Shown here: piece after piece, positions 1-64,000 of the stretch
Layout: each line of letters begins with the position of its first letter
Position numbering within the stretch: the stretch's first letter is position 1
Assembly: GCA_030527285.1 (NCBI GenBank)
Contig: JAUNBC010000007.1
Span: forward strand, 13,335 to 77,334
Length of the DNA stretch: 64,000 nucleotides
Direction: 5' to 3'
From: Bacillota bacterium
GTDB lineage: Bacteria > Bacillota > Dehalobacteriia > UBA4068
The notes under the pieces: generated by a model
Seen by the model: only the letters and a program-made list of their open reading frames with translations
The model's database searches: none
What the model was told of the DNA's origin: nothing
Position numbers and translations under genes: made by a program

Positions 1-1424
1 AGCAGCTGCATCCGCTGTGGCCAGCCGAGCGTGGAAAAAGGCCACAACGCGGAGGAGAACCAGGTATCGAGCACATCGGGATCCTGCTCCAAGCGCTGGC
101 CGCCGCATTTGGGGCAAACGCTGGGATCGTCCTTCCGGCAGATCACCTCGCCGCAATCCTGACAATACCAGACCGGGATACGGTGCCCCCACCATAGCTG
201 GCGCGAGATGCACCAGTCGCGGATATTCTCCATCCAGCCGGTGTAGATCTTGGTGAAGCGCGCGGGCACGAACTGCGTCTCGCCGGAGGTCACAACGTCG
301 ATAGCGGGGCCGGCCAGCGGCTGCATCCTGACGAACCATTGCGGCGAGACCAGCGGTTCCACCGCCGTACCGCAGCGATAGCACTCGCCCACCGCATGCT
401 CTAAATCGCTGATATCCTCGAGCAGACCGAGCGAACGGAACTCCTCGACGATCTCCTTGCGGCATTCCAGCAGCTCCATGCCGGCGTATTTGCCGGCGTT
501 CTCGTTCATCCGCCCATCCTTGCCGATAACGGTGACCTGCTCCAAGCCATGACGCAGGCCGATCTCGAAGTCGTTGGGGTCATGGGCGGGCGTGATCTTG
601 ACCGCGCCGGTACCGAACTCCATATCGCAGTACTCGTCGGCGATGATCGGTATCTCCTTGCCGACGATCGGCAGCAGCACCGTCTTGCCTATTTTGCCGG
701 TATAGCGGGCGTCGTCGGGATGCACCGCCACCGCCGTATCGCCGAGCATCGTCTCGGGGCGCGTGGTGGCGACCACCACATAGCCGGAGCCGTCGCTATA
801 GGGGTATTTGAGATGCCAAAGATGGCCGGCATGATTGGTATGCTCGACCTCGATATCGGAGATGGTGGTCTGGCAATGCGAGCACCAGTTGACGATATAA
901 GAGCCGCGATAGATCAGCCCCTTGTTGTACAGCTCGACAAAGGTCTCGCGCACCGCCTCGGAGCAGCCCTCGTCCATAGTGAAGCGCTCATGCTCCCAGT
1001 CGCAGGAAGAACCGAGCATCGATAGCTGCCTGACGATGCGCTCATGGTATTTATGCTTCCACTCCCAGCATTTATCGACAAAGGCCTCGCGCCCCAGCTC
1101 ATCCTTGCTGATGCCTTCCTGAGCCAGCGCCTCCTCGACCTTGGCCTGAGTGGCGATGCCGGCATGATCGGTGCCGGGCAGCCAAAAGGCGCGGCAGCCC
1201 TGCATACGCCGCCAGCGGGTCAGCACGTCTTGCAGGGTATTATCCAGCGCATGACCCATATGCAGCTGCCCGGTAACATTGGGCGGCGGCATGACGATGC
1301 AGAAAGGCTCGCCTTCGGGATTGACGTCGCAGCTGAAATAACCGTTATCCCGCCACAGCGGATACCACTTCTTCTCTACCTCCTGTGGCTTGTACTGGGG
1401 GTCAAGCTGTTTGTTATCTTCCAT
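1..1424 (-). CDS. valS: Valyl-tRNA synthetase, N-terminal ~474 aa (3' end lies off-window)
   Basis: It has no stop in the window, so it is missing from the ORF track. My reverse-complement translation from the ATG at 1424 gives [78 protein letters not shown]. This is the class-I HIGH region and ValRS N-terminal layout. A TGTATAAT extended -10 lies about 45 nt upstream. Confidence 0.85.
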
Positions 1425-1487
1425 AACCAACACTCCAAATCGATGATAATGAATAGCACTATCTATTAATTATACACTTTTTCGCCG

Positions 1488-1724
1488 CTAATACAAGGGT
1501 TTTTCCTCATCATCAGCCTTTTCCTCCAACAGGCGCGCCTTTTTCCACGCCGCCGCGCCGAGCGGGACGAGCGGCGCTAAGACCAGCAGCAGCAGCCACA
1601 ATCCGAACCATAACCGCATATCCGCCACCGCCGGCGCAGCAGCGCGCGCGGCAACGAGCAGCAGCGTCGCCGGTCCGGCCAGCGCGACCAGCGCTACGGC
1701 GGCGATGATCTGCCGTTTGAGCAT
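1488..1724 (-). CDS. Small hydrophobic protein (two predicted TM helices), unknown function
   Basis: 78-aa ORF with two long Ala/Leu/Val-rich stretches and an acidic tail. No recognisable family. Confidence 0.4.
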   Translation of the reverse strand: MLKRQIIAAVALVALAGPATLLLVAARAAAPAVADMRLWFGLWLLLLVLAPLVPLGAAAWKKARLLEEKADDEEKPLY

Positions 1725-1858
1725 GCTCTCACCCCCTTTTCCCTTGACAAACCTTATTCACAGATATAATATTTAATCAATGCCGAAACGAGGGAAAATA
1801 TGCCGCAAAATCTGCTCAAAGAAAGGAGCCGCACCGGATAGCGGCGCTGCGCCAAACG

Positions 1859-2761
1859 ATGCGACATCTGCCGAATAACACGAACATAGCGGTATTGAGC
1901 CTGCTGTTCATCAGCGTCATTTGGGGCGTGCATTTTGCAATACTGAAGATCATGCTCGAAACGCTGCCGCCATTATGGATGACCGCGCTGCGCTATGGCG
2001 GGGCGGCGCTGCTGTTGGCCGTAGTGCTCAACCGGCGGCTGCGCACGATCGACAGGCCTATGCTGGCCGGCTCGCTGCCAATGCTGCTGTTTCTGGTCGC
2101 CGGTATACTGATACAGGCGGTGGGGCTGCAGTTTACGGCGGCGGGCAACGCCTCGTTCATCCTCAGCACCTATGTGGTGCTGACGCCTTTCGTCGCCTAC
2201 TTTTTTGGCAAAAAACTGCTGGGAGCCAATATTTGGGTGGCGCTGGTAACGCTGTTCGGCCTGTTTCTTTTCTCCTATGACCCAAGCAGCACTCTGACCA
2301 AAGGCGATGCGATGATGCTGGCGGTATCGGTATTCTGGGCGCTGCATATCACCTTTTTAGGGCAGGTGGTGCAAAAGCATGACCCGCTGATCATCGGCTT
2401 TTTGCAAGTGGCGGCGGCCTGCGTATGCTCCCTGGCCGGCGCATTGCTCTTGGAAGAGCTGCCACCGCTGGCGGCGGCGACTCCGCGCCTGCTGTGGTCG
2501 CTGCTGTACAGCGTGGTGCTGGCTACCGCGCTCGGCTTTATCATCCAGCCATGGGCGCAGAAATATGTGGCGGCGGCGCCGGCGGCGGTGTTAATGATGA
2601 GCCAATCGGTATTCGGCGCGGTGGCCGGCTGGGTAATGCTGAACGAAATGTTCAGCACCCGCCAGTATATCGGCGCGGCGGTCATCCTGCTGAGCATCGG
2701 CGCGTCGATACTGATCAACACCAGGCACGCGGCAAAAAAACCGGCCGCTGCGGAAAATTAG
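1859..2761 (+). CDS. EamA/DMT-family permease
   Basis: 300 aa, about 10 hydrophobic segments in two similar halves, typical of the drug/metabolite transporter (EamA) fold. Confidence 0.75.
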   Translation: MRHLPNNTNIAVLSLLFISVIWGVHFAILKIMLETLPPLWMTALRYGGAALLLAVVLNRRLRTIDRPMLAGSLPMLLFLVAGILIQAVGLQFTAAGNASFILSTYVVLTPFVAYFFGKKLLGANIWVALVTLFGLFLFSYDPSSTLTKGDAMMLAVSVFWALHITFLGQVVQKHDPLIIGFLQVAAACVCSLAGALLLEELPPLAAATPRLLWSLLYSVVLATALGFIIQPWAQKYVAAAPAAVLMMSQSVFGAVAGWVMLNEMFSTRQYIGAAVILLSIGASILINTRHAAKKPAAAEN

Positions 2762-2762
2762 C

Positions 2763-2791
2763 TTGCAGTTTACGCCGGTTTGAGATATACT
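2763..2791 (+). promoter_or_regulatory. Sigma-70-type promoter for the tRNA-Gly/tRNA-Arg unit
   Basis: TTGCAG (2763-2768), 17-nt spacer, TATACT (2786-2791), about 17 nt before the tRNA 5' end. Confidence 0.5.
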
Positions 2792-2807
2792 AAGTTCTGC
2801 GTTATCT

Positions 2808-2881
2808 GCGGGTGTAGCTCAATGGCAGAGCTCCAGCCTTCCAAGCTGGCCACGTGGGTTCGATTCCCATCACCCGCTCCA
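2808..2881 (+). tRNA. tRNA-Gly (anticodon UCC), CCA encoded
   Basis: Acceptor GCGGGTG/CACCCGC, D-arm GCTC..GAGC, anticodon stem CCAGC/GCTGG with loop CTTCCAA, T-arm GTGGG-TTCGATT-CCCAT, 3' TCCA. Confidence 0.9.
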
Positions 2882-3233
2882 TATCAAAGCCCCTTCGGGG
2901 CTTTGATATGGAGTACGACCGGTGGTGTCCAAGCTGCGGTTTTGCGCAGCAAAAGCCAGCTTCAGACCATCACCCGCTCTACCTCTGAAGCTCTAAAGAG
3001 GCTTTGATATGGAGTGCGACCGGTAGTGTCCAAGCTGCGGTTTTGCGCAGCAAAAGCCAGCTTCAGACCATCACCCGTTCTACCTCTAAATCTCTAAAGA
3101 GGCTTTGATATGGAGTACGATCGGTAGTGTCTGAGCTGCGGTTTTGCGCAGCAAAAGCCAGCTTCAGACCATCACCCGCTCTACCTCTGAAGCTCTAAAG
3201 AGGCTTTGATATGGAGTATGATCTGAATACTAT
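2867..3233 (+). repeat. Tandem array of 3.6 x ~101-bp units. Each unit is a tRNA-Gly 3' fragment, a small hairpin and a 39-nt bulged palindrome.
   Basis: CCATCACCCGCTC occurs at 2867, 2967, 3068 (one C>T) and 3169. Palindrome cores are at 2928-2966, 3029-3067 and 3130-3168. The array ends at the tRNA-Arg 5' end. Confidence 0.9.
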
Positions 3234-3310
<77 letters not shown>

Positions 3311-3395
3311 AACGTATTAAAATCCGAACGCACCCGCTACATCTTCACCGGCGGCGTGTTCGGGGTCGTGATCAAGCGCTGATCCCGACAGCAGC

Positions 3396-3425
3396 AAAAA
3401 GCAGACGCTCGCCGTCTGCTTTTTC
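3396..3425 (+). terminator. Rho-independent terminator after the tRNA pair
   Basis: AAAAAGCAGACG-CTCGC-CGTCTGCTTTTTC: a GC stem flanked by A and T tracts. Confidence 0.7.
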
Positions 3426-3512
3426 TATTATATTCATCGGCGCTCCCGCCGCACGCGCATCGGCGGCGCTTCGTCCGCTTCCGTCATTTTAGCGCATATT
3501 GCCAGTTTATGC

Positions 3513-3541
3513 TTGCCAAACGCGCCATATCCTGCTATACT
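3513..3541 (+). promoter_or_regulatory. Promoter of the hom-thrB-lysC operon
   Basis: TTGCCA (3513-3518), 17-nt spacer, TATACT (3536-3541). Confidence 0.55.
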
Positions 3542-3584
3542 GAAATGTAATATTTACTCAGATCAGGTAAGGGAGCGGGGCAAA

Positions 3585-4895
3585 ATGAAAAAAGACGCGA
3601 TAAATGTCGGCATCATCGGCGCAGGTACGGTCGGCGGCGGCGCCGCGGCCGTGCTGGTAAGAAACGCCGAGCTGATCGCCCATCGTGCGGCGCCGATACG
3701 TCTGGCCGCCATCGCCGAGCTGGATCGCGCGCGCGGCGAGGCTTTATGCAGCGAGCTGTCTCTGCCCTTCGACATACTGACCGACGATTGGCTTACGCTG
3801 GTCGGCGATCCCGATATCGACATCATCGTGGAGACCATCGGCGGCGTGGAGCTGGCTCATCAGATCATCAGCAGCGCGCTCAAGGCCGGCAAATCGGTAG
3901 TCACCGCCAATAAAGACCTGATGGCTACTCATGGCGGCGAGCTGCTGAATATCGCGGGCGAGATGAAGACCGATCTCTTCTTTGAAGCGGCGGTGGCCGG
4001 CGGCATACCAATCATCCAGTCGGTCAAGGAAGGCTTTGCCGGCAACCGTATCGGCCAGATCATGGGCATCGTCAACGGCACTACCAATTATATATTGACC
4101 AGGATGAGCGAAAGCGGCGCGGATTATGCCGAGGCGCTGGCGGAGGCGCAGGCGCTGGGGTACGCCGAGGCCGATCCTACCTCGGACGTGGCCGGACATG
4201 ACGCCGCGCGCAAGATGGCGATATTAGCTTCCATCGCCTTCAACAGCCGCGTCAGCTTCGATATGGTGCCCTGCGAGGGCATAGACAAGATCTCCGCCTG
4301 GGATATCGCCTATGCCGAGCAATTTGGCTATGCGATCAAGATGCTGGGTATCGCGCGCAGCGACGGGCAGCTCATTGACGTGCGCGTGCATCCGCTGATG
4401 ATATCCAAATCGCATCCGCTGGCGGCGGTGCGCGATTCGTATAACGCCATTTTCGTACAGGGCGACGCGCTGGGCAGCGCCATGCTCTACGGACGCGGCG
4501 CGGGCGCTCTGCCCACCGGCAGCGCCATCGCCGGCGATATCATCAACGCCACGCGCAATATCCTGCATGATTCCAAGGCGCGCTGGGGCTGCACCTGCCA
4601 TTTGGAATTGCCGGTGCTGCCGCTGGACGAAACGCTGAGCAAATACTACGTGCGCATTTGCGTCTTTGACCGCATCGGCGTATTTGCCGAGCTGTCCGAG
4701 GCGCTGACCGCCAATAATATCTCCATGGACTCGGTAATGCAGAAACGCCGTCTGACCGACGATAGAGCCGAGATCGTGCTGATCACCCATCAGGTGCGGC
4801 ATGCCGATATGATGGCGGCGCTGAACGATATCGAGCGGCTGGATTGCGTCTGCGAAGTGTCCGACTACATACGCGTGGAGGATGAAAGCATCTGA
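3585..4895 (+). CDS. hom: Homoserine dehydrogenase
   Basis: An internal Met with an AAGGGAG RBS starts MKKDAINVGIIGAGTVGGG (NAD-binding Rossmann motif). The C-terminal ACT-like region is typical of Hom. The upstream part of track ORF 3513.. is taken as non-coding. Confidence 0.9.
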   Translation: MKKDAINVGIIGAGTVGGGAAAVLVRNAELIAHRAAPIRLAAIAELDRARGEALCSELSLPFDILTDDWLTLVGDPDIDIIVETIGGVELAHQIISSALKAGKSVVTANKDLMATHGGELLNIAGEMKTDLFFEAAVAGGIPIIQSVKEGFAGNRIGQIMGIVNGTTNYILTRMSESGADYAEALAEAQALGYAEADPTSDVAGHDAARKMAILASIAFNSRVSFDMVPCEGIDKISAWDIAYAEQFGYAIKMLGIARSDGQLIDVRVHPLMISKSHPLAAVRDSYNAIFVQGDALGSAMLYGRGAGALPTGSAIAGDIINATRNILHDSKARWGCTCHLELPVLPLDETLSKYYVRICVFDRIGVFAELSEALTANNISMDSVMQKRRLTDDRAEIVLITHQVRHADMMAALNDIERLDCVCEVSDYIRVEDESI

Positions 4896-5809
4896 TGCTA
4901 AAGCTGCGTATTCCGGCCGCCACAGCCAACCTGGGCTGCGGTTATGATACCTTTGGCATGGCGCTCGGCTATTATAACTATCTGGAATTTGCCGAGGCGG
5001 AGCAATATGACCTGCGCATCATCGGCGAGGGCGAGGGGCATCTGCCCCGCAACAACGCCAACTTAGTGGTGCGCGCCGCCGCTGCCGCCTATGAGCTGGC
5101 GGGGCGGAGCATGCCGCCGCTGGCGCTGACAGCGCATAATAACATCCCGCTGTCGCGCGGCATGGGCAGCTCCTCGTCGGCGATCGTGGCCGGCATTATG
5201 GCCGCCAACACGCTGATGGGCGATCCGCTGGACCGGCCGGCGCTGTTAGAGCTGGCGGCCAAGCTCGAGGGGCATCCCGATAACGTCGCGCCGGCCATAT
5301 ACGGCGGCTTCACCATCACCGCCCATGAGGGCGGCCGCCTGTACTGCAAAAAGCTGACGCTGCCGCCGCAGCTGCGCGTACTGCTGGCGATACCCTCCTT
5401 TACCGTAGCGACGAAAAAGGCGCGCGCCATCCTGCCGCGGCAGGTAGCGCTGACCGACGCCGTATTTAATATCTCGCATGCGGCCTATATGGCGGCCGCG
5501 CTGGCCGAGGGCGATATACGCGGCTTCGGCGCGATGCTGTTCGACCGCCTGCATCAGCCCTACCGCTATCAGCTGGTCAGAGGCGCGCAGGACGTAGCCG
5601 ACGCAGCAGTCGCCGCCGGAGCTATCGGCTGCGTCTTATCCGGCTCCGGCCCGACCATGGCCGCCTTTTCCGAGGACGACGAGCCGCTGAACGCCGGTAT
5701 CGCCGCCGCGATGAGCGAGGCTTTTGCACGAAACGGCGTAAGCTGCCGTATGATGATACTGAATACCGATAATCGGGGCGCCGCCCTTATGGAGCAGGAG
5801 GAAGAATAA
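4895..5809 (+). CDS. thrB: Homoserine kinase
   Basis: GHMP-kinase motif PLSRGMGSSSSAIVAG. Start overlaps the hom stop (ATGA-type coupling). Confidence 0.9.
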   Translation: MLKLRIPAATANLGCGYDTFGMALGYYNYLEFAEAEQYDLRIIGEGEGHLPRNNANLVVRAAAAAYELAGRSMPPLALTAHNNIPLSRGMGSSSSAIVAGIMAANTLMGDPLDRPALLELAAKLEGHPDNVAPAIYGGFTITAHEGGRLYCKKLTLPPQLRVLLAIPSFTVATKKARAILPRQVALTDAVFNISHAAYMAAALAEGDIRGFGAMLFDRLHQPYRYQLVRGAQDVADAAVAAGAIGCVLSGSGPTMAAFSEDDEPLNAGIAAAMSEAFARNGVSCRMMILNTDNRGAALMEQEEE

Positions 5810-5813
5810 AACC

Positions 5814-7058
5814 ATGTCTATCGTAGTACAGAAATTCGGCGGCTCCTCCGTGGGCAGTCCGGAACGCATGCGGCGCGTGGCGCGGCGTATCGCCGAGACT
5901 GCGGACGCCGGCAACAAGGTAGCGGTGGTAGTATCGGCAATGGGCGATACCACCGACGATCTGATCGCGCTGGCGCAGCAATTGACCACCCGCCCGCCGG
6001 CGCGGGAAATGGATATGCTGCTCTCCACCGGCGAGCAGATCTCGATCTCGCTGCTGGCGATGACATTGCAGGAGATGGGTTATGCGGCGATATCGCTGAC
6101 CGGCAGGCAGGCCGGTTATCATACCTGCGGTACCTACGCCAAGGCCAAGATCGTCGCCATGGATAGCGTGCGCGTGCTCGATGAGCTGAATAAGGGCAAT
6201 ATCGTCATCGTCGCCGGCTTTCAGGGCACCGACAAGCGCGGCGAGATCAATACGCTGGGACGCGGCGGCTCCGACACCTCGGCGGTAGCGCTGGCGGTGG
6301 CCTTGGAGGCCGACGTATGCGAGATATTCACCGACGTGGACGGCGTATTCACCGCCGACCCGCGCGTGGTGCGCAAGGCGTGGAAAATGCCGGAGATATC
6401 ATACGACGAGATGCTGGAAATGGCGGTGATGGGGGCGCTGGTATTGCAGCCGCGCTCGGTGGAATTAGCCAAGCAATACGGCGTTAAGCTGCACGTGCGC
6501 TCCAGCTTCAATCATAGCGAAGGAACCATTGTCAAGGAGGTAGCCTGCATGTATAAGGATCTGGAAAAGGAATTGGTAGTCAGCGGCGTGGCGCATGATA
6601 TGAACGTGCTGAAAACGACGATTTTCGGCGTGCCCGACAGCCCCGGCGTGGCCGGCGAGATCTTTGGCCGGCTGGCGGCGGAGAAGATCAACGTCGATAT
6701 GATCATTCAAAGCGGCAGCCGCGATACCCGGCAGGATATTTCCTTTACCACCGGCCGCGACGAACGGCATAAGATAGAGCGTATTTTGACCGAGATCGTG
6801 CGGCAGCTGCCGGCGGAGAGCTATATGATCATCGACACCATCGCCAAGGTATCGGTGATCGGCGCAGGCATGATCACCAATCCCGGCGTGGCCGCCACCA
6901 CCTTCCGCACGCTGGCCGGTATCGGCTGCAATATCGACATGATCGCCACCTCGGAGATACGTATTTCCTGCATCATCGACGAGACCAAGGTCACCGAGGC
7001 GGCGCTGGCGCTGCATACGGCTTTTGGCTTAGACGCGGCTCCGGCTATTGACAATTAG
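5814..7058 (+). CDS. lysC: Aspartate kinase with C-terminal ACT domains
   Basis: N-terminus MSIVVQKFGGSSVG, then VVVSAMGDTTD, and two ACT-like repeats at the C-terminus. Confidence 0.9.
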   Translation: MSIVVQKFGGSSVGSPERMRRVARRIAETADAGNKVAVVVSAMGDTTDDLIALAQQLTTRPPAREMDMLLSTGEQISISLLAMTLQEMGYAAISLTGRQAGYHTCGTYAKAKIVAMDSVRVLDELNKGNIVIVAGFQGTDKRGEINTLGRGGSDTSAVALAVALEADVCEIFTDVDGVFTADPRVVRKAWKMPEISYDEMLEMAVMGALVLQPRSVELAKQYGVKLHVRSSFNHSEGTIVKEVACMYKDLEKELVVSGVAHDMNVLKTTIFGVPDSPGVAGEIFGRLAAEKINVDMIIQSGSRDTRQDISFTTGRDERHKIERILTEIVRQLPAESYMIIDTIAKVSVIGAGMITNPGVAATTFRTLAGIGCNIDMIATSEIRISCIIDETKVTEAALALHTAFGLDAAPAIDN

Positions 7059-7076
7059 CGCAAATGCGCTTATAAT
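7048..7076 (+). promoter_or_regulatory. Consensus promoter for tRNA-Pro, embedded in the lysC 3' end
   Basis: TTGACA (7048-7053), 17 nt, TATAAT (7071-7076). Confidence 0.5.
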
Positions 7077-7105
7077 AGGCTTTGCCCGCGTTTAGCGGGC
7101 CTTGT

Positions 7106-7183
7106 CGGGGCGTAGCTCAGTTTGGCTAGAGCGCTACCTTGGGGTGGTAGAGGCCGCACGTTCAAGTCGTGTCGCTCCGACCA
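7106..7183 (+). tRNA. tRNA-Pro (anticodon GGG), CCA encoded
   Basis: Acceptor CGGGGCG/CGCTCCG, anticodon stem CTACC/GGTAG with loop TTGGGGT, T-loop TTCAAGT, 3' ACCA. Confidence 0.9.
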
Positions 7184-7214
7184 GAAAACCAGCATCCTGC
7201 GGATGCTGGTTTTC
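7184..7214 (+). terminator. Rho-independent terminator after tRNA-Pro
   Basis: GAAAACCAGCATCC-TGCG-GATGCTGGTTTTC. Confidence 0.7.
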
Positions 7215-7387
7215 TTTCGCCGCGTATTGAAATAAGCACGCACTAATGATAAGCTATGAAGAGGCATGGGAGGATAAACGACGGAGAAAACGGCATTCTT
7301 CCGCATACCGGCGCATGGGCATAAACAAACACATCTTTGCCTCCGCGCGCATATAATTCTACCACTGATACCGCATAAGGAGCGCTC

Positions 7388-8272
7388 ATGACCCGCACGC
7401 CGACACAAATGGCCTATCGTGTATCGATCAAAAGCATGGTGATAAACCTGCTGCTATTCCTGCTCAAAGGAGCTGCCGGACTGTTGGCCGGCTCGATGAG
7501 CCTGCTCGCCGACGCGGTGCATTCGCTGACCGATATTTTCAGCACCGGGCTGGTGATGATCGGCTTCAGGCTCTCCGGCAAGCCCGCCGACCCCGAGCAT
7601 CCGTATGGGCATGAGAAGATCGAATGCGTGATCGCGCTGCTGCTGGGACTGATGCTGTTCGGCGTCGGCGCGGCTATCGGCTATCAGGGCGCGCTCAAGC
7701 TGCGCGACCCCGCCGCCGTCTCCGGCAGTCTGGCGGCGTTTGAATACCTGGCCATGGGAGCGGCCTTGATCTCGATCATTACCAAAGAATGGATGTATCG
7801 CTACACCGTCAAATGCGCGAAACAAATACAATCCCCGTCGCTGACCGCCGACGCCTGGCATCACCGCTCCGACGCGCTGTCCTCTATCGGCAGCCTGACC
7901 GGCGTGACCGGCATCTATTTAGGCTATCCGGTAGTTGACGTTATCGCCTGCTTTATCATCTCGCTGTTCATCTTCAAGGCCGCCTTTGATATATGCGCCG
8001 ACGCTTGCCGCCGCATGATCGACGCCGCCGGCGACAGCTCGAGGATCGACGCGATCAAAAAGGTCATCCTCGACAATCCCGAGGTGCTGTCGCTGGATAT
8101 GATGCGCACGCGCGTCTTTGGCTCCAAGCTGTATGTGGATGTGGAGGTAACGCTTGACAAAAGCATCAGCTTTGAGCAGGCGCATCATATCGCGCATCTG
8201 ATACATGACGGCGTAGAGCGTGATTGCGCGGAGGTCAAGCATTGTATGGTGCACGTCAACCCCTCTGAGTAA
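7388..8272 (+). CDS. Cation diffusion facilitator (CDF) family metal exporter
   Basis: 294 aa, six TM segments. CDF signature HSLTDIF and HHRSDALSS metal-site motifs, plus a C-terminal cytoplasmic domain. Confidence 0.85.
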   Translation: MTRTPTQMAYRVSIKSMVINLLLFLLKGAAGLLAGSMSLLADAVHSLTDIFSTGLVMIGFRLSGKPADPEHPYGHEKIECVIALLLGLMLFGVGAAIGYQGALKLRDPAAVSGSLAAFEYLAMGAALISIITKEWMYRYTVKCAKQIQSPSLTADAWHHRSDALSSIGSLTGVTGIYLGYPVVDVIACFIISLFIFKAAFDICADACRRMIDAAGDSSRIDAIKKVILDNPEVLSLDMMRTRVFGSKLYVDVEVTLDKSISFEQAHHIAHLIHDGVERDCAEVKHCMVHVNPSE

Positions 8273-8279
8273 GCGCCGC

Positions 8280-8714
8280 CTATTCAGCCGTATCCTCCTC
8301 GAGCCGCTTCAACAGCAGCTCGAGGTTTTTTATTGTCCGGGGAGCAAGGAAATGCTCGATCTTCTCCACCTGCTCCAATTCATCCTCGCTGTGATTGAGA
8401 TAGCAGAGAAAACGCTGCAGCACCGCGTGGCGGTACAACAGATAATTACCGGCTTGCAGGCCTTTATCGGTAAGAATGATATCGCCGTATTTCTCGGCCT
8501 GTAAATAACCGGCCGCCGCTAATTGCCGCACCATCTTGGTCACAGACGATGAGCGAACATGCAGCAGCTTGGACAGATTATTGACGCGTATCGGCTGCCC
8601 CGCCAGCGTCAGACGGACCATCATCTCCAGATAATCCTCCATGGCGTTGGTCAGCGGGCTGCTCTGCTGCAAGGAATAACCCTTCATCGTATAAAAGCCC
8701 TGCCGCTCATTCAT
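8280..8714 (-). CDS. DtxR/MntR-family metal-dependent transcriptional regulator
   Basis: 144 aa. N-terminal winged HTH (EDYLEMMVRL..IRVNNLSKLLHVRSSSVTKMVRQL) followed by a dimerisation helix. Divergent from feoAB. Confidence 0.8.
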   Translation of the reverse strand: MNERQGFYTMKGYSLQQSSPLTNAMEDYLEMMVRLTLAGQPIRVNNLSKLLHVRSSSVTKMVRQLAAAGYLQAEKYGDIILTDKGLQAGNYLLYRHAVLQRFLCYLNHSEDELEQVEKIEHFLAPRTIKNLELLLKRLEEDTAE

Positions 8715-8832
8715 TGCCTGTACCTCGTATGTTTCTTGAAGCTATCACCTTTTGGCCGAAGGCGAATATCATATCATAGAGAGTTTCCTCAAACTAAATA
8801 TACTAACAACTTATTCGAAAGGCGTGAGGGTT

Positions 8833-9069
8833 ATGAGTAAACAAACCTGTCTCAATGATATCAAACCCGGTCAATACGGCGTAGTCACGGCGCTGCGCAG
8901 CGGCAATTCGATGCGCCGCCGGCTGCTGGACATCGGGCTGATCGAAAATACCGTGGTCGAATGTCTGGGCCGCAGCCCGGGCGGCGACCCGTCGGCTTTC
9001 CTGATACGCGGCGCGGTGATCGCCATACGCGCCGCCGACGGCGACGGCGTATTGGTGCGCGTATCCTGA
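8833..9069 (+). CDS. feoA: Ferrous iron transport protein A
   Basis: An internal ATG after GTGAGGG begins a 78-aa SH3-like FeoA pattern (GQYGVVTALRSGNSMRRRLLDIGL..G..V). Confidence 0.85.
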   Translation: MSKQTCLNDIKPGQYGVVTALRSGNSMRRRLLDIGLIENTVVECLGRSPGGDPSAFLIRGAVIAIRAADGDGVLVRVS

Positions 9070-11273
9070 TGCGGGCGGCTATGAGCAAGAGCAACGCCGC
9101 CGCCAGCAACGCCGGCCACGGCCTGCGCGATCGCCGCCGTCACCCCGATGACAAGGTGATCGCCTTGGCCGGAAACCCCAACGTCGGCAAAAGCACGCTG
9201 TTCAACGGCTTGACGGGACTCAATCAGCATACCGGCAACTGGCCGGGCAAGACGGTAAGCAATGCCGAGGGCTATTGCCGCGGCAATGATTATAACTACG
9301 TGCTGGTCGATATACCCGGCGCTTATTCGCTGATGGCTCATTCCGCCGAGGAGGAGGTGGCACGCGACTTTATCTGCTTCGGCCAACCAGACGCGGTGAT
9401 CGTGGTCTGCGACGCCACCTGCATGGAGCGCAATCTCAACCTGCTGCTGCAGATCATCGAGGTCACGCCGCGCGTGCTGGTCTGCGTAAACCTGCTCGAC
9501 GAGGCAAAGAAAAAGCGCATCAGCCTCGATCTGCCGCTGCTGCAGCAACGCCTGGGCGTGCCGGTGGTAGGCACGACGGCGCGGCAAAAAAGCAGCCTGC
9601 GGCGTTTACAGCAGGCCATGGAGCAGCTGACGGCGGGAGAAGCCCCATCCGCCCTGCCGTCTGCCGCGGCTGCTCCCGCGCAGTCGGGAGATAAAAGCGG
9701 CGGCGTTTATCAGGTACGCTATGACGCGGCCATCGAGGCGGCGGTGGCGCGCTTGCAGCCGCTGCTGCGGCATAAGTACGGCGGCCGGCTCAACGAGCGC
9801 TGGCTGGCGCTGCGCCTGATCGAGCAGGACGCGGCGCTGACAACGGCCATCGACGCGCATCTGGGCGGCGCGCTGCTGCGCGACGAGCAGCTGCTGAACG
9901 CGCTGGCGCGGGAGCGCGAGCTGTTGGCATTGCTGGGCATCGACGGCGACCGCTACAAGGATCTGCTGGTATCGGCGCTGGTACACAGCGCAGAGGATAT
10001 TTGCCGCGGCGTAGTCGGCTGCGCCGAGCGCCGCTATGACGAGCGCGACCGGCGGCTGGACCGGCTGCTCACCGGCCGGCGCAGCGGCTATCCGCTGATG
10101 CTGGCGCTGTTGGCCTTGATCTTTTGGCTGACCATCAGCGGCGCGAATTATCCCTCGGCGCTGCTGGCCGACGGCCTGTTCTGGCTGCAAGACCGCTTAA
10201 GCGAGCTGTTTATCCGGCTGGGCGCGCCCGACTGGCTGCATGGCGCGCTGGTGCTGGGCGTATATCGGGTGCTGGCCTGGGTGGTATCGGTGATGCTGCC
10301 GCCGATGGCGATATTCTTCCCGCTGTTCACGCTGTTGGAGGACGCGGGCTATCTGCCGCGCATCGCCTATAATCTCGATAAGCCGTTCCAACGCTGCAAC
10401 GCCTGCGGCAAACAGGCGCTGACCATGTGCATGGGCTTTGGCTGCAACGCCGCCGGAGTGATCGGCTGCCGTATCATCGACTCGCCGCGTGAGCGAATGC
10501 TGGCGATACTGACCAACAGCTTCGTCCCCTGCAATGGCCGCTTCCCCACGCTGATCGCGCTGCTTACGATGTTCTTCATCGGTACGGTGGGCGGCCCGCT
10601 GTCGTCATTATTGGCGGCGCTGCTGCTGACGGCGCTGATCGTGCTCGGCGTGGCCATGACCTTGATCATGACGCGGCTGCTGTCGCAGACTCTGCTCAAG
10701 GGGCTGCCCTCCTCGTACACGCTGGAGCTGCCGCCGTATCGCCGGCCGCAGATCGGCAGCGTGATCGTGCGCTCGCTGCTCGACCGCACGCTGTTCGTGC
10801 TGGGGCGGGCGGTATGCGTGGCCGCGCCGGCCGGACTGGTGATCTGGCTGCTGGCCAACGTCAATGCCGGCGAGCTGAGCCTGCTCCAGCATACGGCTGA
10901 TTTCCTCGACCCCGCCGCGCGGCTGCTGGGCATGGACGGCGTGATACTGCTGGCCTTCATCCTCGGCTTCCCCGCCAATGAGATCGTCGTGCCGATCATC
11001 ATTATGACCTACCTGGCGCAGGGCAGCCTGTTAGAGCTGGGCAGCTTGGAGCAAATGCGCGAACTGTTCGTCGCTCATGGCTGGACATGGAGCACAGCCG
11101 TCAGCGTAATGCTGTTTTCGCTGATGCATTGGCCCTGCTCGACCACGCTGCTGACGATCAAAAAGGAAAGCGGAAGCCTGCGCTGGACGGCGTTGGCCGC
11201 GCTTATGCCCACCGCCTGCGGCGTGCTGCTGTGTCTGGCGTTTACGGCGATAGTGCGTTTATGCGGCGGTTAG
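9069..11273 (+). CDS. feoB: Ferrous iron transporter B (GTPase plus permease)
   Basis: Start overlaps the feoA stop (TGATG); 9081 is an alternative start. G1 motif GNPNVGKSTLFN, then a long polytopic membrane domain. The track extension 8961-9068 overlaps feoA and is rejected. Confidence 0.9.
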   Translation: MRAAMSKSNAAASNAGHGLRDRRRHPDDKVIALAGNPNVGKSTLFNGLTGLNQHTGNWPGKTVSNAEGYCRGNDYNYVLVDIPGAYSLMAHSAEEEVARDFICFGQPDAVIVVCDATCMERNLNLLLQIIEVTPRVLVCVNLLDEAKKKRISLDLPLLQQRLGVPVVGTTARQKSSLRRLQQAMEQLTAGEAPSALPSAAAAPAQSGDKSGGVYQVRYDAAIEAAVARLQPLLRHKYGGRLNERWLALRLIEQDAALTTAIDAHLGGALLRDEQLLNALARERELLALLGIDGDRYKDLLVSALVHSAEDICRGVVGCAERRYDERDRRLDRLLTGRRSGYPLMLALLALIFWLTISGANYPSALLADGLFWLQDRLSELFIRLGAPDWLHGALVLGVYRVLAWVVSVMLPPMAIFFPLFTLLEDAGYLPRIAYNLDKPFQRCNACGKQALTMCMGFGCNAAGVIGCRIIDSPRERMLAILTNSFVPCNGRFPTLIALLTMFFIGTVGGPLSSLLAALLLTALIVLGVAMTLIMTRLLSQTLLKGLPSSYTLELPPYRRPQIGSVIVRSLLDRTLFVLGRAVCVAAPAGLVIWLLANVNAGELSLLQHTADFLDPAARLLGMDGVILLAFILGFPANEIVVPIIIMTYLAQGSLLELGSLEQMRELFVAHGWTWSTAVSVMLFSLMHWPCSTTLLTIKKESGSLRWTALAALMPTACGVLLCLAFTAIVRLCGG

Positions 11274-11298
11274 GCGCATTGAGCGCGAACCGCTGCGG

Positions 11299-11739
11299 TT
11301 ACAGATAACGGTAGCACGCGGACGCTAATTCTTTTTCCGTTCGTATCACCTCGCCGATCAATTCCCGCGCGTCAGCGGCGGCGGCGGCGTACTGATTGAG
11401 ATAGCGATGCAGCGATTTAACGCCCATGTCGCAGCCGTCGATCACCAAATCGGCGATGGTCTGATCGGATTTCTCCAAGCTCAGCTTGGCGTTAGTCTTG
11501 ATCCATGACATACCCCTGGCCGCCGGCGCGGGCTCCTTGCCGTCTGCGCCGTAGCGCGCCAGCATTTGCAGCAGCGTATGCTGTAATTGCCGGTGCCGCT
11601 CGCGACTGTGCAGCAAAATTTGCCTGAACTCGCTATCGCCGGCATGCTCCGCCACCTCGTCGATCGCCGCCACGCCCATGCGAATACCGGCGTCGCCCTC
11701 GCGCAATAATTTCACGGTATCCTGTTCGCTCATTGTCAT
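11299..11739 (-). CDS. Hypothetical all-helical protein (ferritin-like/DUF2383-type guess)
   Basis: 146-aa ORF with host-like GC. The helix-rich sequence has no motif I can name firmly. Confidence 0.45.
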   Translation of the reverse strand: MTMSEQDTVKLLREGDAGIRMGVAAIDEVAEHAGDSEFRQILLHSRERHRQLQHTLLQMLARYGADGKEPAPAARGMSWIKTNAKLSLEKSDQTIADLVIDGCDMGVKSLHRYLNQYAAAAADARELIGEVIRTEKELASACYRYL

Positions 11740-11881
11740 ACCCCCTTTGTTTATTCGTCCGTATTATATCCGCTGCCGCTCATAATATGTCTCAGCAGGC
11801 GCGGCGGCTAACTGTTTCACATTTGCCGCGAAATATGGTATAATAATATAGCTAATACGTATATGAGCAGCGGAGGCCAAG

Positions 11882-12235
11882 ATGAACGAAAAAGACTTCA
11901 AGGATAAACCGATCTGCGAGCTGGAGAATGAGATCGAGGCGCAAATACTGGCGCAGGTGCTGGATGAAATGGGCGTAAACTACCGGCTGGAAAGCGCCGA
12001 GGACGGCTATTTTGGCATACTGATGGGGCGCGGCGTGCAAATGATGTCCGGCTGGGGACGCATCTGGGGCTATGCCGGCGACGAAGGCATCATCAAGGCG
12101 ACGCTGGAGGAGGTGCGCCATGCGGCGCTGATCGACCATGACGCAGACGATTATGAGCCGCTATCGGACGATGACGAGGACTGGCAAGCCTCGAACGCCG
12201 GCGGCGGGGACAGCGCGGACAAGGACGAAGCATAG
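11882..12235 (+). CDS. Hypothetical acidic protein
   Basis: 117 aa. Small alpha/beta-looking N-domain and a Asp/Glu-rich tail. A TGGTATAAT promoter lies upstream. Confidence 0.45.
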   Translation: MNEKDFKDKPICELENEIEAQILAQVLDEMGVNYRLESAEDGYFGILMGRGVQMMSGWGRIWGYAGDEGIIKATLEEVRHAALIDHDADDYEPLSDDDEDWQASNAGGGDSADKDEA

Positions 12236-12272
12236 ACCGTACCTGACAGCGGCGTGCAGCGCTAAAAAAGGC

Positions 12273-12301
12273 TTGACATTTTCCGCGGAATAGGTGATAA
12301 T
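12273..12301 (+). promoter_or_regulatory. Promoter of tRNA-Val
   Basis: TTGACA (12273-12278), 17 nt, GATAAT (12296-12301), 12 nt before the tRNA 5' end. Confidence 0.55.
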
Positions 12302-12313
12302 GATTGCGGTCAT

Positions 12314-12390
12314 GGGGTTATAGCTCAGTTGGTTAGAGCGCCACGTTGACATCGTGGAGGTCATTGGTTCGAGCCCAACTAACCCCACCA
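12314..12390 (+). tRNA. tRNA-Val (anticodon GAC), CCA encoded
   Basis: Acceptor GGGGTTA/TAACCCC, anticodon stem CCACG/CGTGG with loop TTGACAT, T-loop TTCGAGC, 3' ACCA. Confidence 0.9.
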
Positions 12391-12635
12391 TAATTAAAAC
12401 CGCCCTTGGGGGCGGTTTTAATTATGACTGGATCAGGAGTGCCTGAGCTGCGGCTCTGCGAAGCAAAGGCCAGCTTCAGGCCAACTAACCCCACCAGAAC
12501 ACAAGGCCGCCTGCAAAGGCGGTCTTGTGTTTTACTATAATCAGGAGTGCCTGAGCTGCGACTCTGCGAAGCAAAGGCCAGCTTCAGGCCAACTAACCCC
12601 ACCATAATTAAAACCGCCCTTGGGGGCGGTTTTTC
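12375..12635 (+). repeat. tRNA-Val-linked units: 16-nt tRNA 3' fragment, terminator hairpin and 39-nt bulged palindrome, 2.3 copies
   Basis: CCAACTAACCCCACCA at 12375, 12481 and 12589. Cores at 12442-12480 and 12550-12588. Hairpin A at 12391-12424 and 12605-12635; hairpin B at 12497-12532. Confidence 0.9.
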
Positions 12636-12872
12636 TTTCGCCGCGGATTTGCCGCTTGCGGCAAAAAACGCTATCGGCAACCGCCTCCGGCAAAACGAGG
12701 GCGACGGCGGAACGAGTTGAAACGTCCATAAGCATATGATAAAATACAGTTGAAACAGCGCCGTCCATAAGCATTTGTTAAAAGGATTGTTTATCAGGCG
12801 TCGTATAGATATATGCTTTACCTCTCAGCGAAAAGCAAAAGTGCTATACTGTTTATATAATAAGACAGGGGT

Positions 12873-13080
12873 GGGAAGATGCATAACGCTTCTTGCTAAA
12901 TAATAAGGCATCATCGGACGCTCGGGGTGCTTAAAGCGCCTGCTTTTGTTGTGCCTATGCAAGAAGGCTGTCATCTTCCCAAACTCTACACATAGGGCTT
13001 CGTCCGGCCTGTGAGCTGGGCTTTGTTCGTTATGCGGGGTGCGGAAAGCTACTTTCTTGCAGCCCACATTTTTTAGGAGG
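12873..13080 (+). promoter_or_regulatory. Candidate leader-peptide attenuator of the ABC-F gene
   Basis: A 6-codon ORF (MHNASC, 12879-12899) lies inside a long-range helix (12873-12896 pairs with 12959-12980). A GC hairpin (13036-13065) and TTTTTT (13069-13074) directly precede the AGGAGG RBS. Confidence 0.4.
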
Positions 13081-13088
13081 ACAAACGT

Positions 13089-14579
13089 ATGTCGCTGATT
13101 AACGTAGATAATTTGACTTTTGCATATCCGGGAAGCTACGATAATATTTTTGAAAACGTCAGCTTTCAAATCGATACAAACTGGAAACTTGGGTTCATTG
13201 GCAGAAACGGCAGAGGCAAAACGACATTTTTAAACCTGCTTCTTGGAAAATATGAATACAACGGCAGTATTTCAGCCTCGGTCAATTTTGAATATTTTCC
13301 TTATATCGTGGCCGACAATACACGAAACACTATTGATATTATCGAGGGCGTCTGTGCGGGCGTCCTGCACTGGGAGCTGCTGCGCGAGCTGTCCCTGCTT
13401 GATGTTCCGGAGGATGTGTTGCCCCGCCCCTTTTTCACGCTATCCAACGGCGAGCAGACCAAGGTTTTGCTTGCCGTCCTGTTTCTGAAAGAAAATAGCT
13501 TTTTGTTAATCGACGAGCCGACAAATCATCTTGATATTACGGCGCGTTCCATCGTGAGCCGCTATCTGAAAAGCAAAAAGGGATTTATATTAGTATCGCA
13601 TGACAGAGCCTTTTTGGACGGCTGCATAGATCATGTTCTGTCCATCAATAAAGCAAATATTGAAATACAAAGAGGCAATTTTTCCTCCTGGCTGATCAAC
13701 AAGGAGCGGCAAGACAGCTTTGAGCTTGCGGAAAACGAGAGATTAAAAAAAGAGGTGAAGCGACTTCAAAAAACCGTAAGGGAAAAAGCAAATTGGGCGG
13801 ACGCGGCGGAGCGCAAAAAGGTGGGCGTCGATCCAAGCGCGACCGATAATCGCAGTATGGGCAAACGTCCCCTGCAAGGGGCTAAATCCAAAAAGCTCAT
13901 GAAAAAGGCCAAAGCCATTGAAAAACGCCGGGAAGCCGCCGTTGAGGAAAAATCCGGGCAGCTCAAAAACATTGAAAACGCCGACCGTCTGAAAATAGCG
14001 CCGCTTTCTTATTTCACGAGCCGCCTGGCGGAGCTTGCCGACGTTTCTATTTATTATGGCTCCAAAACAGCCTGCGCAGGCGTTAGCTTTACGATAGAAT
14101 ACGGCGACCGCATTGCTCTTACGGGCAAAAACGGAAGCGGGAAATCAAGCGTGCTAAAGCTTATCCGCGGCGAGGATATGATTTATACCGGCACTTTAAA
14201 AAAAGGCAGCCGCCTAATCGTTTCCTATGTTTCACAGGACACTTCATTTTTAAGCGGCAGCCTTTCAGACTACGCTTTGCAAAATGGAATTGAGGAGAGC
14301 CTTTTCAAAGCGACCCTGCGCAAGCTGGATTTTTCAAGGGTGCAATTTGAAAAGGATATGCGCGATTTTAGCGGCGGTCAAAAGAAAAAGGTGCTGCTTG
14401 CAAGAAGCCTTTGCGAAAAGGCCCATCTGTACATTTGGGACGAGCCGTTAAATTACATCGACGTGATCTCCCGTATGCAAATTGAAGATATGATCCTGCA
14501 ATTCAAGCCAACCATTTTGTTTGTCGAGCATGATAGTGCGTTTTGCGGAAAAATCGCAACGAAAGAAGTAAGATTATAG
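13089..14579 (+). CDS. Lsa-type ARE ABC-F ribosomal protection protein (two ABC domains, no TM domain)
   Basis: 496 aa. Motifs DTNWKLGFIGRNGRGKTT, WELLRELSLL, GFILVSHDRAF, FELAENE and LYIWDEPLNY, with a charged inter-domain linker. They align well with my memory of Enterococcus Lsa(A). The gene is AT-richer than the host genes. Confidence 0.8.
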   Translation: MSLINVDNLTFAYPGSYDNIFENVSFQIDTNWKLGFIGRNGRGKTTFLNLLLGKYEYNGSISASVNFEYFPYIVADNTRNTIDIIEGVCAGVLHWELLRELSLLDVPEDVLPRPFFTLSNGEQTKVLLAVLFLKENSFLLIDEPTNHLDITARSIVSRYLKSKKGFILVSHDRAFLDGCIDHVLSINKANIEIQRGNFSSWLINKERQDSFELAENERLKKEVKRLQKTVREKANWADAAERKKVGVDPSATDNRSMGKRPLQGAKSKKLMKKAKAIEKRREAAVEEKSGQLKNIENADRLKIAPLSYFTSRLAELADVSIYYGSKTACAGVSFTIEYGDRIALTGKNGSGKSSVLKLIRGEDMIYTGTLKKGSRLIVSYVSQDTSFLSGSLSDYALQNGIEESLFKATLRKLDFSRVQFEKDMRDFSGGQKKKVLLARSLCEKAHLYIWDEPLNYIDVISRMQIEDMILQFKPTILFVEHDSAFCGKIATKEVRL

Positions 14580-14694
14580 CTTCCCCATATGCGGCGCTGT
14601 ATCTGGCTTCGAGTGGGGCTCCGCCCCCTCGAGGCTCCCCCGGACGGTGCGATACCGTGGTTTAGCATCTGCATCTTTTTGTTGGCACATGACA

Positions 14695-14752
14695 TAATTA
14701 AAACCGCCCTTGGGGGCGGTTTTAATTATGACTGGATCAGAAGTGCCTGAGC
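14695..14752 (+). repeat. Half unit: hairpin A plus spacer plus the first 7 nt of the 39-nt core, no tRNA fragment
   Basis: TAATTAAAACCGCCCTTGGGGGCGGTTTTAATTATGACTGGATCAGAAGTGCCTGAGC matches 12391-12448 almost exactly, then homology stops. Confidence 0.75.
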
Positions 14753-14870
14753 CGCGGCGGCGCTTATGGGCAAGCAGACGGCTTGCCTCTGTCCTTTTGG
14801 ACTGGGGCGCATACCTTTATGTCTGAACGCCGCTATGCGACGCTGGCGCCTGCGCTACACTTCACCGCTT

Positions 14871-15656
14871 TTACACGCTCAGGCAGATGCTGCGTTGGTT
14901 TTGCTTGCGGTCGGTGATGGTTACGACCTGCATGGGGATGCCGTAGACCTGCTCCAGACTCTCGTCGGTCAGCACTTGCTGCGGCGGTCCCAGGCTCAGA
15001 GTCTGACCCTCGCGCATCAGTAGCACCTGCGAGGCGATGGCAAAGGGCTGAGCCGGGTTATGCGTCGTGACGATGACGATCTTGCCCGCGCGAGCCAGCT
15101 CGTTGATGGCGTCGTTGATCAGCTGTTGATTGGCAAAGTCCAGACTGGCCGTGGGCTCGTCCATCATCAGGATACAGGTCTTTTGGCAGAGAGCGCGGGC
15201 GATCAGCACCAGCTGGCGCTGGCCGCCGGACATCTTGAAATAGGGGAAATCCGCCAGATGCTGTATCTTTAGCTGGCACAGGCAGTCATAGGCGATCTCG
15301 ATGTCCTCGGGCTTGGGCGTTTGCATATTGCCCAGATAGGCGGAGCGGGCCATGGTCACCATCTCCAACGCCGTATAAGCGAACATGGCCTGGTCGCGCT
15401 GCGGAATATAGGCAAAATAGCGCGCCATCTGGCGGCGGCTGAGGCGATCCACATCCACGCCGCGGCAGATGATGCGGCCCGCGGTCTTGGGGAGGAAGCG
15501 CAGCAGCAGCTTGAGCAGCGTGGATTTGCCGCAGCCGTTCGGACCCAGCAGGCACAATACGTCTCCGGCGGCCAGTCCGAAGGACAGGCCGTGCACCACT
15601 TCTTTTTTACCGTAGCCGCCACGCAGGTCGCTGACCTGTAATTCCAGCTCCGCCAT
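14871..15656 (-). CDS. Iron-siderophore/cobalamin-type ABC transporter ATPase (FecE/FepC-like)
   Basis: Walker A GPNGCGKSTLLK, signature MSGGQRQ, Walker B ILMMDEPT. Confidence 0.85.
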   Translation of the reverse strand: MAELELQVSDLRGGYGKKEVVHGLSFGLAAGDVLCLLGPNGCGKSTLLKLLLRFLPKTAGRIICRGVDVDRLSRRQMARYFAYIPQRDQAMFAYTALEMVTMARSAYLGNMQTPKPEDIEIAYDCLCQLKIQHLADFPYFKMSGGQRQLVLIARALCQKTCILMMDEPTASLDFANQQLINDAINELARAGKIVIVTTHNPAQPFAIASQVLLMREGQTLSLGPPQQVLTDESLEQVYGIPMQVVTITDRKQNQRSICLSV

Positions 15657-16685
15657 TTAAGCCTTCCCCCTTCTCAAGATCAGCATCACAAAGAACGGCG
15701 CGCCGAACAGGGCTGTAAGCACGCCAATCGGTATCTCCAGCGCCATGAGCGAGCGCGCCAAGTCGTCCATGACCAGCAGGAAGCAGCCTCCCATCAGCGC
15801 CGCCACCGGCAGCATGCGCCTGTAATCGGCTCCGGCCAGACCGCGGGCGATATGCGGCACCATCAGCCCCACCCAGCCGATCAGCCCGCCCAGACAGACC
15901 GCGCCGGCTGAAATGATGGTAGCGGCCAGAATGGCGGCCAGCCGCACCTTGCGCGGATCCACGCCGATGGCCATGGCCTCCTCGTCGCCCAGAGTCAGCA
16001 GGTTGAGCCGCCAACGCAGCAGGAACAGCGCCAGCATGCCCAGAGCCATCGGCGTAAGGCTAAACAGCAGGTCCGAGGTATCGACCTTGGATAACGAGCC
16101 CATCAGCCAGTAGGTGATGGCTGGCAGCACGTCGTTGGGGTCGGCCACATACTTGATAACTGTGATAGAGGCGTTGCACAGCTCGCGCAGCATGGTACCA
16201 GCCAGCACCAGACTGACAGCCTGACCGAATTTGGCGCGCGAGCCGATCAGGTAGGTCAAAAACACGGTGACCACGCCGAAGCAAAAAGCTGCGGCCTGCA
16301 CGCCAAAGCTGCTCCAACCCAGCAGCAGAGCCAGACAGGCGCCGAGCCCCGCGCCCTGCGACACGCCGAGAATATCCGGCGAGACGAGCGGGTTCTTGAA
16401 CATGCCCTGATAGGCCGCGCCGGCCACGGCCAGACCGGCGCCGATCAAAAAGGCGGCGGCGATGCGCGGCACGCGGATATTGCGCACGATGACCGGGATA
16501 TTGGGCTCGACCGCCTCCGCTCCGTGCAGCAGATAGGCGTAGATCTGTTGCAGCGTGGCGCCGTAGAAGCCGATATTCAGGGACAGCAGCGGCAGCAGCA
16601 GGCTCAGGGCTATCAGCAGCGGCAGCAGCCAGGGTCGCCGGAGCCGGGCCACGCCCGCCGGCAGCGTTGTTTGATGCTTGCTCAT
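15657..16685 (-). CDS. FecCD/BtuC-family ABC permease
   Basis: About 340 aa from the internal Met MSKHQTTLP. Around 9-10 TM segments with Gly-rich FecCD-type motifs. The upstream 24 codons of the track ORF lack support. Confidence 0.8.
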   Translation of the reverse strand: MSKHQTTLPAGVARLRRPWLLPLLIALSLLLPLLSLNIGFYGATLQQIYAYLLHGAEAVEPNIPVIVRNIRVPRIAAAFLIGAGLAVAGAAYQGMFKNPLVSPDILGVSQGAGLGACLALLLGWSSFGVQAAAFCFGVVTVFLTYLIGSRAKFGQAVSLVLAGTMLRELCNASITVIKYVADPNDVLPAITYWLMGSLSKVDTSDLLFSLTPMALGMLALFLLRWRLNLLTLGDEEAMAIGVDPRKVRLAAILAATIISAGAVCLGGLIGWVGLMVPHIARGLAGADYRRMLPVAALMGGCFLLVMDDLARSLMALEIPIGVLTALFGAPFFVMLILRRGKA

Positions 16686-16796
16686 TTTCACTATAGTCAA
16701 AAAAGAATATTGTTTGCGGGAAATAATTCTTTCTAAGAATAATCTATTTTGCCGCATTTGTCAATCGGCACCCGGATAACTCCATTCAACGTATAG

Positions 16797-16857
16797 TTGA
16801 CAAATCGTGCGCCGCCTATTATACTAATCTCAGAATATATATGTAAGTATATATTCT
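16797..16857 (+). promoter_or_regulatory. Consensus promoter with a perfect 10-6-10 inverted repeat operator or leader hairpin
   Basis: TTGACA (16797-16802), 17 nt, TATACT (16820-16825), then AGAATATATA-TGTAAG-TATATATTCT (16832-16857). Confidence 0.5.
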
Positions 16858-16892
16858 CACGAAAAGAGAATAGAAGAGAGAGGAGAACGAAA

Positions 16893-17981
16893 ATGAAACA
16901 CAAGCTATTGATGCTGCTGCTCTGCCTGCTGCTCAGCCTGTGCCTGCTGGCCGCCTGCGCTCAGACGCAGGAACCGGCGGTTGACGAGCAGGAGCAGGAA
17001 CAGCCTGAGGCGACGACGCGCGAGCTCGTCGACATGGCTGGGCGCACCATCACCCTGCCATCAGAAGTGGCCACCGGTCTTGGCACCGGCGCCATCGGCA
17101 GCTACATGCTCTACACACTGGATCCGGACACCATGGTCGGCGTCAACTATGAGTTCAACGACCAGGAGAAGGCCTATATCCTCGAAGCCTACCATGACCT
17201 GCCCAGCTTTGGCCAGGGCGACGGCTTCAACCTTGAAGCCGTGGTGGCCGCCGCGCCGGATGTGCTGATCAACTACGGCTCCGTCAACGACGCCACCATC
17301 AGCTCGGCTGACGACATTCAGGCTCAGACCGGTATCCCCTGCGTGGTGCTGAACAGCGATATGGAAGAAACGGCAGCCGCCTACCGCATGCTGGGCGAGA
17401 TCTTCGGCATGCCGGAGCGGGCTGAGGAGCTGGCTGTCTATGCTGAAGAAGCCCTGGCCTTCGCGGAGTCCATCGATATCCCCGAAGAAGAACGGGTCAG
17501 CGTCTATTTCGGCAATGGACTGGAAAATCTGGAGACGGCGCCGGTCGGTTCCTGGCACGCTAGCCTGCTGGAGCTGGTTGACGCCATCAACGTGGCCGTG
17601 GTCGAAGGCGAGGTCACGAACCGTATCGACGTCAGCGCTGAGCAGGTCATCGGCTGGAATCCCGAGGTGGTGCTGCTCAACGGCGAACCGACGGAGGATC
17701 TCTCGCCTGTTCAGGCCGTGGAAGCCTTCCTGGCCGATGCGCGCTACCAGAACGTGCAGGCTGTGGTCAACGATCAGGTCTATGCCATCCCTAAATATCC
17801 CTACTCCTGGTTTGACCGTCCTCCCGGACCCAACCGCCTCATCGGCATCTATTGGCTGGCCGAGCTGCTGTATCCGGAGAATTTCGATCTGGATATCAAG
17901 GCTGAGGCGCGCGAATTCTACGCCCTTTATTATCATATGGAGCTCAGCGACGAGCAGCTCGTCGACCTGTTAGGCTACTGA
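16893..17981 (+). CDS. Periplasmic-binding-protein (class III, siderophore/B12-type) lipoprotein
   Basis: An internal ATG after GAGAGGAGAA gives MKHKLLMLLLCLLLSLCLLAAC (lipobox), followed by an acidic linker and a PBP fold. Confidence 0.8.
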   Translation: MKHKLLMLLLCLLLSLCLLAACAQTQEPAVDEQEQEQPEATTRELVDMAGRTITLPSEVATGLGTGAIGSYMLYTLDPDTMVGVNYEFNDQEKAYILEAYHDLPSFGQGDGFNLEAVVAAAPDVLINYGSVNDATISSADDIQAQTGIPCVVLNSDMEETAAAYRMLGEIFGMPERAEELAVYAEEALAFAESIDIPEEERVSVYFGNGLENLETAPVGSWHASLLELVDAINVAVVEGEVTNRIDVSAEQVIGWNPEVVLLNGEPTEDLSPVQAVEAFLADARYQNVQAVVNDQVYAIPKYPYSWFDRPPGPNRLIGIYWLAELLYPENFDLDIKAEAREFYALYYHMELSDEQLVDLLGY

Positions 17982-18070
17982 TCCCCGCTTGAAATAGCGG
18001 TAAAGGTGATTGCCCTTGTTACACACACTGGAGAATAACTGCGTCTTTTTTGCACGCACATGACGCAACA

Positions 18071-18100
18071 AAAAGCCATCCTTTGAGGATGGCTTTTTGC
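18071..18100. terminator. Bidirectional terminator hairpin
   Basis: AAAAAGCCATCC-TTTGA-GGATGGCTTTTT. Confidence 0.6.
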
Positions 18101-18117
18101 TATGGTGATTGGCAGCG

Positions 18118-18278
18118 TCTGAGCTGCGGCTCGGCGAAGCAAAGGCCAGCTTCAGGCCAACTAACCCCACCAGAACACAAGGCCGCCTGCAAAGGCGGTC
18201 TTGTGTTTTACTATAATCAGGAGTGCCTGAGCTGCGGCTCTGCGAAGCAAAGGCCAACTTCAGGCCAACCAACCCCGC
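18118..18278 (+). repeat. Distal tRNA-Val-linked units: core, 16-nt fragment, hairpin B, core, degenerate fragment
   Basis: Cores at 18118-18156 and 18226-18264. CCAACTAACCCCACCA at 18157-18172. Hairpin B at 18173-18208. CCAACCAACCCCGC at 18265-18278. Confidence 0.9.
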
Positions 18279-18441
18279 TTCATCGTTTCGCTGGCCAATT
18301 TCTTGCGTTCCGGCGTGTACCGCTTATTCGGTACTTGCTTTGGAAATAGCGACGCCCCATTTGTTTTTCAGTATGCAATACTGTCAAACGAATAGGGCGC
18401 CATTTATCATTTCTTACATATGTTTATTCTCATTAGGTTCG

Positions 18442-19446
18442 CTAAACTCTGATCAGTTTGAGAATATTACCGGTTTTATGAAAATTCAGCGTTTGTATAT
18501 AAAGATTTCCTTGCTCATCGCCGCAGATCCCATGCGCCATCAAAGGAGAATTTTCATAACCAAGCTGCGATACGATATTCATATCCATATCAAGAATAGT
18601 AATACCGCCGTCCACCTCGCCAACGAAAACATTTTCTGTATTGGCCCAAATATCCGCTGGTTTATAAATCAAATCCTTTATCACGGCAAGTAGTTCGCCT
18701 GCGGTAGAAAAAACTTGTATACGGCTGTTTTCCCTATCTGCTAACCACAGGCGCTCCATCCTATCTATCCATAAACCATGGGGCAAACGAAACTCCCCAT
18801 CATTGTTTCCGGGATTGCCCCATGTCTTGGTCAACGTGCCGTCAGCGGAAAACTTGTGTATCGCGGCATTACCATAGCCATCGGCGGCAAAAAAATCTCC
18901 CGTTGATGATTCTATCATTTTAGCCGGTTGATTAAAGGGCGCTCCGGTACGCTTGATAGTTCTTAATCCATCAACTGGAGAAAAAGCAGCGTTAAAATGT
19001 ATGTCGTTCGGTATCCCATATTCCCTTTTGAGCCAAGAACAAACGTCCTGCTCATATCCGGTATCAGAAGGATGATTTATAACGCCAAAATCGCGCAGCA
19101 GTTGGCCATCAGCATCAATTTCACGCACGATATGCCGCTTTTTATCGGTACACAATACCGTGTTGCGCGGCGTAACAAATATTCCGTGCAAATCATCGCT
19201 AAACAAGCCTTGCCCCAAAGACTGCTGATAATTGCCGTTAGCATCAAAGACGATAATCGGATTGTTTATATCGCGAGTTGATACGTACAAATTGCCGCGG
19301 CAATCAAAACAGCCGGAGACTACCGTACTTTTTCTCAGATATTCGGGCCATTTCGCCCAGCCGCAATCCAATTTATAGGAGAAGCCCCTATTACTAAAAA
19401 CCACATCGGCTTCCGCCGTCCGGTATTTATTACCGTATATGTCCAT
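18442..19446 (-). CDS. NHL-repeat six-bladed beta-propeller, peptidyl-alpha-hydroxyglycine alpha-amidating lyase (PAL)-like
   Basis: 334 aa. The stretch GDFFAADGYGNAAIHKFSADGTLTKTWG..GEFRLPHGLWID..LWLADRENSRIQVF parallels, from my memory of rat PAL, GAVFVSDGYCNSRIVQFSPSGKFVTQWG..GQFSVPHSLAL..LCVADRENGRIQCF. Three HG motifs (H87, H223, H305), DGY191 and ADR238EN. Confidence 0.7.
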   Translation of the reverse strand: MDIYGNKYRTAEADVVFSNRGFSYKLDCGWAKWPEYLRKSTVVSGCFDCRGNLYVSTRDINNPIIVFDANGNYQQSLGQGLFSDDLHGIFVTPRNTVLCTDKKRHIVREIDADGQLLRDFGVINHPSDTGYEQDVCSWLKREYGIPNDIHFNAAFSPVDGLRTIKRTGAPFNQPAKMIESSTGDFFAADGYGNAAIHKFSADGTLTKTWGNPGNNDGEFRLPHGLWIDRMERLWLADRENSRIQVFSTAGELLAVIKDLIYKPADIWANTENVFVGEVDGGITILDMDMNIVSQLGYENSPLMAHGICGDEQGNLYIQTLNFHKTGNILKLIRV

Positions 19447-19617
19447 TCACGTGAACCTCCCGCTTGTTTTCACTAAAAAGAAAGGGCGACGCCTATCTGC
19501 GCCACCCTCCTTTTTAGCTCAGACGCCCTGTTCATCCATAATCTGTGCTTTTCTATCCTATGGAAAAAAGAGGGGACGTATTAAATCAATGAATTTCCGC
19601 AAAACCTTACGGCTAAA

Positions 19618-21015
19618 CTATGCTTTCCTGTTTGCCATATGGCTCCATACCGGCTTGCCCCAATGCTTTGTTCCGCTGGCCTCCGGATCGACCACGCCTT
19701 CATCCATTACTACTTTGCCTCTCAGGATAGTGTAATTAAGCTTGCATCCTAAAATGTCGTCATCGTAGATCTTGGTATTGGGTGTAAACTCACAACGCAT
19801 TTGATCGTGCAAATCAAAAATCACCAGATCGCCATCAGAGCCCGGTTGTATAACCCCTTTTTGCGGATAAATATTGAAGCATTTTGCGGGGTTCTCACAA
19901 CATAGCTGAACTACTCTCTCCAGCGTTATACCACGCTCTCCTTTAACTACTTCGTTTATCATCAGCGGCAACCGCAGGTTTATGCCTTGAAACCCTGATA
20001 TACCCAAGAAAATATTTTCGTTACCTCTTTCATTCTCTTCTCTTGTGTCGTCGCCATGATCGCTGCCGATCCAATCGACAGTTCCGTCTAAGACGTATTC
20101 CCATATGGCGTCGATAGTCTCCTGGTTTCGCAGAGGCGGGTTGCATTTTCCGTAAGCCTTATGCTTGACTACTTCTTCTTCTGTTTTGAGAAGATAATGC
20201 GGGCAAGTCTCCAAGAAAACTTTTTTGTTTTTAGCTTTGGCTTCTTTCGCCATTTGCATAGCTTCCGGCGTAGAGATATGAGCCAGAAGCAGGGCGCAAC
20301 CCGTTGCATCGGCAATCGTCATCAGCTTTTGCACTTCCAAGTATTCAGATATGGGCGGTCTGGACAAAGAATGATACTTTCCGTCCACCTTGCCCTCGCT
20401 GATAAACTTGTTTATCAAACTGCTGATTATATCATTGTTCTCCGCGTGCGAAGCCAGCATTAAGCCTGTTTTGGCGATTTCCGTCATACCCACTAACACT
20501 TCATAATCTGTGGACATGGTCAAGCCAGTAAATTCTTTTTCCCTTCCCGGAAGCGGTTCATGCAAAAATGTCTTATATGCTATCGCGCCCGCCTCCGCTA
20601 AGTCAACGATATTTTCGGGAAACTCTCCGCCGGCAGCCCCATAAAACGCATAGTCTACAACGCTACCGCGCTCTTCAACAACTTTAAACCTGTTCAAAAA
20701 GATATCTTTATTATACGGCGGAGGCGAGGAAACCGGATGCTCAAGAATGGTGGTCGTGCCGCCTCTTGCCGCCAACATCGATTCCGAATCCCATTTAGCC
20801 CGTCCCGGAATGGTGGGATCACGAAAATGGACATGGGGATCGATACCGCCAGGGATAACATATTTACCTTCGGCATCGATCGTTTTCTCCGCTTTCGGTA
20901 AACAACCCGGCTCCGTGATCATCGCAAATTTTTCGTCTTTGATGCCAATGTCGACTTTCTTAAATACTCCGCCAACATATGCCGTACCATTAATGACCGC
21001 AAGATCTAATTCCAT
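19618..21015 (-). CDS. Cyclic amidohydrolase (allantoinase/hydantoinase/dihydropyrimidinase family)
   Basis: 465 aa. Metal ligands in family order: HVHFRD, AYKTF (carbamylated Lys), ASHAE, LAHIS, GSDHG. Confidence 0.8.
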   Translation of the reverse strand: MELDLAVINGTAYVGGVFKKVDIGIKDEKFAMITEPGCLPKAEKTIDAEGKYVIPGGIDPHVHFRDPTIPGRAKWDSESMLAARGGTTTILEHPVSSPPPYNKDIFLNRFKVVEERGSVVDYAFYGAAGGEFPENIVDLAEAGAIAYKTFLHEPLPGREKEFTGLTMSTDYEVLVGMTEIAKTGLMLASHAENNDIISSLINKFISEGKVDGKYHSLSRPPISEYLEVQKLMTIADATGCALLLAHISTPEAMQMAKEAKAKNKKVFLETCPHYLLKTEEEVVKHKAYGKCNPPLRNQETIDAIWEYVLDGTVDWIGSDHGDDTREENERGNENIFLGISGFQGINLRLPLMINEVVKGERGITLERVVQLCCENPAKCFNIYPQKGVIQPGSDGDLVIFDLHDQMRCEFTPNTKIYDDDILGCKLNYTILRGKVVMDEGVVDPEASGTKHWGKPVWSHMANRKA

Positions 21016-21057
21016 TTTTGGCCCCCCGATTCATTTGGTTTCTGCAAACAATCTTTG

Positions 21058-22092
21058 CTATTCCGCATTTAATAGATTAACGTATATCTCATACACTTCG
21101 GGGTCAACATTTTCTTCGATCAACGGCCAAGTGGTTTTTGCCAGATCAGCAAAAGCCTGTCTTTGTTCCTCCGTCAGATCAACAAAGATGATGCCTGCTT
21201 CTTCAAGTAATTCTCTGCTTTCCACCAAGCCCGCATCGGCAAATTCCCTTGACCAGTCAAACGCGACAGCGGCGGCTTCGTTCAGCAGCTGTTGAATATC
21301 CGCCGGCAAAGAATTCCAGAATTCCAGATTGATGATAATCGGGCAGGTAAGATGAATATGACTCGTCATGGTCACGTACTTTTGCTGCTCATAATACTTG
21401 TCGAAATAAATCGATTGCAGCGGATTTTCCTGAGCGTCAACAATCCCTTGCTGCAAAGCCACATAAATCTCACTTCCGGGTATCGGCGTCGGGTTGGCGC
21501 CCATAGCCTGCCAGGCCGCTATATGATACTTATTATCCATCGTTCTAAGAGTTAAGCCGTTCAAATCCTCCGGAGTTTCGATCATTATATTTGAGGACAA
21601 TTCTCTAAAATGCCCGTCAGTAATGCCCATCAACTTAATTCCAGCCGCCTCGTATTTCTCGTTGAGGATGGCTAACAATTCCGGATCAGCGATAACTTCT
21701 CTGGCATGTTCAGCGCTCTTATAAGCAAACGCCATGTCAAAGATCGCCAGATCGGGAATGAAGTTAGCCTGCGCCGCGGCAGTACCCACATGCATGGTAA
21801 CGCTGCCAGTCTGAAGCCCCTCGATGATCTCTCTTTCCGAGCCAAGCTGAGCGTTAGGATATACGCTGACTACAACCCGACCATCGGCATGCTCATCAAT
21901 GTATTCCTTAAACTTGATGCAATACTGCGAAACTGTTGTTTCCTCGGCGCTGCCGGTTGCTAAAATCATTTCATATACGGTCGCATCATCTACAACCGCC
22001 TCACCGCTGTCAGCGGGATCGTCTGTGGCGCAAGCTGCAAATACTAACGCGACCAAGACTAAAGCAAATAATAAGCCAATCATTTTTTTCAT
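21058..22092 (-). CDS. dctP: TRAP transporter substrate-binding protein (DctP family), lipoprotein
   Basis: Start MKKMIGLLFALVLVALVFAAC after GGAAGGTG, followed by a DctP-type fold. Track start 22113 is an alternative. Confidence 0.8.
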   Translation of the reverse strand: MKKMIGLLFALVLVALVFAACATDDPADSGEAVVDDATVYEMILATGSAEETTVSQYCIKFKEYIDEHADGRVVVSVYPNAQLGSEREIIEGLQTGSVTMHVGTAAAQANFIPDLAIFDMAFAYKSAEHAREVIADPELLAILNEKYEAAGIKLMGITDGHFRELSSNIMIETPEDLNGLTLRTMDNKYHIAAWQAMGANPTPIPGSEIYVALQQGIVDAQENPLQSIYFDKYYEQQKYVTMTSHIHLTCPIIINLEFWNSLPADIQQLLNEAAAVAFDWSREFADAGLVESRELLEEAGIIFVDLTEEQRQAFADLAKTTWPLIEENVDPEVYEIYVNLLNAE

Positions 22093-22333
22093 TTTTTTCA
22101 CCTTCCCATACATTATTTTTTGATATTCAATACCGTTTTGCGCTTATGCTTCATCGAATAATCATTTTTCATACCTCCCAGCAAAAATTATTATCCAAAA
22201 TACATCCAGTACCATATAGAATATACGTTCGTTGCAAGCATCAGTTATCTACTTAACAACAACTTTTAACCTGTATCATTATTGCGCACGCTGCGAGGAT
22301 TACACTCAGCGTCTAAGCGCCCCTGACGAGAAA

Positions 22334-23623
22334 TCATTTGAGCAGCACTAAGCTTAATTCCGGAATAAATGTTACGATCAGCAACGCCACAATAAATGAA
22401 ATAATAGCCGGTACAGCTTTTTTGGCAATAGACAGCACCGGTACGTCGCTTATCCTGCTTGCCACAAATAAGTTAGCGCCAATGGGCGGTGTAATGAAGC
22501 CTATGGCAAAAGTAATTACCATTACGACGCCAAAGTGAATCGGGTCTATACCTACTGCGTTTACTATTGGCATACAGATCGGCGCAAGGATCATGATCGC
22601 AACCAGGCCATCCATAAGCATACCCACAATCGTGCAGAAGCCAATGAGTATTAAGAACACTCCAACCGGCGTTGATACCATAGACAGCAAAGTTTCTGTT
22701 AATTGCTGCGGCACCTGCATCAAGGTAAGCACTCTCCCGAAAACCAGTCCCGCAGACATTATCACCATTAACGGACCAATAGAGCATATGGAGTCTTTAG
22801 TAACTCGAATAATGTCCTTGATACTTAACGAACGATAAATAAAGCATCCAACTATCAGAGCATAAACAACTGAAACGTCTGCTGCTTCTGTAGGAGTGAC
22901 GATGCCGCCATAAATACCGCCAAGGATTATTACCGGTGATAATAGCGCCCAAAAACTGTTCTTGAACAGCTGCCAGAAGCTCATCTTTCGTAATTCAACG
23001 TAGTTCTCCAGCAGTTTTTCTTTATCTTCGCCCTTTTTCTTGCAATAGTAATAGGCGTACAGCATCATGCACAAACCCATGATTATGCCCGGAATAATAC
23101 CGGCAATAAACAGGTCGCCCACAGACTCCCCTGTCGCAACACCAAAAACGATAAACGGAATGCTTGGGGGAATGATTACCCCCAAAGAACCAGCGACGGC
23201 TACAATGGCAACTACCCAATTCTTTTCGTACCCGAAATTGACCAAAATCGGGATTGTCATAACGCCGACCGCCGCTACTGTAGCCCCTGCGGAACCACAG
23301 ATAGCGCCATAAAACAAACAGGTGGCAATGATCGCTATCGGCAACCCGCCTGTTTTATTACCGGCAAAATATGCAATAAAATCGAATATCTTTTTTGATA
23401 TACCGCTGGCTGCCATCAGGTTTCCGGATAAAACAAAAAGCGGTATTGCAAGCAAGGTGAACGAATCGATACCTGTTATCATACTGCGGAAAACATATAC
23501 GGCGTCAGCTGCAAATGACGGCAGCACCATAGACGGAACCAGCGAAGATAAGGCTATCGAAATACCAATAGGTACTCCCACCAGTAAAGTAATCAAAAAA
23601 ACCGCAAACACATATGCTGTCAC
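22334..23623 (-). CDS. dctM: TRAP transporter large permease (DctM)
   Basis: 429 aa, about 12 TM segments, typical DctM composition. Start abuts the dctQ stop. Confidence 0.85.
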   Translation of the reverse strand: MTAYVFAVFLITLLVGVPIGISIALSSLVPSMVLPSFAADAVYVFRSMITGIDSFTLLAIPLFVLSGNLMAASGISKKIFDFIAYFAGNKTGGLPIAIIATCLFYGAICGSAGATVAAVGVMTIPILVNFGYEKNWVVAIVAVAGSLGVIIPPSIPFIVFGVATGESVGDLFIAGIIPGIIMGLCMMLYAYYYCKKKGEDKEKLLENYVELRKMSFWQLFKNSFWALLSPVIILGGIYGGIVTPTEAADVSVVYALIVGCFIYRSLSIKDIIRVTKDSICSIGPLMVIMSAGLVFGRVLTLMQVPQQLTETLLSMVSTPVGVFLILIGFCTIVGMLMDGLVAIMILAPICMPIVNAVGIDPIHFGVVMVITFAIGFITPPIGANLFVASRISDVPVLSIAKKAVPAIISFIVALLIVTFIPELSLVLLK

Positions 23624-24111
23624 TAATCCGCCCTCCTTTGACTAAATCTATAAAGCTTTTTAATATATTTCTCAATAAATCTGACTAAAGAAAAGAAAAT
23701 CCCCACCAGAAAAGACAAATATACTAAATACATGGGAATACTGAGGGCGGCGCTGGTTTGATTGCTGTTGATTAGATAATTTATCACTTCTATTCCCGGC
23801 TTTATCATATATACGATAAAAACGACAAATAAGATATCGCCAAATATTAATAAGAATTTTTTTGTTTTCGGGAAAAAAGACTCTACTAAATCCAGCCGGA
23901 TGTGAGTGTTGTTATTGATCCCGTAGCTAAGCGCCAAAAAAGAAAACCAAATGAAAATGTATCTCGACAGTTCGTCAGACCAAGATAAAGATGAATGGAA
24001 AACATACCTCATTATGACAGATATGCCCATGATCAATACTATTGCCCATAAGGCGCTGCCCATAATTATCCCTTCAAAATTATCGTCAATCCATTTTAAG
24101 GCTTTTTTCAT
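23623..24111 (-). CDS. dctQ: TRAP transporter small permease (DctQ)
   Basis: Internal start MKKALKWIDDNFEG after AGGAGGAGAAAA. Four TM segments, about 162 aa. Confidence 0.75.
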   Translation of the reverse strand: MKKALKWIDDNFEGIIMGSALWAIVLIMGISVIMRYVFHSSLSWSDELSRYIFIWFSFLALSYGINNNTHIRLDLVESFFPKTKKFLLIFGDILFVVFIVYMIKPGIEVINYLINSNQTSAALSIPMYLVYLSFLVGIFFSLVRFIEKYIKKLYRFSQRRAD

Positions 24112-24193
24112 TTTTCTCCTCCTGTGCTCAGATCCTGTACTCAGATAATAGCCGCCATTATACAATCAGCACGAGAAATAATTCTGGGGTCCA

Positions 24194-25393
24194 TCAAATA
24201 TCCGCTTCATCGATCCTGATAATAGTTTCCAATAATAAATCAGTTCCTATCTTGATATCTTCCATTGCCGAAAACTCTTCAGGACTATGGCTGACGCCAT
24301 TCTTACTGGGCACAAATATCATTACCGTAGGCACATGCAAGCCAAATTCCTTCGCGTCATGCCCTGCGGAGCTGCCCATGGTTTTATATTTCTGGCCATT
24401 TTCTTTGCATATGCTCTCTACTATGTCTACTAAACGCTCATCCATGGCCACGGCCGGTTTATAAACGTGCAGGTTGTAGCTGATCTTGCATCTGGTTTCT
24501 TTATTAGCTTCCTTCTGTACTTCGCAAATGAATTCTTCCATATTCTTTGAGCTAAAATCTCTAATCGAAAGAGATAATTCCACTCGTCCGGGAATAACAT
24601 TAGACGCATTTGGAAACACGTTTAATTCTCCCACCGTCCATACAAAAGGATGTGGATACTTTTTGGCTATCTCTTCAACTTTACATAGAAACTTGGCCGC
24701 GCACATGACCGCGTCTTTTCTTTTATTCATGGGCGTGCAGCCGGCATGATTGGCTTCGCCAATTATTGTAATATGGTACGTCATGATCCCAACTATGTTA
24801 TTCACAATACCCACCGGGATGCGCTCATCGTCGAGCACTTTCCCTTGCTCGATATGCAGCTCCAAAAAAGCCTTGATTTTGGAAGTATCTGCTCTCAACT
24901 CTAAAACGCGGGGATCAATGCCGAGCTTCTGTAATTCTAACAAAACCTCTTCCGTTTGGGTGTTCTCGCGGCCTAACAAAACCCTGCTGCTGAAGCACCC
25001 GCCTAATTCGGGTAGTTCTTCACAGTTTAAGGCAATTATTTCCAGAGGATGCCGCGTATAGTATGAATTATCATTCAACGTATTAAGACATTCCAACGCC
25101 GCTGCGACGCCTAAGTTGCCGTCAAAAATGCCGCCATTTACAACCGTGTCCAAATGTGAACCTAATACGATCGCCGGCAGATCGTTATTCTTACCCTCTC
25201 TTCTGCCGATTACATTTCCCAGTTCATCCATATGCACCGTCAGATTTGCGGCCTTCATCTGTTGTGCCAAGACTTCTGCGGCTTGATAGTATTCTTTACT
25301 CCAGGCAACTCTGGTAATACCGCCATGCTCGTTTTTGCCGATATTACCTACTGCGTAAAGATTTTTTTCTAATCTAAAAATATTGGTCTCCAT
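24194..25393 (-). CDS. M20-family amidase, allantoate amidohydrolase/N-carbamoyl-amino-acid hydrolase type
   Basis: Start METNIF after AGGAGG. GGITRVAWSKEY..VLGSHLDTVVNGGIFDGNLGV is typical of the AllC/AmaB (hydantoinase/carbamoylase) family. Confidence 0.8.
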   Translation of the reverse strand: METNIFRLEKNLYAVGNIGKNEHGGITRVAWSKEYYQAAEVLAQQMKAANLTVHMDELGNVIGRREGKNNDLPAIVLGSHLDTVVNGGIFDGNLGVAAALECLNTLNDNSYYTRHPLEIIALNCEELPELGGCFSSRVLLGRENTQTEEVLLELQKLGIDPRVLELRADTSKIKAFLELHIEQGKVLDDERIPVGIVNNIVGIMTYHITIIGEANHAGCTPMNKRKDAVMCAAKFLCKVEEIAKKYPHPFVWTVGELNVFPNASNVIPGRVELSLSIRDFSSKNMEEFICEVQKEANKETRCKISYNLHVYKPAVAMDERLVDIVESICKENGQKYKTMGSSAGHDAKEFGLHVPTVMIFVPSKNGVSHSPEEFSAMEDIKIGTDLLLETIIRIDEADI

Positions 25394-25530
25394 TTTTCCT
25401 CCTGCTTTCACGGTATGAATGCGCCATCTTTATTTCGAACACAAACCCGGCAGCAATGAAAGAGCAAATAATTATCTTGGTTATTGACGCCTCAGACAAA
25501 CTATCGAATTAAAGACTCCAAATGCCATTA

Positions 25531-26550
25531 TCATATTTTATATATCCAACCTGCGGGCGCTTCGATATCACCTGTTTGAATACCAAACAGGGTATCATAC
25601 AGCTTGGTAATCACAGGGCCGGCCTCTGTTTCGCTATAAAACACATGCGGATTGCCTCGATACTCCAAACGACCGATAGGAGTTGCAAGCTTAGCCGTTC
25701 CGCATATGCCCGCCTCCGCCAATTGGTCAATTTTATCAATATAAATGTCCGTTTCAAGCGCTTCCATCGCACAATAATCGCGTGCAACTTGCATCAATGA
25801 CATTTTTGTTATACCGGGTAGTATCGACGGCGAGTATGGCGTTACAAACTTGTTGTCCTTGGTAACGCCAAAGAAATTGGCTCCGCCGGCTTCATCAATT
25901 TTTGTATGAGTAACCGGGTCGAGAAACAGGCAACCGGCAAACCCCCTACTCGCAGCCTCAGCATTAGCCTGCAAGCTGGCTGCGTAATTACCGCCGACCT
26001 TTATAGCGCCCGTACCATGCGCAGCCGCCCGATCCTGTTCGGTTACTATATAATTCACGGGACGCAATTTATCTTTATACCCCGACCCGACAGGCAGCAC
26101 AAATATAGAAAAGATATACTCCGACGCAGGTTTAGAACCTATATTATCGCCAATGCCAATAATATAAGGACGCAAATATAAGGTCGCCCCGGAACCATAA
26201 GGGGGGATCCATGCTTCATTCGCCCTTACAACCTGTGCGCAAGCTTCGATGAACTTCTCTGTCGCAACAGTCGGCATTAAAAGCTTTTCGCAGCCTCGCT
26301 GCATACGCTTTGCGTTTTCATCTGGCCGGAATAATTGTATGCCGCCATCTTGTGTGCTATAAGCTTTAAGGCCTTCGAAGCATTCCTGCGCATAATGCAA
26401 ACAGGTCGATCCTTCGCTGATAGTAATTTTATTGTCCTCGACAAGCTGGCCGTCATCCCAGCGGCCGTTTCGCCAATATGAAATATATCTCTTATCTGTT
26501 TTGATATAGCTAAAACCCAATTCCGACCAATCAATGTCTTTTTTTTGCAT
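25531..26550 (-). CDS. ilvE: Branched-chain-amino-acid aminotransferase (fold type IV, long form)
   Basis: 339 aa. Contains CFEGLKAY, YLRPYIIG, GGNYAAS and GITK, which match class-IV BCAT motifs. Confidence 0.8.
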   Translation of the reverse strand: MQKKDIDWSELGFSYIKTDKRYISYWRNGRWDDGQLVEDNKITISEGSTCLHYAQECFEGLKAYSTQDGGIQLFRPDENAKRMQRGCEKLLMPTVATEKFIEACAQVVRANEAWIPPYGSGATLYLRPYIIGIGDNIGSKPASEYIFSIFVLPVGSGYKDKLRPVNYIVTEQDRAAAHGTGAIKVGGNYAASLQANAEAASRGFAGCLFLDPVTHTKIDEAGGANFFGVTKDNKFVTPYSPSILPGITKMSLMQVARDYCAMEALETDIYIDKIDQLAEAGICGTAKLATPIGRLEYRGNPHVFYSETEAGPVITKLYDTLFGIQTGDIEAPAGWIYKI

Positions 26551-26603
26551 ACTGTTCTCCCTTTATATTACCTCTGACATAAAACCCGATATCGGTGTCC
26601 AGA

Positions 26604-27791
26604 TTAACGGCCGTTATAAACAGCCAAAGCCGCTTCAATACCTTGTCCCACGGAAACCTTGAATTTCTGATCTAACAAAGCATCGCTCAAGGCTGCTAAT
26701 AACTGTATAACGTTGTTCCTTTTTGATGATTCTCCCATCAGGCCAACTCTCCATGCCTTGCCCTTGAAATCTCCAAGCCCTCCGCCGATTTCAATGCCGT
26801 ATTTGGTCAGCAAAAAGCTCCGTACCAAAGCATCGTTGACTCCATCGGGAATATTGACCGCGTTTAAGGTAGGCAGCCGGTGTTCTTTATTTTTAACCGT
26901 CATGCTGAGGCCCATTGCCTCGATGCCGGCAACAAAAGCGTCGGAATTCAACTGATGCCTGGCAAAGCGCGCCGTTAGCCCTTCTTCATACACCATCAGC
27001 AAAGCCTCTCTCAGTCCATAAACCATATTGATAGGCGCCGTATGATGATATAATCTCTCCTGGCCCCAATAATTCTTAATCATATTTAGATCAAAATACC
27101 AACTGCTGACTTTAGTTTTTCTATTGCCGATAACCTCCACTGCCTTATCGTTAAAAGTTACTGGAGATAAACCGGGCGGGCAACTCAGAGCCTTCTGCGT
27201 ACCGCTATAACAAGCGTCTATACCCCATTCATCAATTTTTAACTCCACGCCGCCTAAAGAAGTAACCGCATCAACAACAAACAGAGCATTATACTCTTTA
27301 GCGATTTCCGATATCTTCTCCAAGGGCTGTTTAACGCCGGTAGAAGTTTCCGCATGAACAATAGCGACCAATTTGATATCCTTATGCGCTTTAAAAGCCT
27401 CGCGTACTTTTTCCGGATCGATCGCTTCACCCATACTCGCTTCCACGCTAACGACCTTTGCGCCAAACCGCCCGGCCGCATCTCTAAGCCTTTCGCCAAA
27501 AACGCCACACACACAAATAATTACTTTATCCCCTGGTTCTATCAAATTGACCATTACCGTTTCCATACCGGCGCTTCCCGTTCCGGACATCGGTAAAGTC
27601 AGCGCATTTTTTGTTTGAAAAACATATCTTAACAATTCCATGCTTTCATTAGCAATTTCGAAAAAATTGGGATCTAAATGCCCATACAAAGGGTGAGACA
27701 TTGCGCTTAGAACCCGTGGCGATACTTCCACCGGCCCCGGCCCTAATAATAATCTATACTCGGATGATAATTGCGCGTACTGCTTTTTCAA
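26604..27791 (-). CDS. Class V aminotransferase (alanine/serine-glyoxylate, PucG-like)
   Basis: LLLGPGPVEV N-terminus and SGTQKAL (PLP Lys) motif. Best start is a TTG at 27791, 7 nt after GGAGGTG; the track ATG at 27824 is an alternative. Confidence 0.8.
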   Translation of the reverse strand: MKKQYAQLSSEYRLLLGPGPVEVSPRVLSAMSHPLYGHLDPNFFEIANESMELLRYVFQTKNALTLPMSGTGSAGMETVMVNLIEPGDKVIICVCGVFGERLRDAAGRFGAKVVSVEASMGEAIDPEKVREAFKAHKDIKLVAIVHAETSTGVKQPLEKISEIAKEYNALFVVDAVTSLGGVELKIDEWGIDACYSGTQKALSCPPGLSPVTFNDKAVEVIGNRKTKVSSWYFDLNMIKNYWGQERLYHHTAPINMVYGLREALLMVYEEGLTARFARHQLNSDAFVAGIEAMGLSMTVKNKEHRLPTLNAVNIPDGVNDALVRSFLLTKYGIEIGGGLGDFKGKAWRVGLMGESSKRNNVIQLLAALSDALLDQKFKVSVGQGIEAALAVYNGR

Positions 27792-28046
27792 AAGAAACAC
27801 CTCCAAAATAGACGATTTAATCATAGTAAATATACATTTACTGTTATTAAATTATCTATTTCTTCATCTTTGCAAATTCTCCTTCTTTTTCTCAACATTT
27901 TTTGTATTGTGTTTGCCAGTAAGAAAATTACGCGATTGGCACGAAAGCTAAGCGTGTATCAGCATGATCATATATACCTTTTTATTCCGATAGCGTCGGT
28001 TACGCCAATAAACAGTTCACGCTTTGCTCAGCCGGCATTACGCCAT

Positions 28047-28090
28047 AAAAAACAAGTCGGGAAAGCTTTTTTCATCGCTTGCCCGACCGA
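28047..28090 (-). terminator. Terminator after the IclR gene
   Basis: Minus strand: GTCGGGCAAGC-GATGAAAAAA-GCTTTCCCGAC followed by TTGTTTTTT. Confidence 0.5.
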
Positions 28091-28210
28091 TATGTTTTAA
28101 CTAAGTATCTTCGACAGTCTTATCTCCACTTTCGTCATTTCTTTTCATGTCAAGGACTATCGTTTACAGATATGTTGCCCAACAACAATAAGATAAACTA
28201 CGCCATCAAG

Positions 28211-29008
28211 CTAAATCTGCTTATTTATATAACCTAACCTATGCGATAACTCATTTGTCGTATCAATGACATTACTTATTATATTATGCAGATCTTTTTC
28301 CACTAATCTTGAAGTGGGGCCGGCAATACTAATAGCGGCGATAACTTCGCAATTGCAATCAAAAACAGGGGCGGCGACACAAGTAACGCCGACTTCACGC
28401 TCTTCATTATCTAAAGCATAGCCCTTTTTAATTATTGACGCAAACTCTTTTTTTAGATCCTCAGCGGTTACCAGAGTGTTCTTGGTATACTTTTCCATCG
28501 TTGTAGCGCCAATTATATAATCCTGCACCTTTTCCGGTTTGTATGACAGCATAACCTTTCCCGCCCCGGTGCAATAAAATGGAACCCTGGCTCCTAATTG
28601 AGTGAACAGTTTTAGAAGATTACTGCTTTCCGCCTGCGCAATATACACGATATGATTCCCGTCCAATACCGACAAGTTACAAGTCTCGTCAAGCTTATTT
28701 CTCAATTCTTCTAAATATGTCTGCGCAATACTTGCAACAGTACTCTGCTTTTTGGCCATACTGCTAATCTTGAATAATCCAAAACCTATTCTGTATTTCT
28801 TTGTTTTACTATCTTGATCAATAAAACTGGATTGATGCAACGTATTAAGTAAATGATAAGTTGCGCTAACTTTATAATTAAGCTTATTACTGATCTCCGT
28901 GACTCCCAAACCATGCTCCGACTCGGCAAGTACAGTTAGTATTTCCGTTGCCTTTTGCACAGAAGATACGATTTTAGTGCTTTTTATATTCACGGATTTG
29001 TTTGACAT
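28211..29008 (-). CDS. IclR-family transcriptional regulator
   Basis: 265 aa. N-terminal wHTH (VQKATEILTVLAESEHGLGVTEISNKL) and a C-terminal IclR effector domain (CVAAPVFD..AAISIAGP). Confidence 0.85.
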   Translation of the reverse strand: MSNKSVNIKSTKIVSSVQKATEILTVLAESEHGLGVTEISNKLNYKVSATYHLLNTLHQSSFIDQDSKTKKYRIGFGLFKISSMAKKQSTVASIAQTYLEELRNKLDETCNLSVLDGNHIVYIAQAESSNLLKLFTQLGARVPFYCTGAGKVMLSYKPEKVQDYIIGATTMEKYTKNTLVTAEDLKKEFASIIKKGYALDNEEREVGVTCVAAPVFDCNCEVIAAISIAGPTSRLVEKDLHNIISNVIDTTNELSHRLGYINKQI

Positions 29009-29273
29009 ATAGATAATCTCCTTTATTCTATTAACGATAACACCGTATCCCTATTTCATACGCTATACAGAAATAGCTATGATAATGGTTTTTACTTTAC
29101 ATAAACAAATATTATGATTTCTATAGCAAAAAGTCAAATCGTTTTTTGAATTCGCTTTATAAGCATTACATTATGGCAAACTTTTACGAACCCTTCTTCC
29201 GGACATAAAGAGATTTTTCGCATAATCCATCTTCGATCACGTGCTGCGCAACAAGCGTGATAACTTGTGGTTT

Positions 29274-29307
29274 GAAAAATCGGCGGGCAAAAAAGCTACC
29301 CGCCGAT
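29274..29307 (-). terminator. Terminator after the small membrane protein gene
   Basis: Minus strand: ATCGGCGGG-TAGCTTTTTTG-CCCGCCGAT followed by TTTTTC. Confidence 0.5.
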
Positions 29308-29360
29308 GTGCTTAATCGCCCCGACAAAGCGGGTGCTGTCTGATTATTCCACAAGCTCAA

Positions 29361-29591
29361 TTATTTGCTCTCATCCGTTTCATCCTTTTTCAGAGATTCG
29401 ATTTTTTCAAGCACAATCACTGTGCATCCCACGATAATTCCCGAAAGAAGAATAATCCCCGCATAAAGAGGATAAATAAAACTCTGCTCTACTCCTCCGC
29501 CAATGATAGGCTTAAAAATCAGCCCCCAAAATCCACCACATAGAATCATCGCGACAAACATTGCCGTCATGGTTATCAGCACCTTTTTCAT
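29361..29591 (-). CDS. Small two-TM membrane protein, unknown function
   Basis: 76 aa, two hydrophobic helices and an acidic tail. Very AT-rich. Confidence 0.5.
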   Translation of the reverse strand: MKKVLITMTAMFVAMILCGGFWGLIFKPIIGGGVEQSFIYPLYAGIILLSGIIVGCTVIVLEKIESLKKDETDESK

Positions 29592-29673
29592 ACGATCACA
29601 TTCTCCTTATCAAATTCCGATTTACGACATCCCGACAAAAGAGATATTATTGATTAGTGCGATAGAGAAATAA

Positions 29674-30084
29674 TTACTGAATACCTCCGCCGCTCAGGTT
29701 GTAGAGATCGGTAATATCTTCTCCTGCTTCATTATAAAGAATGATACTGTCTCTATCCACATGGTCATCCTCAACGCGATCATCTATTTTTGTATAGCAC
29801 AGGAAATGGTCTCTTGCGCTTCCGTTCTCTAACTCATAGGTCCGGCCGTCAATCATAACCTCAATTTTGCGGATCTGAGCAGGCATATCCCGACCACCAA
29901 ACAGAAAATACTTTTCGCCGTCATTTTCAATGATACCGTCTAAAAAATTCCCATCACCATAGCCAAGGTGAGTAATCCTATACCGTCCGGTCAGGCCTTT
30001 CTCCAATGTCACAGTCCCTAACTGTTCTCCGATTTCAAGCAGATAGTATGCATGCCTTCCGATGCCAACGCCGCCATACAGCAT
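29674..30084 (-). CDS. Hypothetical protein, possibly 5'-truncated
   Basis: 136-aa ORF. The reading frame stays open for 29 further codons upstream (..VTVFAPAPEHIAEHYKQARNVEASPEI-M) with no ATG/GTG/TTG and no SD before the ATG. Confidence 0.35.
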   Translation of the reverse strand: MLYGGVGIGRHAYYLLEIGEQLGTVTLEKGLTGRYRITHLGYGDGNFLDGIIENDGEKYFLFGGRDMPAQIRKIEVMIDGRTYELENGSARDHFLCYTKIDDRVEDDHVDRDSIILYNEAGEDITDLYNLSGGGIQ

Positions 30085-30190
30085 AATTTCAGGAGATGCT
30101 TCAACATTACGCGCCTGCTTGTAATGCTCTGCGATGTGTTCCGGCGCAGGAGCGAAAACCGTGACGATTAATTAATAAAAAAGCGGAACA

Positions 30191-31336
30191 TCACATAGTC
30201 TCTCTATTAGAAGATGTCGGAATCTGCTCACAGTATTCCGCGCAGCACGCGTCAATGTCTAACTCTTTCTCTGTATTAAATGCTCCATTATCGTCATAGG
30301 AAATTATTATATCTTCATCAAGATCTACGCTTTTGCCGAGAATATCGTTGATTCGATCAAAGATATATAGCACCTCATCTTTGTAATTTTCCCCATCATT
30401 ATATTTTTCGAGCACAGTACGCACACAACTATGCTTATTAATGCACTTCATGTATTTGTCGCTCGTTTCGTTTGTATAATTATCTGGATCTGAACAATAA
30501 GTAGCTATTTCATCCTTTATCATTTCGACAGCTAATTGAACACTTTTATCATCTGTAATAATCGTATGAGTTGTAAACTGCATAATACCCAAGGACATTT
30601 TCTGCTTTTTTATCTTGAGTTTATATATTGCCCATATCCTTTCGCATAATCTTGTTGCGTTTGGGCGGCAATAATCCTCATAAATCATAATAGCATAGAC
30701 CAATGGATAGTAAAAATCGTATTTATTATCAGGGATGATATAGTTATCATATTTTTGAGACAGGCGGTGATACTTGTTCTTTATATATGCCAACTTTCTA
30801 TTTCGTGATTTTTCTTCATCGGTAATTATCTTTTGGTCAATGTTGGTCTTCAGCAGTTCATACACAAAAAATATTACAATTAACCATAGTTCCGTTTTTA
30901 TATCTTCCCAACTCACCCAGATATTAACGGAAGACGCTATTAAGGCGTTGTAAATAATACAAGCCAAGGCGCTGCCGATAATTGCAACTGTTATTTCACT
31001 TTTTATGTTTACGAGTTCTTTTCTTCGAAGAATATAAAAAATGTAGAACCATCGAAAAACATAATACCAAATTACCATTAAAAAAATGAGGTGAGGGGTT
31101 GTTTGGAACTTAACATTATAGATGTTGGCTAAAATTAGCATATATATGCTTGGCAAAAACACTCTCAGCCTGATGTTTAAGCCAAACGAAACTGATTCAG
31201 TATCCGCAAAAGAAAAGATTGCATACTCCATTCTGCTAATACCGCACTCTCGCATGTTTTTCCCCAATGCGTTAATCAGAAAAAAAAGAATTATGCCTTC
31301 CCAAAAATACGAAAAATATAAAATCGATAATGCCAT
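30191..31336 (-). CDS. Membrane protein with a C-terminal SLT-like (lytic transglycosylase) motif set
   Basis: 381 aa. The N-terminal ~170 aa has about 5 TM helices. The C-domain carries IMIYEDY.., SLGIMQF and EKYNDGENY, resembling SLT motifs ES / GLMQ / AYNxG. About 35% GC in a sampled line. Confidence 0.45.
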   Translation of the reverse strand: MALSILYFSYFWEGIILFFLINALGKNMRECGISRMEYAIFSFADTESVSFGLNIRLRVFLPSIYMLILANIYNVKFQTTPHLIFLMVIWYYVFRWFYIFYILRRKELVNIKSEITVAIIGSALACIIYNALIASSVNIWVSWEDIKTELWLIVIFFVYELLKTNIDQKIITDEEKSRNRKLAYIKNKYHRLSQKYDNYIIPDNKYDFYYPLVYAIMIYEDYCRPNATRLCERIWAIYKLKIKKQKMSLGIMQFTTHTIITDDKSVQLAVEMIKDEIATYCSDPDNYTNETSDKYMKCINKHSCVRTVLEKYNDGENYKDEVLYIFDRINDILGKSVDLDEDIIISYDDNGAFNTEKELDIDACCAEYCEQIPTSSNRETM

Positions 31337-31377
31337 ATGAGTACCTCATCATCCAAGTACTAACAGGAGAGTCTTTC

Positions 31378-31758
31378 TTACATCACATCTTTCAGCGTCT
31401 CCGCGCGGCAACCCTTGGCGGCGTAGTATTCCAGCACATCCGGGAGCTTACGCTTGTCGTAGTTGGTGATGCGGCTAACCGTCACGCCCAGCAGCTCGGC
31501 ATGTTTTACGACTCGCTGCGATATGTCTTCCCGGGCTGTCTCGGCAAGCGCTTTGATCTCTCTGTCGGTAAAGGCGGACGACTGCTTCGCTTGCTGTTCC
31601 TTCGCCATGCCCAAATGCTTTTCGATCCAGCCGGACTTTTCCGTCAGGAAGCGTTCTATATCTTTGTTTGCCGTCCGTAGCGGCGCGCGGACGATCACAC
31701 GCAAATCACTTTTGACTTCCACGGCTATAACTGCCCGTTTCCCAGAGTTCATAGACAT
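31378..31758 (-). pseudogene. Truncated DUF45/YgjP-type (M48-like) metallohydrolase fragment lacking the HExxH half
   Basis: 126 aa. The N-terminal layout (V..R..RVIVRAP..DIERFLTEKSGWIEKHL..LLGVTVSRIT) resembles DUF45. The ORF ends before any HExxH, 42 nt from the next gene. Confidence 0.45.
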
Positions 31759-31840
31759 CCTCCCAGCTCATCTGTTCAAATATATACTTCCTCTGTTCTT
31801 TTTTGCGCTTTTCCGGCTTCAATTACTGCTGACAGCAGAA

Positions 31841-32611
31841 TCAATCCATATATAATTGCTGCTCGCCCCAATACGCAAAATGAAATGGGTGATCTTCGCT
31901 CAGGTACTCATCGGAATATAGAAAAGTGATGATATCCATGTCATCAAACAGGTCAAAGACCCAATCCTTTGAGTTCTCAAAATCATCAGGGTTATCTGTG
32001 TCTGAGCCGAGCTCGATAAGCACCTGAGCTTCTTCATTACAGAGATAAATAATCAATTCTTCTAAAATGCTGTGCGCAGTCATTGCCATGCCATGTTTTG
32101 CCCGCCCTCGTAATTGGATAAGTGCGCACTTCATTTGATAAAGAAAGACATAATCATACCGCATCAGGAACTGCTCCGGAAGCTCTGGAGAAATAAATGA
32201 TGTAGGTAATTGACCAATATGAGCTCCAGCCGGCATAGACGCAAGATCTGATTGATCCTGTTTAATGTAATCGAGCAGCATATCGCTGCCTGCCGCAAAA
32301 GCCGCGGCGGCTCCGAGACCGTAGTTATCCGCAAGATACTGAGACCAAGCTTCGTGATCCCGGTATTCTTCAACCAGAGATTTTTTCTCAACATCACTTT
32401 CGCTATCGGGAAAAACACGCCAGTTTAGTGCTTTACAAATTCCTCTGCATTTGTCCCGGCGAATGGATTCGCCCGTCTCATAACGGCTCCAAGTTTTTGT
32501 ACCCACCCCAGCTCGCAAGGCAGCTTCTTCGATTGTCAGATTTAGTTCGTTGCGTCTAAGCCTAATCTTTTTCGCAAGTTCTTGATTGCCTTTAATACTT
32601 CTTTGAGCCAT
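31841..32611 (-). CDS. XRE-family HTH regulator with an unknown C-terminal domain
   Basis: N-terminus LAKKIRLRRNELNLTIEEAALRAGVGTKTWSRYETG (Cro/C1 HTH). About 180 aa of acidic C-domain with no recognisable family. Confidence 0.75.
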   Translation of the reverse strand: MAQRSIKGNQELAKKIRLRRNELNLTIEEAALRAGVGTKTWSRYETGESIRRDKCRGICKALNWRVFPDSESDVEKKSLVEEYRDHEAWSQYLADNYGLGAAAAFAAGSDMLLDYIKQDQSDLASMPAGAHIGQLPTSFISPELPEQFLMRYDYVFLYQMKCALIQLRGRAKHGMAMTAHSILEELIIYLCNEEAQVLIELGSDTDNPDDFENSKDWVFDLFDDMDIITFLYSDEYLSEDHPFHFAYWGEQQLYMD

Positions 32612-32635
32612 TTTGTTCCCCCTCCCTTACTATAT

Positions 32636-32700
32636 TGACATGTCACTATATAGCCATTATGTCATAAATGAAATAATATGTCAATATCAATATTTGATTT
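32636..32700 (-). promoter_or_regulatory. Promoter/operator region of the XRE gene with repeated TGACAT half-sites
   Basis: Perfect palindrome TGACATGTCA (32636-32645) between the -10 and the RBS. Upstream on the minus strand: TTGACAT..17 nt..CATAAT and ATGACAT. Confidence 0.45.
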
Positions 32701-32795
32701 ATACCCAGATAATATCAGCAAATATCTTTGTTAGAAACAAACAGCCGGATATAACCTAACCGTATGCTTTGTTTTTTGTGTTAGTCGCCATAACT

Positions 32796-32848
32796 TTTTC
32801 TGCCAAACAAAAATACCCCATCAAAAACCGATGGGGTATTTTTGTTTG
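32796..32848 (-). repeat. Distal copy of the 53-nt tRNA-Ser terminator block
   Basis: Identical, by my alignment, to 33210-33262 (TTTTCTGCCAAACAAAAATACCCCATCAAAAACCGATGGGGTATTTTTGTTTG). The proximal copy overlaps the last 2 nt of tRNA-Ser. Confidence 0.85.
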
Positions 32849-33068
32849 TGAGGGCAGATGAGAATGGATGCGACCGCACATAAGAACGAACTCTCGTCCC
32901 CGCAAAAAGTTGGTAGTGCAGCGGAGGCGTCGCGAGCGCGTTTACAAGCGAGCAGCCGCAGCAAACGCGACTTTTTGCGGAAAAGGAGGAGCAAGGAAGC
33001 GTGCAGATGACGTTTTTGTTGCCGAAGGCATAAAAAGCGTCGGAGCAAAGCATACCTTGCTCCGACGC

Positions 33069-33085
33069 GGCGGAGAGGGCGGGAT
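33069..33085 (-). repeat. Displaced copy of the tRNA-Ser 3' end (17 nt) with its own terminator hairpin (33032-33068)
   Basis: GGCGGAGAGGGCGGGAT equals 33262-33278 inside tRNA-Ser. It is followed on the minus strand by GCGTCGGAGCAAGGTATGCTTTGCTCCGACGCTTTTT. Confidence 0.85.
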
Positions 33086-33260
33086 AATGGGCACGGGACA
33101 AGTTTTGTCCTCGGGTATTACCGCTGATGTGAGAGCTACGCCGCTCAGCGCGTGGTTCGCGCAAACATGCCACCGGCATGTTTGCGCTCCCATTCGAATC
33201 CCTACGATCTTTTCTGCCAAACAAAAATACCCCATCAAAAACCGATGGGGTATTTTTGTT

Positions 33261-33349
33261 TGGCGGAGAGGGCGGGATTCGAACCCGCGTGGGATTGCTC
33301 CCAAACTGATTTCGAGTCAGCCCCGTTATGACCACTTCGATACCTCTCC
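33261..33349 (-). tRNA. tRNA-Ser (anticodon CGA), long variable arm, CCA encoded
   Basis: Minus strand: GGAGAGG..anticodon stem GCTGA/TCAGT with loop CTCGAAA..variable arm TTGGGAGCAATCCCAC..GGGTTCGAATCCC..CCTCTCCGCCA. Confidence 0.9.
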
Positions 33350-33430
33350 AAGCGATATTGCACAGCTAATATATCATACTTCGGCGGGAGGGGCAAGAGA
33401 TTTCTTGTCGCTCCCGCCGGACATTACCTT

Positions 33431-34867
33431 TTACTCGGACAGCGCCTTGAGCATAAACTCCCTGACCATATTGGGATTGGCCTGTCCCTTGGTCTCCTTC
33501 ATCACCTGCCCGATCAAGAAGCCGATCGCGGCCTGTTTGCCGCCTTTGAAATCGGCTACCGGCTGCGGATTGGCGGCGATGATCTTGGCCACCGCTTCCT
33601 CAAGGAAGGAGCTGTCCGATATCTGCGCAAAGCCGCGCGCGGCGATGATATCGGCCGGTTTGCCGCCTGTGGCAAACATTTCCGCCAATACTTCCTTGCC
33701 GCTGTTATTGTTGATCGCGCCGGACTTGACCTCATCCAGCAGCGCAGCGAAATCCGCCGCCGTAAAGGGCAGCGGCTGATCGGGGTTGAGCAGCCGTGCC
33801 ACGTCGCCCAACAGCCAGTTGGCGCACATCTTGGGCTCCGCGCCCAGGCCGACCGCCTCATCGAACAGCAGCGCCAAGGCCGGTACCGCCACCAGCTGCG
33901 CGCTGTCATAGTCGGATAAGCCCAGCTCGCTGCGTAAACGGTTGACGCGCTGATCGGGCATTTCCGGCATCGTGGCGGCGATCTCCCGCACCCACTCCGG
34001 CGAGACGATCACCGGCGGCAGGTCCGGCTCGGGGAAATAGCGATAGTCGTGGCTGTCCTCCTTAGAGCGCATCGGGCGCGTCTCGCCGAGCGCGTCATTC
34101 CATAGCCGCGTTTCCTGTATCAGCTTCTCGCCGTATTCCAGCGCTTCGGCCTGCCGCATTTCCTCGTAGCAAATGGCGCGATGCACGGCGCGGAAGCTGT
34201 TCAGATTTTTGATCTCGACCTTGACCCCCAGCGGATCGCTTTCCCTGGCGCGGATGGAGATATTGACGTCGCAGCGCAGCGAGCCCTGCTCCATACGCAC
34301 GTCCGATACGCCCGCGTATTCGAGCGTCAGCTTCAGCTTCTCGCCGAAGGCCTTGGCCTCGTCGGCGGAGCTGATATCCGGCTCGGTGACGATCTCGATC
34401 AGCGGCACGGCGGCGCGATTATAATCGGGCAGCGAATAGTCGGAATTACCGATATTATCGCCGCTATGCACCAGCTTGCCGGCGTCCTCCTCCATATGGA
34501 TGCGGTTGATGCGCACCTTTTTCGCCTGACCGGCCGCATCCTCGATCTCCAGCCAGCCGTTTTTGCAGATCGGCAGCGGGAATTGCGTCACCTGATAGCC
34601 CTTGGGCAGATCGGGATAAAAATAATTCTTGCGGTCGAATTTGCTGTACTCGGAGATCTGGCAATTCAGCGCCAGTCCCGCCTTGACCGCTAACTCCACC
34701 GCATGCTTGTTCAGCACCGGCAGCACGCCGGGCAGGCCGAGGCATACCGGGCAGACGTGGGTGTTGGGCGCGGCGGCAAAATCGGTAGGGCAGGAGCAGA
34801 AAATCTTGGTTTTGGTCTTCATCTCGGCATGGAATTCCAGCCCGATAGTGGTGATATAATCACTCAT
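33431..34867 (-). CDS. gatB: Asp/Glu-tRNA amidotransferase subunit B
   Basis: Internal start MSDYITTIGLEFHAEMKTKTKIFC, the canonical GatB N-terminus. The 61-codon track extension overlaps gatA and is rejected. Confidence 0.9.
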   Translation of the reverse strand: MSDYITTIGLEFHAEMKTKTKIFCSCPTDFAAAPNTHVCPVCLGLPGVLPVLNKHAVELAVKAGLALNCQISEYSKFDRKNYFYPDLPKGYQVTQFPLPICKNGWLEIEDAAGQAKKVRINRIHMEEDAGKLVHSGDNIGNSDYSLPDYNRAAVPLIEIVTEPDISSADEAKAFGEKLKLTLEYAGVSDVRMEQGSLRCDVNISIRARESDPLGVKVEIKNLNSFRAVHRAICYEEMRQAEALEYGEKLIQETRLWNDALGETRPMRSKEDSHDYRYFPEPDLPPVIVSPEWVREIAATMPEMPDQRVNRLRSELGLSDYDSAQLVAVPALALLFDEAVGLGAEPKMCANWLLGDVARLLNPDQPLPFTAADFAALLDEVKSGAINNNSGKEVLAEMFATGGKPADIIAARGFAQISDSSFLEEAVAKIIAANPQPVADFKGGKQAAIGFLIGQVMKETKGQANPNMVREFMLKALSE

Positions 34868-34878
34868 GGTCGCTCCTC

Positions 34879-36336
34879 CTATAAACCGCTCGGCACTAAG
34901 CGCGCGCTCTCGATGGCGCTGCCGGCGGTGAACAGTTTTTCCTCGGCGAAGGGCGCGCCGATCAGCTGCAGGCCCAGCGGCAAGCCCTGATGCAACGCCA
35001 CCGGTACGACGATGGCGGGCAAACCGGCCAGATTGACCGGCACGGTGCAAACGTCCTGCAAATACATCGTCAGCGGATCGTCGACCTTCTCCCCTAACCT
35101 GAAGGCCTGCGAGGGCGCGGGCGGCGTGAGCAAAGCGTCAAAGCCGTCGGCGAACACCCGGTCATAATCCTGCTTGATCAGCGTGCGTACCTGCAGGGTC
35201 TTATTGTAATACGCGTCATAATAGCCCGACGACAGCGCATAAGTGCCGAGCATGATGCGCCGCTTGACCTCCGCGCCGAAACCGGCGGAACGGCTGGCGG
35301 CAAACATATCATAGACATTGTCGGCGGCCTCGCGCAGGCCGTAGCGCACGCCGTCATAACGCGCCAAATTGCTCGACGCCTCGGCGCAGGCCAGCACATA
35401 GTAGACGGGCAGCGCATAGGGCGTATGCGGCAGCGATACCTCCTCGACCGCAGCGCCCTGGGCGCGCAGCTTATCCACCGCCGCCCACAGCTCGTCCAAT
35501 ATCGCGCTCTGCACGCCCTCGCCGCAAAACTCGCGCGGCACGCCGATGCGCATACCCGCGACCGAACGCCCGCAAGCCTCGCGGTAAGCGCCGACCGGCT
35601 GCGGAGCGGAGGTGGAATCCATGCGATCCTGACCCGACGCTATTTCCAGCACCGTCGCCGCGTCATAGCAGCTCTTGGCCAAGACGCCCGCCTGGTCGAG
35701 CGAGCTGGCATAGGGGATGATACCATAGCGCGAGATGCGGCCGTAGGTGGGCTTGATACCGACCACGCCGCAAAAATGCGCCGGCTGACGCACGCTGCCG
35801 CCGGTATCGGTGCCCAGCGTATAGGCGGCCAGATCCGCCGCCACCGCCGCCGCCGAGCCGCCGGAGCTGCCGCCCGGCACATAGTCGGGGTCAAAGGGAT
35901 TATGCGTCACGCCATAGGCGGAGTTTTCGGTGGAGCTGCCCATGGCGAATTCGTCCATATTACATTTGCCGAGCAGCACCGCTCCGCCGGCCTTGAGCTT
36001 AGCCCAGCAGGTCGCGTCATAGGGCGGCTGATAATTGTACAATATCTTGCTGGCGCAGGTGGTGACGACGCCCTCGGAGCAGAAAATATCCTTCAGCGCC
36101 ATCGGCACGCCGTCGATCGCGGACAGGCATTGTCCGGCGGCGCGGCGGCTGTCGGCCGCATCCGCGTCGGCTAAGGCCTGCTCCGGCGTGACCTTGATAT
36201 AGGCGTGCAGGCGCGGCTCGATTTTCTCGATGCGCCGCAAATAGGCCTCGGTCAACTCGCGGCTGGACAGCTGCTTATCATCGAGCAGGACGCGGATCTC
36301 AGCCATGCTCATCTGCGTATAAGTCAAATAGCTCAC
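34879..36336 (-). CDS. gatA: Glutamyl-tRNA(Gln) amidotransferase subunit A
   Basis: Amidase signature GGSSGGSAAAVA and the catalytic Ser-cisSer-Lys context. 485 aa. Confidence 0.9.
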   Translation of the reverse strand: MSYLTYTQMSMAEIRVLLDDKQLSSRELTEAYLRRIEKIEPRLHAYIKVTPEQALADADAADSRRAAGQCLSAIDGVPMALKDIFCSEGVVTTCASKILYNYQPPYDATCWAKLKAGGAVLLGKCNMDEFAMGSSTENSAYGVTHNPFDPDYVPGGSSGGSAAAVAADLAAYTLGTDTGGSVRQPAHFCGVVGIKPTYGRISRYGIIPYASSLDQAGVLAKSCYDAATVLEIASGQDRMDSTSAPQPVGAYREACGRSVAGMRIGVPREFCGEGVQSAILDELWAAVDKLRAQGAAVEEVSLPHTPYALPVYYVLACAEASSNLARYDGVRYGLREAADNVYDMFAASRSAGFGAEVKRRIMLGTYALSSGYYDAYYNKTLQVRTLIKQDYDRVFADGFDALLTPPAPSQAFRLGEKVDDPLTMYLQDVCTVPVNLAGLPAIVVPVALHQGLPLGLQLIGAPFAEEKLFTAGSAIESARLVPSGL

Positions 36337-36372
36337 CTCTTTAATATACTTAAGCCCCGCTGCTCACGCGGC

Positions 36373-36669
36373 TCAGATGATCTTCGGCACCTTGAAATAA
36401 GCGCCGTCCTTATCCGGCGCATTGGCAAGGGCGCTGCTGTTGCTCAGGCTCTCGCCGACCGCGTCCTCGCGAAACACGTTGGTCAGCTCCAGCACATGCG
36501 TGGTAGCCGCCACGCCGGTGACGTCGATGGCGTTGAGCTGCTGCATATACTCCAGTATCGCGCCCAGCTTGACGGCGGTCTCGGCCTTTTCGGCCTCGTC
36601 GAAGCGCAGATTTGCCAGCTTGGCCACATACTCAACGTCAGCGGCGGTGATGATCTTATTCTCGCTCAT
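36373..36669 (-). CDS. gatC: Asp/Glu-tRNA amidotransferase subunit C
   Basis: Internal start MSENKIITAADVEYVAKLANLRFDEAE. About 98 aa, directly upstream of gatA. Confidence 0.85.
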   Translation of the reverse strand: MSENKIITAADVEYVAKLANLRFDEAEKAETAVKLGAILEYMQQLNAIDVTGVAATTHVLELTNVFREDAVGESLSNSSALANAPDKDGAYFKVPKII

Positions 36670-36812
36670 GCTCCCGCTCCTTTGCGTATAATGATTTATT
36701 GTACTATAACCGGCGCTTTTTAACAAGGAAATTTCACAAAAAGGCTTTAACAATACGCCGCTCGTCCAAAAACGGACGGCTTGCGCCTATATTCTGAATA
36801 CTCGCTCTGCAA

Positions 36813-36841
36813 TTGACATTTAGGCGCTTGCGTTATATCAT
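36813..36841 (+). promoter_or_regulatory. Promoter of the mutAB operon
   Basis: TTGACA (36813-36818), 17 nt, TATCAT (36836-36841). Confidence 0.5.
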
Positions 36842-36937
36842 TATAATACGGTTTTATGGGTCAACATATTTTTTTTGCTCTTGATTTTGCTTCAAAATAT
36901 TAGAAGTATCATTCTCAATGCAGAAAGGATGTTGTAG

Positions 36938-39006
36938 ATGGAAAAAGACAAAAAGCCCGCTCTACCGCAGCCCGTCAGCTTTGACGAGTTTGCACCGACC
37001 TCGTATGACGCGTGGAAGGAAGAAGCGACGGCCAGTCTCAAGGGCGCTCCCTTTGAGAAAAAGCTGCTCTCCAAGACCTATGAGGGCATCGTCTTGCAGC
37101 CGCTGTACACCAAGGATGACGCCGAGTCCTTTGCCCAGAAGAACAGCTTCCCCGGCGCGATGGATTATCTGCGCGGCGTTAAGGCCGGCGGCTACCTGCA
37201 GCAGCCGTGGGTGATCGCCCAAGGCAGCGACGCGGTATTACCGGCGGAGGCTAATCAGCTGTTCCTCCAGGAGCTGCAAGCCGGCGGTAACGGTATCAGC
37301 TTTGACGCTGAGAATGGCCTGTATCTGGAGAATATCGACGATATGCAGGCTCTGCTCAAGGATATCTGCCTCAAGGTCAGCCAGCCAAACGTTTTCTGCG
37401 GCGCTTCCGCCGCCGCCTTCCTCGGCCTGCTGCAGACGCGCAATGAGCAAAACGGCTATCCGCTGGACGGCATCGTTGGCGCCGCCGGCGCCGACCCGAT
37501 CGGCGTTTACGCCCGCGACGGCAAGCTTGACGCTTCGCTGGACAATTATTTTGAGCAAATGGCTGCCTGCCTGCGCTGGGCCTCCAAGAACACGCCGCAG
37601 CTCAAGACCATCTACATTCAGGGCTCCGTTTATCATAATGCCGGCGCCAACGCCGTTCAAGAGATCGCCGCCGCCATGACCACGGCCATCGCCTATATCG
37701 ACGCGCTGCAGCAGCGCGGCTTCGCTATCGACGAGATCGCCAAGGCCATCCGCTTCGAGTTCTCGATCGGCGCTAACTTCTTCATGGAGATCGCCAAGCT
37801 GCGCGCCGTCCGCGTGATCTGGGCGCAGTTGATCAAAGCCTACGGCGGCTCCGCCGAGGCGGCCAAGATCGACGTCGCCGCCCGCACCTCCGCCTTCACC
37901 GCCACCGTCTACGACCCCTACGTCAACATTCTCCGCACGACCACGCAGGCTTTCTCCGGCGTTGTCGGCGGCGTGAACGCCATGAACGTCGCGCCCTTCG
38001 ACGCGGCGGTGCGCAAGTCGGACGAGCTGTCGCGCCGTGTGGCCCGCAATATCCAGATCATGATGCAGGAGGAGTTCAATCTGCTTTCGCCGGTGGATCC
38101 GGCGGGCGGCTCCTATTACATCGAGACGCTGACCGGTCAATTGGCCGAAGCCGCGTGGAAGCAATTGCAGGACATCGAAGCCAAGGGCGGCATCATCGCC
38201 GCGCTCGCCGACGGCAGCCTGCAAGACGCTGTCGCCGCCGTACTGGCCGACCGCTTCAAGAAATTAGCCGTGCGCGCCGACAAGGCCGTCGGCTCCAATA
38301 TGTATCCCAACACCGCCGAGCAGCCGCTGGACAAGCATTGCCGCCGCGAGGAGATCAAGCAGGCGCGCGCGCAAGCCGCCGCCGCCTTTGCCGGCAAACG
38401 CGATCAGGCCGCCGTCGATAAGGCGCTATCCGAGATAGACTGCTGCATCTGCACCGTCGCCGCCGCTTTTGCCGCCGGCGCTACCGTGGCCGAAGTCAAG
38501 GCCAAGCTCAATGCCGGTTCCGCCGCGCCGGTCAAAGCCATGCCGGCGCATCGCTGGACCGAGCAATTCGAGGCGCTGCGCGGCGCTACCGAAGCCGCCG
38601 TGGCTGCCGGTAAGCCGAATATCAAGGTCTTCCTCGCCAATATGGGGCCGATACCGCAGCATAAGGCGCGCGCCGATTTTGCCGCCGGCTTTATGGAGGT
38701 AGCCGCCTTCAAGGTGCTGAAAAACAACGGCTTCCCCACCGCCGACGAAGCGATCAAGGCCGCCTTGGACAGCAAGGCCGAGGTCGTGGTCATCTGCTCC
38801 ACCGACGATACCTACCCCGAGCTGGCTCCGGCCATCGCCAAGGGCGTCAAGGCCGCATCTCCGCAAACCAAGGTGCTGCTGGCCGGCGCTCCCGCCGCCG
38901 AGTACAAGGACGCCTATATCGCCGCCGGTATCGACGACTTCATCCATGTGAAGGCCGACTGCCTGAGCATACTTACCACTATCCAAAAAGAAAGGGGGTT
39001 ATGCTA

Positions 39007-39007
<1 letters not shown>
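36938..39007 (+). CDS. mutA: Methylmalonyl-CoA mutase small (beta) subunit
   Basis: 689 aa. MCM-fold TIM-barrel region plus a C-terminal flavodoxin-like domain without the DxHxxG His ligand. Immediately precedes the large subunit. Confidence 0.8.
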
Positions 39008-41187
<2,180 letters not shown>

Positions 41188-41197
41188 AACAAAAGCT

Positions 41198-41229
41198 GCG
41201 GGGCGGGCCAACGCCCGCCCCGCCGTTTT
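41198..41229 (+). terminator. GC-rich hairpin with a short T tract between mutB and meaB
   Basis: GCGGGGCGGG-CCAACG-CCCGCCCCGC, then CGTTTT. Confidence 0.45.
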
Positions 41230-41252
41230 ATCAACATCAAACAGAGGACGAT

Positions 41253-42401
41253 ATGGCGGATAAAGAACAATACGATACTTATAAGCCCGAATGGATAGAC
41301 GAGGATAAAAAGGCGGATAAAAAATACGCCAGCTTCGTCATGACCGGCATCGAAGAAGGCGGCGCCGCCGAGCACCGCATCGCCGCTCATGCCACCAATG
41401 CGGCGCGGCCGCCCAAGCTGACGCTCGACGACTACGTGCAGGGCATACTCAATTTCGACCGCATGGTATTATCCCGCGCCATCACCGTCATCGAGAGCAA
41501 TGCCGAGAAGCATTTTGAGCTGGGGCAGGAAATAGTGCAGCGCATACTGCCCTATACCGGCCGCGCGGTGCGCGTCGGCATCACCGGCGTGCCCGGCGCG
41601 GGCAAAAGCTCGCTGATCGAGACGCTGGGCACGATGCTGTGCCGGCGCGGGCATAAGGTCGCGGTGCTGGCCGTAGACCCGTCCTCCACCGTATCGCGCG
41701 GCTCGCTGCTCGGCGACAAGACGCGCATGGAGCAGCTCTCCAAAGAGCCGAACGCCTTCATCCGTCCCTCGCCCAGCTCCGGCACCCTGGGCGGCGTAAC
41801 GCGCAAAAGCCGCGAGACGCTGCTGCTGGCCGAGGCCGCCGGCTTTGACGTGATATTAGTAGAGACGGTGGGCGTGGGTCAAAGCGAGACTACCGTGCGC
41901 TCGATGGTCGATTTCTTCATGACGGTAGTGATCACCGGCGCGGGCGACGACCTGCAAGGGCTGAAAAAAGGCATACTCGAATTGGCGGACGCGATCGTCG
42001 TCAACAAAGCCGACGGCGATAACAAGCAAAAGGCGCTGGTAACGCGCACCGACTACGAGCAGATACTCCATTATCTGCGCCCCGCTACCGAGGGCTGGGT
42101 CACTCATGCCTACACCTGCTCGGCGCTGACCGCGGAAGGCGTAGCCGAATTATGGGCGACGGTCGAGGACTTCATGGCGCAAATGCGCGAAAGCGGCCTG
42201 CTGGAGCAGCGCCGCCAGCAGCAAAACCTCACCTGGGTGCGCGAGATGACCGACGACTATGTGCATAATCTGATCTACCGCAATCCACAGATCGCCGGAC
42301 CGATGCAGAGCATCGAGCAGCAGGTGCTAGACGGACAAATCTCGCCGACCGGCGCGCTTAGGCAATTGATCGAGCTGATCGAAAAGACGCTTTATCAATA
42401 A
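41253..42401 (+). CDS. meaB: Methylmalonyl-CoA mutase-associated GTPase (MeaB/ArgK)
   Basis: P-loop GVPGAGKSS, ETVGVGQSE and NKADG motifs in MeaB order. Confidence 0.85.
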   Translation: MADKEQYDTYKPEWIDEDKKADKKYASFVMTGIEEGGAAEHRIAAHATNAARPPKLTLDDYVQGILNFDRMVLSRAITVIESNAEKHFELGQEIVQRILPYTGRAVRVGITGVPGAGKSSLIETLGTMLCRRGHKVAVLAVDPSSTVSRGSLLGDKTRMEQLSKEPNAFIRPSPSSGTLGGVTRKSRETLLLAEAAGFDVILVETVGVGQSETTVRSMVDFFMTVVITGAGDDLQGLKKGILELADAIVVNKADGDNKQKALVTRTDYEQILHYLRPATEGWVTHAYTCSALTAEGVAELWATVEDFMAQMRESGLLEQRRQQQNLTWVREMTDDYVHNLIYRNPQIAGPMQSIEQQVLDGQISPTGALRQLIELIEKTLYQ

Positions 42402-42480
42402 TCTTTATCGTTACCGCTTTACAGCTGCCGCCGGCAAGTGATATAATAATAGTGGTGCAAAAGGAGCTGAATAGCTTCTT

Positions 42481-43407
42481 TTGCTATGGGAGAACACCGT
42501 GACGGAAATCACCGCTTTGATCAGCAATATCCAAAAATACTCGATACATGACGGCCCGGGCATCCGCACCACCGTCTTTTTCAAGGGCTGCCCGCTGTTA
42601 TGCGCCTGGTGCCACAATCCGGAAACGCAGGTGTTCAACGCCGAGATCAAATGGCAGGGCGATAAATGCATCGGCTGCCTGTCCTGCGTCGCCGCCTGTC
42701 CCAAGCAGGCGATCAGCGCCGCGGCGGACGGCGTCGCCATCGACCCCGAGCTATGCGGCGTTTGCGGCGCTTGCGCCAATATTTGCCCGTCGCTGGCTAT
42801 GGAGCTGCTGGGCAAGAGCTATACGCCAAAGCAACTCTATGCCGAGATCATCAAGGACGCGCTCTTTTATCAGCAATCGGGCGGCGGCGTGACGCTGTCC
42901 GGCGGCGAGCCGCTGAGCCATGACGCATTCGCGCTGGCGCTGCTGCAAAGGCTCAAGGCCGACGGCATCCATACCGCCGTCGATACCGCCGGTTTTGTGC
43001 CGTGGCGAGTGTTTGAGCAGCTTGATCCATACATCGACCTTTACCTCTACGATATCAAGCATTTGGATAGCGATATCCATGAGCAATATACGCGCGTGCC
43101 CAATCAGCCGATACTCGATAATTTGCAGAAGCTGTCGCAGCTCGCCCGCGAGATCTGGCTGCGCATACCGCTGATACCGGGCGTCAACGACGACCCCGGG
43201 CATATACGGCGTATCGGCGAGCTGGCGCGGCGGCTGGGGCTGAGAGAGATCTACCTGCTGCCCTATCATCGCATGGCCGCCGCCAAGTACGCCCGCCTGC
43301 AGCTGCCCTATACGCTGGGCGCGCTGGAAGAACCGCAGCAGCAACAGTTGGAAGAACTGGCGGATATACTGTCCGCCACGGGAGCTAATGCACATATAGG
43401 AGGATGA
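42481..43407 (+). CDS. Glycyl-radical enzyme activating protein (radical SAM with two extra ferredoxin-type clusters)
   Basis: CPLLCAWC (Cx3Cx2C), CIGCLSCVAACP and CGVCGACANICP. The start is uncertain: TTG at 42481, or GTG at 42499 with GGGAGA 5 nt upstream. Confidence 0.85.
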   Translation: MLWENTVTEITALISNIQKYSIHDGPGIRTTVFFKGCPLLCAWCHNPETQVFNAEIKWQGDKCIGCLSCVAACPKQAISAAADGVAIDPELCGVCGACANICPSLAMELLGKSYTPKQLYAEIIKDALFYQQSGGGVTLSGGEPLSHDAFALALLQRLKADGIHTAVDTAGFVPWRVFEQLDPYIDLYLYDIKHLDSDIHEQYTRVPNQPILDNLQKLSQLAREIWLRIPLIPGVNDDPGHIRRIGELARRLGLREIYLLPYHRMAAAKYARLQLPYTLGALEEPQQQQLEELADILSATGANAHIGG

Positions 43408-43411
43408 TCGT

Positions 43412-45829
43412 ATGAGAACAGTTTGCGGCGCCGGAGCCGTGCAGCGGGAGACGACCCGCGTGCTCGGCATGAACGAGCGCATCCAAAAACAGCGCGCCGA
43501 AAGCGTCGGCACGATGCCCACCCTATCCATCGAGCGGGCGCTGCTGATCACCGAGGCCTACAAACAATGGCAGGGCAAGGTCTCGATACCGGTATTGCGC
43601 GCCAAGAGCTTCTATCACCTGATGACGCATAAGGCGCTGCCGATATTAGAGGGCGAGCTGATCGTCGGCGAGCGCGGGCCTGCGCCGCAGGCCGCTCCCA
43701 CCTATCCGGAGCTATGCTGCCATTCGCCGGAGGATTTCGACGTTATCGACCAGCGCGAGAAGATCTTTTTCCAGGTCACGCCGGAGACCAAGCGTACTCA
43801 CGTCGAGCAGATCATCCCCTTCTGGCAGGGCAAATCCATGCGCGATCTGATGCTCGCGCAGATGACTCCCGAATGGCGGGACGCCTATGAATCCGGCATT
43901 TTCACCGAATTCATGGAGCAGCGCGCGCCCGGCCATACGGTGATGGATGGCAAAATCTATGAGCGCGGCTTCCTCGATTTCAAGGAAGATATCGCCGCCG
44001 AGCTGGCAAAGCTCGACTACGTACACGACATGGACGCCTATGATAAGCAGCAGGCGCTGTTATCCTTCGACATTGCCTGCGACGCGATCATCGCCTATGC
44101 GCATCGTTACCGCGACGCGCTGCGCGAAGCAGCCGCCGCCGCGAGCGACGCCAAACGCCGCGCCGAATTGGAGAAGATGGCCGACATTTGCGACTGGGTA
44201 CCCGCCCATGCGCCGCGCACCTTCCATGAGGCGCTGCAAATGTACTGGTTCGTGCATCTGGGCGTGATCAGCGAGCTCAACACCTGGGACGCTTTCAACC
44301 CCGGCAAGCTGGATCAGCATCTCTACCCCTTCTACAAACGCGAGCTTGAGGCCGGCACGCTGACCCGCGAGCAGGCCAAGGAGCTGCTGGAGAGCTTCTG
44401 GATCAAGTTCAATAATCAGCCCGCACCGCCCAAGGTCGGCATCACGCTGCAGGAGAGCGGCACTTATACCGACTTCTGCAATATCAATATCGGCGGCGTG
44501 GCTAAAGACGGCTCCGACGGCGTGAACGACGTATCGTATCTGCTGCTGGAAGTGATCGAGGATATGCGCATTTTGCAGCCCTCGACCAATGTGCAGATCA
44601 GCCGCAAGAACCCCGACAAATTCGTCATCGAGGCGGCGCGCGTGATCCGCGAGGGCATGGGCTTCCCCAGCGTCTTCAATACCGACACCGTCATCGAGCA
44701 ACTGCTGCGTCAGGGCAAGAGCATCGAGGACGCGCGTCAGGGCGGCACCTCCGGCTGCGTCGAAGTCGGCTGCTTCGGCAAGGAGTCCTATATCCTCACC
44801 GGCTATTTCAACACGGTGAAAATACTCGATCTGACCCTGCATAACGGCGTGGACACGCGCACCGGCAAGCAGTTGGGCTTAAAGACCGGCGACGCGCGCG
44901 ACTTCAAGAGCTGGGATGAGCTGATGGACGCTTTCAAAAAACAGATCGCCTATTTCATCGACGTCGACATTCGCGGCAACAATATCATCGAGACGCTGTT
45001 TTCCCAGCTGATGCCCGCGCCCTTCATGTCGGTGATCATCGACGACTGCATCAAGAAGGCGCGCGATTACAATAACGGCGGCGCGCGTTATCACAGCCGC
45101 TATATCCAGTTCGTCGGCCTTGGCAGCATCACCGACAGCTTCTCCTCGATCAAGAAGCACGTCTTTGACGACAAGACGATGACCATGGATCAGCTGCTCA
45201 AGGCCATCGACGCTGATTTCGAGGGCTATGAGAAGGAGCGGCAGATCTTCCTCAACAAAACGCCCAAGTACGGCAATGACGACGACGAGGCGGACAGCCT
45301 GATCCGCGGGATGTTCGAGATCATCTATGAGCTGGTCAACGGCCGTCCCACCCCCACCGGCGGCACCTATCGCGTAGAAATGCTGCCCACCACCTGCCAT
45401 GTGTGGTTCGGTAAAGTCACCGGCGCTATGCCCGATGGACGCAAGGCCGGCGTCGCGCTGTCCGAGGGCATTTCCCCGGTACAGGGCGCGGATAAGAACG
45501 GCCCGACGGCGGTGATCAAATCCGCCGCCAAGCTCGACCATCAGCGCACCGGCGGCGCGCTGCTCAATCAGAAGTTCACCCCCGGCGTGCTGGCCGGCGA
45601 GACCGGCCTGGCCGGACTGAAGGATCTGATCCGCACCTATTTCCGCATGGACGGCCAGCATATTCAGTTCAACGTCGTAGACAGCGATATGCTGCGCGAC
45701 GCGCAAAAGCATCCGGAGAATTACAACGACCTGATCGTGCGCGTGGCCGGTTATTCCGATTACTTCAATAACCTCACCCCGGCGCTGCAAGACGAGATCA
45801 TTCTCCGCACCGAGCAGCAGGGCTTTTAG
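43412..45829 (+). CDS. PFL-fold glycyl radical enzyme, dehydratase/lyase-type Cys loop, substrate unassigned
   Basis: Glycyl motif RVAGYSDYF near the C-terminus. Cys loop GGTSGCVEVG (Cys, with Glu two residues on). AGGAGG lies 8 nt before 43412; an alternative Met is at 43469. Confidence 0.85.
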   Translation: MRTVCGAGAVQRETTRVLGMNERIQKQRAESVGTMPTLSIERALLITEAYKQWQGKVSIPVLRAKSFYHLMTHKALPILEGELIVGERGPAPQAAPTYPELCCHSPEDFDVIDQREKIFFQVTPETKRTHVEQIIPFWQGKSMRDLMLAQMTPEWRDAYESGIFTEFMEQRAPGHTVMDGKIYERGFLDFKEDIAAELAKLDYVHDMDAYDKQQALLSFDIACDAIIAYAHRYRDALREAAAAASDAKRRAELEKMADICDWVPAHAPRTFHEALQMYWFVHLGVISELNTWDAFNPGKLDQHLYPFYKRELEAGTLTREQAKELLESFWIKFNNQPAPPKVGITLQESGTYTDFCNINIGGVAKDGSDGVNDVSYLLLEVIEDMRILQPSTNVQISRKNPDKFVIEAARVIREGMGFPSVFNTDTVIEQLLRQGKSIEDARQGGTSGCVEVGCFGKESYILTGYFNTVKILDLTLHNGVDTRTGKQLGLKTGDARDFKSWDELMDAFKKQIAYFIDVDIRGNNIIETLFSQLMPAPFMSVIIDDCIKKARDYNNGGARYHSRYIQFVGLGSITDSFSSIKKHVFDDKTMTMDQLLKAIDADFEGYEKERQIFLNKTPKYGNDDDEADSLIRGMFEIIYELVNGRPTPTGGTYRVEMLPTTCHVWFGKVTGAMPDGRKAGVALSEGISPVQGADKNGPTAVIKSAAKLDHQRTGGALLNQKFTPGVLAGETGLAGLKDLIRTYFRMDGQHIQFNVVDSDMLRDAQKHPENYNDLIVRVAGYSDYFNNLTPALQDEIILRTEQQGF

Positions 45830-45873
45830 ATAACGGTAAAGCAAGGCCAAAGCGCCGTTCGCCGACGGCCTGC

Positions 45874-45909
45874 AGCTCCCCGAAAACGATTGTTTTTCGG
45901 GGAGCTTTA
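45874..45909 (+). terminator. Rho-independent terminator after the GRE gene
   Basis: AGCTCCCCGAAAA-CGATTG-TTTTTCGGGGAGCT followed by TT. Confidence 0.6.
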
Positions 45910-45985
45910 TAATACAATGAAAAGGCGGATAGTATTCGCCGTCGGCCAAGCCAACCGCTAAACCAGCCGCTAAACAGGAGACGCA

Positions 45986-46522
45986 ATGTTTGATTCCGAA
46001 CAAAACTATATACATAACCGCCGGTTATCGCTATCCGTGGCCGAGGATAATAACGGATTGATAATCCATCAGCGGCGGCTGCGCGGCTGGCGCTTCGGCG
46101 CGCATGGCAGCGACTATAACGGCTGCGGCTGGATCGCCGCCTACAATGCGCTGCTGCTGCTGGGCCGTCCGGCTGACGCGGCGGAGCTGATACGCGAATT
46201 AGAGGGCGGGCTGCTGATCGGCGGCACGCTCGGCGTAGCGCCCTCCGCCCTGACGCGATTGCTGCGGCGGCACGGCTGCACGGTGCGCACCAGCTACGGC
46301 CTGCGTCATGCCGCGCCCCCGCGCACGGGACGGGTGTTGATCTACGGCTTTCTGCGGCGCGGCCTGGGCGGCGGGCATTTCGTGGCCGCCCAACGGCGCG
46401 ACGGCGCATACAGCTTCTATAACGACCGCGGCGTCTTTCACGGCGGCTGGGATCAATTCGCCGCGCGCGAGCCTGCGCGCGCTCATGCGCTGCTGCTGAT
46501 CGACGCGGAGGGCGCGCGATGA
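45986..46522 (+). CDS. Papain-like (C39/BtrH-like) cysteine peptidase-fold protein
   Basis: 178 aa. Candidate Cys (YNGCGWIAAYNAL) and His (GGGHFVAA) dyad in the order and spacing of C39-like folds. The assignment is tentative. Confidence 0.5.
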   Translation: MFDSEQNYIHNRRLSLSVAEDNNGLIIHQRRLRGWRFGAHGSDYNGCGWIAAYNALLLLGRPADAAELIRELEGGLLIGGTLGVAPSALTRLLRRHGCTVRTSYGLRHAAPPRTGRVLIYGFLRRGLGGGHFVAAQRRDGAYSFYNDRGVFHGGWDQFAAREPARAHALLLIDAEGAR

Positions 46523-47151
46523 GCGCCCGCCTCTATATCGCCGACTTGCGGCGGCTGGACGAGGGAGCGCGGCTGCCGACGGGCTTCCCTGAGCGCTATC
46601 AGCGGCGGCTGGAGCATTGCCCGCATGCCGCGGGACGGCGGCAGCTGATCGGCGGGGCGCTGCTGCTGGCGGCGGCGCTGGGCGCGGATATCGGCGCGCG
46701 TCTGCGCTATGACGAACGCGGCAAGCCCTATGCCGAAAGCGGGCCGCGCTTCAACCTCAGCCATTCCGGCCGGCTGCTGGCGTTGGCGGTGGCCGACGCG
46801 GCGGTGGGCGTGGATATCGAGCAATACCGCGCGCTCGACTATCTGCGGCTGGCGCGGCGCTGTTTCAGCGCCGGCGAGCTGGAGCTGCTGGAGCAGGCGG
46901 CGGATAAACAGGCGGCCTTCTTCGCCCTGTGGACGCTGCGCGAAAGCTACGTCAAATCCCGCGGCCTTGCTCTGCCCTGGGGCAATACCTGCTTTGAGGT
47001 CTATACCGACGCCGCGCGGCAGCCGCAGGCGCGCCTTAACGGCTGCAGCTTCTTTCGCTATCAGCATATCCCCGGCTATGCGCTGGCGCTATGCCTGCAA
47101 GCAGACAACGCCGCGCCGCCTGTATTGCAGTATATCGACGTCGGCGCATAA
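46519..47151 (+). CDS. 4'-phosphopantetheinyl transferase (Sfp type)
   Basis: FNLSHSG..VGVDIE..WTLRESYVK motifs. Start overlaps the upstream stop (ATGA). Confidence 0.8.
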   Translation: MSARLYIADLRRLDEGARLPTGFPERYQRRLEHCPHAAGRRQLIGGALLLAAALGADIGARLRYDERGKPYAESGPRFNLSHSGRLLALAVADAAVGVDIEQYRALDYLRLARRCFSAGELELLEQAADKQAAFFALWTLRESYVKSRGLALPWGNTCFEVYTDAARQPQARLNGCSFFRYQHIPGYALALCLQADNAAPPVLQYIDVGA

Positions 47152-47210
47152 AAAAACCCCGTCTTGAGGCGGCGCAGCTTAAAAAGGCGCGCTGCCTAAG
47201 ACGGGGCTTT
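47151..47210. terminator. Bidirectional terminator hairpin
   Basis: AAAAAACCCCGTCTT..(inner stem)..AAGACGGGGCTTT. Confidence 0.55.
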
Positions 47211-47227
47211 GGTTCGCGGTGACAGGG

Positions 47228-47380
47228 CTATTGCCGCGGCTGTTCGGGCGGCTGCTCGCCCTCGTGGAAGCGGCAGGCGGCCAGCGTGCATTTGCCGTTC
47301 TCATCGGCGAACATGCAGGAATCCAAATACTGAATGCAAAAGCCCCAGCCGTCGTCGGCCTTGACAAAAGCGCGATTCAT
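47228..47380 (-). CDS. Small Cys-rich protein (50 aa), unannotated in the track
   Basis: My translation gives MNRAFVKADDGWGFCIQYLDSCMFADENGKCTLAACRFHEGEQPPEQPRQ. AGGAGGGG lies 5 nt upstream of the ATG. The overlapping 62-aa track ORF (other frame) has no RBS. Confidence 0.45.
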   Translation of the reverse strand: MNRAFVKADDGWGFCIQYLDSCMFADENGKCTLAACRFHEGEQPPEQPRQ

Positions 47381-47529
47381 CTTATCCCCTCCTATACGCC
47401 GTATTACCTGCCCATCATAGCAAAAATGCCGGCAAAAAGCAAGAATAAAAAGATTTGCCTTTTATGTCATAATAAGATAGAATTGAATTGCTGTGAATAC
47501 TCAGTAAAAAATCATCAGGAGGTTCTATA

Positions 47530-47886
47530 ATGGCTGATAAAAACATCAACAAAAAATTACTCAAGGGTTTGCTCGGCAATCTCGATCTGGACGATCTGGG
47601 CTCGCTGACCGATCTGCTGGGCGGCGAAAAGGAAGCAAGCGCCTCCGCCGCCAAGGAGCAGGGTTTGCAAATATCCGACCTGCTGGACGGCATCGACCTC
47701 AAGGATCTCAAAGCCCTGCTCGATAAAGACGGCGACGGCGATATCGACGTCGATCTCGATAATATACCGATGCTCAAGGGCAAAAACCTTGACGCCGTGG
47801 TCGAGATGCTCGCCAAACTGGTCGGCAAAAAAGAGGGCAAGAGCTCCGGCGACGTGCTGGGAAAATTGCTGAGCAATATTTTTTAG
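47530..47886 (+). CDS. Acidic hypothetical protein with a DKDGDGDID calcium-loop-like motif
   Basis: 118 aa. AGGAGG RBS, with promoter TTGCCT-17-TAGAAT upstream. Confidence 0.5.
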   Translation: MADKNINKKLLKGLLGNLDLDDLGSLTDLLGGEKEASASAAKEQGLQISDLLDGIDLKDLKALLDKDGDGDIDVDLDNIPMLKGKNLDAVVEMLAKLVGKKEGKSSGDVLGKLLSNIF

Positions 47887-47944
47887 TCCCTGCCCACCGG
47901 CGCTATGCGCCGCTAAAGCTCACCGGCGAGCAAGGAGCAGCGTC

Positions 47945-48613
47945 ATGGAGTATCATCTGCTGGAACATATCACCTTCAAACCCGACAGCGAGACTTTCTT
48001 TGCCGAGATGCGTCTGTCCGCCGACTCCCCGCGCCACGCCGCCTGCCGCCGCCTGCTCGACGAGGCGGCCACGCTGGCGCGTCCGCGCGCCATATGGCTG
48101 CAAGCCGATATCAAGCAGCTCGACGGCAGCGGTATGACGCTGGGCGGCCAGCGCTTCCATAGCAGTTTGTTCAGCCGGCAATTTCAGCCGGGGCAAACCG
48201 TGTACCCCTTCCTCGCCAGCTGCGGGCCGGAGATCGACGCCTGGCAGGAAAGCTATCGCGGCGAGCTGCTGCGGCAATTCTGGGCGGACGCTATCGCCGA
48301 GAAGGCGCTGCGCACAGCCGTCGCCGCGCTGGAGGACAAGATAACGAAGCTGGTAGAAAACCGCTATCTGGCCTCCTATAATCCCGGTTCGCTGCCCGTC
48401 TGGCCGCTGGAGGAGCAAAAACCGCTGTTCGCGCTGTTCGGCAAGGCGGCGGAAGAGGTCGGCGTGCAACTGACCGAATACTGCATGATGCGGCCGCAAA
48501 AGAGCGTATCGGGTATATATTTCAGCTCCCCGGCCGAATACAACAACTGCCAATTCTGCCCGCGCCTGCGCTGCCCCTCGCGTAAGGCTGAATTCAGCGG
48601 CGCCTGCTGCTGA
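47945..48613 (+). CDS. Methionine-synthase activation-domain-like protein (Met_synt_B12 family)
   Basis: 222 aa. GxxxPGS-type core and a C-terminal Cys cluster (CQFCPRLRCPSRK..CC), as in stand-alone clostridial homologues. Confidence 0.65.
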   Translation: MEYHLLEHITFKPDSETFFAEMRLSADSPRHAACRRLLDEAATLARPRAIWLQADIKQLDGSGMTLGGQRFHSSLFSRQFQPGQTVYPFLASCGPEIDAWQESYRGELLRQFWADAIAEKALRTAVAALEDKITKLVENRYLASYNPGSLPVWPLEEQKPLFALFGKAAEEVGVQLTEYCMMRPQKSVSGIYFSSPAEYNNCQFCPRLRCPSRKAEFSGACC

Positions 48614-48684
48614 CAGCGCGGCGGCAATAGCGGTGCCATACCCGGCGTCCAATATGACTGCATACCCAGATTATCATAAGGAGG

Positions 48685-49971
48685 ATGAACATGAAATATT
48701 CTGAGCTTGACCGAGCGCAACTGCTGCGATTACAGGAGCAATTACGCGCCGACTATCAGCAATTCGCCGCCCGCGACCTGCATCTGGATATGTCGCGCGG
48801 CAAGCCCTCCGGCGAGCAGCTCGATCTGTCGCTGCCGCTGCTGCATGTGCTCGACGATCACAACTTCATCGCCGAAAACGGCATGGACGTGCGCAATTAC
48901 GGCGAATACCGCGGCATACCCGAGGCGCGGCGGCTGTTCGCGCAGATCTTCGACGTGCCGGCGGAGCAGGTGCTGGTCGGCGGCAATTCCAGCATCAACA
49001 TGATCTGCGACGCGCTCAAACGCTGCTTCCTCAACGGCGCGCTGCCGGGAGATACGCCCTGGGCCAAGCTGGATAAGGTCAAATTCATCTGCCCCGTACC
49101 CGGCTATGACTGGCATTTTCATATCTGCGAAACCTTTGGCATCGAGATGATAGCGGTGGAGATGGATGAGCATGGCCCGCTGATGGACGAGGTAGAGCGG
49201 CTGGTTGCCGCCGACCCGTCGATCAAGGGCATGATCACCGTACCGATGTACTCCAACCCCAGCGGCGTCACCTATTCCGACGAGGTGGTGCGCCGTCTGG
49301 CCGCCATGCCTGCCGCCGCGCATGATTTCCGGCTGATCTGGGATAACGCCTATTGCCTGCATCATCTGTACGACGACAAGCGCGACCGTTTAGCGAACAT
49401 TTACACCGCCTGCGAGCAGGCCGGTCATGCCGACCGCGTGCTGATGTTCACCTCCACCTCCAAGATCACCACCGCCGGCAGCGGCATCTGCGCGATGGCC
49501 GCCTCGCCCGCTAATATCGAATACGCCGCCTCGCTGATCATGTATCAGCTGGTCTGCTATGACAAACTCAATCAGCTGCGCCATTGCCGCTTCCTGCCCG
49601 ATCTGGCGGCGGTAGAGGCGCATATGCGCCGTCACGCGGCGATATTGCGCCCCAAATTCGACACGGTGCTGGACACGCTGGACAAAGAGATCGCGCCGCT
49701 GGGCATCGCCCATTGGCATCGCCCGCTGGGCGGCTATTTTGTCTGCTTTTATGCGCCGGACGGCTGCGCCAAACGCATCGTGCAGCTATGCAAGGACGCC
49801 GGCGTGACCCTGACTCCGGCCGGCGCTCCTTATCCGCATGGTATCGACCCGCATGATAACACCATCCGCATCGCGCCCACCTATCCGCCGCTCGAGGAAT
49901 TGCGGCAGGTGATGGTGCTGTTCGTCATCGCCGTCAAGTTGGCGGCGGTGGAGAAGCTGCTGAACGAATGA
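48685..49971 (+). CDS. PLP-dependent aminotransferase (fold type I)
   Basis: 428 aa. NPSG, DNAY and the STSKIT (PLP Lys) motifs in class I/II order. Confidence 0.8.
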   Translation: MNMKYSELDRAQLLRLQEQLRADYQQFAARDLHLDMSRGKPSGEQLDLSLPLLHVLDDHNFIAENGMDVRNYGEYRGIPEARRLFAQIFDVPAEQVLVGGNSSINMICDALKRCFLNGALPGDTPWAKLDKVKFICPVPGYDWHFHICETFGIEMIAVEMDEHGPLMDEVERLVAADPSIKGMITVPMYSNPSGVTYSDEVVRRLAAMPAAAHDFRLIWDNAYCLHHLYDDKRDRLANIYTACEQAGHADRVLMFTSTSKITTAGSGICAMAASPANIEYAASLIMYQLVCYDKLNQLRHCRFLPDLAAVEAHMRRHAAILRPKFDTVLDTLDKEIAPLGIAHWHRPLGGYFVCFYAPDGCAKRIVQLCKDAGVTLTPAGAPYPHGIDPHDNTIRIAPTYPPLEELRQVMVLFVIAVKLAAVEKLLNE

Positions 49972-50253
49972 TTGACGGCGCGGCCGTCGTCCATAGCTGA
50001 AGAAAGCGGGCGAACAAATAGTTCGCCCGCTTTTTGCCGTATGGCGCGCCCTTTTTTTCTTAATCCAACACCGCCGCCTGCGCCGCGCGCCCGATACGCG
50101 CATGCGCTATTTTTTTATCCGCGGAACTATGCACTATCTTTTTATTCTCGGGCATGCTATAATGTAAAATACAAGGTTTTTGCTGCAATCAGGCAGCCGC
50201 CTCCGCAACGGCGTGCAGCCGCATCAGCATGGCATGAGAAAGGAGCAACTGTT

Positions 50254-53200
50254 TTGAAAAAGAAAAAAAATCTGCGCAAATGGATAATCGGTATAGTTAT
50301 CGCGGCGGTACTGCTGTTTACGGCGCTGATCCGCTTCATCACCGATTATTTGTGGTTCAAGGAATTAGGCTATGTGAGCGTGTTTTTCAAAGAGCTGGTC
50401 ACGCAGCTGGAATTCGGCATACCGGCCTTCATCGTCATCACCGCCATCGCCTTTTTCTATCTGCTGGGGCTGAAAAAAGGCTACTATAAAAAGGTAGACA
50501 TTGAAGACATGAGCGCCACGCCGGAGAAGCGCGTCAACTTTGCCGCGCTGGGCGTGTCGATGGTTTTCGGTCTGATCGTCGCCATTGCGGTGGCCGGTTC
50601 GCTGTGGTTCCAGATATTGCAGTACATCAACAGCACCGATTTCGGCATCGCCGATCCCATCTTTGACCGCGACGTTTCCTTCTATATCTTCAAACTCGAA
50701 TTCATCACCCGCGTCAACGGCCTGCTGATCGGCATCCTGCTCGGCTTTGCCGCCGTGATCGTCGTCTTCTACTTGATACTGCTGGTGATGCGCAAGCCCC
50801 GGCTGTATAGCGAGGGCGAGGCCAGCTCGCCTGATGACGGCGAGCCGCAGCGCAACTGGCAATCCGCGCAGAACAATCTCGGCGATATGTTCGGCGGTAT
50901 GTTCAGCGGTATGTTCGGCGGAGCAGCCGCGCCGCCGCGCCCGCCCAAACAGCAACCGCGGCAAATGGACAAGGGCACGATGAAGGAGCTGCTCGGCATC
51001 GCCTCCAATCAGCTCAAGGTGCTGGGCGTGCTGTTCTTCCTCGCCGTCGGCTTCAACTTCTTCCTCAAGCAATACACCCTGCTATATACCAGCAGCTCCG
51101 GCGTGGTTTACGGCGCCGGCTTCGCCAATATCAACGTCACGCTGTGGATGTACAGGCTGCTGGTCGTGCTGGCGCTGGTGGCGGCGGTAATGTTCGTGAT
51201 CGGCGTGAGCAAGCGCAAGCTGCGCACCACCTTGATCGCGCCGCTGGCAATGATAGCGGTGCTGATCCTGGGCGGCGTGGCTACCTCATTGGTGCAGAAC
51301 CTGATCGTCGATCCCGATGAGATCAACAAGGAATATGAGTATTTGGAGAATAATATCGCCTTTACCCGCTATGCCTATGACTTGCAGGACATCACGATAC
51401 GCGAGTTTGCCGCCACCAACGACCTGTCGCTCGAGGACGTGCTGAATAATGCCGAGACTATCGCCAATATCCGCATCAACGACTATGAGCCGGCGGAGAA
51501 ATTTTACAATCAGACACAGTCGATACGCCTCTACTACAAGTTTACCGACGTAGACGTGGATCGCTATATGGTGGACGGCGATTATACGCAGGTATTCCTC
51601 TCGGCGCGTGAGATCGACGAGGCGGCGATCACCGATCAATGGCTGTCCACGCATCTCAAATATACGCATGGCTACGGCATCACGCTGTCGCGCGTGGACA
51701 AGGTCACCGAGTCCGGCCAGCCGGATATGCTGATCGACAGCATCCCGCCCATCTCCGACGTGCCGGAGATCCAGATCACCCGTCCGGAGATATACTTCGG
51801 CGAGAATACCGATAACTATATCATCGTCAATACCGACGAGCTGGAATTCGACTATCCCTCCGGCGATAACAACGTCTACTCCACCTATGAGGGCAATGCC
51901 GGTATCAAGCTCAATCTGTTCAACCGCCTGCTGTTCGCCATCCGCGAGGGCAGCATCAAGCTGCTGGTATCGACGAATATCAACGCCGATTCCAATATCA
52001 TCATCAACCGCAATATCGTTGACCGCGTGCAGCAGATCGCGCCCTTCCTCAGCTACGACGACGATCCCTATATCGTCTCGGCGGACGGCGGCCTGTACTG
52101 GATCATCGACGCTTATACCATATCCAGCTACTACCCCTATTCCGAGCCGTACACCCTCGGCAGCTCGGTCAATTATATACGCAACTCGGTCAAGGTCGTG
52201 ATCGACGCTTATAACGGCGATACCAATTTCTATCTGGTGGACGATAGCGACCCGATCGCGGTAACGCTGCAAAAGATCTATCCTTCGCTGTTCAAGGATT
52301 TCTCCGCGATGCCGGAAGGGCTGCAAAGCCATATCCGTTACCCGAATACGCTGTTCACCATCCAGGCCAACGTCTACACCAAGTATCATATGACCGACGT
52401 TAACGTCTTCTATCAGAACGAGGACGGCTGGGATATCGCCACCGAGGTCTACGGTACCGAGACCACGACCATGACCCCCAACTACTATATCATGAAGCTG
52501 CCCGGCGAACAGGACGCGGAATTCATCAATTCCGTACCCTATACGCCTACCGGCAAATTCAATATGACGGCGCTGCTGATCGCCCGCAACGACGGCGAGA
52601 ATTACGGCGAGCTGGTGCTGTTCCAGCTGCCCAAGGATCGCATCATCTACGGGCCGCAGCAGATCGAGGCGCAGATCAATCAGCATACGGAGATCGCGCA
52701 GGACTTCACGCTGTGGAGCTCGGCCGGTTCCACCTATACGCGCGGCAATCTGTTCGTCGTGCCGATAGAGACCTCGCTGATGTACGTCGAGCCGATCTAT
52801 CTCGAATCCGCCAATTCCTCGCTGCCCGAGGTCAAGCGCGTGATCATCTACTACGATGAGCGCATCGCCTATGCGGAAACGCTGGCCGAGGCTCTTGAGG
52901 ATATGTTCGGCGAAGGCGCCAGCGCCGTGCTCAGCGATACCAGCCTGCAGGTCGAGGACGTGCTGGAGCAGTTAGCGCAAAACGGCGGCGAAAGCGGCGG
53001 CATCAGCGACGGCGAGGACACGGAAGGCACCGCCGTCGTGACGCCGGAATTGAGCTTTGACGAGCTGGCGCAAAAGGCCAACGAGGCCTATGAAAGCGCC
53101 GTCTCCGCGCAGCGAAACGGCGACTGGGCCGCCTATGGCCGCTATTTGCAGCAATTGGAGGAATACCTGCGGCAATTAGTCGGCGAGGAGGAAACGGCGG

Positions 53201-53271
53201 AGGATCAAGAGGCAGCGCTGACCACCGATATCAACACCGCGCTGCCGCAAGACGCCGGTAGCGCCGAGTAG
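50254..53271 (+). CDS. UPF0182-family large membrane protein
   Basis: TTG start 8 nt after AAAGGAG. N-terminus LKKKKNLRKWIIGIV..YLWFKELGYVSVF, seven or more TM segments, then a large extracytoplasmic domain. The track extension 49972-50253 is rejected. Confidence 0.8.
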   Translation: MKKKKNLRKWIIGIVIAAVLLFTALIRFITDYLWFKELGYVSVFFKELVTQLEFGIPAFIVITAIAFFYLLGLKKGYYKKVDIEDMSATPEKRVNFAALGVSMVFGLIVAIAVAGSLWFQILQYINSTDFGIADPIFDRDVSFYIFKLEFITRVNGLLIGILLGFAAVIVVFYLILLVMRKPRLYSEGEASSPDDGEPQRNWQSAQNNLGDMFGGMFSGMFGGAAAPPRPPKQQPRQMDKGTMKELLGIASNQLKVLGVLFFLAVGFNFFLKQYTLLYTSSSGVVYGAGFANINVTLWMYRLLVVLALVAAVMFVIGVSKRKLRTTLIAPLAMIAVLILGGVATSLVQNLIVDPDEINKEYEYLENNIAFTRYAYDLQDITIREFAATNDLSLEDVLNNAETIANIRINDYEPAEKFYNQTQSIRLYYKFTDVDVDRYMVDGDYTQVFLSAREIDEAAITDQWLSTHLKYTHGYGITLSRVDKVTESGQPDMLIDSIPPISDVPEIQITRPEIYFGENTDNYIIVNTDELEFDYPSGDNNVYSTYEGNAGIKLNLFNRLLFAIREGSIKLLVSTNINADSNIIINRNIVDRVQQIAPFLSYDDDPYIVSADGGLYWIIDAYTISSYYPYSEPYTLGSSVNYIRNSVKVVIDAYNGDTNFYLVDDSDPIAVTLQKIYPSLFKDFSAMPEGLQSHIRYPNTLFTIQANVYTKYHMTDVNVFYQNEDGWDIATEVYGTETTTMTPNYYIMKLPGEQDAEFINSVPYTPTGKFNMTALLIARNDGENYGELVLFQLPKDRIIYGPQQIEAQINQHTEIAQDFTLWSSAGSTYTRGNLFVVPIETSLMYVEPIYLESANSSLPEVKRVIIYYDERIAYAETLAEALEDMFGEGASAVLSDTSLQVEDVLEQLAQNGGESGGISDGEDTEGTAVVTPELSFDELAQKANEAYESAVSAQRNGDWAAYGRYLQQLEEYLRQLVGEEETAEDQEAALTTDINTALPQDAGSAE

Positions 53272-53384
53272 CGTCGTCTGAATAAAAGCCGTTCTGCGGG
53301 GAGATGCTGAACAAGCATGCCTTGGCAGGACGGCTTTTTTGCGCTATAATGATAGCGACGGCAAACAAAAACGGAGGAACGCCG

Positions 53385-54611
53385 ATGTTAGAGGTACAAA
53401 GCGCCGCGCAGGTGCTGCAACTGATAGCTGAGCGTCTGCGGCCGCTGGGCGCGGACGAGCGTCCGCTGCCGCTGGCGCAGGCGGTGGGCCGCGTCAGCGC
53501 CGCCGCGCTGTTCAGCGCCGAGGATATACCCGCCTTTGACCGCAGCACCGTCGACGGCTACGCCCTGCGCGCCGCCGACAGCTACGGCTGCTCGGAAGCG
53601 CTGCCGGCGCGCTTCAAGCTGCTGGGCGCGGTGGAGATGGGCGCGGACAGCGCCTACGCCGTGGGCGAAGGCGAGGCCGTCTACGTGCCGACCGGCGGCG
53701 TGATCCCCGCCGGCTGTGACGCGGCGGCGATGCTCGAATACGCCGAGGAGCCGGGCGACGGCTACGTGTATATACGCAAGCCCGTCGCGCCGGGCAATAA
53801 TCTCATCTACCGCGGCGACGATATCTCCGCCGGCGCAATGCTGCTGCCGGCTCATACGCGCCTGCACGCGCATCATATCGGGCTGCTGGCCGCCGCCGGT
53901 ATCACCGAGCTCGACTGCCTGCGTCTGCCGCGCGTGGCTATCATCTCCAGCGGCGACGAATTGATACCGCCCGGCGAGCAGCCCGCCATCGGGCAAATAC
54001 GCGACGTCAACAGCCACTTCCTCGCGGCGGCGCTGCGCGCGCGCGGCATCGAGGCCAAGCTATGCGGCATCGTGCGCGACGATTATCAGGCGCTGCTGCA
54101 AGCCTCCGCGCAGGCGCTGGCCAAGGCCGATATGCTGCTGATCTCCGGCGGCTCCTCGGTCGGCGTAAAGGATAACACCGCGCGCGTGATCGAGGCGCTG
54201 CCCGGTATGCGATTGCTGGTGCATGGCGTGGCGGTCAAGCCGGGCAAGCCGACGCTGCTCGGCGTCAGCGACGATAATAAGATCGTCTTTGGCCTGCCGG
54301 GTCATCCGCTGTCCGCCTATTTCATCTATCTGCTGTTCGTCGAGGCGGCGCTGGCCAGGCTGAGCGGCGCGCCCGCTGTCCCGCCCGCCCGCCGCACGGC
54401 GCGCATGGCGGTCAATTATCCGAGCAACAGCGGCCGCGAGGAATACGTGCCGGTGACGCTCAGCGACGTTGACGGACAGCTGACGGCGCGGCCCATTTTC
54501 GCCAAAAGCGGGCTGATCGGCCTGCTGTCCGCCGCCGACGGCTATATCCGCATCAGCCGCGAGCAAGAGGGCGCGGCCAAAGGGCAAGCGGTAGAAGTGA
54601 CGCTGTTTTAA
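53385..54611 (+). CDS. moeA: Molybdopterin molybdenumtransferase
   Basis: Start MLEVQSA after GGAGG. MoeA domain order with the FDRSTVDGYA motif and a C-terminal beta-barrel. Confidence 0.85.
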   Translation: MLEVQSAAQVLQLIAERLRPLGADERPLPLAQAVGRVSAAALFSAEDIPAFDRSTVDGYALRAADSYGCSEALPARFKLLGAVEMGADSAYAVGEGEAVYVPTGGVIPAGCDAAAMLEYAEEPGDGYVYIRKPVAPGNNLIYRGDDISAGAMLLPAHTRLHAHHIGLLAAAGITELDCLRLPRVAIISSGDELIPPGEQPAIGQIRDVNSHFLAAALRARGIEAKLCGIVRDDYQALLQASAQALAKADMLLISGGSSVGVKDNTARVIEALPGMRLLVHGVAVKPGKPTLLGVSDDNKIVFGLPGHPLSAYFIYLLFVEAALARLSGAPAVPPARRTARMAVNYPSNSGREEYVPVTLSDVDGQLTARPIFAKSGLIGLLSAADGYIRISREQEGAAKGQAVEVTLF

Positions 54612-54645
54612 CATAGCTTGCGGCCTATCCGCACAAGGAGGAAAT

Positions 54646-56562
54646 ATGGCTTATCAATATCTGGAGAATATCACGCTGGAGCAGGCGGTAGACGACTTTT
54701 GCAGCGCCGCCGCCGCCGCGCATGGCAGGCTGACCGGCGAATTGATCGCTGTTGACGAGCGGGCGCTGGGCCGCGTCAACTGCAAAATACTCACCGCCGC
54801 CGCCAATGCGCCTCATTATAATGCCTGCGCCATGGACGGCGTCGCCCTCAACGCCGCGCTCACCGCCGGCGTTACCGATACCACGCCGCTGACCCTGCAT
54901 AGCGGCCAGTATGTATGGGTCGATACCGGCGACGCGCTGCCCGAGGGCTGCGACGCGGTGGTGATGGTCGAGGACGTGGTCGAGGGGGAGGCCGAGGGCG
55001 AGCTGACCTTGTATGCCGCCGCCGCGCCGTGGCAGCATGTGCGGCAGATCGGCGAGGACGTTTGCGTCGGCGAGATGATATTGCCCGCCAACAGCGTCAT
55101 CACTCCCGCCGCCATCGGCGCGCTGCTCGCTACCGGCATACAGCAGATCGAGGTATATAAGCGGCCGCTGGTCGGCGTCATCCCCACCGGCGATGAGATC
55201 GTCAGCCCGCGTCCCGCGCCGGCAGCCGGCGAGATCATCAATTTCAATACGCCGACCTTTGCCGCGATGATCAAACAATGGGGCGGCGAGCCGCGGCCCT
55301 ACGACATCGTGCGCGATGATCTGACGGCGATCAAACAGGCGCTGCTCGACGCCTGCAGCGAATGCGACGTGGTGCTGATCAACGCCGGCTCCTCCGCCGG
55401 ACGCGAGGACTATTCCGCCGCCGCCATCGCCGAGCTGGGCACGGTGCTGCATCACGGTATCGCGATCCGCCCCGGCAAGCCGACGATCCTGGGGCTGATC
55501 GGCAATACGCCGGTGCTGGGCGTGCCCGGCTATCCGGTATCAGGCATCATCGTCCTGCGCGAGCTGCTGCGTCCGCTGTTGGCGGCGCTGTGCGGCATGG
55601 CGCCCTCGACCGACGAGCAGGCCGACGCGGTGCTGTCGCGCGCCATCGTCTCCGGGCTGAAGTACCGCGAATTCGTGCGCATCAAGCTGGGGCGCGTCGG
55701 CGACCGGCTGATCGCCACCCCGCTCGATCGCGGCGCGGGCGTGATCACCAGCTTCCTCAAGGCCGACGCGCTGCTCGATCTGCCGCAAAACTGCGAGGGC
55801 TATGAAGCCGGACAGACGGTGCGCGTGGAGCTGCTGCGCCCACGCGGTCAGATCGAGAACACGCTGACCATCATCGGCAGCCACGACCCGCTGATCGACA
55901 ATATCGCCGATATCATGCACCGCCGCTATCCGCGCTCCTATATCGCCTCGGCGCATGTCGGCTCGATGGGCGGCATCAGCGCGATCAAGCGCTGCGAGGC
56001 GCATCTGGCGGGCATTCATCTGCTCGATGAGCAGGACGGCAGCTACAACTTCTCCTATTTGCGCCAGCATTTCCCCGACGGCGGCGTGGCGCTGATACGC
56101 GGCTTCAAACGCATACAAGGGCTGATGGTGGCCAAGGGCAATCCGCTGGGGCTCGGCGGTATCGGCGACTTGCAGCGCGAGGGTCTGCGTTACGTCAACC
56201 GCCAGCGCGGCGCGGGTACGCGCATCCTGCTCGATTATCTGCTCAAACAGCGCGGTATGTCTTCGACCGCCGTTTACGGCTACAACCGCGAGGAGCCGAC
56301 GCATATCGCCGTAGCTACGCAGATCGCCAGCGGCAGCGCCGATTGCGGCCTCGGCATCTACGCGGCGGCGCAAGCCTGCGGGCTGGACTTTCTGCCCATT
56401 TGCGATGAGGAATATGACTTTCTGATCGACGCGCGCTTCCTTGAGCTGGATCTGGTGCGGCAATTTCTGGCGGTGCTGACCGGCGAGGAATTCGCCGCGC
56501 AAGCTGCCGCCGCGGGAGGCTATGATTTAGACGGAGCAGGGCGAATTATCAGCGAGTTCTAA
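54646..56562 (+). CDS. MoeA-like protein fused to a C-terminal periplasmic-binding-protein-like domain
   Basis: The first ~400 aa are MoeA-like (CAMDGVAL, PTGDEIV). The last ~230 aa (LTIIGSHDPLID..GYNREEPTHIAVA) resemble a type-2 PBP/molybdate-binding fold. Confidence 0.75.
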   Translation: MAYQYLENITLEQAVDDFCSAAAAAHGRLTGELIAVDERALGRVNCKILTAAANAPHYNACAMDGVALNAALTAGVTDTTPLTLHSGQYVWVDTGDALPEGCDAVVMVEDVVEGEAEGELTLYAAAAPWQHVRQIGEDVCVGEMILPANSVITPAAIGALLATGIQQIEVYKRPLVGVIPTGDEIVSPRPAPAAGEIINFNTPTFAAMIKQWGGEPRPYDIVRDDLTAIKQALLDACSECDVVLINAGSSAGREDYSAAAIAELGTVLHHGIAIRPGKPTILGLIGNTPVLGVPGYPVSGIIVLRELLRPLLAALCGMAPSTDEQADAVLSRAIVSGLKYREFVRIKLGRVGDRLIATPLDRGAGVITSFLKADALLDLPQNCEGYEAGQTVRVELLRPRGQIENTLTIIGSHDPLIDNIADIMHRRYPRSYIASAHVGSMGGISAIKRCEAHLAGIHLLDEQDGSYNFSYLRQHFPDGGVALIRGFKRIQGLMVAKGNPLGLGGIGDLQREGLRYVNRQRGAGTRILLDYLLKQRGMSSTAVYGYNREEPTHIAVATQIASGSADCGLGIYAAAQACGLDFLPICDEEYDFLIDARFLELDLVRQFLAVLTGEEFAAQAAAAGGYDLDGAGRIISEF

Positions 56563-56822
56563 TTGAGACGGCTATAACTGCGCCATAGCCGCACCCCGCC
56601 CGTCGGCAACTTTGCTGTGCGCCGTGCGGGGATAGCTTGACGCGGGAGCGGGTAACAGAATAAGCTCAGGCATATTACCCAAACAAGAAACGGGTCGGCG
56701 CTGTGATGAACAGCAGCGGCCCGTTTTTGCCGTCAATATAATGCTACTGCATTATTATGGAATTCGCCGCCCTCAGCGCGAGGCCGCAACACGGCATGGC
56801 ACAGCTCCAAGACGGCTTATCG

Positions 56823-59800
56823 CTACGCTTCTATGCGAATACTGCTCCCGGCGCTCCCCTTGCTGACGATCAGCTTGCGTTCGATGCGCTGCCGCAGCGT
56901 ATCAACATGGGAGATAATGCCGACCAAACGCTGCGCCGTCCGCAGCTGATCCAAGGCGTCGATGGCCTTATCCAGCGATTCGCCGGACAAACTGCCGAAG
57001 CCCTCGTCGATAAACATCGCGTCCAGCTGCACGCCGCCCGCGTGCTGCTGTATCACGTCCGAAAGGCCGAGCGCCAAGGCCAGCGAAGCCTTGAACGATT
57101 CGCCGCCGGACAGGGTGCGCACGTCGCGCCGTTTGCCGGTATGATAATCGTGCACGTCCAGATCCAGCCCCATCTGCGCGCGACCCGCGCCCTCCTCGCG
57201 GCGCAGCAGCTGATACTGGCCGTCGGTCATGGCGCGCAGACGCTTATTAGCCTCGTTGATTATCTGATCAAAATAAGCGGCCTGTATATATCGCTCAAAG
57301 GACAGCTTGCGCCTGGCGTTCAAATTGCCGTTGGCCGTGCGCGCCAGATCGTCATAGCGCAGATACACCGCTGTTTTTTTCTCCAACTGCCGCTGCTCGG
57401 CTGCGATACGGCTGCCGATATCGCGATTAGCGCTCAAGCGGCTGTGCAGCTGCTTATCGCTTTGCTCCAACTGCCGCCGCCGCTCCTGCAACTGCTGCTT
57501 CTGCTGCTGTAATTGCTGCGTATCGCCGCGCGTCTTGCCCGCGACGTTAGCCCGATGGCTGTCGGCGGCGGCCTGCGCCGCCGTCAGCTGCTGCCGCTGC
57601 TCGTCCAGCTGCGCGCGCAGCTGCTCGATGGCCTCCGCCTCCATATACGCCTGCTGATAAGCGCCCGGCGCGGCTAAGCCCGCCGCCTCGGCCTGCAGCC
57701 GGTACTCGTCCATAGCCTCGGCCTGCTGCTGTATCGTTTGCTGCAATTGCCGCTGCCTTTCGCCAAGCAGCGCCCGCTGTTCCTGCAATTCCCCCTGCTT
57801 GGCGGCGATATCGTCATTGATGCGCGCGCTCTCGCGTTCATGCTGCTCGCTCTGCGTTTGCAAGCGCAGTATCTCCGCCTCAGCTTCCTCGCGGCTATCG
57901 TAAGGCAAAGCCTGCCGCATCGTGCTTAGACGCACGGAAACGCTCTCAGCCGCCAACGCTTGCTGCTCGCGCTGCTGCCGCGCCTGCTGTAATTGCTGCT
58001 CGCATAAACGCTGCTGCTCGCTCAACTGCACCGTCAGCTGCTGCTGCTCCGTATCGTCAAGCTTATCCGGCAATTCGTCTTGCCCGGCGCGCAAACGGCT
58101 GCACGCCTCCTCCGCCGCTGCGATCAGTTGCGGCAGCTCCTGCTGCCGCGCCGCGCCGTCCAGCCCGCTTGCGTCGAGCGCAAGCTGCAATGCTTGCAGC
58201 TCGGCTTCGGCGGCGGCGGCGTTATTGCTGCTCAGCTCGGCGGTCTGCCGCGCCTGCTCGGCCTGCTCGCGCGCCGTATCGACCTCGGCCTGACTATAGC
58301 GCTCGCCGCTGCGCTCGGCCGGTTGCGGGTGCTCGAGCGCGCCGCATACCGGACAAGGCGCGCCGTCGCGCAAGCCCTCGGCCAGCACGCCGGCCTGATC
58401 GCGCAGGAAGGCCGACAGCATTTGCGCATATTGCTCATTCAGGCGGCTGAAGGCGGCGATATCCTGCTCCGCCGTCTGCCGCGCCTGCTCGTATAGCTGC
58501 TGCTGCCGCCGGTATTTGTTCAGCGTCTGCTGCTGCGCGCGCAGGGCTTCGGCCATGCTCTCGGCCTGCTGTAATTCGCTCTTGATCCGCTCATATTGCA
58601 GCTTATCCGCCGCGATCTGCATGATCTCGTCGTTTGCCGCCTGTAATTGCTGCGCCAAGGTTTCCCGCTGTTGCTCCAGCTCGCTCAGCTCCCGCTCGGC
58701 GGCGCTCAATCGCCGCTGCGCGGCCTGCTGCTCGTCGAGCAGCGGCTGCAATCCGTCATAGCTTGGCAAATGGCTGTTTAAGGCCGCCAGCCGCGCCGCC
58801 CACTCTTTGAGCAGCGGCTGCTGCTCGCGGCAGCGCTTTTGCTCGTCAAGCAGCGCATTGAGCGCGTCCGACAGCTCGGCCAGCTGCCGCTGCCCCTGCT
58901 CGATCTCGCTCTCGCTCTCCTGCTGCCGCCGCCGCAATTCCCCGATCTTCTCCCGCGCCGGACGCAACTGCGCCGCCTGCATCGCCGCCTGCAAACGCCG
59001 TTCCGCGGCTGCTTGCTGCGGCTGCCGCGCCTGCAATTGCCGCAACTGCAGCTCCGCCTGCTCCAACTGCGCGAATTGGCCGTTGATCTCGTCGATCGTG
59101 GCGATACGCCCCTCCAGCGCAGCTGATTGCTGATCCAGCGCCGCCATTTGCTGCGTCAGCTGCCGCTGCTGCTGTTCGTCGCTGACGCTCAGCCGTTGCA
59201 GCAGCTCGATCAGCCGCGCGCTGTGATCGGCGTGCGCGGCTTTTTGCACCTCGGCCAACAGCTGCTGTCCCGGCTGATCGTCAGCCGGACAGGCGATACC
59301 CGCCGCGTACTGGCGGATAGCCGCATAATGGCCGTCCAATTCATCGAGCAAGGCCTTGGCTTGCGCCGACAATTCTTCCTCCAGGCGGCGGTAAAGCTCG
59401 GTGTCGAAGATGCGACGAAAGATAGCGCTGCGCTCGTCTGTCTTGGCCTGTATCAGTTTGAGAAAATCGCCCTGCGCGATCATCGCGATCTGCGTATATT
59501 GCTCGTAATTGACGCCCATCAGCTGCTCGATACGCTCGTTCACCGCCGTCAGCGAGGCGATCACCGCGCCGTCGGGCAGCTTGAGCCAGGCATTGGCCAG
59601 CGTCTGCGCCATGCCCTCGCCGCGCAGCTTGCGCCGCATATAGCTGGGGTTGCGGTGCACGGTATAGCTCTGCCCCTGATAGCTGAATTCCAGCTCGACA
59701 AAGGTCTCGGTGGCCGCATCGGCATAATCGCTGCGCAGCATTTGCGGCTTGCGCACGCTGCCGCTCGATTCGCCGTACAGGGCGAAGGTGATAGCGTCGA

Positions 59801-59933
59801 AGATCGTAGTCTTGCCCGCGCCGGTAGCGCCGGTGATGAGGAACAGGCCGCTATCGCCGAACAAGCTAAAATCGACCTCGGTTCGCTCGGAAAAGGGGCC
59901 GAAGGCGCTCATCGTCAGTTTAAGCGGCCGCAT
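56823..59933 (-). CDS. sbcC: SbcC-family ATPase (nuclease SbcCD subunit C)
   Basis: Walker A GATGAGKTT, long Gln/Leu/Ala coiled coil, zinc hook CPVCG, and C-terminal LSGGE and IDEGFGSL. Confidence 0.9.
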   Translation of the reverse strand: MRPLKLTMSAFGPFSERTEVDFSLFGDSGLFLITGATGAGKTTIFDAITFALYGESSGSVRKPQMLRSDYADAATETFVELEFSYQGQSYTVHRNPSYMRRKLRGEGMAQTLANAWLKLPDGAVIASLTAVNERIEQLMGVNYEQYTQIAMIAQGDFLKLIQAKTDERSAIFRRIFDTELYRRLEEELSAQAKALLDELDGHYAAIRQYAAGIACPADDQPGQQLLAEVQKAAHADHSARLIELLQRLSVSDEQQQRQLTQQMAALDQQSAALEGRIATIDEINGQFAQLEQAELQLRQLQARQPQQAAAERRLQAAMQAAQLRPAREKIGELRRRQQESESEIEQGQRQLAELSDALNALLDEQKRCREQQPLLKEWAARLAALNSHLPSYDGLQPLLDEQQAAQRRLSAAERELSELEQQRETLAQQLQAANDEIMQIAADKLQYERIKSELQQAESMAEALRAQQQTLNKYRRQQQLYEQARQTAEQDIAAFSRLNEQYAQMLSAFLRDQAGVLAEGLRDGAPCPVCGALEHPQPAERSGERYSQAEVDTAREQAEQARQTAELSSNNAAAAEAELQALQLALDASGLDGAARQQELPQLIAAAEEACSRLRAGQDELPDKLDDTEQQQLTVQLSEQQRLCEQQLQQARQQREQQALAAESVSVRLSTMRQALPYDSREEAEAEILRLQTQSEQHERESARINDDIAAKQGELQEQRALLGERQRQLQQTIQQQAEAMDEYRLQAEAAGLAAPGAYQQAYMEAEAIEQLRAQLDEQRQQLTAAQAAADSHRANVAGKTRGDTQQLQQQKQQLQERRRQLEQSDKQLHSRLSANRDIGSRIAAEQRQLEKKTAVYLRYDDLARTANGNLNARRKLSFERYIQAAYFDQIINEANKRLRAMTDGQYQLLRREEGAGRAQMGLDLDVHDYHTGKRRDVRTLSGGESFKASLALALGLSDVIQQHAGGVQLDAMFIDEGFGSLSGESLDKAIDALDQLRTAQRLVGIISHVDTLRQRIERKLIVSKGSAGSSIRIEA

Positions 59934-61078
59934 CAGCGCTCACCCCGCAATCTTTGCAGCAATTCGCTGACGATGATCTCTTTTTCCGGCTCGAGGTCGA
60001 TGTTCTGCTGTAATTTATAAAAGTCGCGGAACAGCTGCTCGGCGCTTTTCTCCGTGACCGCGTCGGCGGCGGTGCTGCTCTTGATCTCCGCATAGCGGGA
60101 ATTATCATAATCCAGGCGCATGATGTTCGGATAAACGGCGCGCAGCACGCCCAGCGGGTCGAGCAGATCGGCTTCGTCGGTCAGCGTAACATGCAGATAA
60201 TCGGCGGTATCGGCCTGCTGATAGACCTCGGGCTGCGTCAGCTGCTCCAGGCTGCCGCGTATCTCGCGCAAATCGCGGCGCGGCGTAAGCGGCAGCAGCT
60301 CGATGCGCGGCTCGGCGCCATAATGCAGCTCCACCTCGGTCAGCGACTTTTGCTGCGTCGCCTCGGAAAACGAATACTTGAGCGGCGAACCGGCATAGCG
60401 GATATGCGGCGCGCCGATAGATTGCGCGCGATGCAAATGCCCGAGCGCCACGTAATCATAGCCGCAAAACGCGCCGGCGTCGATATTATCCAGCCCGCCG
60501 ACGCTGATCTGCTCCGAGTCCGAGCGCTCGGGCTGCAGGCCGGCGGCGGTAACGAATTGATGCGCGACCAGCACGTTCAACCGCCCGCTTACGGGCGGCG
60601 TGGCTTGCAGCACCGTGCGCAGCGCCTCGTCATAGCTGTCGATGCGCTGCTCGGGATAATAGCGCCGCACCTGCGCGGGGCGGACGAACGGCAACAGCCA
60701 GAACAGCGTCTCGCCCTCGCCGTCGGCGATGGCTACCCGCTCCGCCGTACCGCTGAACACGCCGGCAATATGCACGTTTTGCGCGGCCATGATGCGGCTG
60801 CCGCAGCCCAGACGCTCCGGCGAATCATGGTTGCCGCTGATCAGCAGCAGCGGCTGGTCGAGGCGCGCCAGCTCGGTTATGAACTGGTCGTAAAGGCTGT
60901 AAGCCTCGGCAGCAGGCGCAGCCTTGTCATAAACGTCGCCCGCGATCACTATCGCCTGCGGACGGCGCTCTGCCGCCAGCTCGATGATCTGCCGCAATAT
61001 ATGCTGCTGATCGTCCAGCAGCTCAAACTCATTGAGCCGCTTGCCGATATGCAGATCGGCTAAATGGAAAAAGCGCAT
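59933..61078 (-). CDS. sbcD: Nuclease SbcCD subunit D (Mre11-type phosphoesterase)
   Basis: MRFFHLADLHIGK, AGDVYD, GNHD and GHLH motifs. Confidence 0.9.
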   Translation of the reverse strand: MRFFHLADLHIGKRLNEFELLDDQQHILRQIIELAAERRPQAIVIAGDVYDKAAPAAEAYSLYDQFITELARLDQPLLLISGNHDSPERLGCGSRIMAAQNVHIAGVFSGTAERVAIADGEGETLFWLLPFVRPAQVRRYYPEQRIDSYDEALRTVLQATPPVSGRLNVLVAHQFVTAAGLQPERSDSEQISVGGLDNIDAGAFCGYDYVALGHLHRAQSIGAPHIRYAGSPLKYSFSEATQQKSLTEVELHYGAEPRIELLPLTPRRDLREIRGSLEQLTQPEVYQQADTADYLHVTLTDEADLLDPLGVLRAVYPNIMRLDYDNSRYAEIKSSTAADAVTEKSAEQLFRDFYKLQQNIDLEPEKEIIVSELLQRLRGER

Positions 61079-61130
61079 ATCCTGCCCTCGCCGCTTGCCC
61101 GCATGAAACCGCCGTGCTCAAACACGCCGC

Positions 61131-62324
61131 CTACTCGTCGGCATAATTATCGAAATAGCCCTGGATCAGGATCATCGGCGTACCTTTATCGCCGCTGCCG
61201 GAGATCAGATCGGACAGCGAACCGAGCAGGTCGGTGAGGCGGCGCGGCGTAGTGCCCTGCGTCTCCATCTTGCCCGTCAGGTCGGCGTCCTTATGCTCGA
61301 TCTCGCGCTTGATCGCCTGGCGTAATTCCTCGCCCCGTAAACCGGCGAATTTATTATCGGCCAGGTATTTGAGCTTCAGCTCATTGGGCTGCCCCTCCAG
61401 CCCCGGGGTATAGCCGGGCGATACCACCGGATCGGCCAGCTCCCAGATCTTGCCCACCGGGTCCTTGAACGCGCCGTCGCCGTATACCATCACTTGCAGC
61501 GTCACGCCGCTTTTCTCATAGATGAGTTTTTGCAGCCGTTCGGCAAACTCGGCGCAATCGCGGGGGAACAGCTTGAGCGTCTGCTCATCGGACTTATTGG
61601 AGCCGAGCAGGCCGTAGTCGGCATTATAGCCGCTGCCGCCGCGCGGCGCGCGCATCACGTCGTCCAGCGCGTACACGCTCTTGGCGCCGGCTGCCGCAAG
61701 CAAGCGCTTGGAGCGGGCGCGGCTATGTATATCGGCGCACAGTACATGCGGCGTGAATTGCAGTATCCGCCGCGCGTCGTTGGCAAAGACGATCTCGATC
61801 TCGCAGCCGTTAGCAGCGGCGATCTGCTTATAGTATTCGACGTAGTCGATTGCGGTGAAGGTATGCGTGCGATAGCCGAACAGCTCGCGATAGCGCGCCT
61901 CGCTCAGCACGTCGCGGCAGGGGTCGATACCGGCCGCGTCCACGTCGTCGATGCTGATCAGATGATTACCCACCTCGTCGGCGGGATAGGAGAGCATCAG
62001 CCACACCTTGTTCAGCCCGCGCGTGACGCCGGAAAAGACGATGGCGAAACGATTGCGGCTGAGGATAGGAAAGATCACGCCGGCCTCGCCGCCGGGGAAT
62101 TTGTCGCGGATATCGGCGGCCACGTCGTCGACGCTGACATAATTGCCCTGCGCCCGCGCCACCACCGACTCGGTGATGGTGAAAATATCATTGTCGCGCA
62201 GCGTGATCTGCTCGGCGGTCACCGCCTCGATCAGCGTATCCGCCGCGATGCGCGCCAAATCGTCGCCGCTGCGGATGATCGGCGCGCGCAGGCCGCGCGC
62301 CACCGTACCGAAATATCTGCTCAT
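61131..62324 (-). CDS. CofE-like (F420-0:gamma-glutamyl ligase family) domain protein
   Basis: N-terminus GLRAPIIRSGDDL..DNDIFTITESVVARAQGNYV resembles the CofE fold signature. The assignment is from memory only. Confidence 0.55.
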   Translation of the reverse strand: MSRYFGTVARGLRAPIIRSGDDLARIAADTLIEAVTAEQITLRDNDIFTITESVVARAQGNYVSVDDVAADIRDKFPGGEAGVIFPILSRNRFAIVFSGVTRGLNKVWLMLSYPADEVGNHLISIDDVDAAGIDPCRDVLSEARYRELFGYRTHTFTAIDYVEYYKQIAAANGCEIEIVFANDARRILQFTPHVLCADIHSRARSKRLLAAAGAKSVYALDDVMRAPRGGSGYNADYGLLGSNKSDEQTLKLFPRDCAEFAERLQKLIYEKSGVTLQVMVYGDGAFKDPVGKIWELADPVVSPGYTPGLEGQPNELKLKYLADNKFAGLRGEELRQAIKREIEHKDADLTGKMETQGTTPRRLTDLLGSLSDLISGSGDKGTPMILIQGYFDNYADE

Positions 62325-62357
62325 AATACCCTCCGTAATAAATATTCGCGAGCCGCC

Positions 62358-63491
62358 TTACAGCAAGCCCTGCTCCTGCAAGTAGGCAATAGCCGCGCCG
62401 AGATGCGGATTGCGTTCAGCGTCGGTGGAATAATAATCGTCGGAGCTGATATCCTCCGTCGTTTCGACAACGATATCCGGCTCGAGGCCCACCTCATGTA
62501 GCGAGAAACCGGACGGCGTATAGTAGATGCTGCGCGTATAGCGCAGGCCGCCGCCGCTGGACAAGGGGATGATGCTCTGCGCGATGCCCTTACCGAAGCT
62601 GGTAGTGCCGATCAGCAGCGCGCCGCAGCTATCCTTGAGCGCGCCGATCAGCACCTCCGAGGCGGAGGCCGTATATTCGTTTTGCAGCAATATCAGCCGC
62701 AGCGAATTGAGCTGACCGTTATCGCCGACGCTCGCAGTCTCGCCAAAAGCCGTCTTCTCAGTAACGATCACCGAGCCCGCCGGCACGAATAGATTGGCGA
62801 TATTTATCGCCGCCGGCAGCGCGCCGCCGCCATTGGTACGCAGATCAATGATCAGCGTTTCGATCGGCCGCTCGGCGTACAGGCGGTTGAAGGTATCGGC
62901 AAATTCGGCGAAGGTATTCTCGGCGAAGCTTTCTATCTCGATATAGGCCACGCCGTAATACTCGGGCAGATTTTCGCCGGTGATATTTGTCACCTCGATG
63001 ATCTCGCGCGTCATGGTAAAGCTGTGCTGCTCGCCGTCGCGGCTGACGGTCAGCGAGACCGTGCTGCCCTCATCGCCGCGTATCATCTTTGCCGCCTGCT
63101 CGGTATCGTCGCCCGGCACAGGCACGCCATCGACGCTGATGATGATATCGCCGGCGAGCAGGCCGGCGCGCTCCGCCGGCGAATCAGCAAACAGCCCATA
63201 GATGACAACGCCGCCGTTCTCGTTGATCATGCGAATACCGATGCCGCCGAATTCGCCGTAATAATCCTCAAAGATCATCCGATAATCGTCCTCGTCAAAA
63301 TAGGCGGCATAGAGGTCGAAATTCTCCTCCATAAGCGCGGCCAACGCGCCGTCCAGCTCGTCCGCATAAGCGGCGACGCTGGGCGCGGGTCCGCTGTGAA
63401 CCAGCGTCAGGCCGCTGCCGCAAGCAGTCAACGGCAACGCTATGCATATCAATAACAGCAGCAAGGCTCTTTTCACATGATTACCCTCCAA
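62358..63491 (-). CDS. S41 C-terminal processing peptidase with PDZ domain, lipoprotein signal
   Basis: Signal LLLLICIALPLTAC. PDZ (GLLAGDIIISVDG). Peptidase core LRTNGGG..ASASE..GTTSFGKG. Confidence 0.85.
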   Translation of the reverse strand: MEGNHVKRALLLLLICIALPLTACGSGLTLVHSGPAPSVAAYADELDGALAALMEENFDLYAAYFDEDDYRMIFEDYYGEFGGIGIRMINENGGVVIYGLFADSPAERAGLLAGDIIISVDGVPVPGDDTEQAAKMIRGDEGSTVSLTVSRDGEQHSFTMTREIIEVTNITGENLPEYYGVAYIEIESFAENTFAEFADTFNRLYAERPIETLIIDLRTNGGGALPAAINIANLFVPAGSVIVTEKTAFGETASVGDNGQLNSLRLILLQNEYTASASEVLIGALKDSCGALLIGTTSFGKGIAQSIIPLSSGGGLRYTRSIYYTPSGFSLHEVGLEPDIVVETTEDISSDDYYSTDAERNPHLGAAIAYLQEQGLL

Positions 63492-63606
63492 CTATATAAT
63501 TATATTTTACCGCCGCCCAATATGCAAGAAAAAAAAGCCGCCCTATTAGGCGGCGCGCTTTTGGCAGCCTGTTAATGAATGGGATTGCGCTCGATAACCG
63601 CGCAGC

Positions 63607-64000
63607 TTAATAAGAGAGGTAGTTGCCGGGGTCGGTGTGGCTGCCGTTCAATCTCACTTCAAAATGCAAATGATTGCCGGTGGAATTGCCGGTAGTGCCG
63701 ACATAACCGATAATATCTACCGCGCCGATCACATAATCGCCGACGCTGAAGCCGCCGTAGGCCGACATATGCGCGTACAGGGTCACCAGCCCGTCGCCAT
63801 GATCGACCATCACCGTTTGCCCATAGCCGCCCAGCCAGCCGACATAGATGATCTTGCCGTCGCCGGCGGCATAGATGGGCGAGCCGCCGTCCGCGCCGAT
63901 ATCAATGCCGCTATGCGTATGATAAACGCCGGTGATCGGATGATTGCGCCCGCCATAGGGCGAGGTGATATTGAAATAGCCCGGCGTGGGCCAGTACAGA
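63607..64000 (-). CDS. M23-family metallopeptidase, C-terminal part (5' end off-window)
   Basis: My translation of the minus strand gives ..GSPIYAAGDGKIIYVGWLGGYGQTVMVDHGDGLVTLYAHMS..GNSTGNHLHFEV, which carries the M23 HxxxD / HxH motifs. Confidence 0.8.
   Translation of the reverse strand, partial: LYWPTPGYFNITSPYGGRNHPITGVYHTHSGIDIGADGGSPIYAAGDGKIIYVGWLGGYGQTVMVDHGDGLVTLYAHMSAYGGFSVGDYVIGAVDIIGYVGTTGNSTGNHLHFEVRLNGSHTDPGNYLSY

Follow-up and report, generated by a model that had tools for sequence, protein, structure and literature searches.

A PAL-like NHL propeller linked to a bacterial carbamoyl-chemistry operon is a candidate glyoxylate-releasing lyase

We analysed a 64,000-nucleotide window (GC content 55.9%) of contig JAUNBC010000007.1 from a Bacillota bacterium that encodes a PAL-like NHL propeller (18442..19446, minus strand; 334 amino acids from an ATG start, by open reading frame and translation) with a GGGAGG motif 8 nt 5′ of its start codon. 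Upstream and on the same strand lie genes assigned by Pfam, NCBIfam and PDB searches to an IclR-family regulator (28211..29008; Pfam), a class-V aminotransferase of the alanine-glyoxylate or ureidoglycine-glyoxylate (PucG) type (26604..27824, called start 27791; Pfam and PDB), a class-IV aminotransferase of the branched-chain type (25531..26550; NCBIfam), an M20 amidase of the hydantoinase/carbamoylase family (24194..25411, called start 25393; NCBIfam), a TRAP transporter (21058..24165; DctQ at 23623-24165, DctM at 22334-23623 and DctP at 21058-22113; Pfam and NCBIfam) and a 465-residue cyclic amidohydrolase of the hydantoinase/allantoinase/dihydroorotase superfamily (19618..21015; Amidohydro_1). 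Between the amidohydrolase gene and the PAL-like gene stands a terminator-like hairpin of 12 pairs, 7 of them G-C, preceded by an A-tract and followed by a U-tract (19481..19510, minus strand), which ends 35 nt 5′ of the PAL-like ATG. The 171-nt spacer between these two genes folds at −54.2 kcal/mol (z = −3.25) and has no riboswitch or leader match in Rfam. On the far side of the PAL-like gene, a perfect 14-nt inverted repeat forming a bidirectional terminator (18069..18099) separates it from a convergent binding-protein gene (16797-17981, plus strand).

PAL (EC 4.3.2.5) is the lyase domain of animal PAM, and the rat PAL catalytic core, PALcc, is represented by PDB entries 3FVZ and 3FW0. PAL splits an N-acyl-alpha-hydroxyglycine into an amide and glyoxylate, acts in the secretory pathway and is paired with PHM, a copper monooxygenase whose product is the peptidyl-alpha-hydroxyglycine that PAL cleaves. 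Pfam matches a single NHL repeat in the 334-residue protein (PF01436, residues 219–246) and nothing else, with no match to SGL (PF08450). The AF2 model (pLDDT 92.6, pTM 0.90) contains six four-stranded blades, by which the protein is predicted to be a six-bladed NHL β-propeller. When this model was searched against the PDB with Foldseek, the best full-length match was rat PAL 3FVZ (E 7.5e-17), which also gave the top query-normalised TM-score (0.69; TM 0.69–0.70) and the top identity (23%), with gluconolactonase 3DR2 a weaker match; the PAL-like propeller fold proposed in the first-pass annotation is thus borne out. N-terminal hydropathy gives no signal peptide, with a maximum KD of 0.22 within the first 45 residues, and no PHM-like domain is encoded in the operon or the window. 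The missing N-terminal hydrophobic segment and the operon's lack of a PHM partner together predict a cytoplasmic protein. Alignment gaps and the AF2 model further delimit a two-helix insertion of ~35 residues (residues ~131–165; 18952..19056, minus strand), with helices at 135–143 and 153–161 (pLDDT 71–88), that is missing from rat PAL and from ~300-residue bacterial homologues and that may form an active-site lid.

We mapped active-site residues by three independent alignments to a rat PAL reference identical to 3fvz_A residues 7-329, equivalent to PAM 498-820 in 5wm0: MAFFT --add, placing rat PAL onto an alignment of 36 homologues; hhalign of the 36-homologue profile against rat PAL (99.6%, E 9e-24, 253 columns); and pairwise BLASTP (30% over 172 residues, E 8e-16). 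We take rat PAL H585, H690 and H786 to be the Zn ligands, Y654 to be catalytic, and R706, probably with R533, to bind the substrate carboxylate; the PAL structure work of Chufan et al. 2009 is reportedly the source of these roles. The first-pass annotation had matched the bacterial motifs to PAL by eye, and its residue pairs recur in the computed alignments. Y191 in ADGYGN (codon 18874..18876, minus strand, as are those below) pairs with Y654 in SDGYCN, H223 in LPHGL (18778..18780) with H690 in VPHSL, R238 in ADRENSRIQVF (18733..18735) with R706 in ADRENGRIQCF, and H305 in MAHGI (18532..18534) with H786 in MPHDI, each in all three alignments; H87 in DLHGI (19186..19188) pairs with H585 in LPHGL in MAFFT and hhalign, so that H87 and H305, in their LHG and AHG motifs, occupy the positions of the other two Zn-binding histidines. 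All five residues are kept in 36 of 36 close homologues, and among 98 homologues from fetched loci H87 is present in 98, Y191 and H223 in 97–98, and R238 and H305 in 97. R58 aligns with rat PAL R533 (present in 21/36 and 89/98 homologues) and M303 with M784. G306 replaces D787, which we take to be a Ca2+ ligand in rat PAL, and this position holds G, S or A in 36/36 close homologues; the disulfide-forming cysteines of secreted PAL are likewise not conserved. As aligned, the protein carries the full PAL catalytic set and is predicted to bind Zn. In human PAL, R703, the equivalent of R706, is an active-site substrate-binding residue (PMC10303134).

Searching the PDB with the single sequence or the profile puts TRIM-NHL proteins at the top, since a single canonical repeat (residues ~199–256) can pair with every one of their six blades; the His and Arg are missing from most of these blades. 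Their rank is not evidence against PAL, and we relied on hhalign and Foldseek instead.

The operon enzymes bear out part of the ureide-type assignment made on first reading. Alanine-glyoxylate aminotransferase 1vjo (399 bits), PucG 3isl (348 bits) and Klebsiella ureidoglycine aminotransferase 3nnk (303 bits) match the class-V aminotransferase, in agreement with its earlier description as glyoxylate-type. The supposed allantoinase-like enzyme fared less well: the amidohydrolase falls under all NCBIfam cut-offs, its top models being allantoinase at 317 vs 631 bits (NF004839) and 288 vs 358 bits (TIGR03178), and its closest solved structure is L-hydantoinase 1gkr (240 bits), with which it shares a GSDHG motif, ahead of allantoinases at 218 and 169 bits. 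It has S and G at the positions of AllB N94 and S317, residues common to two solved allantoinases and presumably part of the allantoinase active site. Its homologues at 54–69% identity are named allantoinase AllB, L-hydantoinase or dihydroorotase family, some of the 64%-identical ones being named AllB. The M20 amidase, earlier called allantoate-amidohydrolase-like, gives a mixed picture, passing the 'allantoate amidohydrolase' subfamily model NF006771 (414 bits, cut-off 399) and failing the AllC equivalog TIGR03176 (275 vs 598 bits); it scores 366 bits against TIGR01879 (cut-off 204), and among PDB entries L-N-carbamoylase 3n5f (260 bits) precedes AllC (203 bits) and UAH (168 bits). The ureide-type label is borne out in part: the class-V aminotransferase is AGT/PucG-like, and the amidohydrolase and M20 amidase lie nearer L-hydantoinase and L-carbamoylase than AllB and AllC. 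The class-IV aminotransferase passes NF009897 (447 bits, cut-off 307) and TIGR01123 (403 bits, cut-off 250), and the models nearest to the IclR regulator are BhcR (209 bits), KdgR (172 bits) and AllR (149 bits), all under cut-off. The PDB entries nearest to the TRAP binding protein are 4pc9, 4pak, 4pdh and 4nq8, which we take to be aldonate- or pantoate-binding proteins, that is, binders of 2-hydroxy acids; solved TRAP binding proteins are at most ~30% identical to those of the window or of a related locus (L099), too distant for a ligand assignment. A search of the operon and the rest of the window found no cupin, AllA or second M20 gene, the first-pass annotation having recognised no ureidoglycine-hydrolase cupin, AllA-type lyase or ureidoglycolate amidohydrolase in the operon; the operon also lacks a hydantoin racemase (Asp_Glu_race) and, by Pfam, any aldolase, dehydratase, kinase or dehydrogenase.

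Comparison with related loci indicates that the PAL-like gene belongs with these genes. The protein falls in a subgroup of ~335-residue, Firmicutes/Synergistota-type sequences that share an N-terminal extension and the helical insertion in the 36-homologue alignment, and we inspected five loci at ≥50% identity. The closest homologue (63% identity; locus L091) adjoins orthologues of the IclR regulator (62%), the class-IV aminotransferase (73%) and the M20 amidase (75%) in a different gene order, with the IclR gene divergent from the PAL-like gene. Because L091 keeps these three genes in another order, the PAL-like gene is tied to the operon, as the first-pass annotation had it, and the linkage looks real despite the terminator-like hairpin. 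The 35 nt between hairpin and start codon leave no room for a promoter, so expression must rely on transcripts that pass the hairpin or on a promoter that overlaps it or lies 5′ of it. Linkage to carbamoylase-type genes is seen in two loci only, the window and L091. Homologues at 52–54% identity directly adjoin IclR and/or TRAP genes, with no amidohydrolase or M20 gene seen near them in the available DNA (the L099 contig spans ~4 kb). Conversely, a 65%-identical amidohydrolase homologue lies in a cluster (L104) with a racemase (Asp_Glu_race), an SSF symporter, a 35%-identical M20 protein and a TRZ/ATZ-like deaminase, and this cluster has neither a PAL-like gene nor AllA in its place.

Beyond this subgroup, one scan of species-representative genomes recovered at least 566 PAL-like loci, and by sequence hundreds to thousands of bacterial PAL-like proteins with a complete catalytic set are encoded; a representative search returned 2052 proteins at E ≤ 1e-30, a count dominated by giant multi-NHL proteins and not PAL-specific. 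A metagenome scan for close relatives gave 26–41% partial matches only and no further context for the close subgroup. NCBI already names homologues (P0109, WIW50503.1) 'peptidyl-alpha-hydroxyglycine alpha-amidating lyase family protein', a name that is annotation only; the named examples are 26–40% identical to the window protein and have an invariant catalytic set, and the window subgroup adds to them its N-terminal extension and helical insertion. We found no characterised bacterial PAL-like enzyme in the open-access literature. The expectation, set beforehand, that homologues would be enriched near ureide genes was not borne out: in 80 more distant PAL-like loci (L002–L081), no gene within 10 kb is hydantoinase-like or M20-like, and none of the individually inspected contexts except L091 has such a neighbour. 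A Pfam census of 117 adjacent genes instead counted SGL lactonases (10), Ldh_2 (5), 2-Hacid_dh (4), HpcH_HpaI (3) and PF10282 lactonases (2), with luciferase-like monooxygenases also present and Amidohydro_1, M20 and cupin absent from the top families. Across the family, enzymes that act on alpha-hydroxy and alpha-oxo acids (Ldh_2, 2-Hacid_dh, HpcH aldolases) are enriched among the neighbours, and individual contexts include a lactonase with MBL, HpcH, RraA and DUF386; MR_MLE with 2-Hacid_dh and a CoA-transferase; TctABC with Dak1/2 and DHDPS; and an RraA-type aldolase. Some PAL-like homologues have precomputed SGL matches, all of them 'faint'.

Among known systems, animal PAL is a close counterpart of the protein. 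Both are six-bladed NHL propellers, co-linear over ~250 columns, with the three Zn histidines, the catalytic Tyr, the carboxylate Arg and the R533 and M784 equivalents all present, and by analogy they presumably share dealkylation through alkoxide collapse. The bacterial protein differs in being, by prediction, cytoplasmic, with no signal peptide, membrane anchor or PHM partner, in having Gly for D787 (the presumed Ca2+ ligand) and no conserved disulfides, in replacing the 536–556 loop of PAL with its 35-residue helical insertion (hhalign), and in an identity of only 23–30%. SMP-30/gluconolactonase (SGL) lactonases share the six-bladed propeller with a central metal site and are frequent neighbours of PAL-like genes, whereas the window protein has no SGL match and its metal ligands and Tyr/Arg pair are PAL-type. 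As a pair, the amidohydrolase and M20 amidase resemble Hyu-type systems, whose HyuH 1GKR and L-N-carbamoylase 3N5F are their closest solved relatives by sequence, but identities are modest, a hydantoin racemase is missing, import relies on a TRAP system where Hyu-type operons have a permease, and two aminotransferases and a PAL-like gene are present in addition. The Bacillus subtilis puc (PucH, PucF, PucG) and Klebsiella hpx (HpxJ) systems likewise combine a cyclic amidohydrolase, an M20 amidase and a class-V ureidoglycine/glyoxylate-type aminotransferase; here, in contrast, the amidohydrolase is sub-threshold for allantoinase and the window has no xanthine dehydrogenase, uricase, permease or regulator gene of those systems.

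We tentatively favour the view that the protein is a cytoplasmic, Zn-dependent lyase of the PAL family acting in small-molecule catabolism, not peptide amidation, and that, by analogy with PAL, it would release glyoxylate from an alpha-hydroxy-alpha-substituted carboxylate. Because the gene is embedded in a catabolic operon, its substrate is expected to be a small metabolite and not a peptide. The analysis shows the fold, the catalytic residues, their family-wide conservation and the gene linkage. For the metal, chemistry, substrate, step order and product we infer the following scheme. By homology to PAL, H87, H223 and H305 would hold a Zn ion that binds the alpha-hydroxyl of an alpha-hydroxy carboxylate, whose carboxylate would be held by R238 and probably by R58. 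Y191 would deprotonate the substrate hydroxyl; collapse of this alkoxide to a carbonyl would then drive off the substituent borne by that carbon and yield glyoxylate plus an amide or urea. Within an IclR-controlled, TRAP-fed operon, the hydantoinase-type enzyme would open a cyclic ureide, the M20 amidase would remove a carbamoyl group, the AGT/PucG-like aminotransferase would aminate the released glyoxylate to glycine, and a role for the class-IV aminotransferase could lie in relaying amino groups or in processing the amino-acid product. The simplest candidate substrate would be ureidoglycolate (N-carbamoyl-alpha-hydroxyglycine), although as one among several candidates it is individually improbable. 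Sequence relationships support two strands of this scheme: a glyoxylate theme, in the AGT/PucG-like aminotransferase, the regulator nearest to BhcR and the alpha-hydroxy/alpha-oxo acid neighbours across the family, and ureide chemistry, in the pairing of an Amidohydro_1 cyclic amidohydrolase with a carbamoylase-family M20. Several observations count against it. The lactonase-rich neighbourhoods of the family suit C-O chemistry no less than C-N chemistry, the TRAP system points to import of a carboxylate, a group that allantoin lacks, nothing in the scheme requires the class-IV aminotransferase, a 65%-identical amidohydrolase homologue works in a cluster that lacks a PAL-like gene, and a strong terminator-like hairpin precedes the PAL-like gene.

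A more specific alternative, that of the first-pass annotation, which we consider unlikely, places the operon in an allantoin and allantoate pathway in which allantoinase and allantoate amidohydrolase yield ureidoglycine, the PAL-like enzyme replaces AllA (EC 4.3.2.3) as a non-canonical (S)-ureidoglycolate urea-lyase, and the PucG-like aminotransferase uses the released glyoxylate. The chemistry is sensible, since ureidoglycolate is exactly the PAL scaffold, and its conversion to glyoxylate and urea is the AllA reaction; this substrate, also that of M20 ureidoglycolate amidohydrolase, shares the alpha-hydroxyglycine scaffold. The NHL propeller has no sequence or fold relationship to AllA and no Ureidogly_lyase match in Pfam. 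The bit scores to PucG and to the Klebsiella enzyme, the M20 match to NF006771, the allantoinase models heading the amidohydrolase list together with the 64%-identical homologues named AllB, and the lack of AllA, cupin and second M20 genes all agree with such a pathway. Nonetheless, the amidohydrolase lies far under both allantoinase cut-offs, is closer to L-hydantoinase and has no equivalents of N94 and S317, the M20 amidase is closer to L-carbamoylase than to AllC, and for allantoin one would expect neither a TRAP importer nor an aminotransferase of the branched-chain type. The absence of AllA, moreover, covers the window only, and a canonical allA may lie elsewhere in the genome. Ureide-type neighbours occur at no PAL-like locus examined except that of the closest homologue; such gene context, in contrast to what a ureidoglycolate lyase would suggest, is not conserved in the family, and the neighbourhoods of relatives do not support a ureidoglycolate role.

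Those same neighbourhoods lend some weight to a broader possibility, doubtful but with a real chance of being correct, that the family acts on oxygen- or carbon-linked substituents of alpha-hydroxy or alpha-oxo acids, for example by opening the C2-hemiketal ring of 2-keto sugar acids, by lactone hydrolysis or by retro-aldol-like release of glyoxylate; here a TRAP-imported hydroxy acid would be processed, either ahead of the steps of the hydantoinase and the carbamoylase or separately from them. The census and the individual contexts agree with this, the tightest partner at 52–54% identity is a TRAP or IclR gene, and the entries nearest to the TRAP binding protein are taken to be 2-hydroxy-acid binders. 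Against it, the closest homologue keeps M20, class-IV aminotransferase and IclR genes rather than sugar-acid genes, genes for an aldolase, dehydratase, kinase or dehydrogenase are all missing from the window operon, the protein has no SGL match, and the only cleavage we take to be known for a PAL site is of C-N bonds. Finally, the gene could be an unrelated neighbour, or encode a non-catalytic NHL binding protein, that merely sits behind the operon's terminator. The strong hairpin, the frequent use of NHL propellers as binding modules and the TRIM-NHL top matches speak for this, and we regard it as very improbable given that more than 130 homologues share an invariant set of PAL catalytic residues, which rules out a non-catalytic protein as the main reading, that the same operon genes are linked in L091 despite rearrangement, and that the gap between hairpin and start codon is too short for a promoter.

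To our knowledge, the one known role of PAL is as the second half of the peptide-amidating enzyme of animals and algae, and the first-pass statement that a PAL-fold ureidoglycolate lyase is undescribed agrees with our finding no propeller-type ureidoglycolate lyase in the open-access literature. The window and L091 tie a PAL-like protein to ureide/carbamoyl chemistry and a glyoxylate-type aminotransferase, and so narrow an otherwise vague family name to a few candidate substrates: ureidoglycolate and other N-carbamoyl or N-acyl alpha-hydroxyglycines. If the ureide reading is false, the hydroxy-acid and lactone neighbourhoods of other members point to alpha-hydroxy-acid or sugar-acid chemistry. 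There is a small chance that the propeller is a third, non-homologous ureidoglycolate (or ureidoglycine) urea-lyase that would complete a non-canonical anaerobic ureide pathway, in which a hydantoinase-type enzyme opens the ring and a carbamoylase-type M20 and a PucG-like aminotransferase supply the other steps. If true, this would be the first biochemical function for a large bacterial PAL-like family and a new type of enzyme in the purine/ureide catabolism of anaerobes; as to where PAL came from in evolution, it would suggest that an ancient catabolic lyase releasing glyoxylate was taken over for peptide amidation in animals.

The open reading frame at 18442-19446 on the minus strand is a genuine gene, with an ATG start and a GGGAGG Shine-Dalgarno sequence 8 nt upstream, and encodes a 334-aa protein that matches only one NHL repeat in Pfam and nothing above threshold in NCBIfam. 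Plain sequence searches rank TRIM-NHL domains above PAL, the lyase domain of animal PAM, because a single canonical repeat (residues about 199-256) matches every TRIM-NHL blade in turn; the matched blades mostly lack the His and Arg. As a PAL reference we used the rat PAL core, which is an exact match in the Protein Data Bank to 3fvz_A residues 7-329 and 5wm0 residues 498-820, so that PAM numbering can be used. Residues were mapped by MAFFT --add placement of rat PAL onto a 36-homologue alignment of the PAL-like protein, by hhalign comparison of PAL with the 36-homologue profile (99.6% probability, E 9e-24, over 253 columns) and by pairwise BLASTP (30% identity across 172 aa, E 8e-16). All three alignments equate H87, Y191, H223, R238 and H305 with rat PAL H585, Y654, H690, R706 and H786, as well as R58 with R533 and M303 with M784. 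The Zn ligands, catalytic Tyr and carboxylate-binding Arg of PAL were reportedly assigned by Chufan et al. in 2009. The first five residues form a core that is unchanged in 36 homologues of 35-63% identity and kept in 97-98 of the 98 homologues encoded in fetched loci. The AlphaFold2 model is graded confident (pLDDT 92.6, pTM 0.90) and has six four-stranded blades, and a Foldseek search of the PDB places rat PAL (3FVZ) second by E-value (7.5e-17) and top by both query-normalised TM-score (0.69) and identity (23%). PAL is itself a six-bladed propeller with Zn and Ca ions, an alpha-hydroxyhippurate ligand and an active-site Arg (PMC10303134). Concordant alignments, predicted fold and core-residue invariance together bear out, well beyond chance, the first-pass annotation of a PAL-like propeller with an intact catalytic set.

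The protein shares the fold and catalytic residues of animal PAL but departs from it in Ca site, secretory location and PHM partner. Animal PAL D787, the Ca2+ ligand, is replaced by G306, a position taken by G, S or A in all close family members, and the 536-556 loop of animal PAL is missing. A hydrophobic N-terminus is absent, which predicts a cytoplasmic protein, and the window contains no gene resembling PHM, the copper-monooxygenase partner of PAL. A two-helix insertion of ~35 aa (residues about 131-165; 18952-19056, minus strand; pLDDT 71-88) occurs in a ~335-aa Firmicutes/Synergistota-type subgroup but not in rat PAL or ~300-aa bacterial homologues, and may act as a lid, restricting the active site to small substrates. 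The protein is best described as a putative cytoplasmic catabolic variant of the PAL family that probably works like PAL; it is not an AllA-type (canonical ureidoglycolate) lyase.

Eight genes lie upstream on the same strand, encoding an IclR regulator, a class-V aminotransferase, a class-IV (ilvE-type) aminotransferase, an M20 hydantoinase/carbamoylase-family amidase, the TRAP components DctQ, DctM and DctP, and a cyclic amidohydrolase. The spacer that runs from the amidohydrolase stop (19618) to the PAL-like start (19446) contains a hairpin of 12 pairs with A-tract and U-tract flanks (19481-19510); folding of the spacer gives z = -3.25, and it matched no Rfam family. The hairpin ends only 35 nt from the ATG, so transcription must either pass through it or start from a promoter that precedes or overlaps it. 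Comparative evidence says that the PAL-like gene does belong to the operon. Its closest homologue (63%) is the first gene of a 3.3-kb contig (L091), divergent from a 62%-identical IclR gene, and the genes after it encode a class-IV aminotransferase (73% identical) and an M20 enzyme (75%); such retention of a gene set in altered order is a classical sign of functional coupling. Homologues of 52-54% identity at two further loci (L082, L099) directly adjoin IclR and/or TRAP genes; these short contigs hold no amidohydrolase or M20 gene, and their TRAP binding proteins share only about 30% identity with that of the window. On the 3' side, REP-like repeats and a bidirectional terminator at 18069-18099 (a perfect 14-nt inverted repeat with a 3-nt loop, CAAAAAGCCATCCT/AGGATGGCTTTTTG) separate the PAL-like gene from a convergent Peripla_BP_2 binding-protein gene, 16797-17981(+). 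The repeat, ~55 nt with core GGCCTGAAGNTGGCCTTTGCTTCGC, looks REP/BIME-like and is dispersed over intergenic 2944-3170, 12458-12590 and 18134-18266 (minus strand) in tandem groups of two or three at a spacing of 101-108 nt (7 matches, 0 expected), one pair lying directly 3' of the PAL-like stop codon. Two minus-strand ORFs of 136 aa and 381 aa lie upstream of the IclR gene, at 29674-31336; neither matches Pfam, and the 381-aa ORF matches nothing in NCBIfam.

The operon had been called ureide-type, which holds only in a broad sense. The best NCBIfam matches of the amidohydrolase are allantoinase models, far under threshold (317 versus 631; 288 versus 358), and its closest relative in the PDB is L-selective hydantoinase 1gkr (240 bits), ahead of Bacillus halodurans allantoinase (218 bits) and the AllB of E. 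coli (169 bits). Its motif HPVS...GSDHGDD replaces the MPLN...SDHSP of both allantoinases and resembles the GSDHGG of L-hydantoinase, and homologues at 54-69% identity are called allantoinase, L-hydantoinase or dihydroorotase-family depending on source. A 65%-identical homologue in Oscillospiraceae bacterium 44-34 (L104, 3417-12319) clusters with an Asp_Glu_race-family (Asp/Glu/hydantoin) racemase, an SSF symporter, IclR, a 35%-identical M20 and a TRZ/ATZ/SsnA-like deaminase; this cluster has no PAL-like gene and is a different, racemase-containing hydantoin or ureide cluster. The M20 enzyme scores above the cut-off of a subfamily model called allantoate amidohydrolase (414 bits versus 399) but misses the AllC (allantoate amidohydrolase) equivalog (275 versus 598), and its PDB matches run from L-N-carbamoylase 3n5f (260 bits) through AllC (203 bits) to ureidoglycolate amidohydrolase (168 bits). 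The class-V aminotransferase is, by its PDB matches, of predicted glyoxylate type as first annotated (Nostoc alanine-glyoxylate aminotransferase, 399 bits; B. subtilis PucG, 348; Klebsiella ureidoglycine aminotransferase, 303). Overall, the operon resembles a Hyu-type hydantoinase/carbamoylase system to which aminotransferases have been added more than it does a canonical all or puc operon. AllA and cupin genes, previously noted as missing from the operon, are lacking from the whole window, as are urease, xanthine dehydrogenase, carbamate kinase and transcarbamoylase. The remaining window holds housekeeping and anaerobe-type genes (threonine-pathway, FeoB, GatB, methylmalonyl-CoA mutase, glycyl-radical enzyme, MoeA, SbcCD); those at 36938-45829, encoding the small and large subunits of methylmalonyl-CoA mutase, MeaB, and a glycyl-radical enzyme activase with a PFL-like glycyl-radical enzyme, show the host to be an anaerobe, strict or facultative.

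The PAL-like family is large, with 1420 matches at E <= 1e-5 in a word-indexed search and at least 566 confirmed loci in species-representative genomes, and NCBI already assigns the PAL family name to bacterial members. The enrichment of homologues near ureide genes, which the first note had set as its own criterion, did not materialise: at none of 80 fetched genome loci does a gene homologous to the amidohydrolase or M20 of the window occur within 10 kb, and Amidohydro_1, M20 and cupin are not among the top Pfam families of 117 co-directional genes adjoining PAL-like genes. Those neighbours are led by luciferase-like monooxygenases (10), SGL lactonases (10), Ldh_2 (5), 2-hydroxyacid dehydrogenases (4), PAL-like paralogues (4), HpcH/HpaI aldolases (3) and PF10282 lactonases (2). 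Contexts viewed one by one at 39-48% identity comprise MR_MLE with 2-Hacid_dh and CoA-transferase; IclR, MFS and HapK near TRAP, Ldh_2 and Pantoate_transf; and a tight Lachnospiraceae-type operon (L086, 7069-13230) of CitMHS, DUF386, PF10282 lactonase, PAL-like, metallo-beta-lactamase, HpcH/HpaI aldolase and RraA-like genes, which is governed by a sigma-54 PrpR-type activator and suggests a lactone or tricarboxylate pathway using the PAL-like enzyme. In a Synergistaceae MAG (L090, 8208-11020), a tandem pair of PAL-like paralogues that share 39-40% identity with the window protein is preceded by a TctCBA tricarboxylate transporter and followed by Dak1/Dak2 and a DHDPS-family aldolase. Plasmid copies of 27-31% identity adjoin an RraA-type aldolase, a 2-hydroxyacid dehydrogenase with ectoine genes, or a Rieske/VanB/VOC set. 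On Mesorhizobium plasmid NZ_CP080526.1 (L102, 5656-14384), the PAL-family gene is flanked on one side by a divergent 2-hydroxyacid dehydrogenase and on the other by a complete cluster for the uptake and degradation of ectoine/hydroxyectoine (ehuABCD, eutA, doeAB). Shared neighbours are carboxylate importers, IclR or LysR regulators and alpha-hydroxy/alpha-oxo acid enzymes; ureide genes are not among them.

These neighbourhoods also frame a somewhat unlikely alternative, in which the enzyme acts on hydroxy or sugar acids by C-O or C-C chemistry. The invariance of the Zn-His3/Tyr/Arg site speaks for conservation of the chemistry. Under such chemistry, Arg would bind the carboxylate and Zn the alpha-hydroxyl of a glycolate-like moiety, Tyr would take the proton from the hydroxyl, and a carbonyl would form as the substituent on the same carbon is expelled. 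In the PAL reaction the leaving group is the amide nitrogen and the product is glyoxylate. We tentatively read the enzyme as a glyoxylate-releasing C-N lyase within this operon, at somewhat under an even chance, converting an N-substituted alpha-hydroxyglycine to glyoxylate plus urea or an amide, with ureidoglycolate the simplest case. This scheme fits the glyoxylate-type aminotransferase, the BhcR/AllR-like regulator and the two carbamoyl/ureide hydrolases, and the class-IV aminotransferase may relay amino groups to glyoxylate or handle an amino-acid product.

The lyase step could come last, as first proposed, or first, on a TRAP-imported alpha-hydroxy acid; minimal PAL-like and TRAP modules in L082 and L099 hint at the early role. 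The narrower proposal within the C-N lyase reading, a ureidoglycolate lyase of the allantoin pathway specifically, is weakened by the relatives' neighbourhoods, but no more than weakened, since substrates can vary between family members of 30-50% identity; we consider it doubtful. That the gene is an unrelated or non-catalytic neighbour is very improbable. We found no publication in the open-access literature on the function of a bacterial PAL-like enzyme or a propeller-type ureidoglycolate lyase, and the PAL-like gene gives a clean and testable entry point to a large, uncharacterised family.
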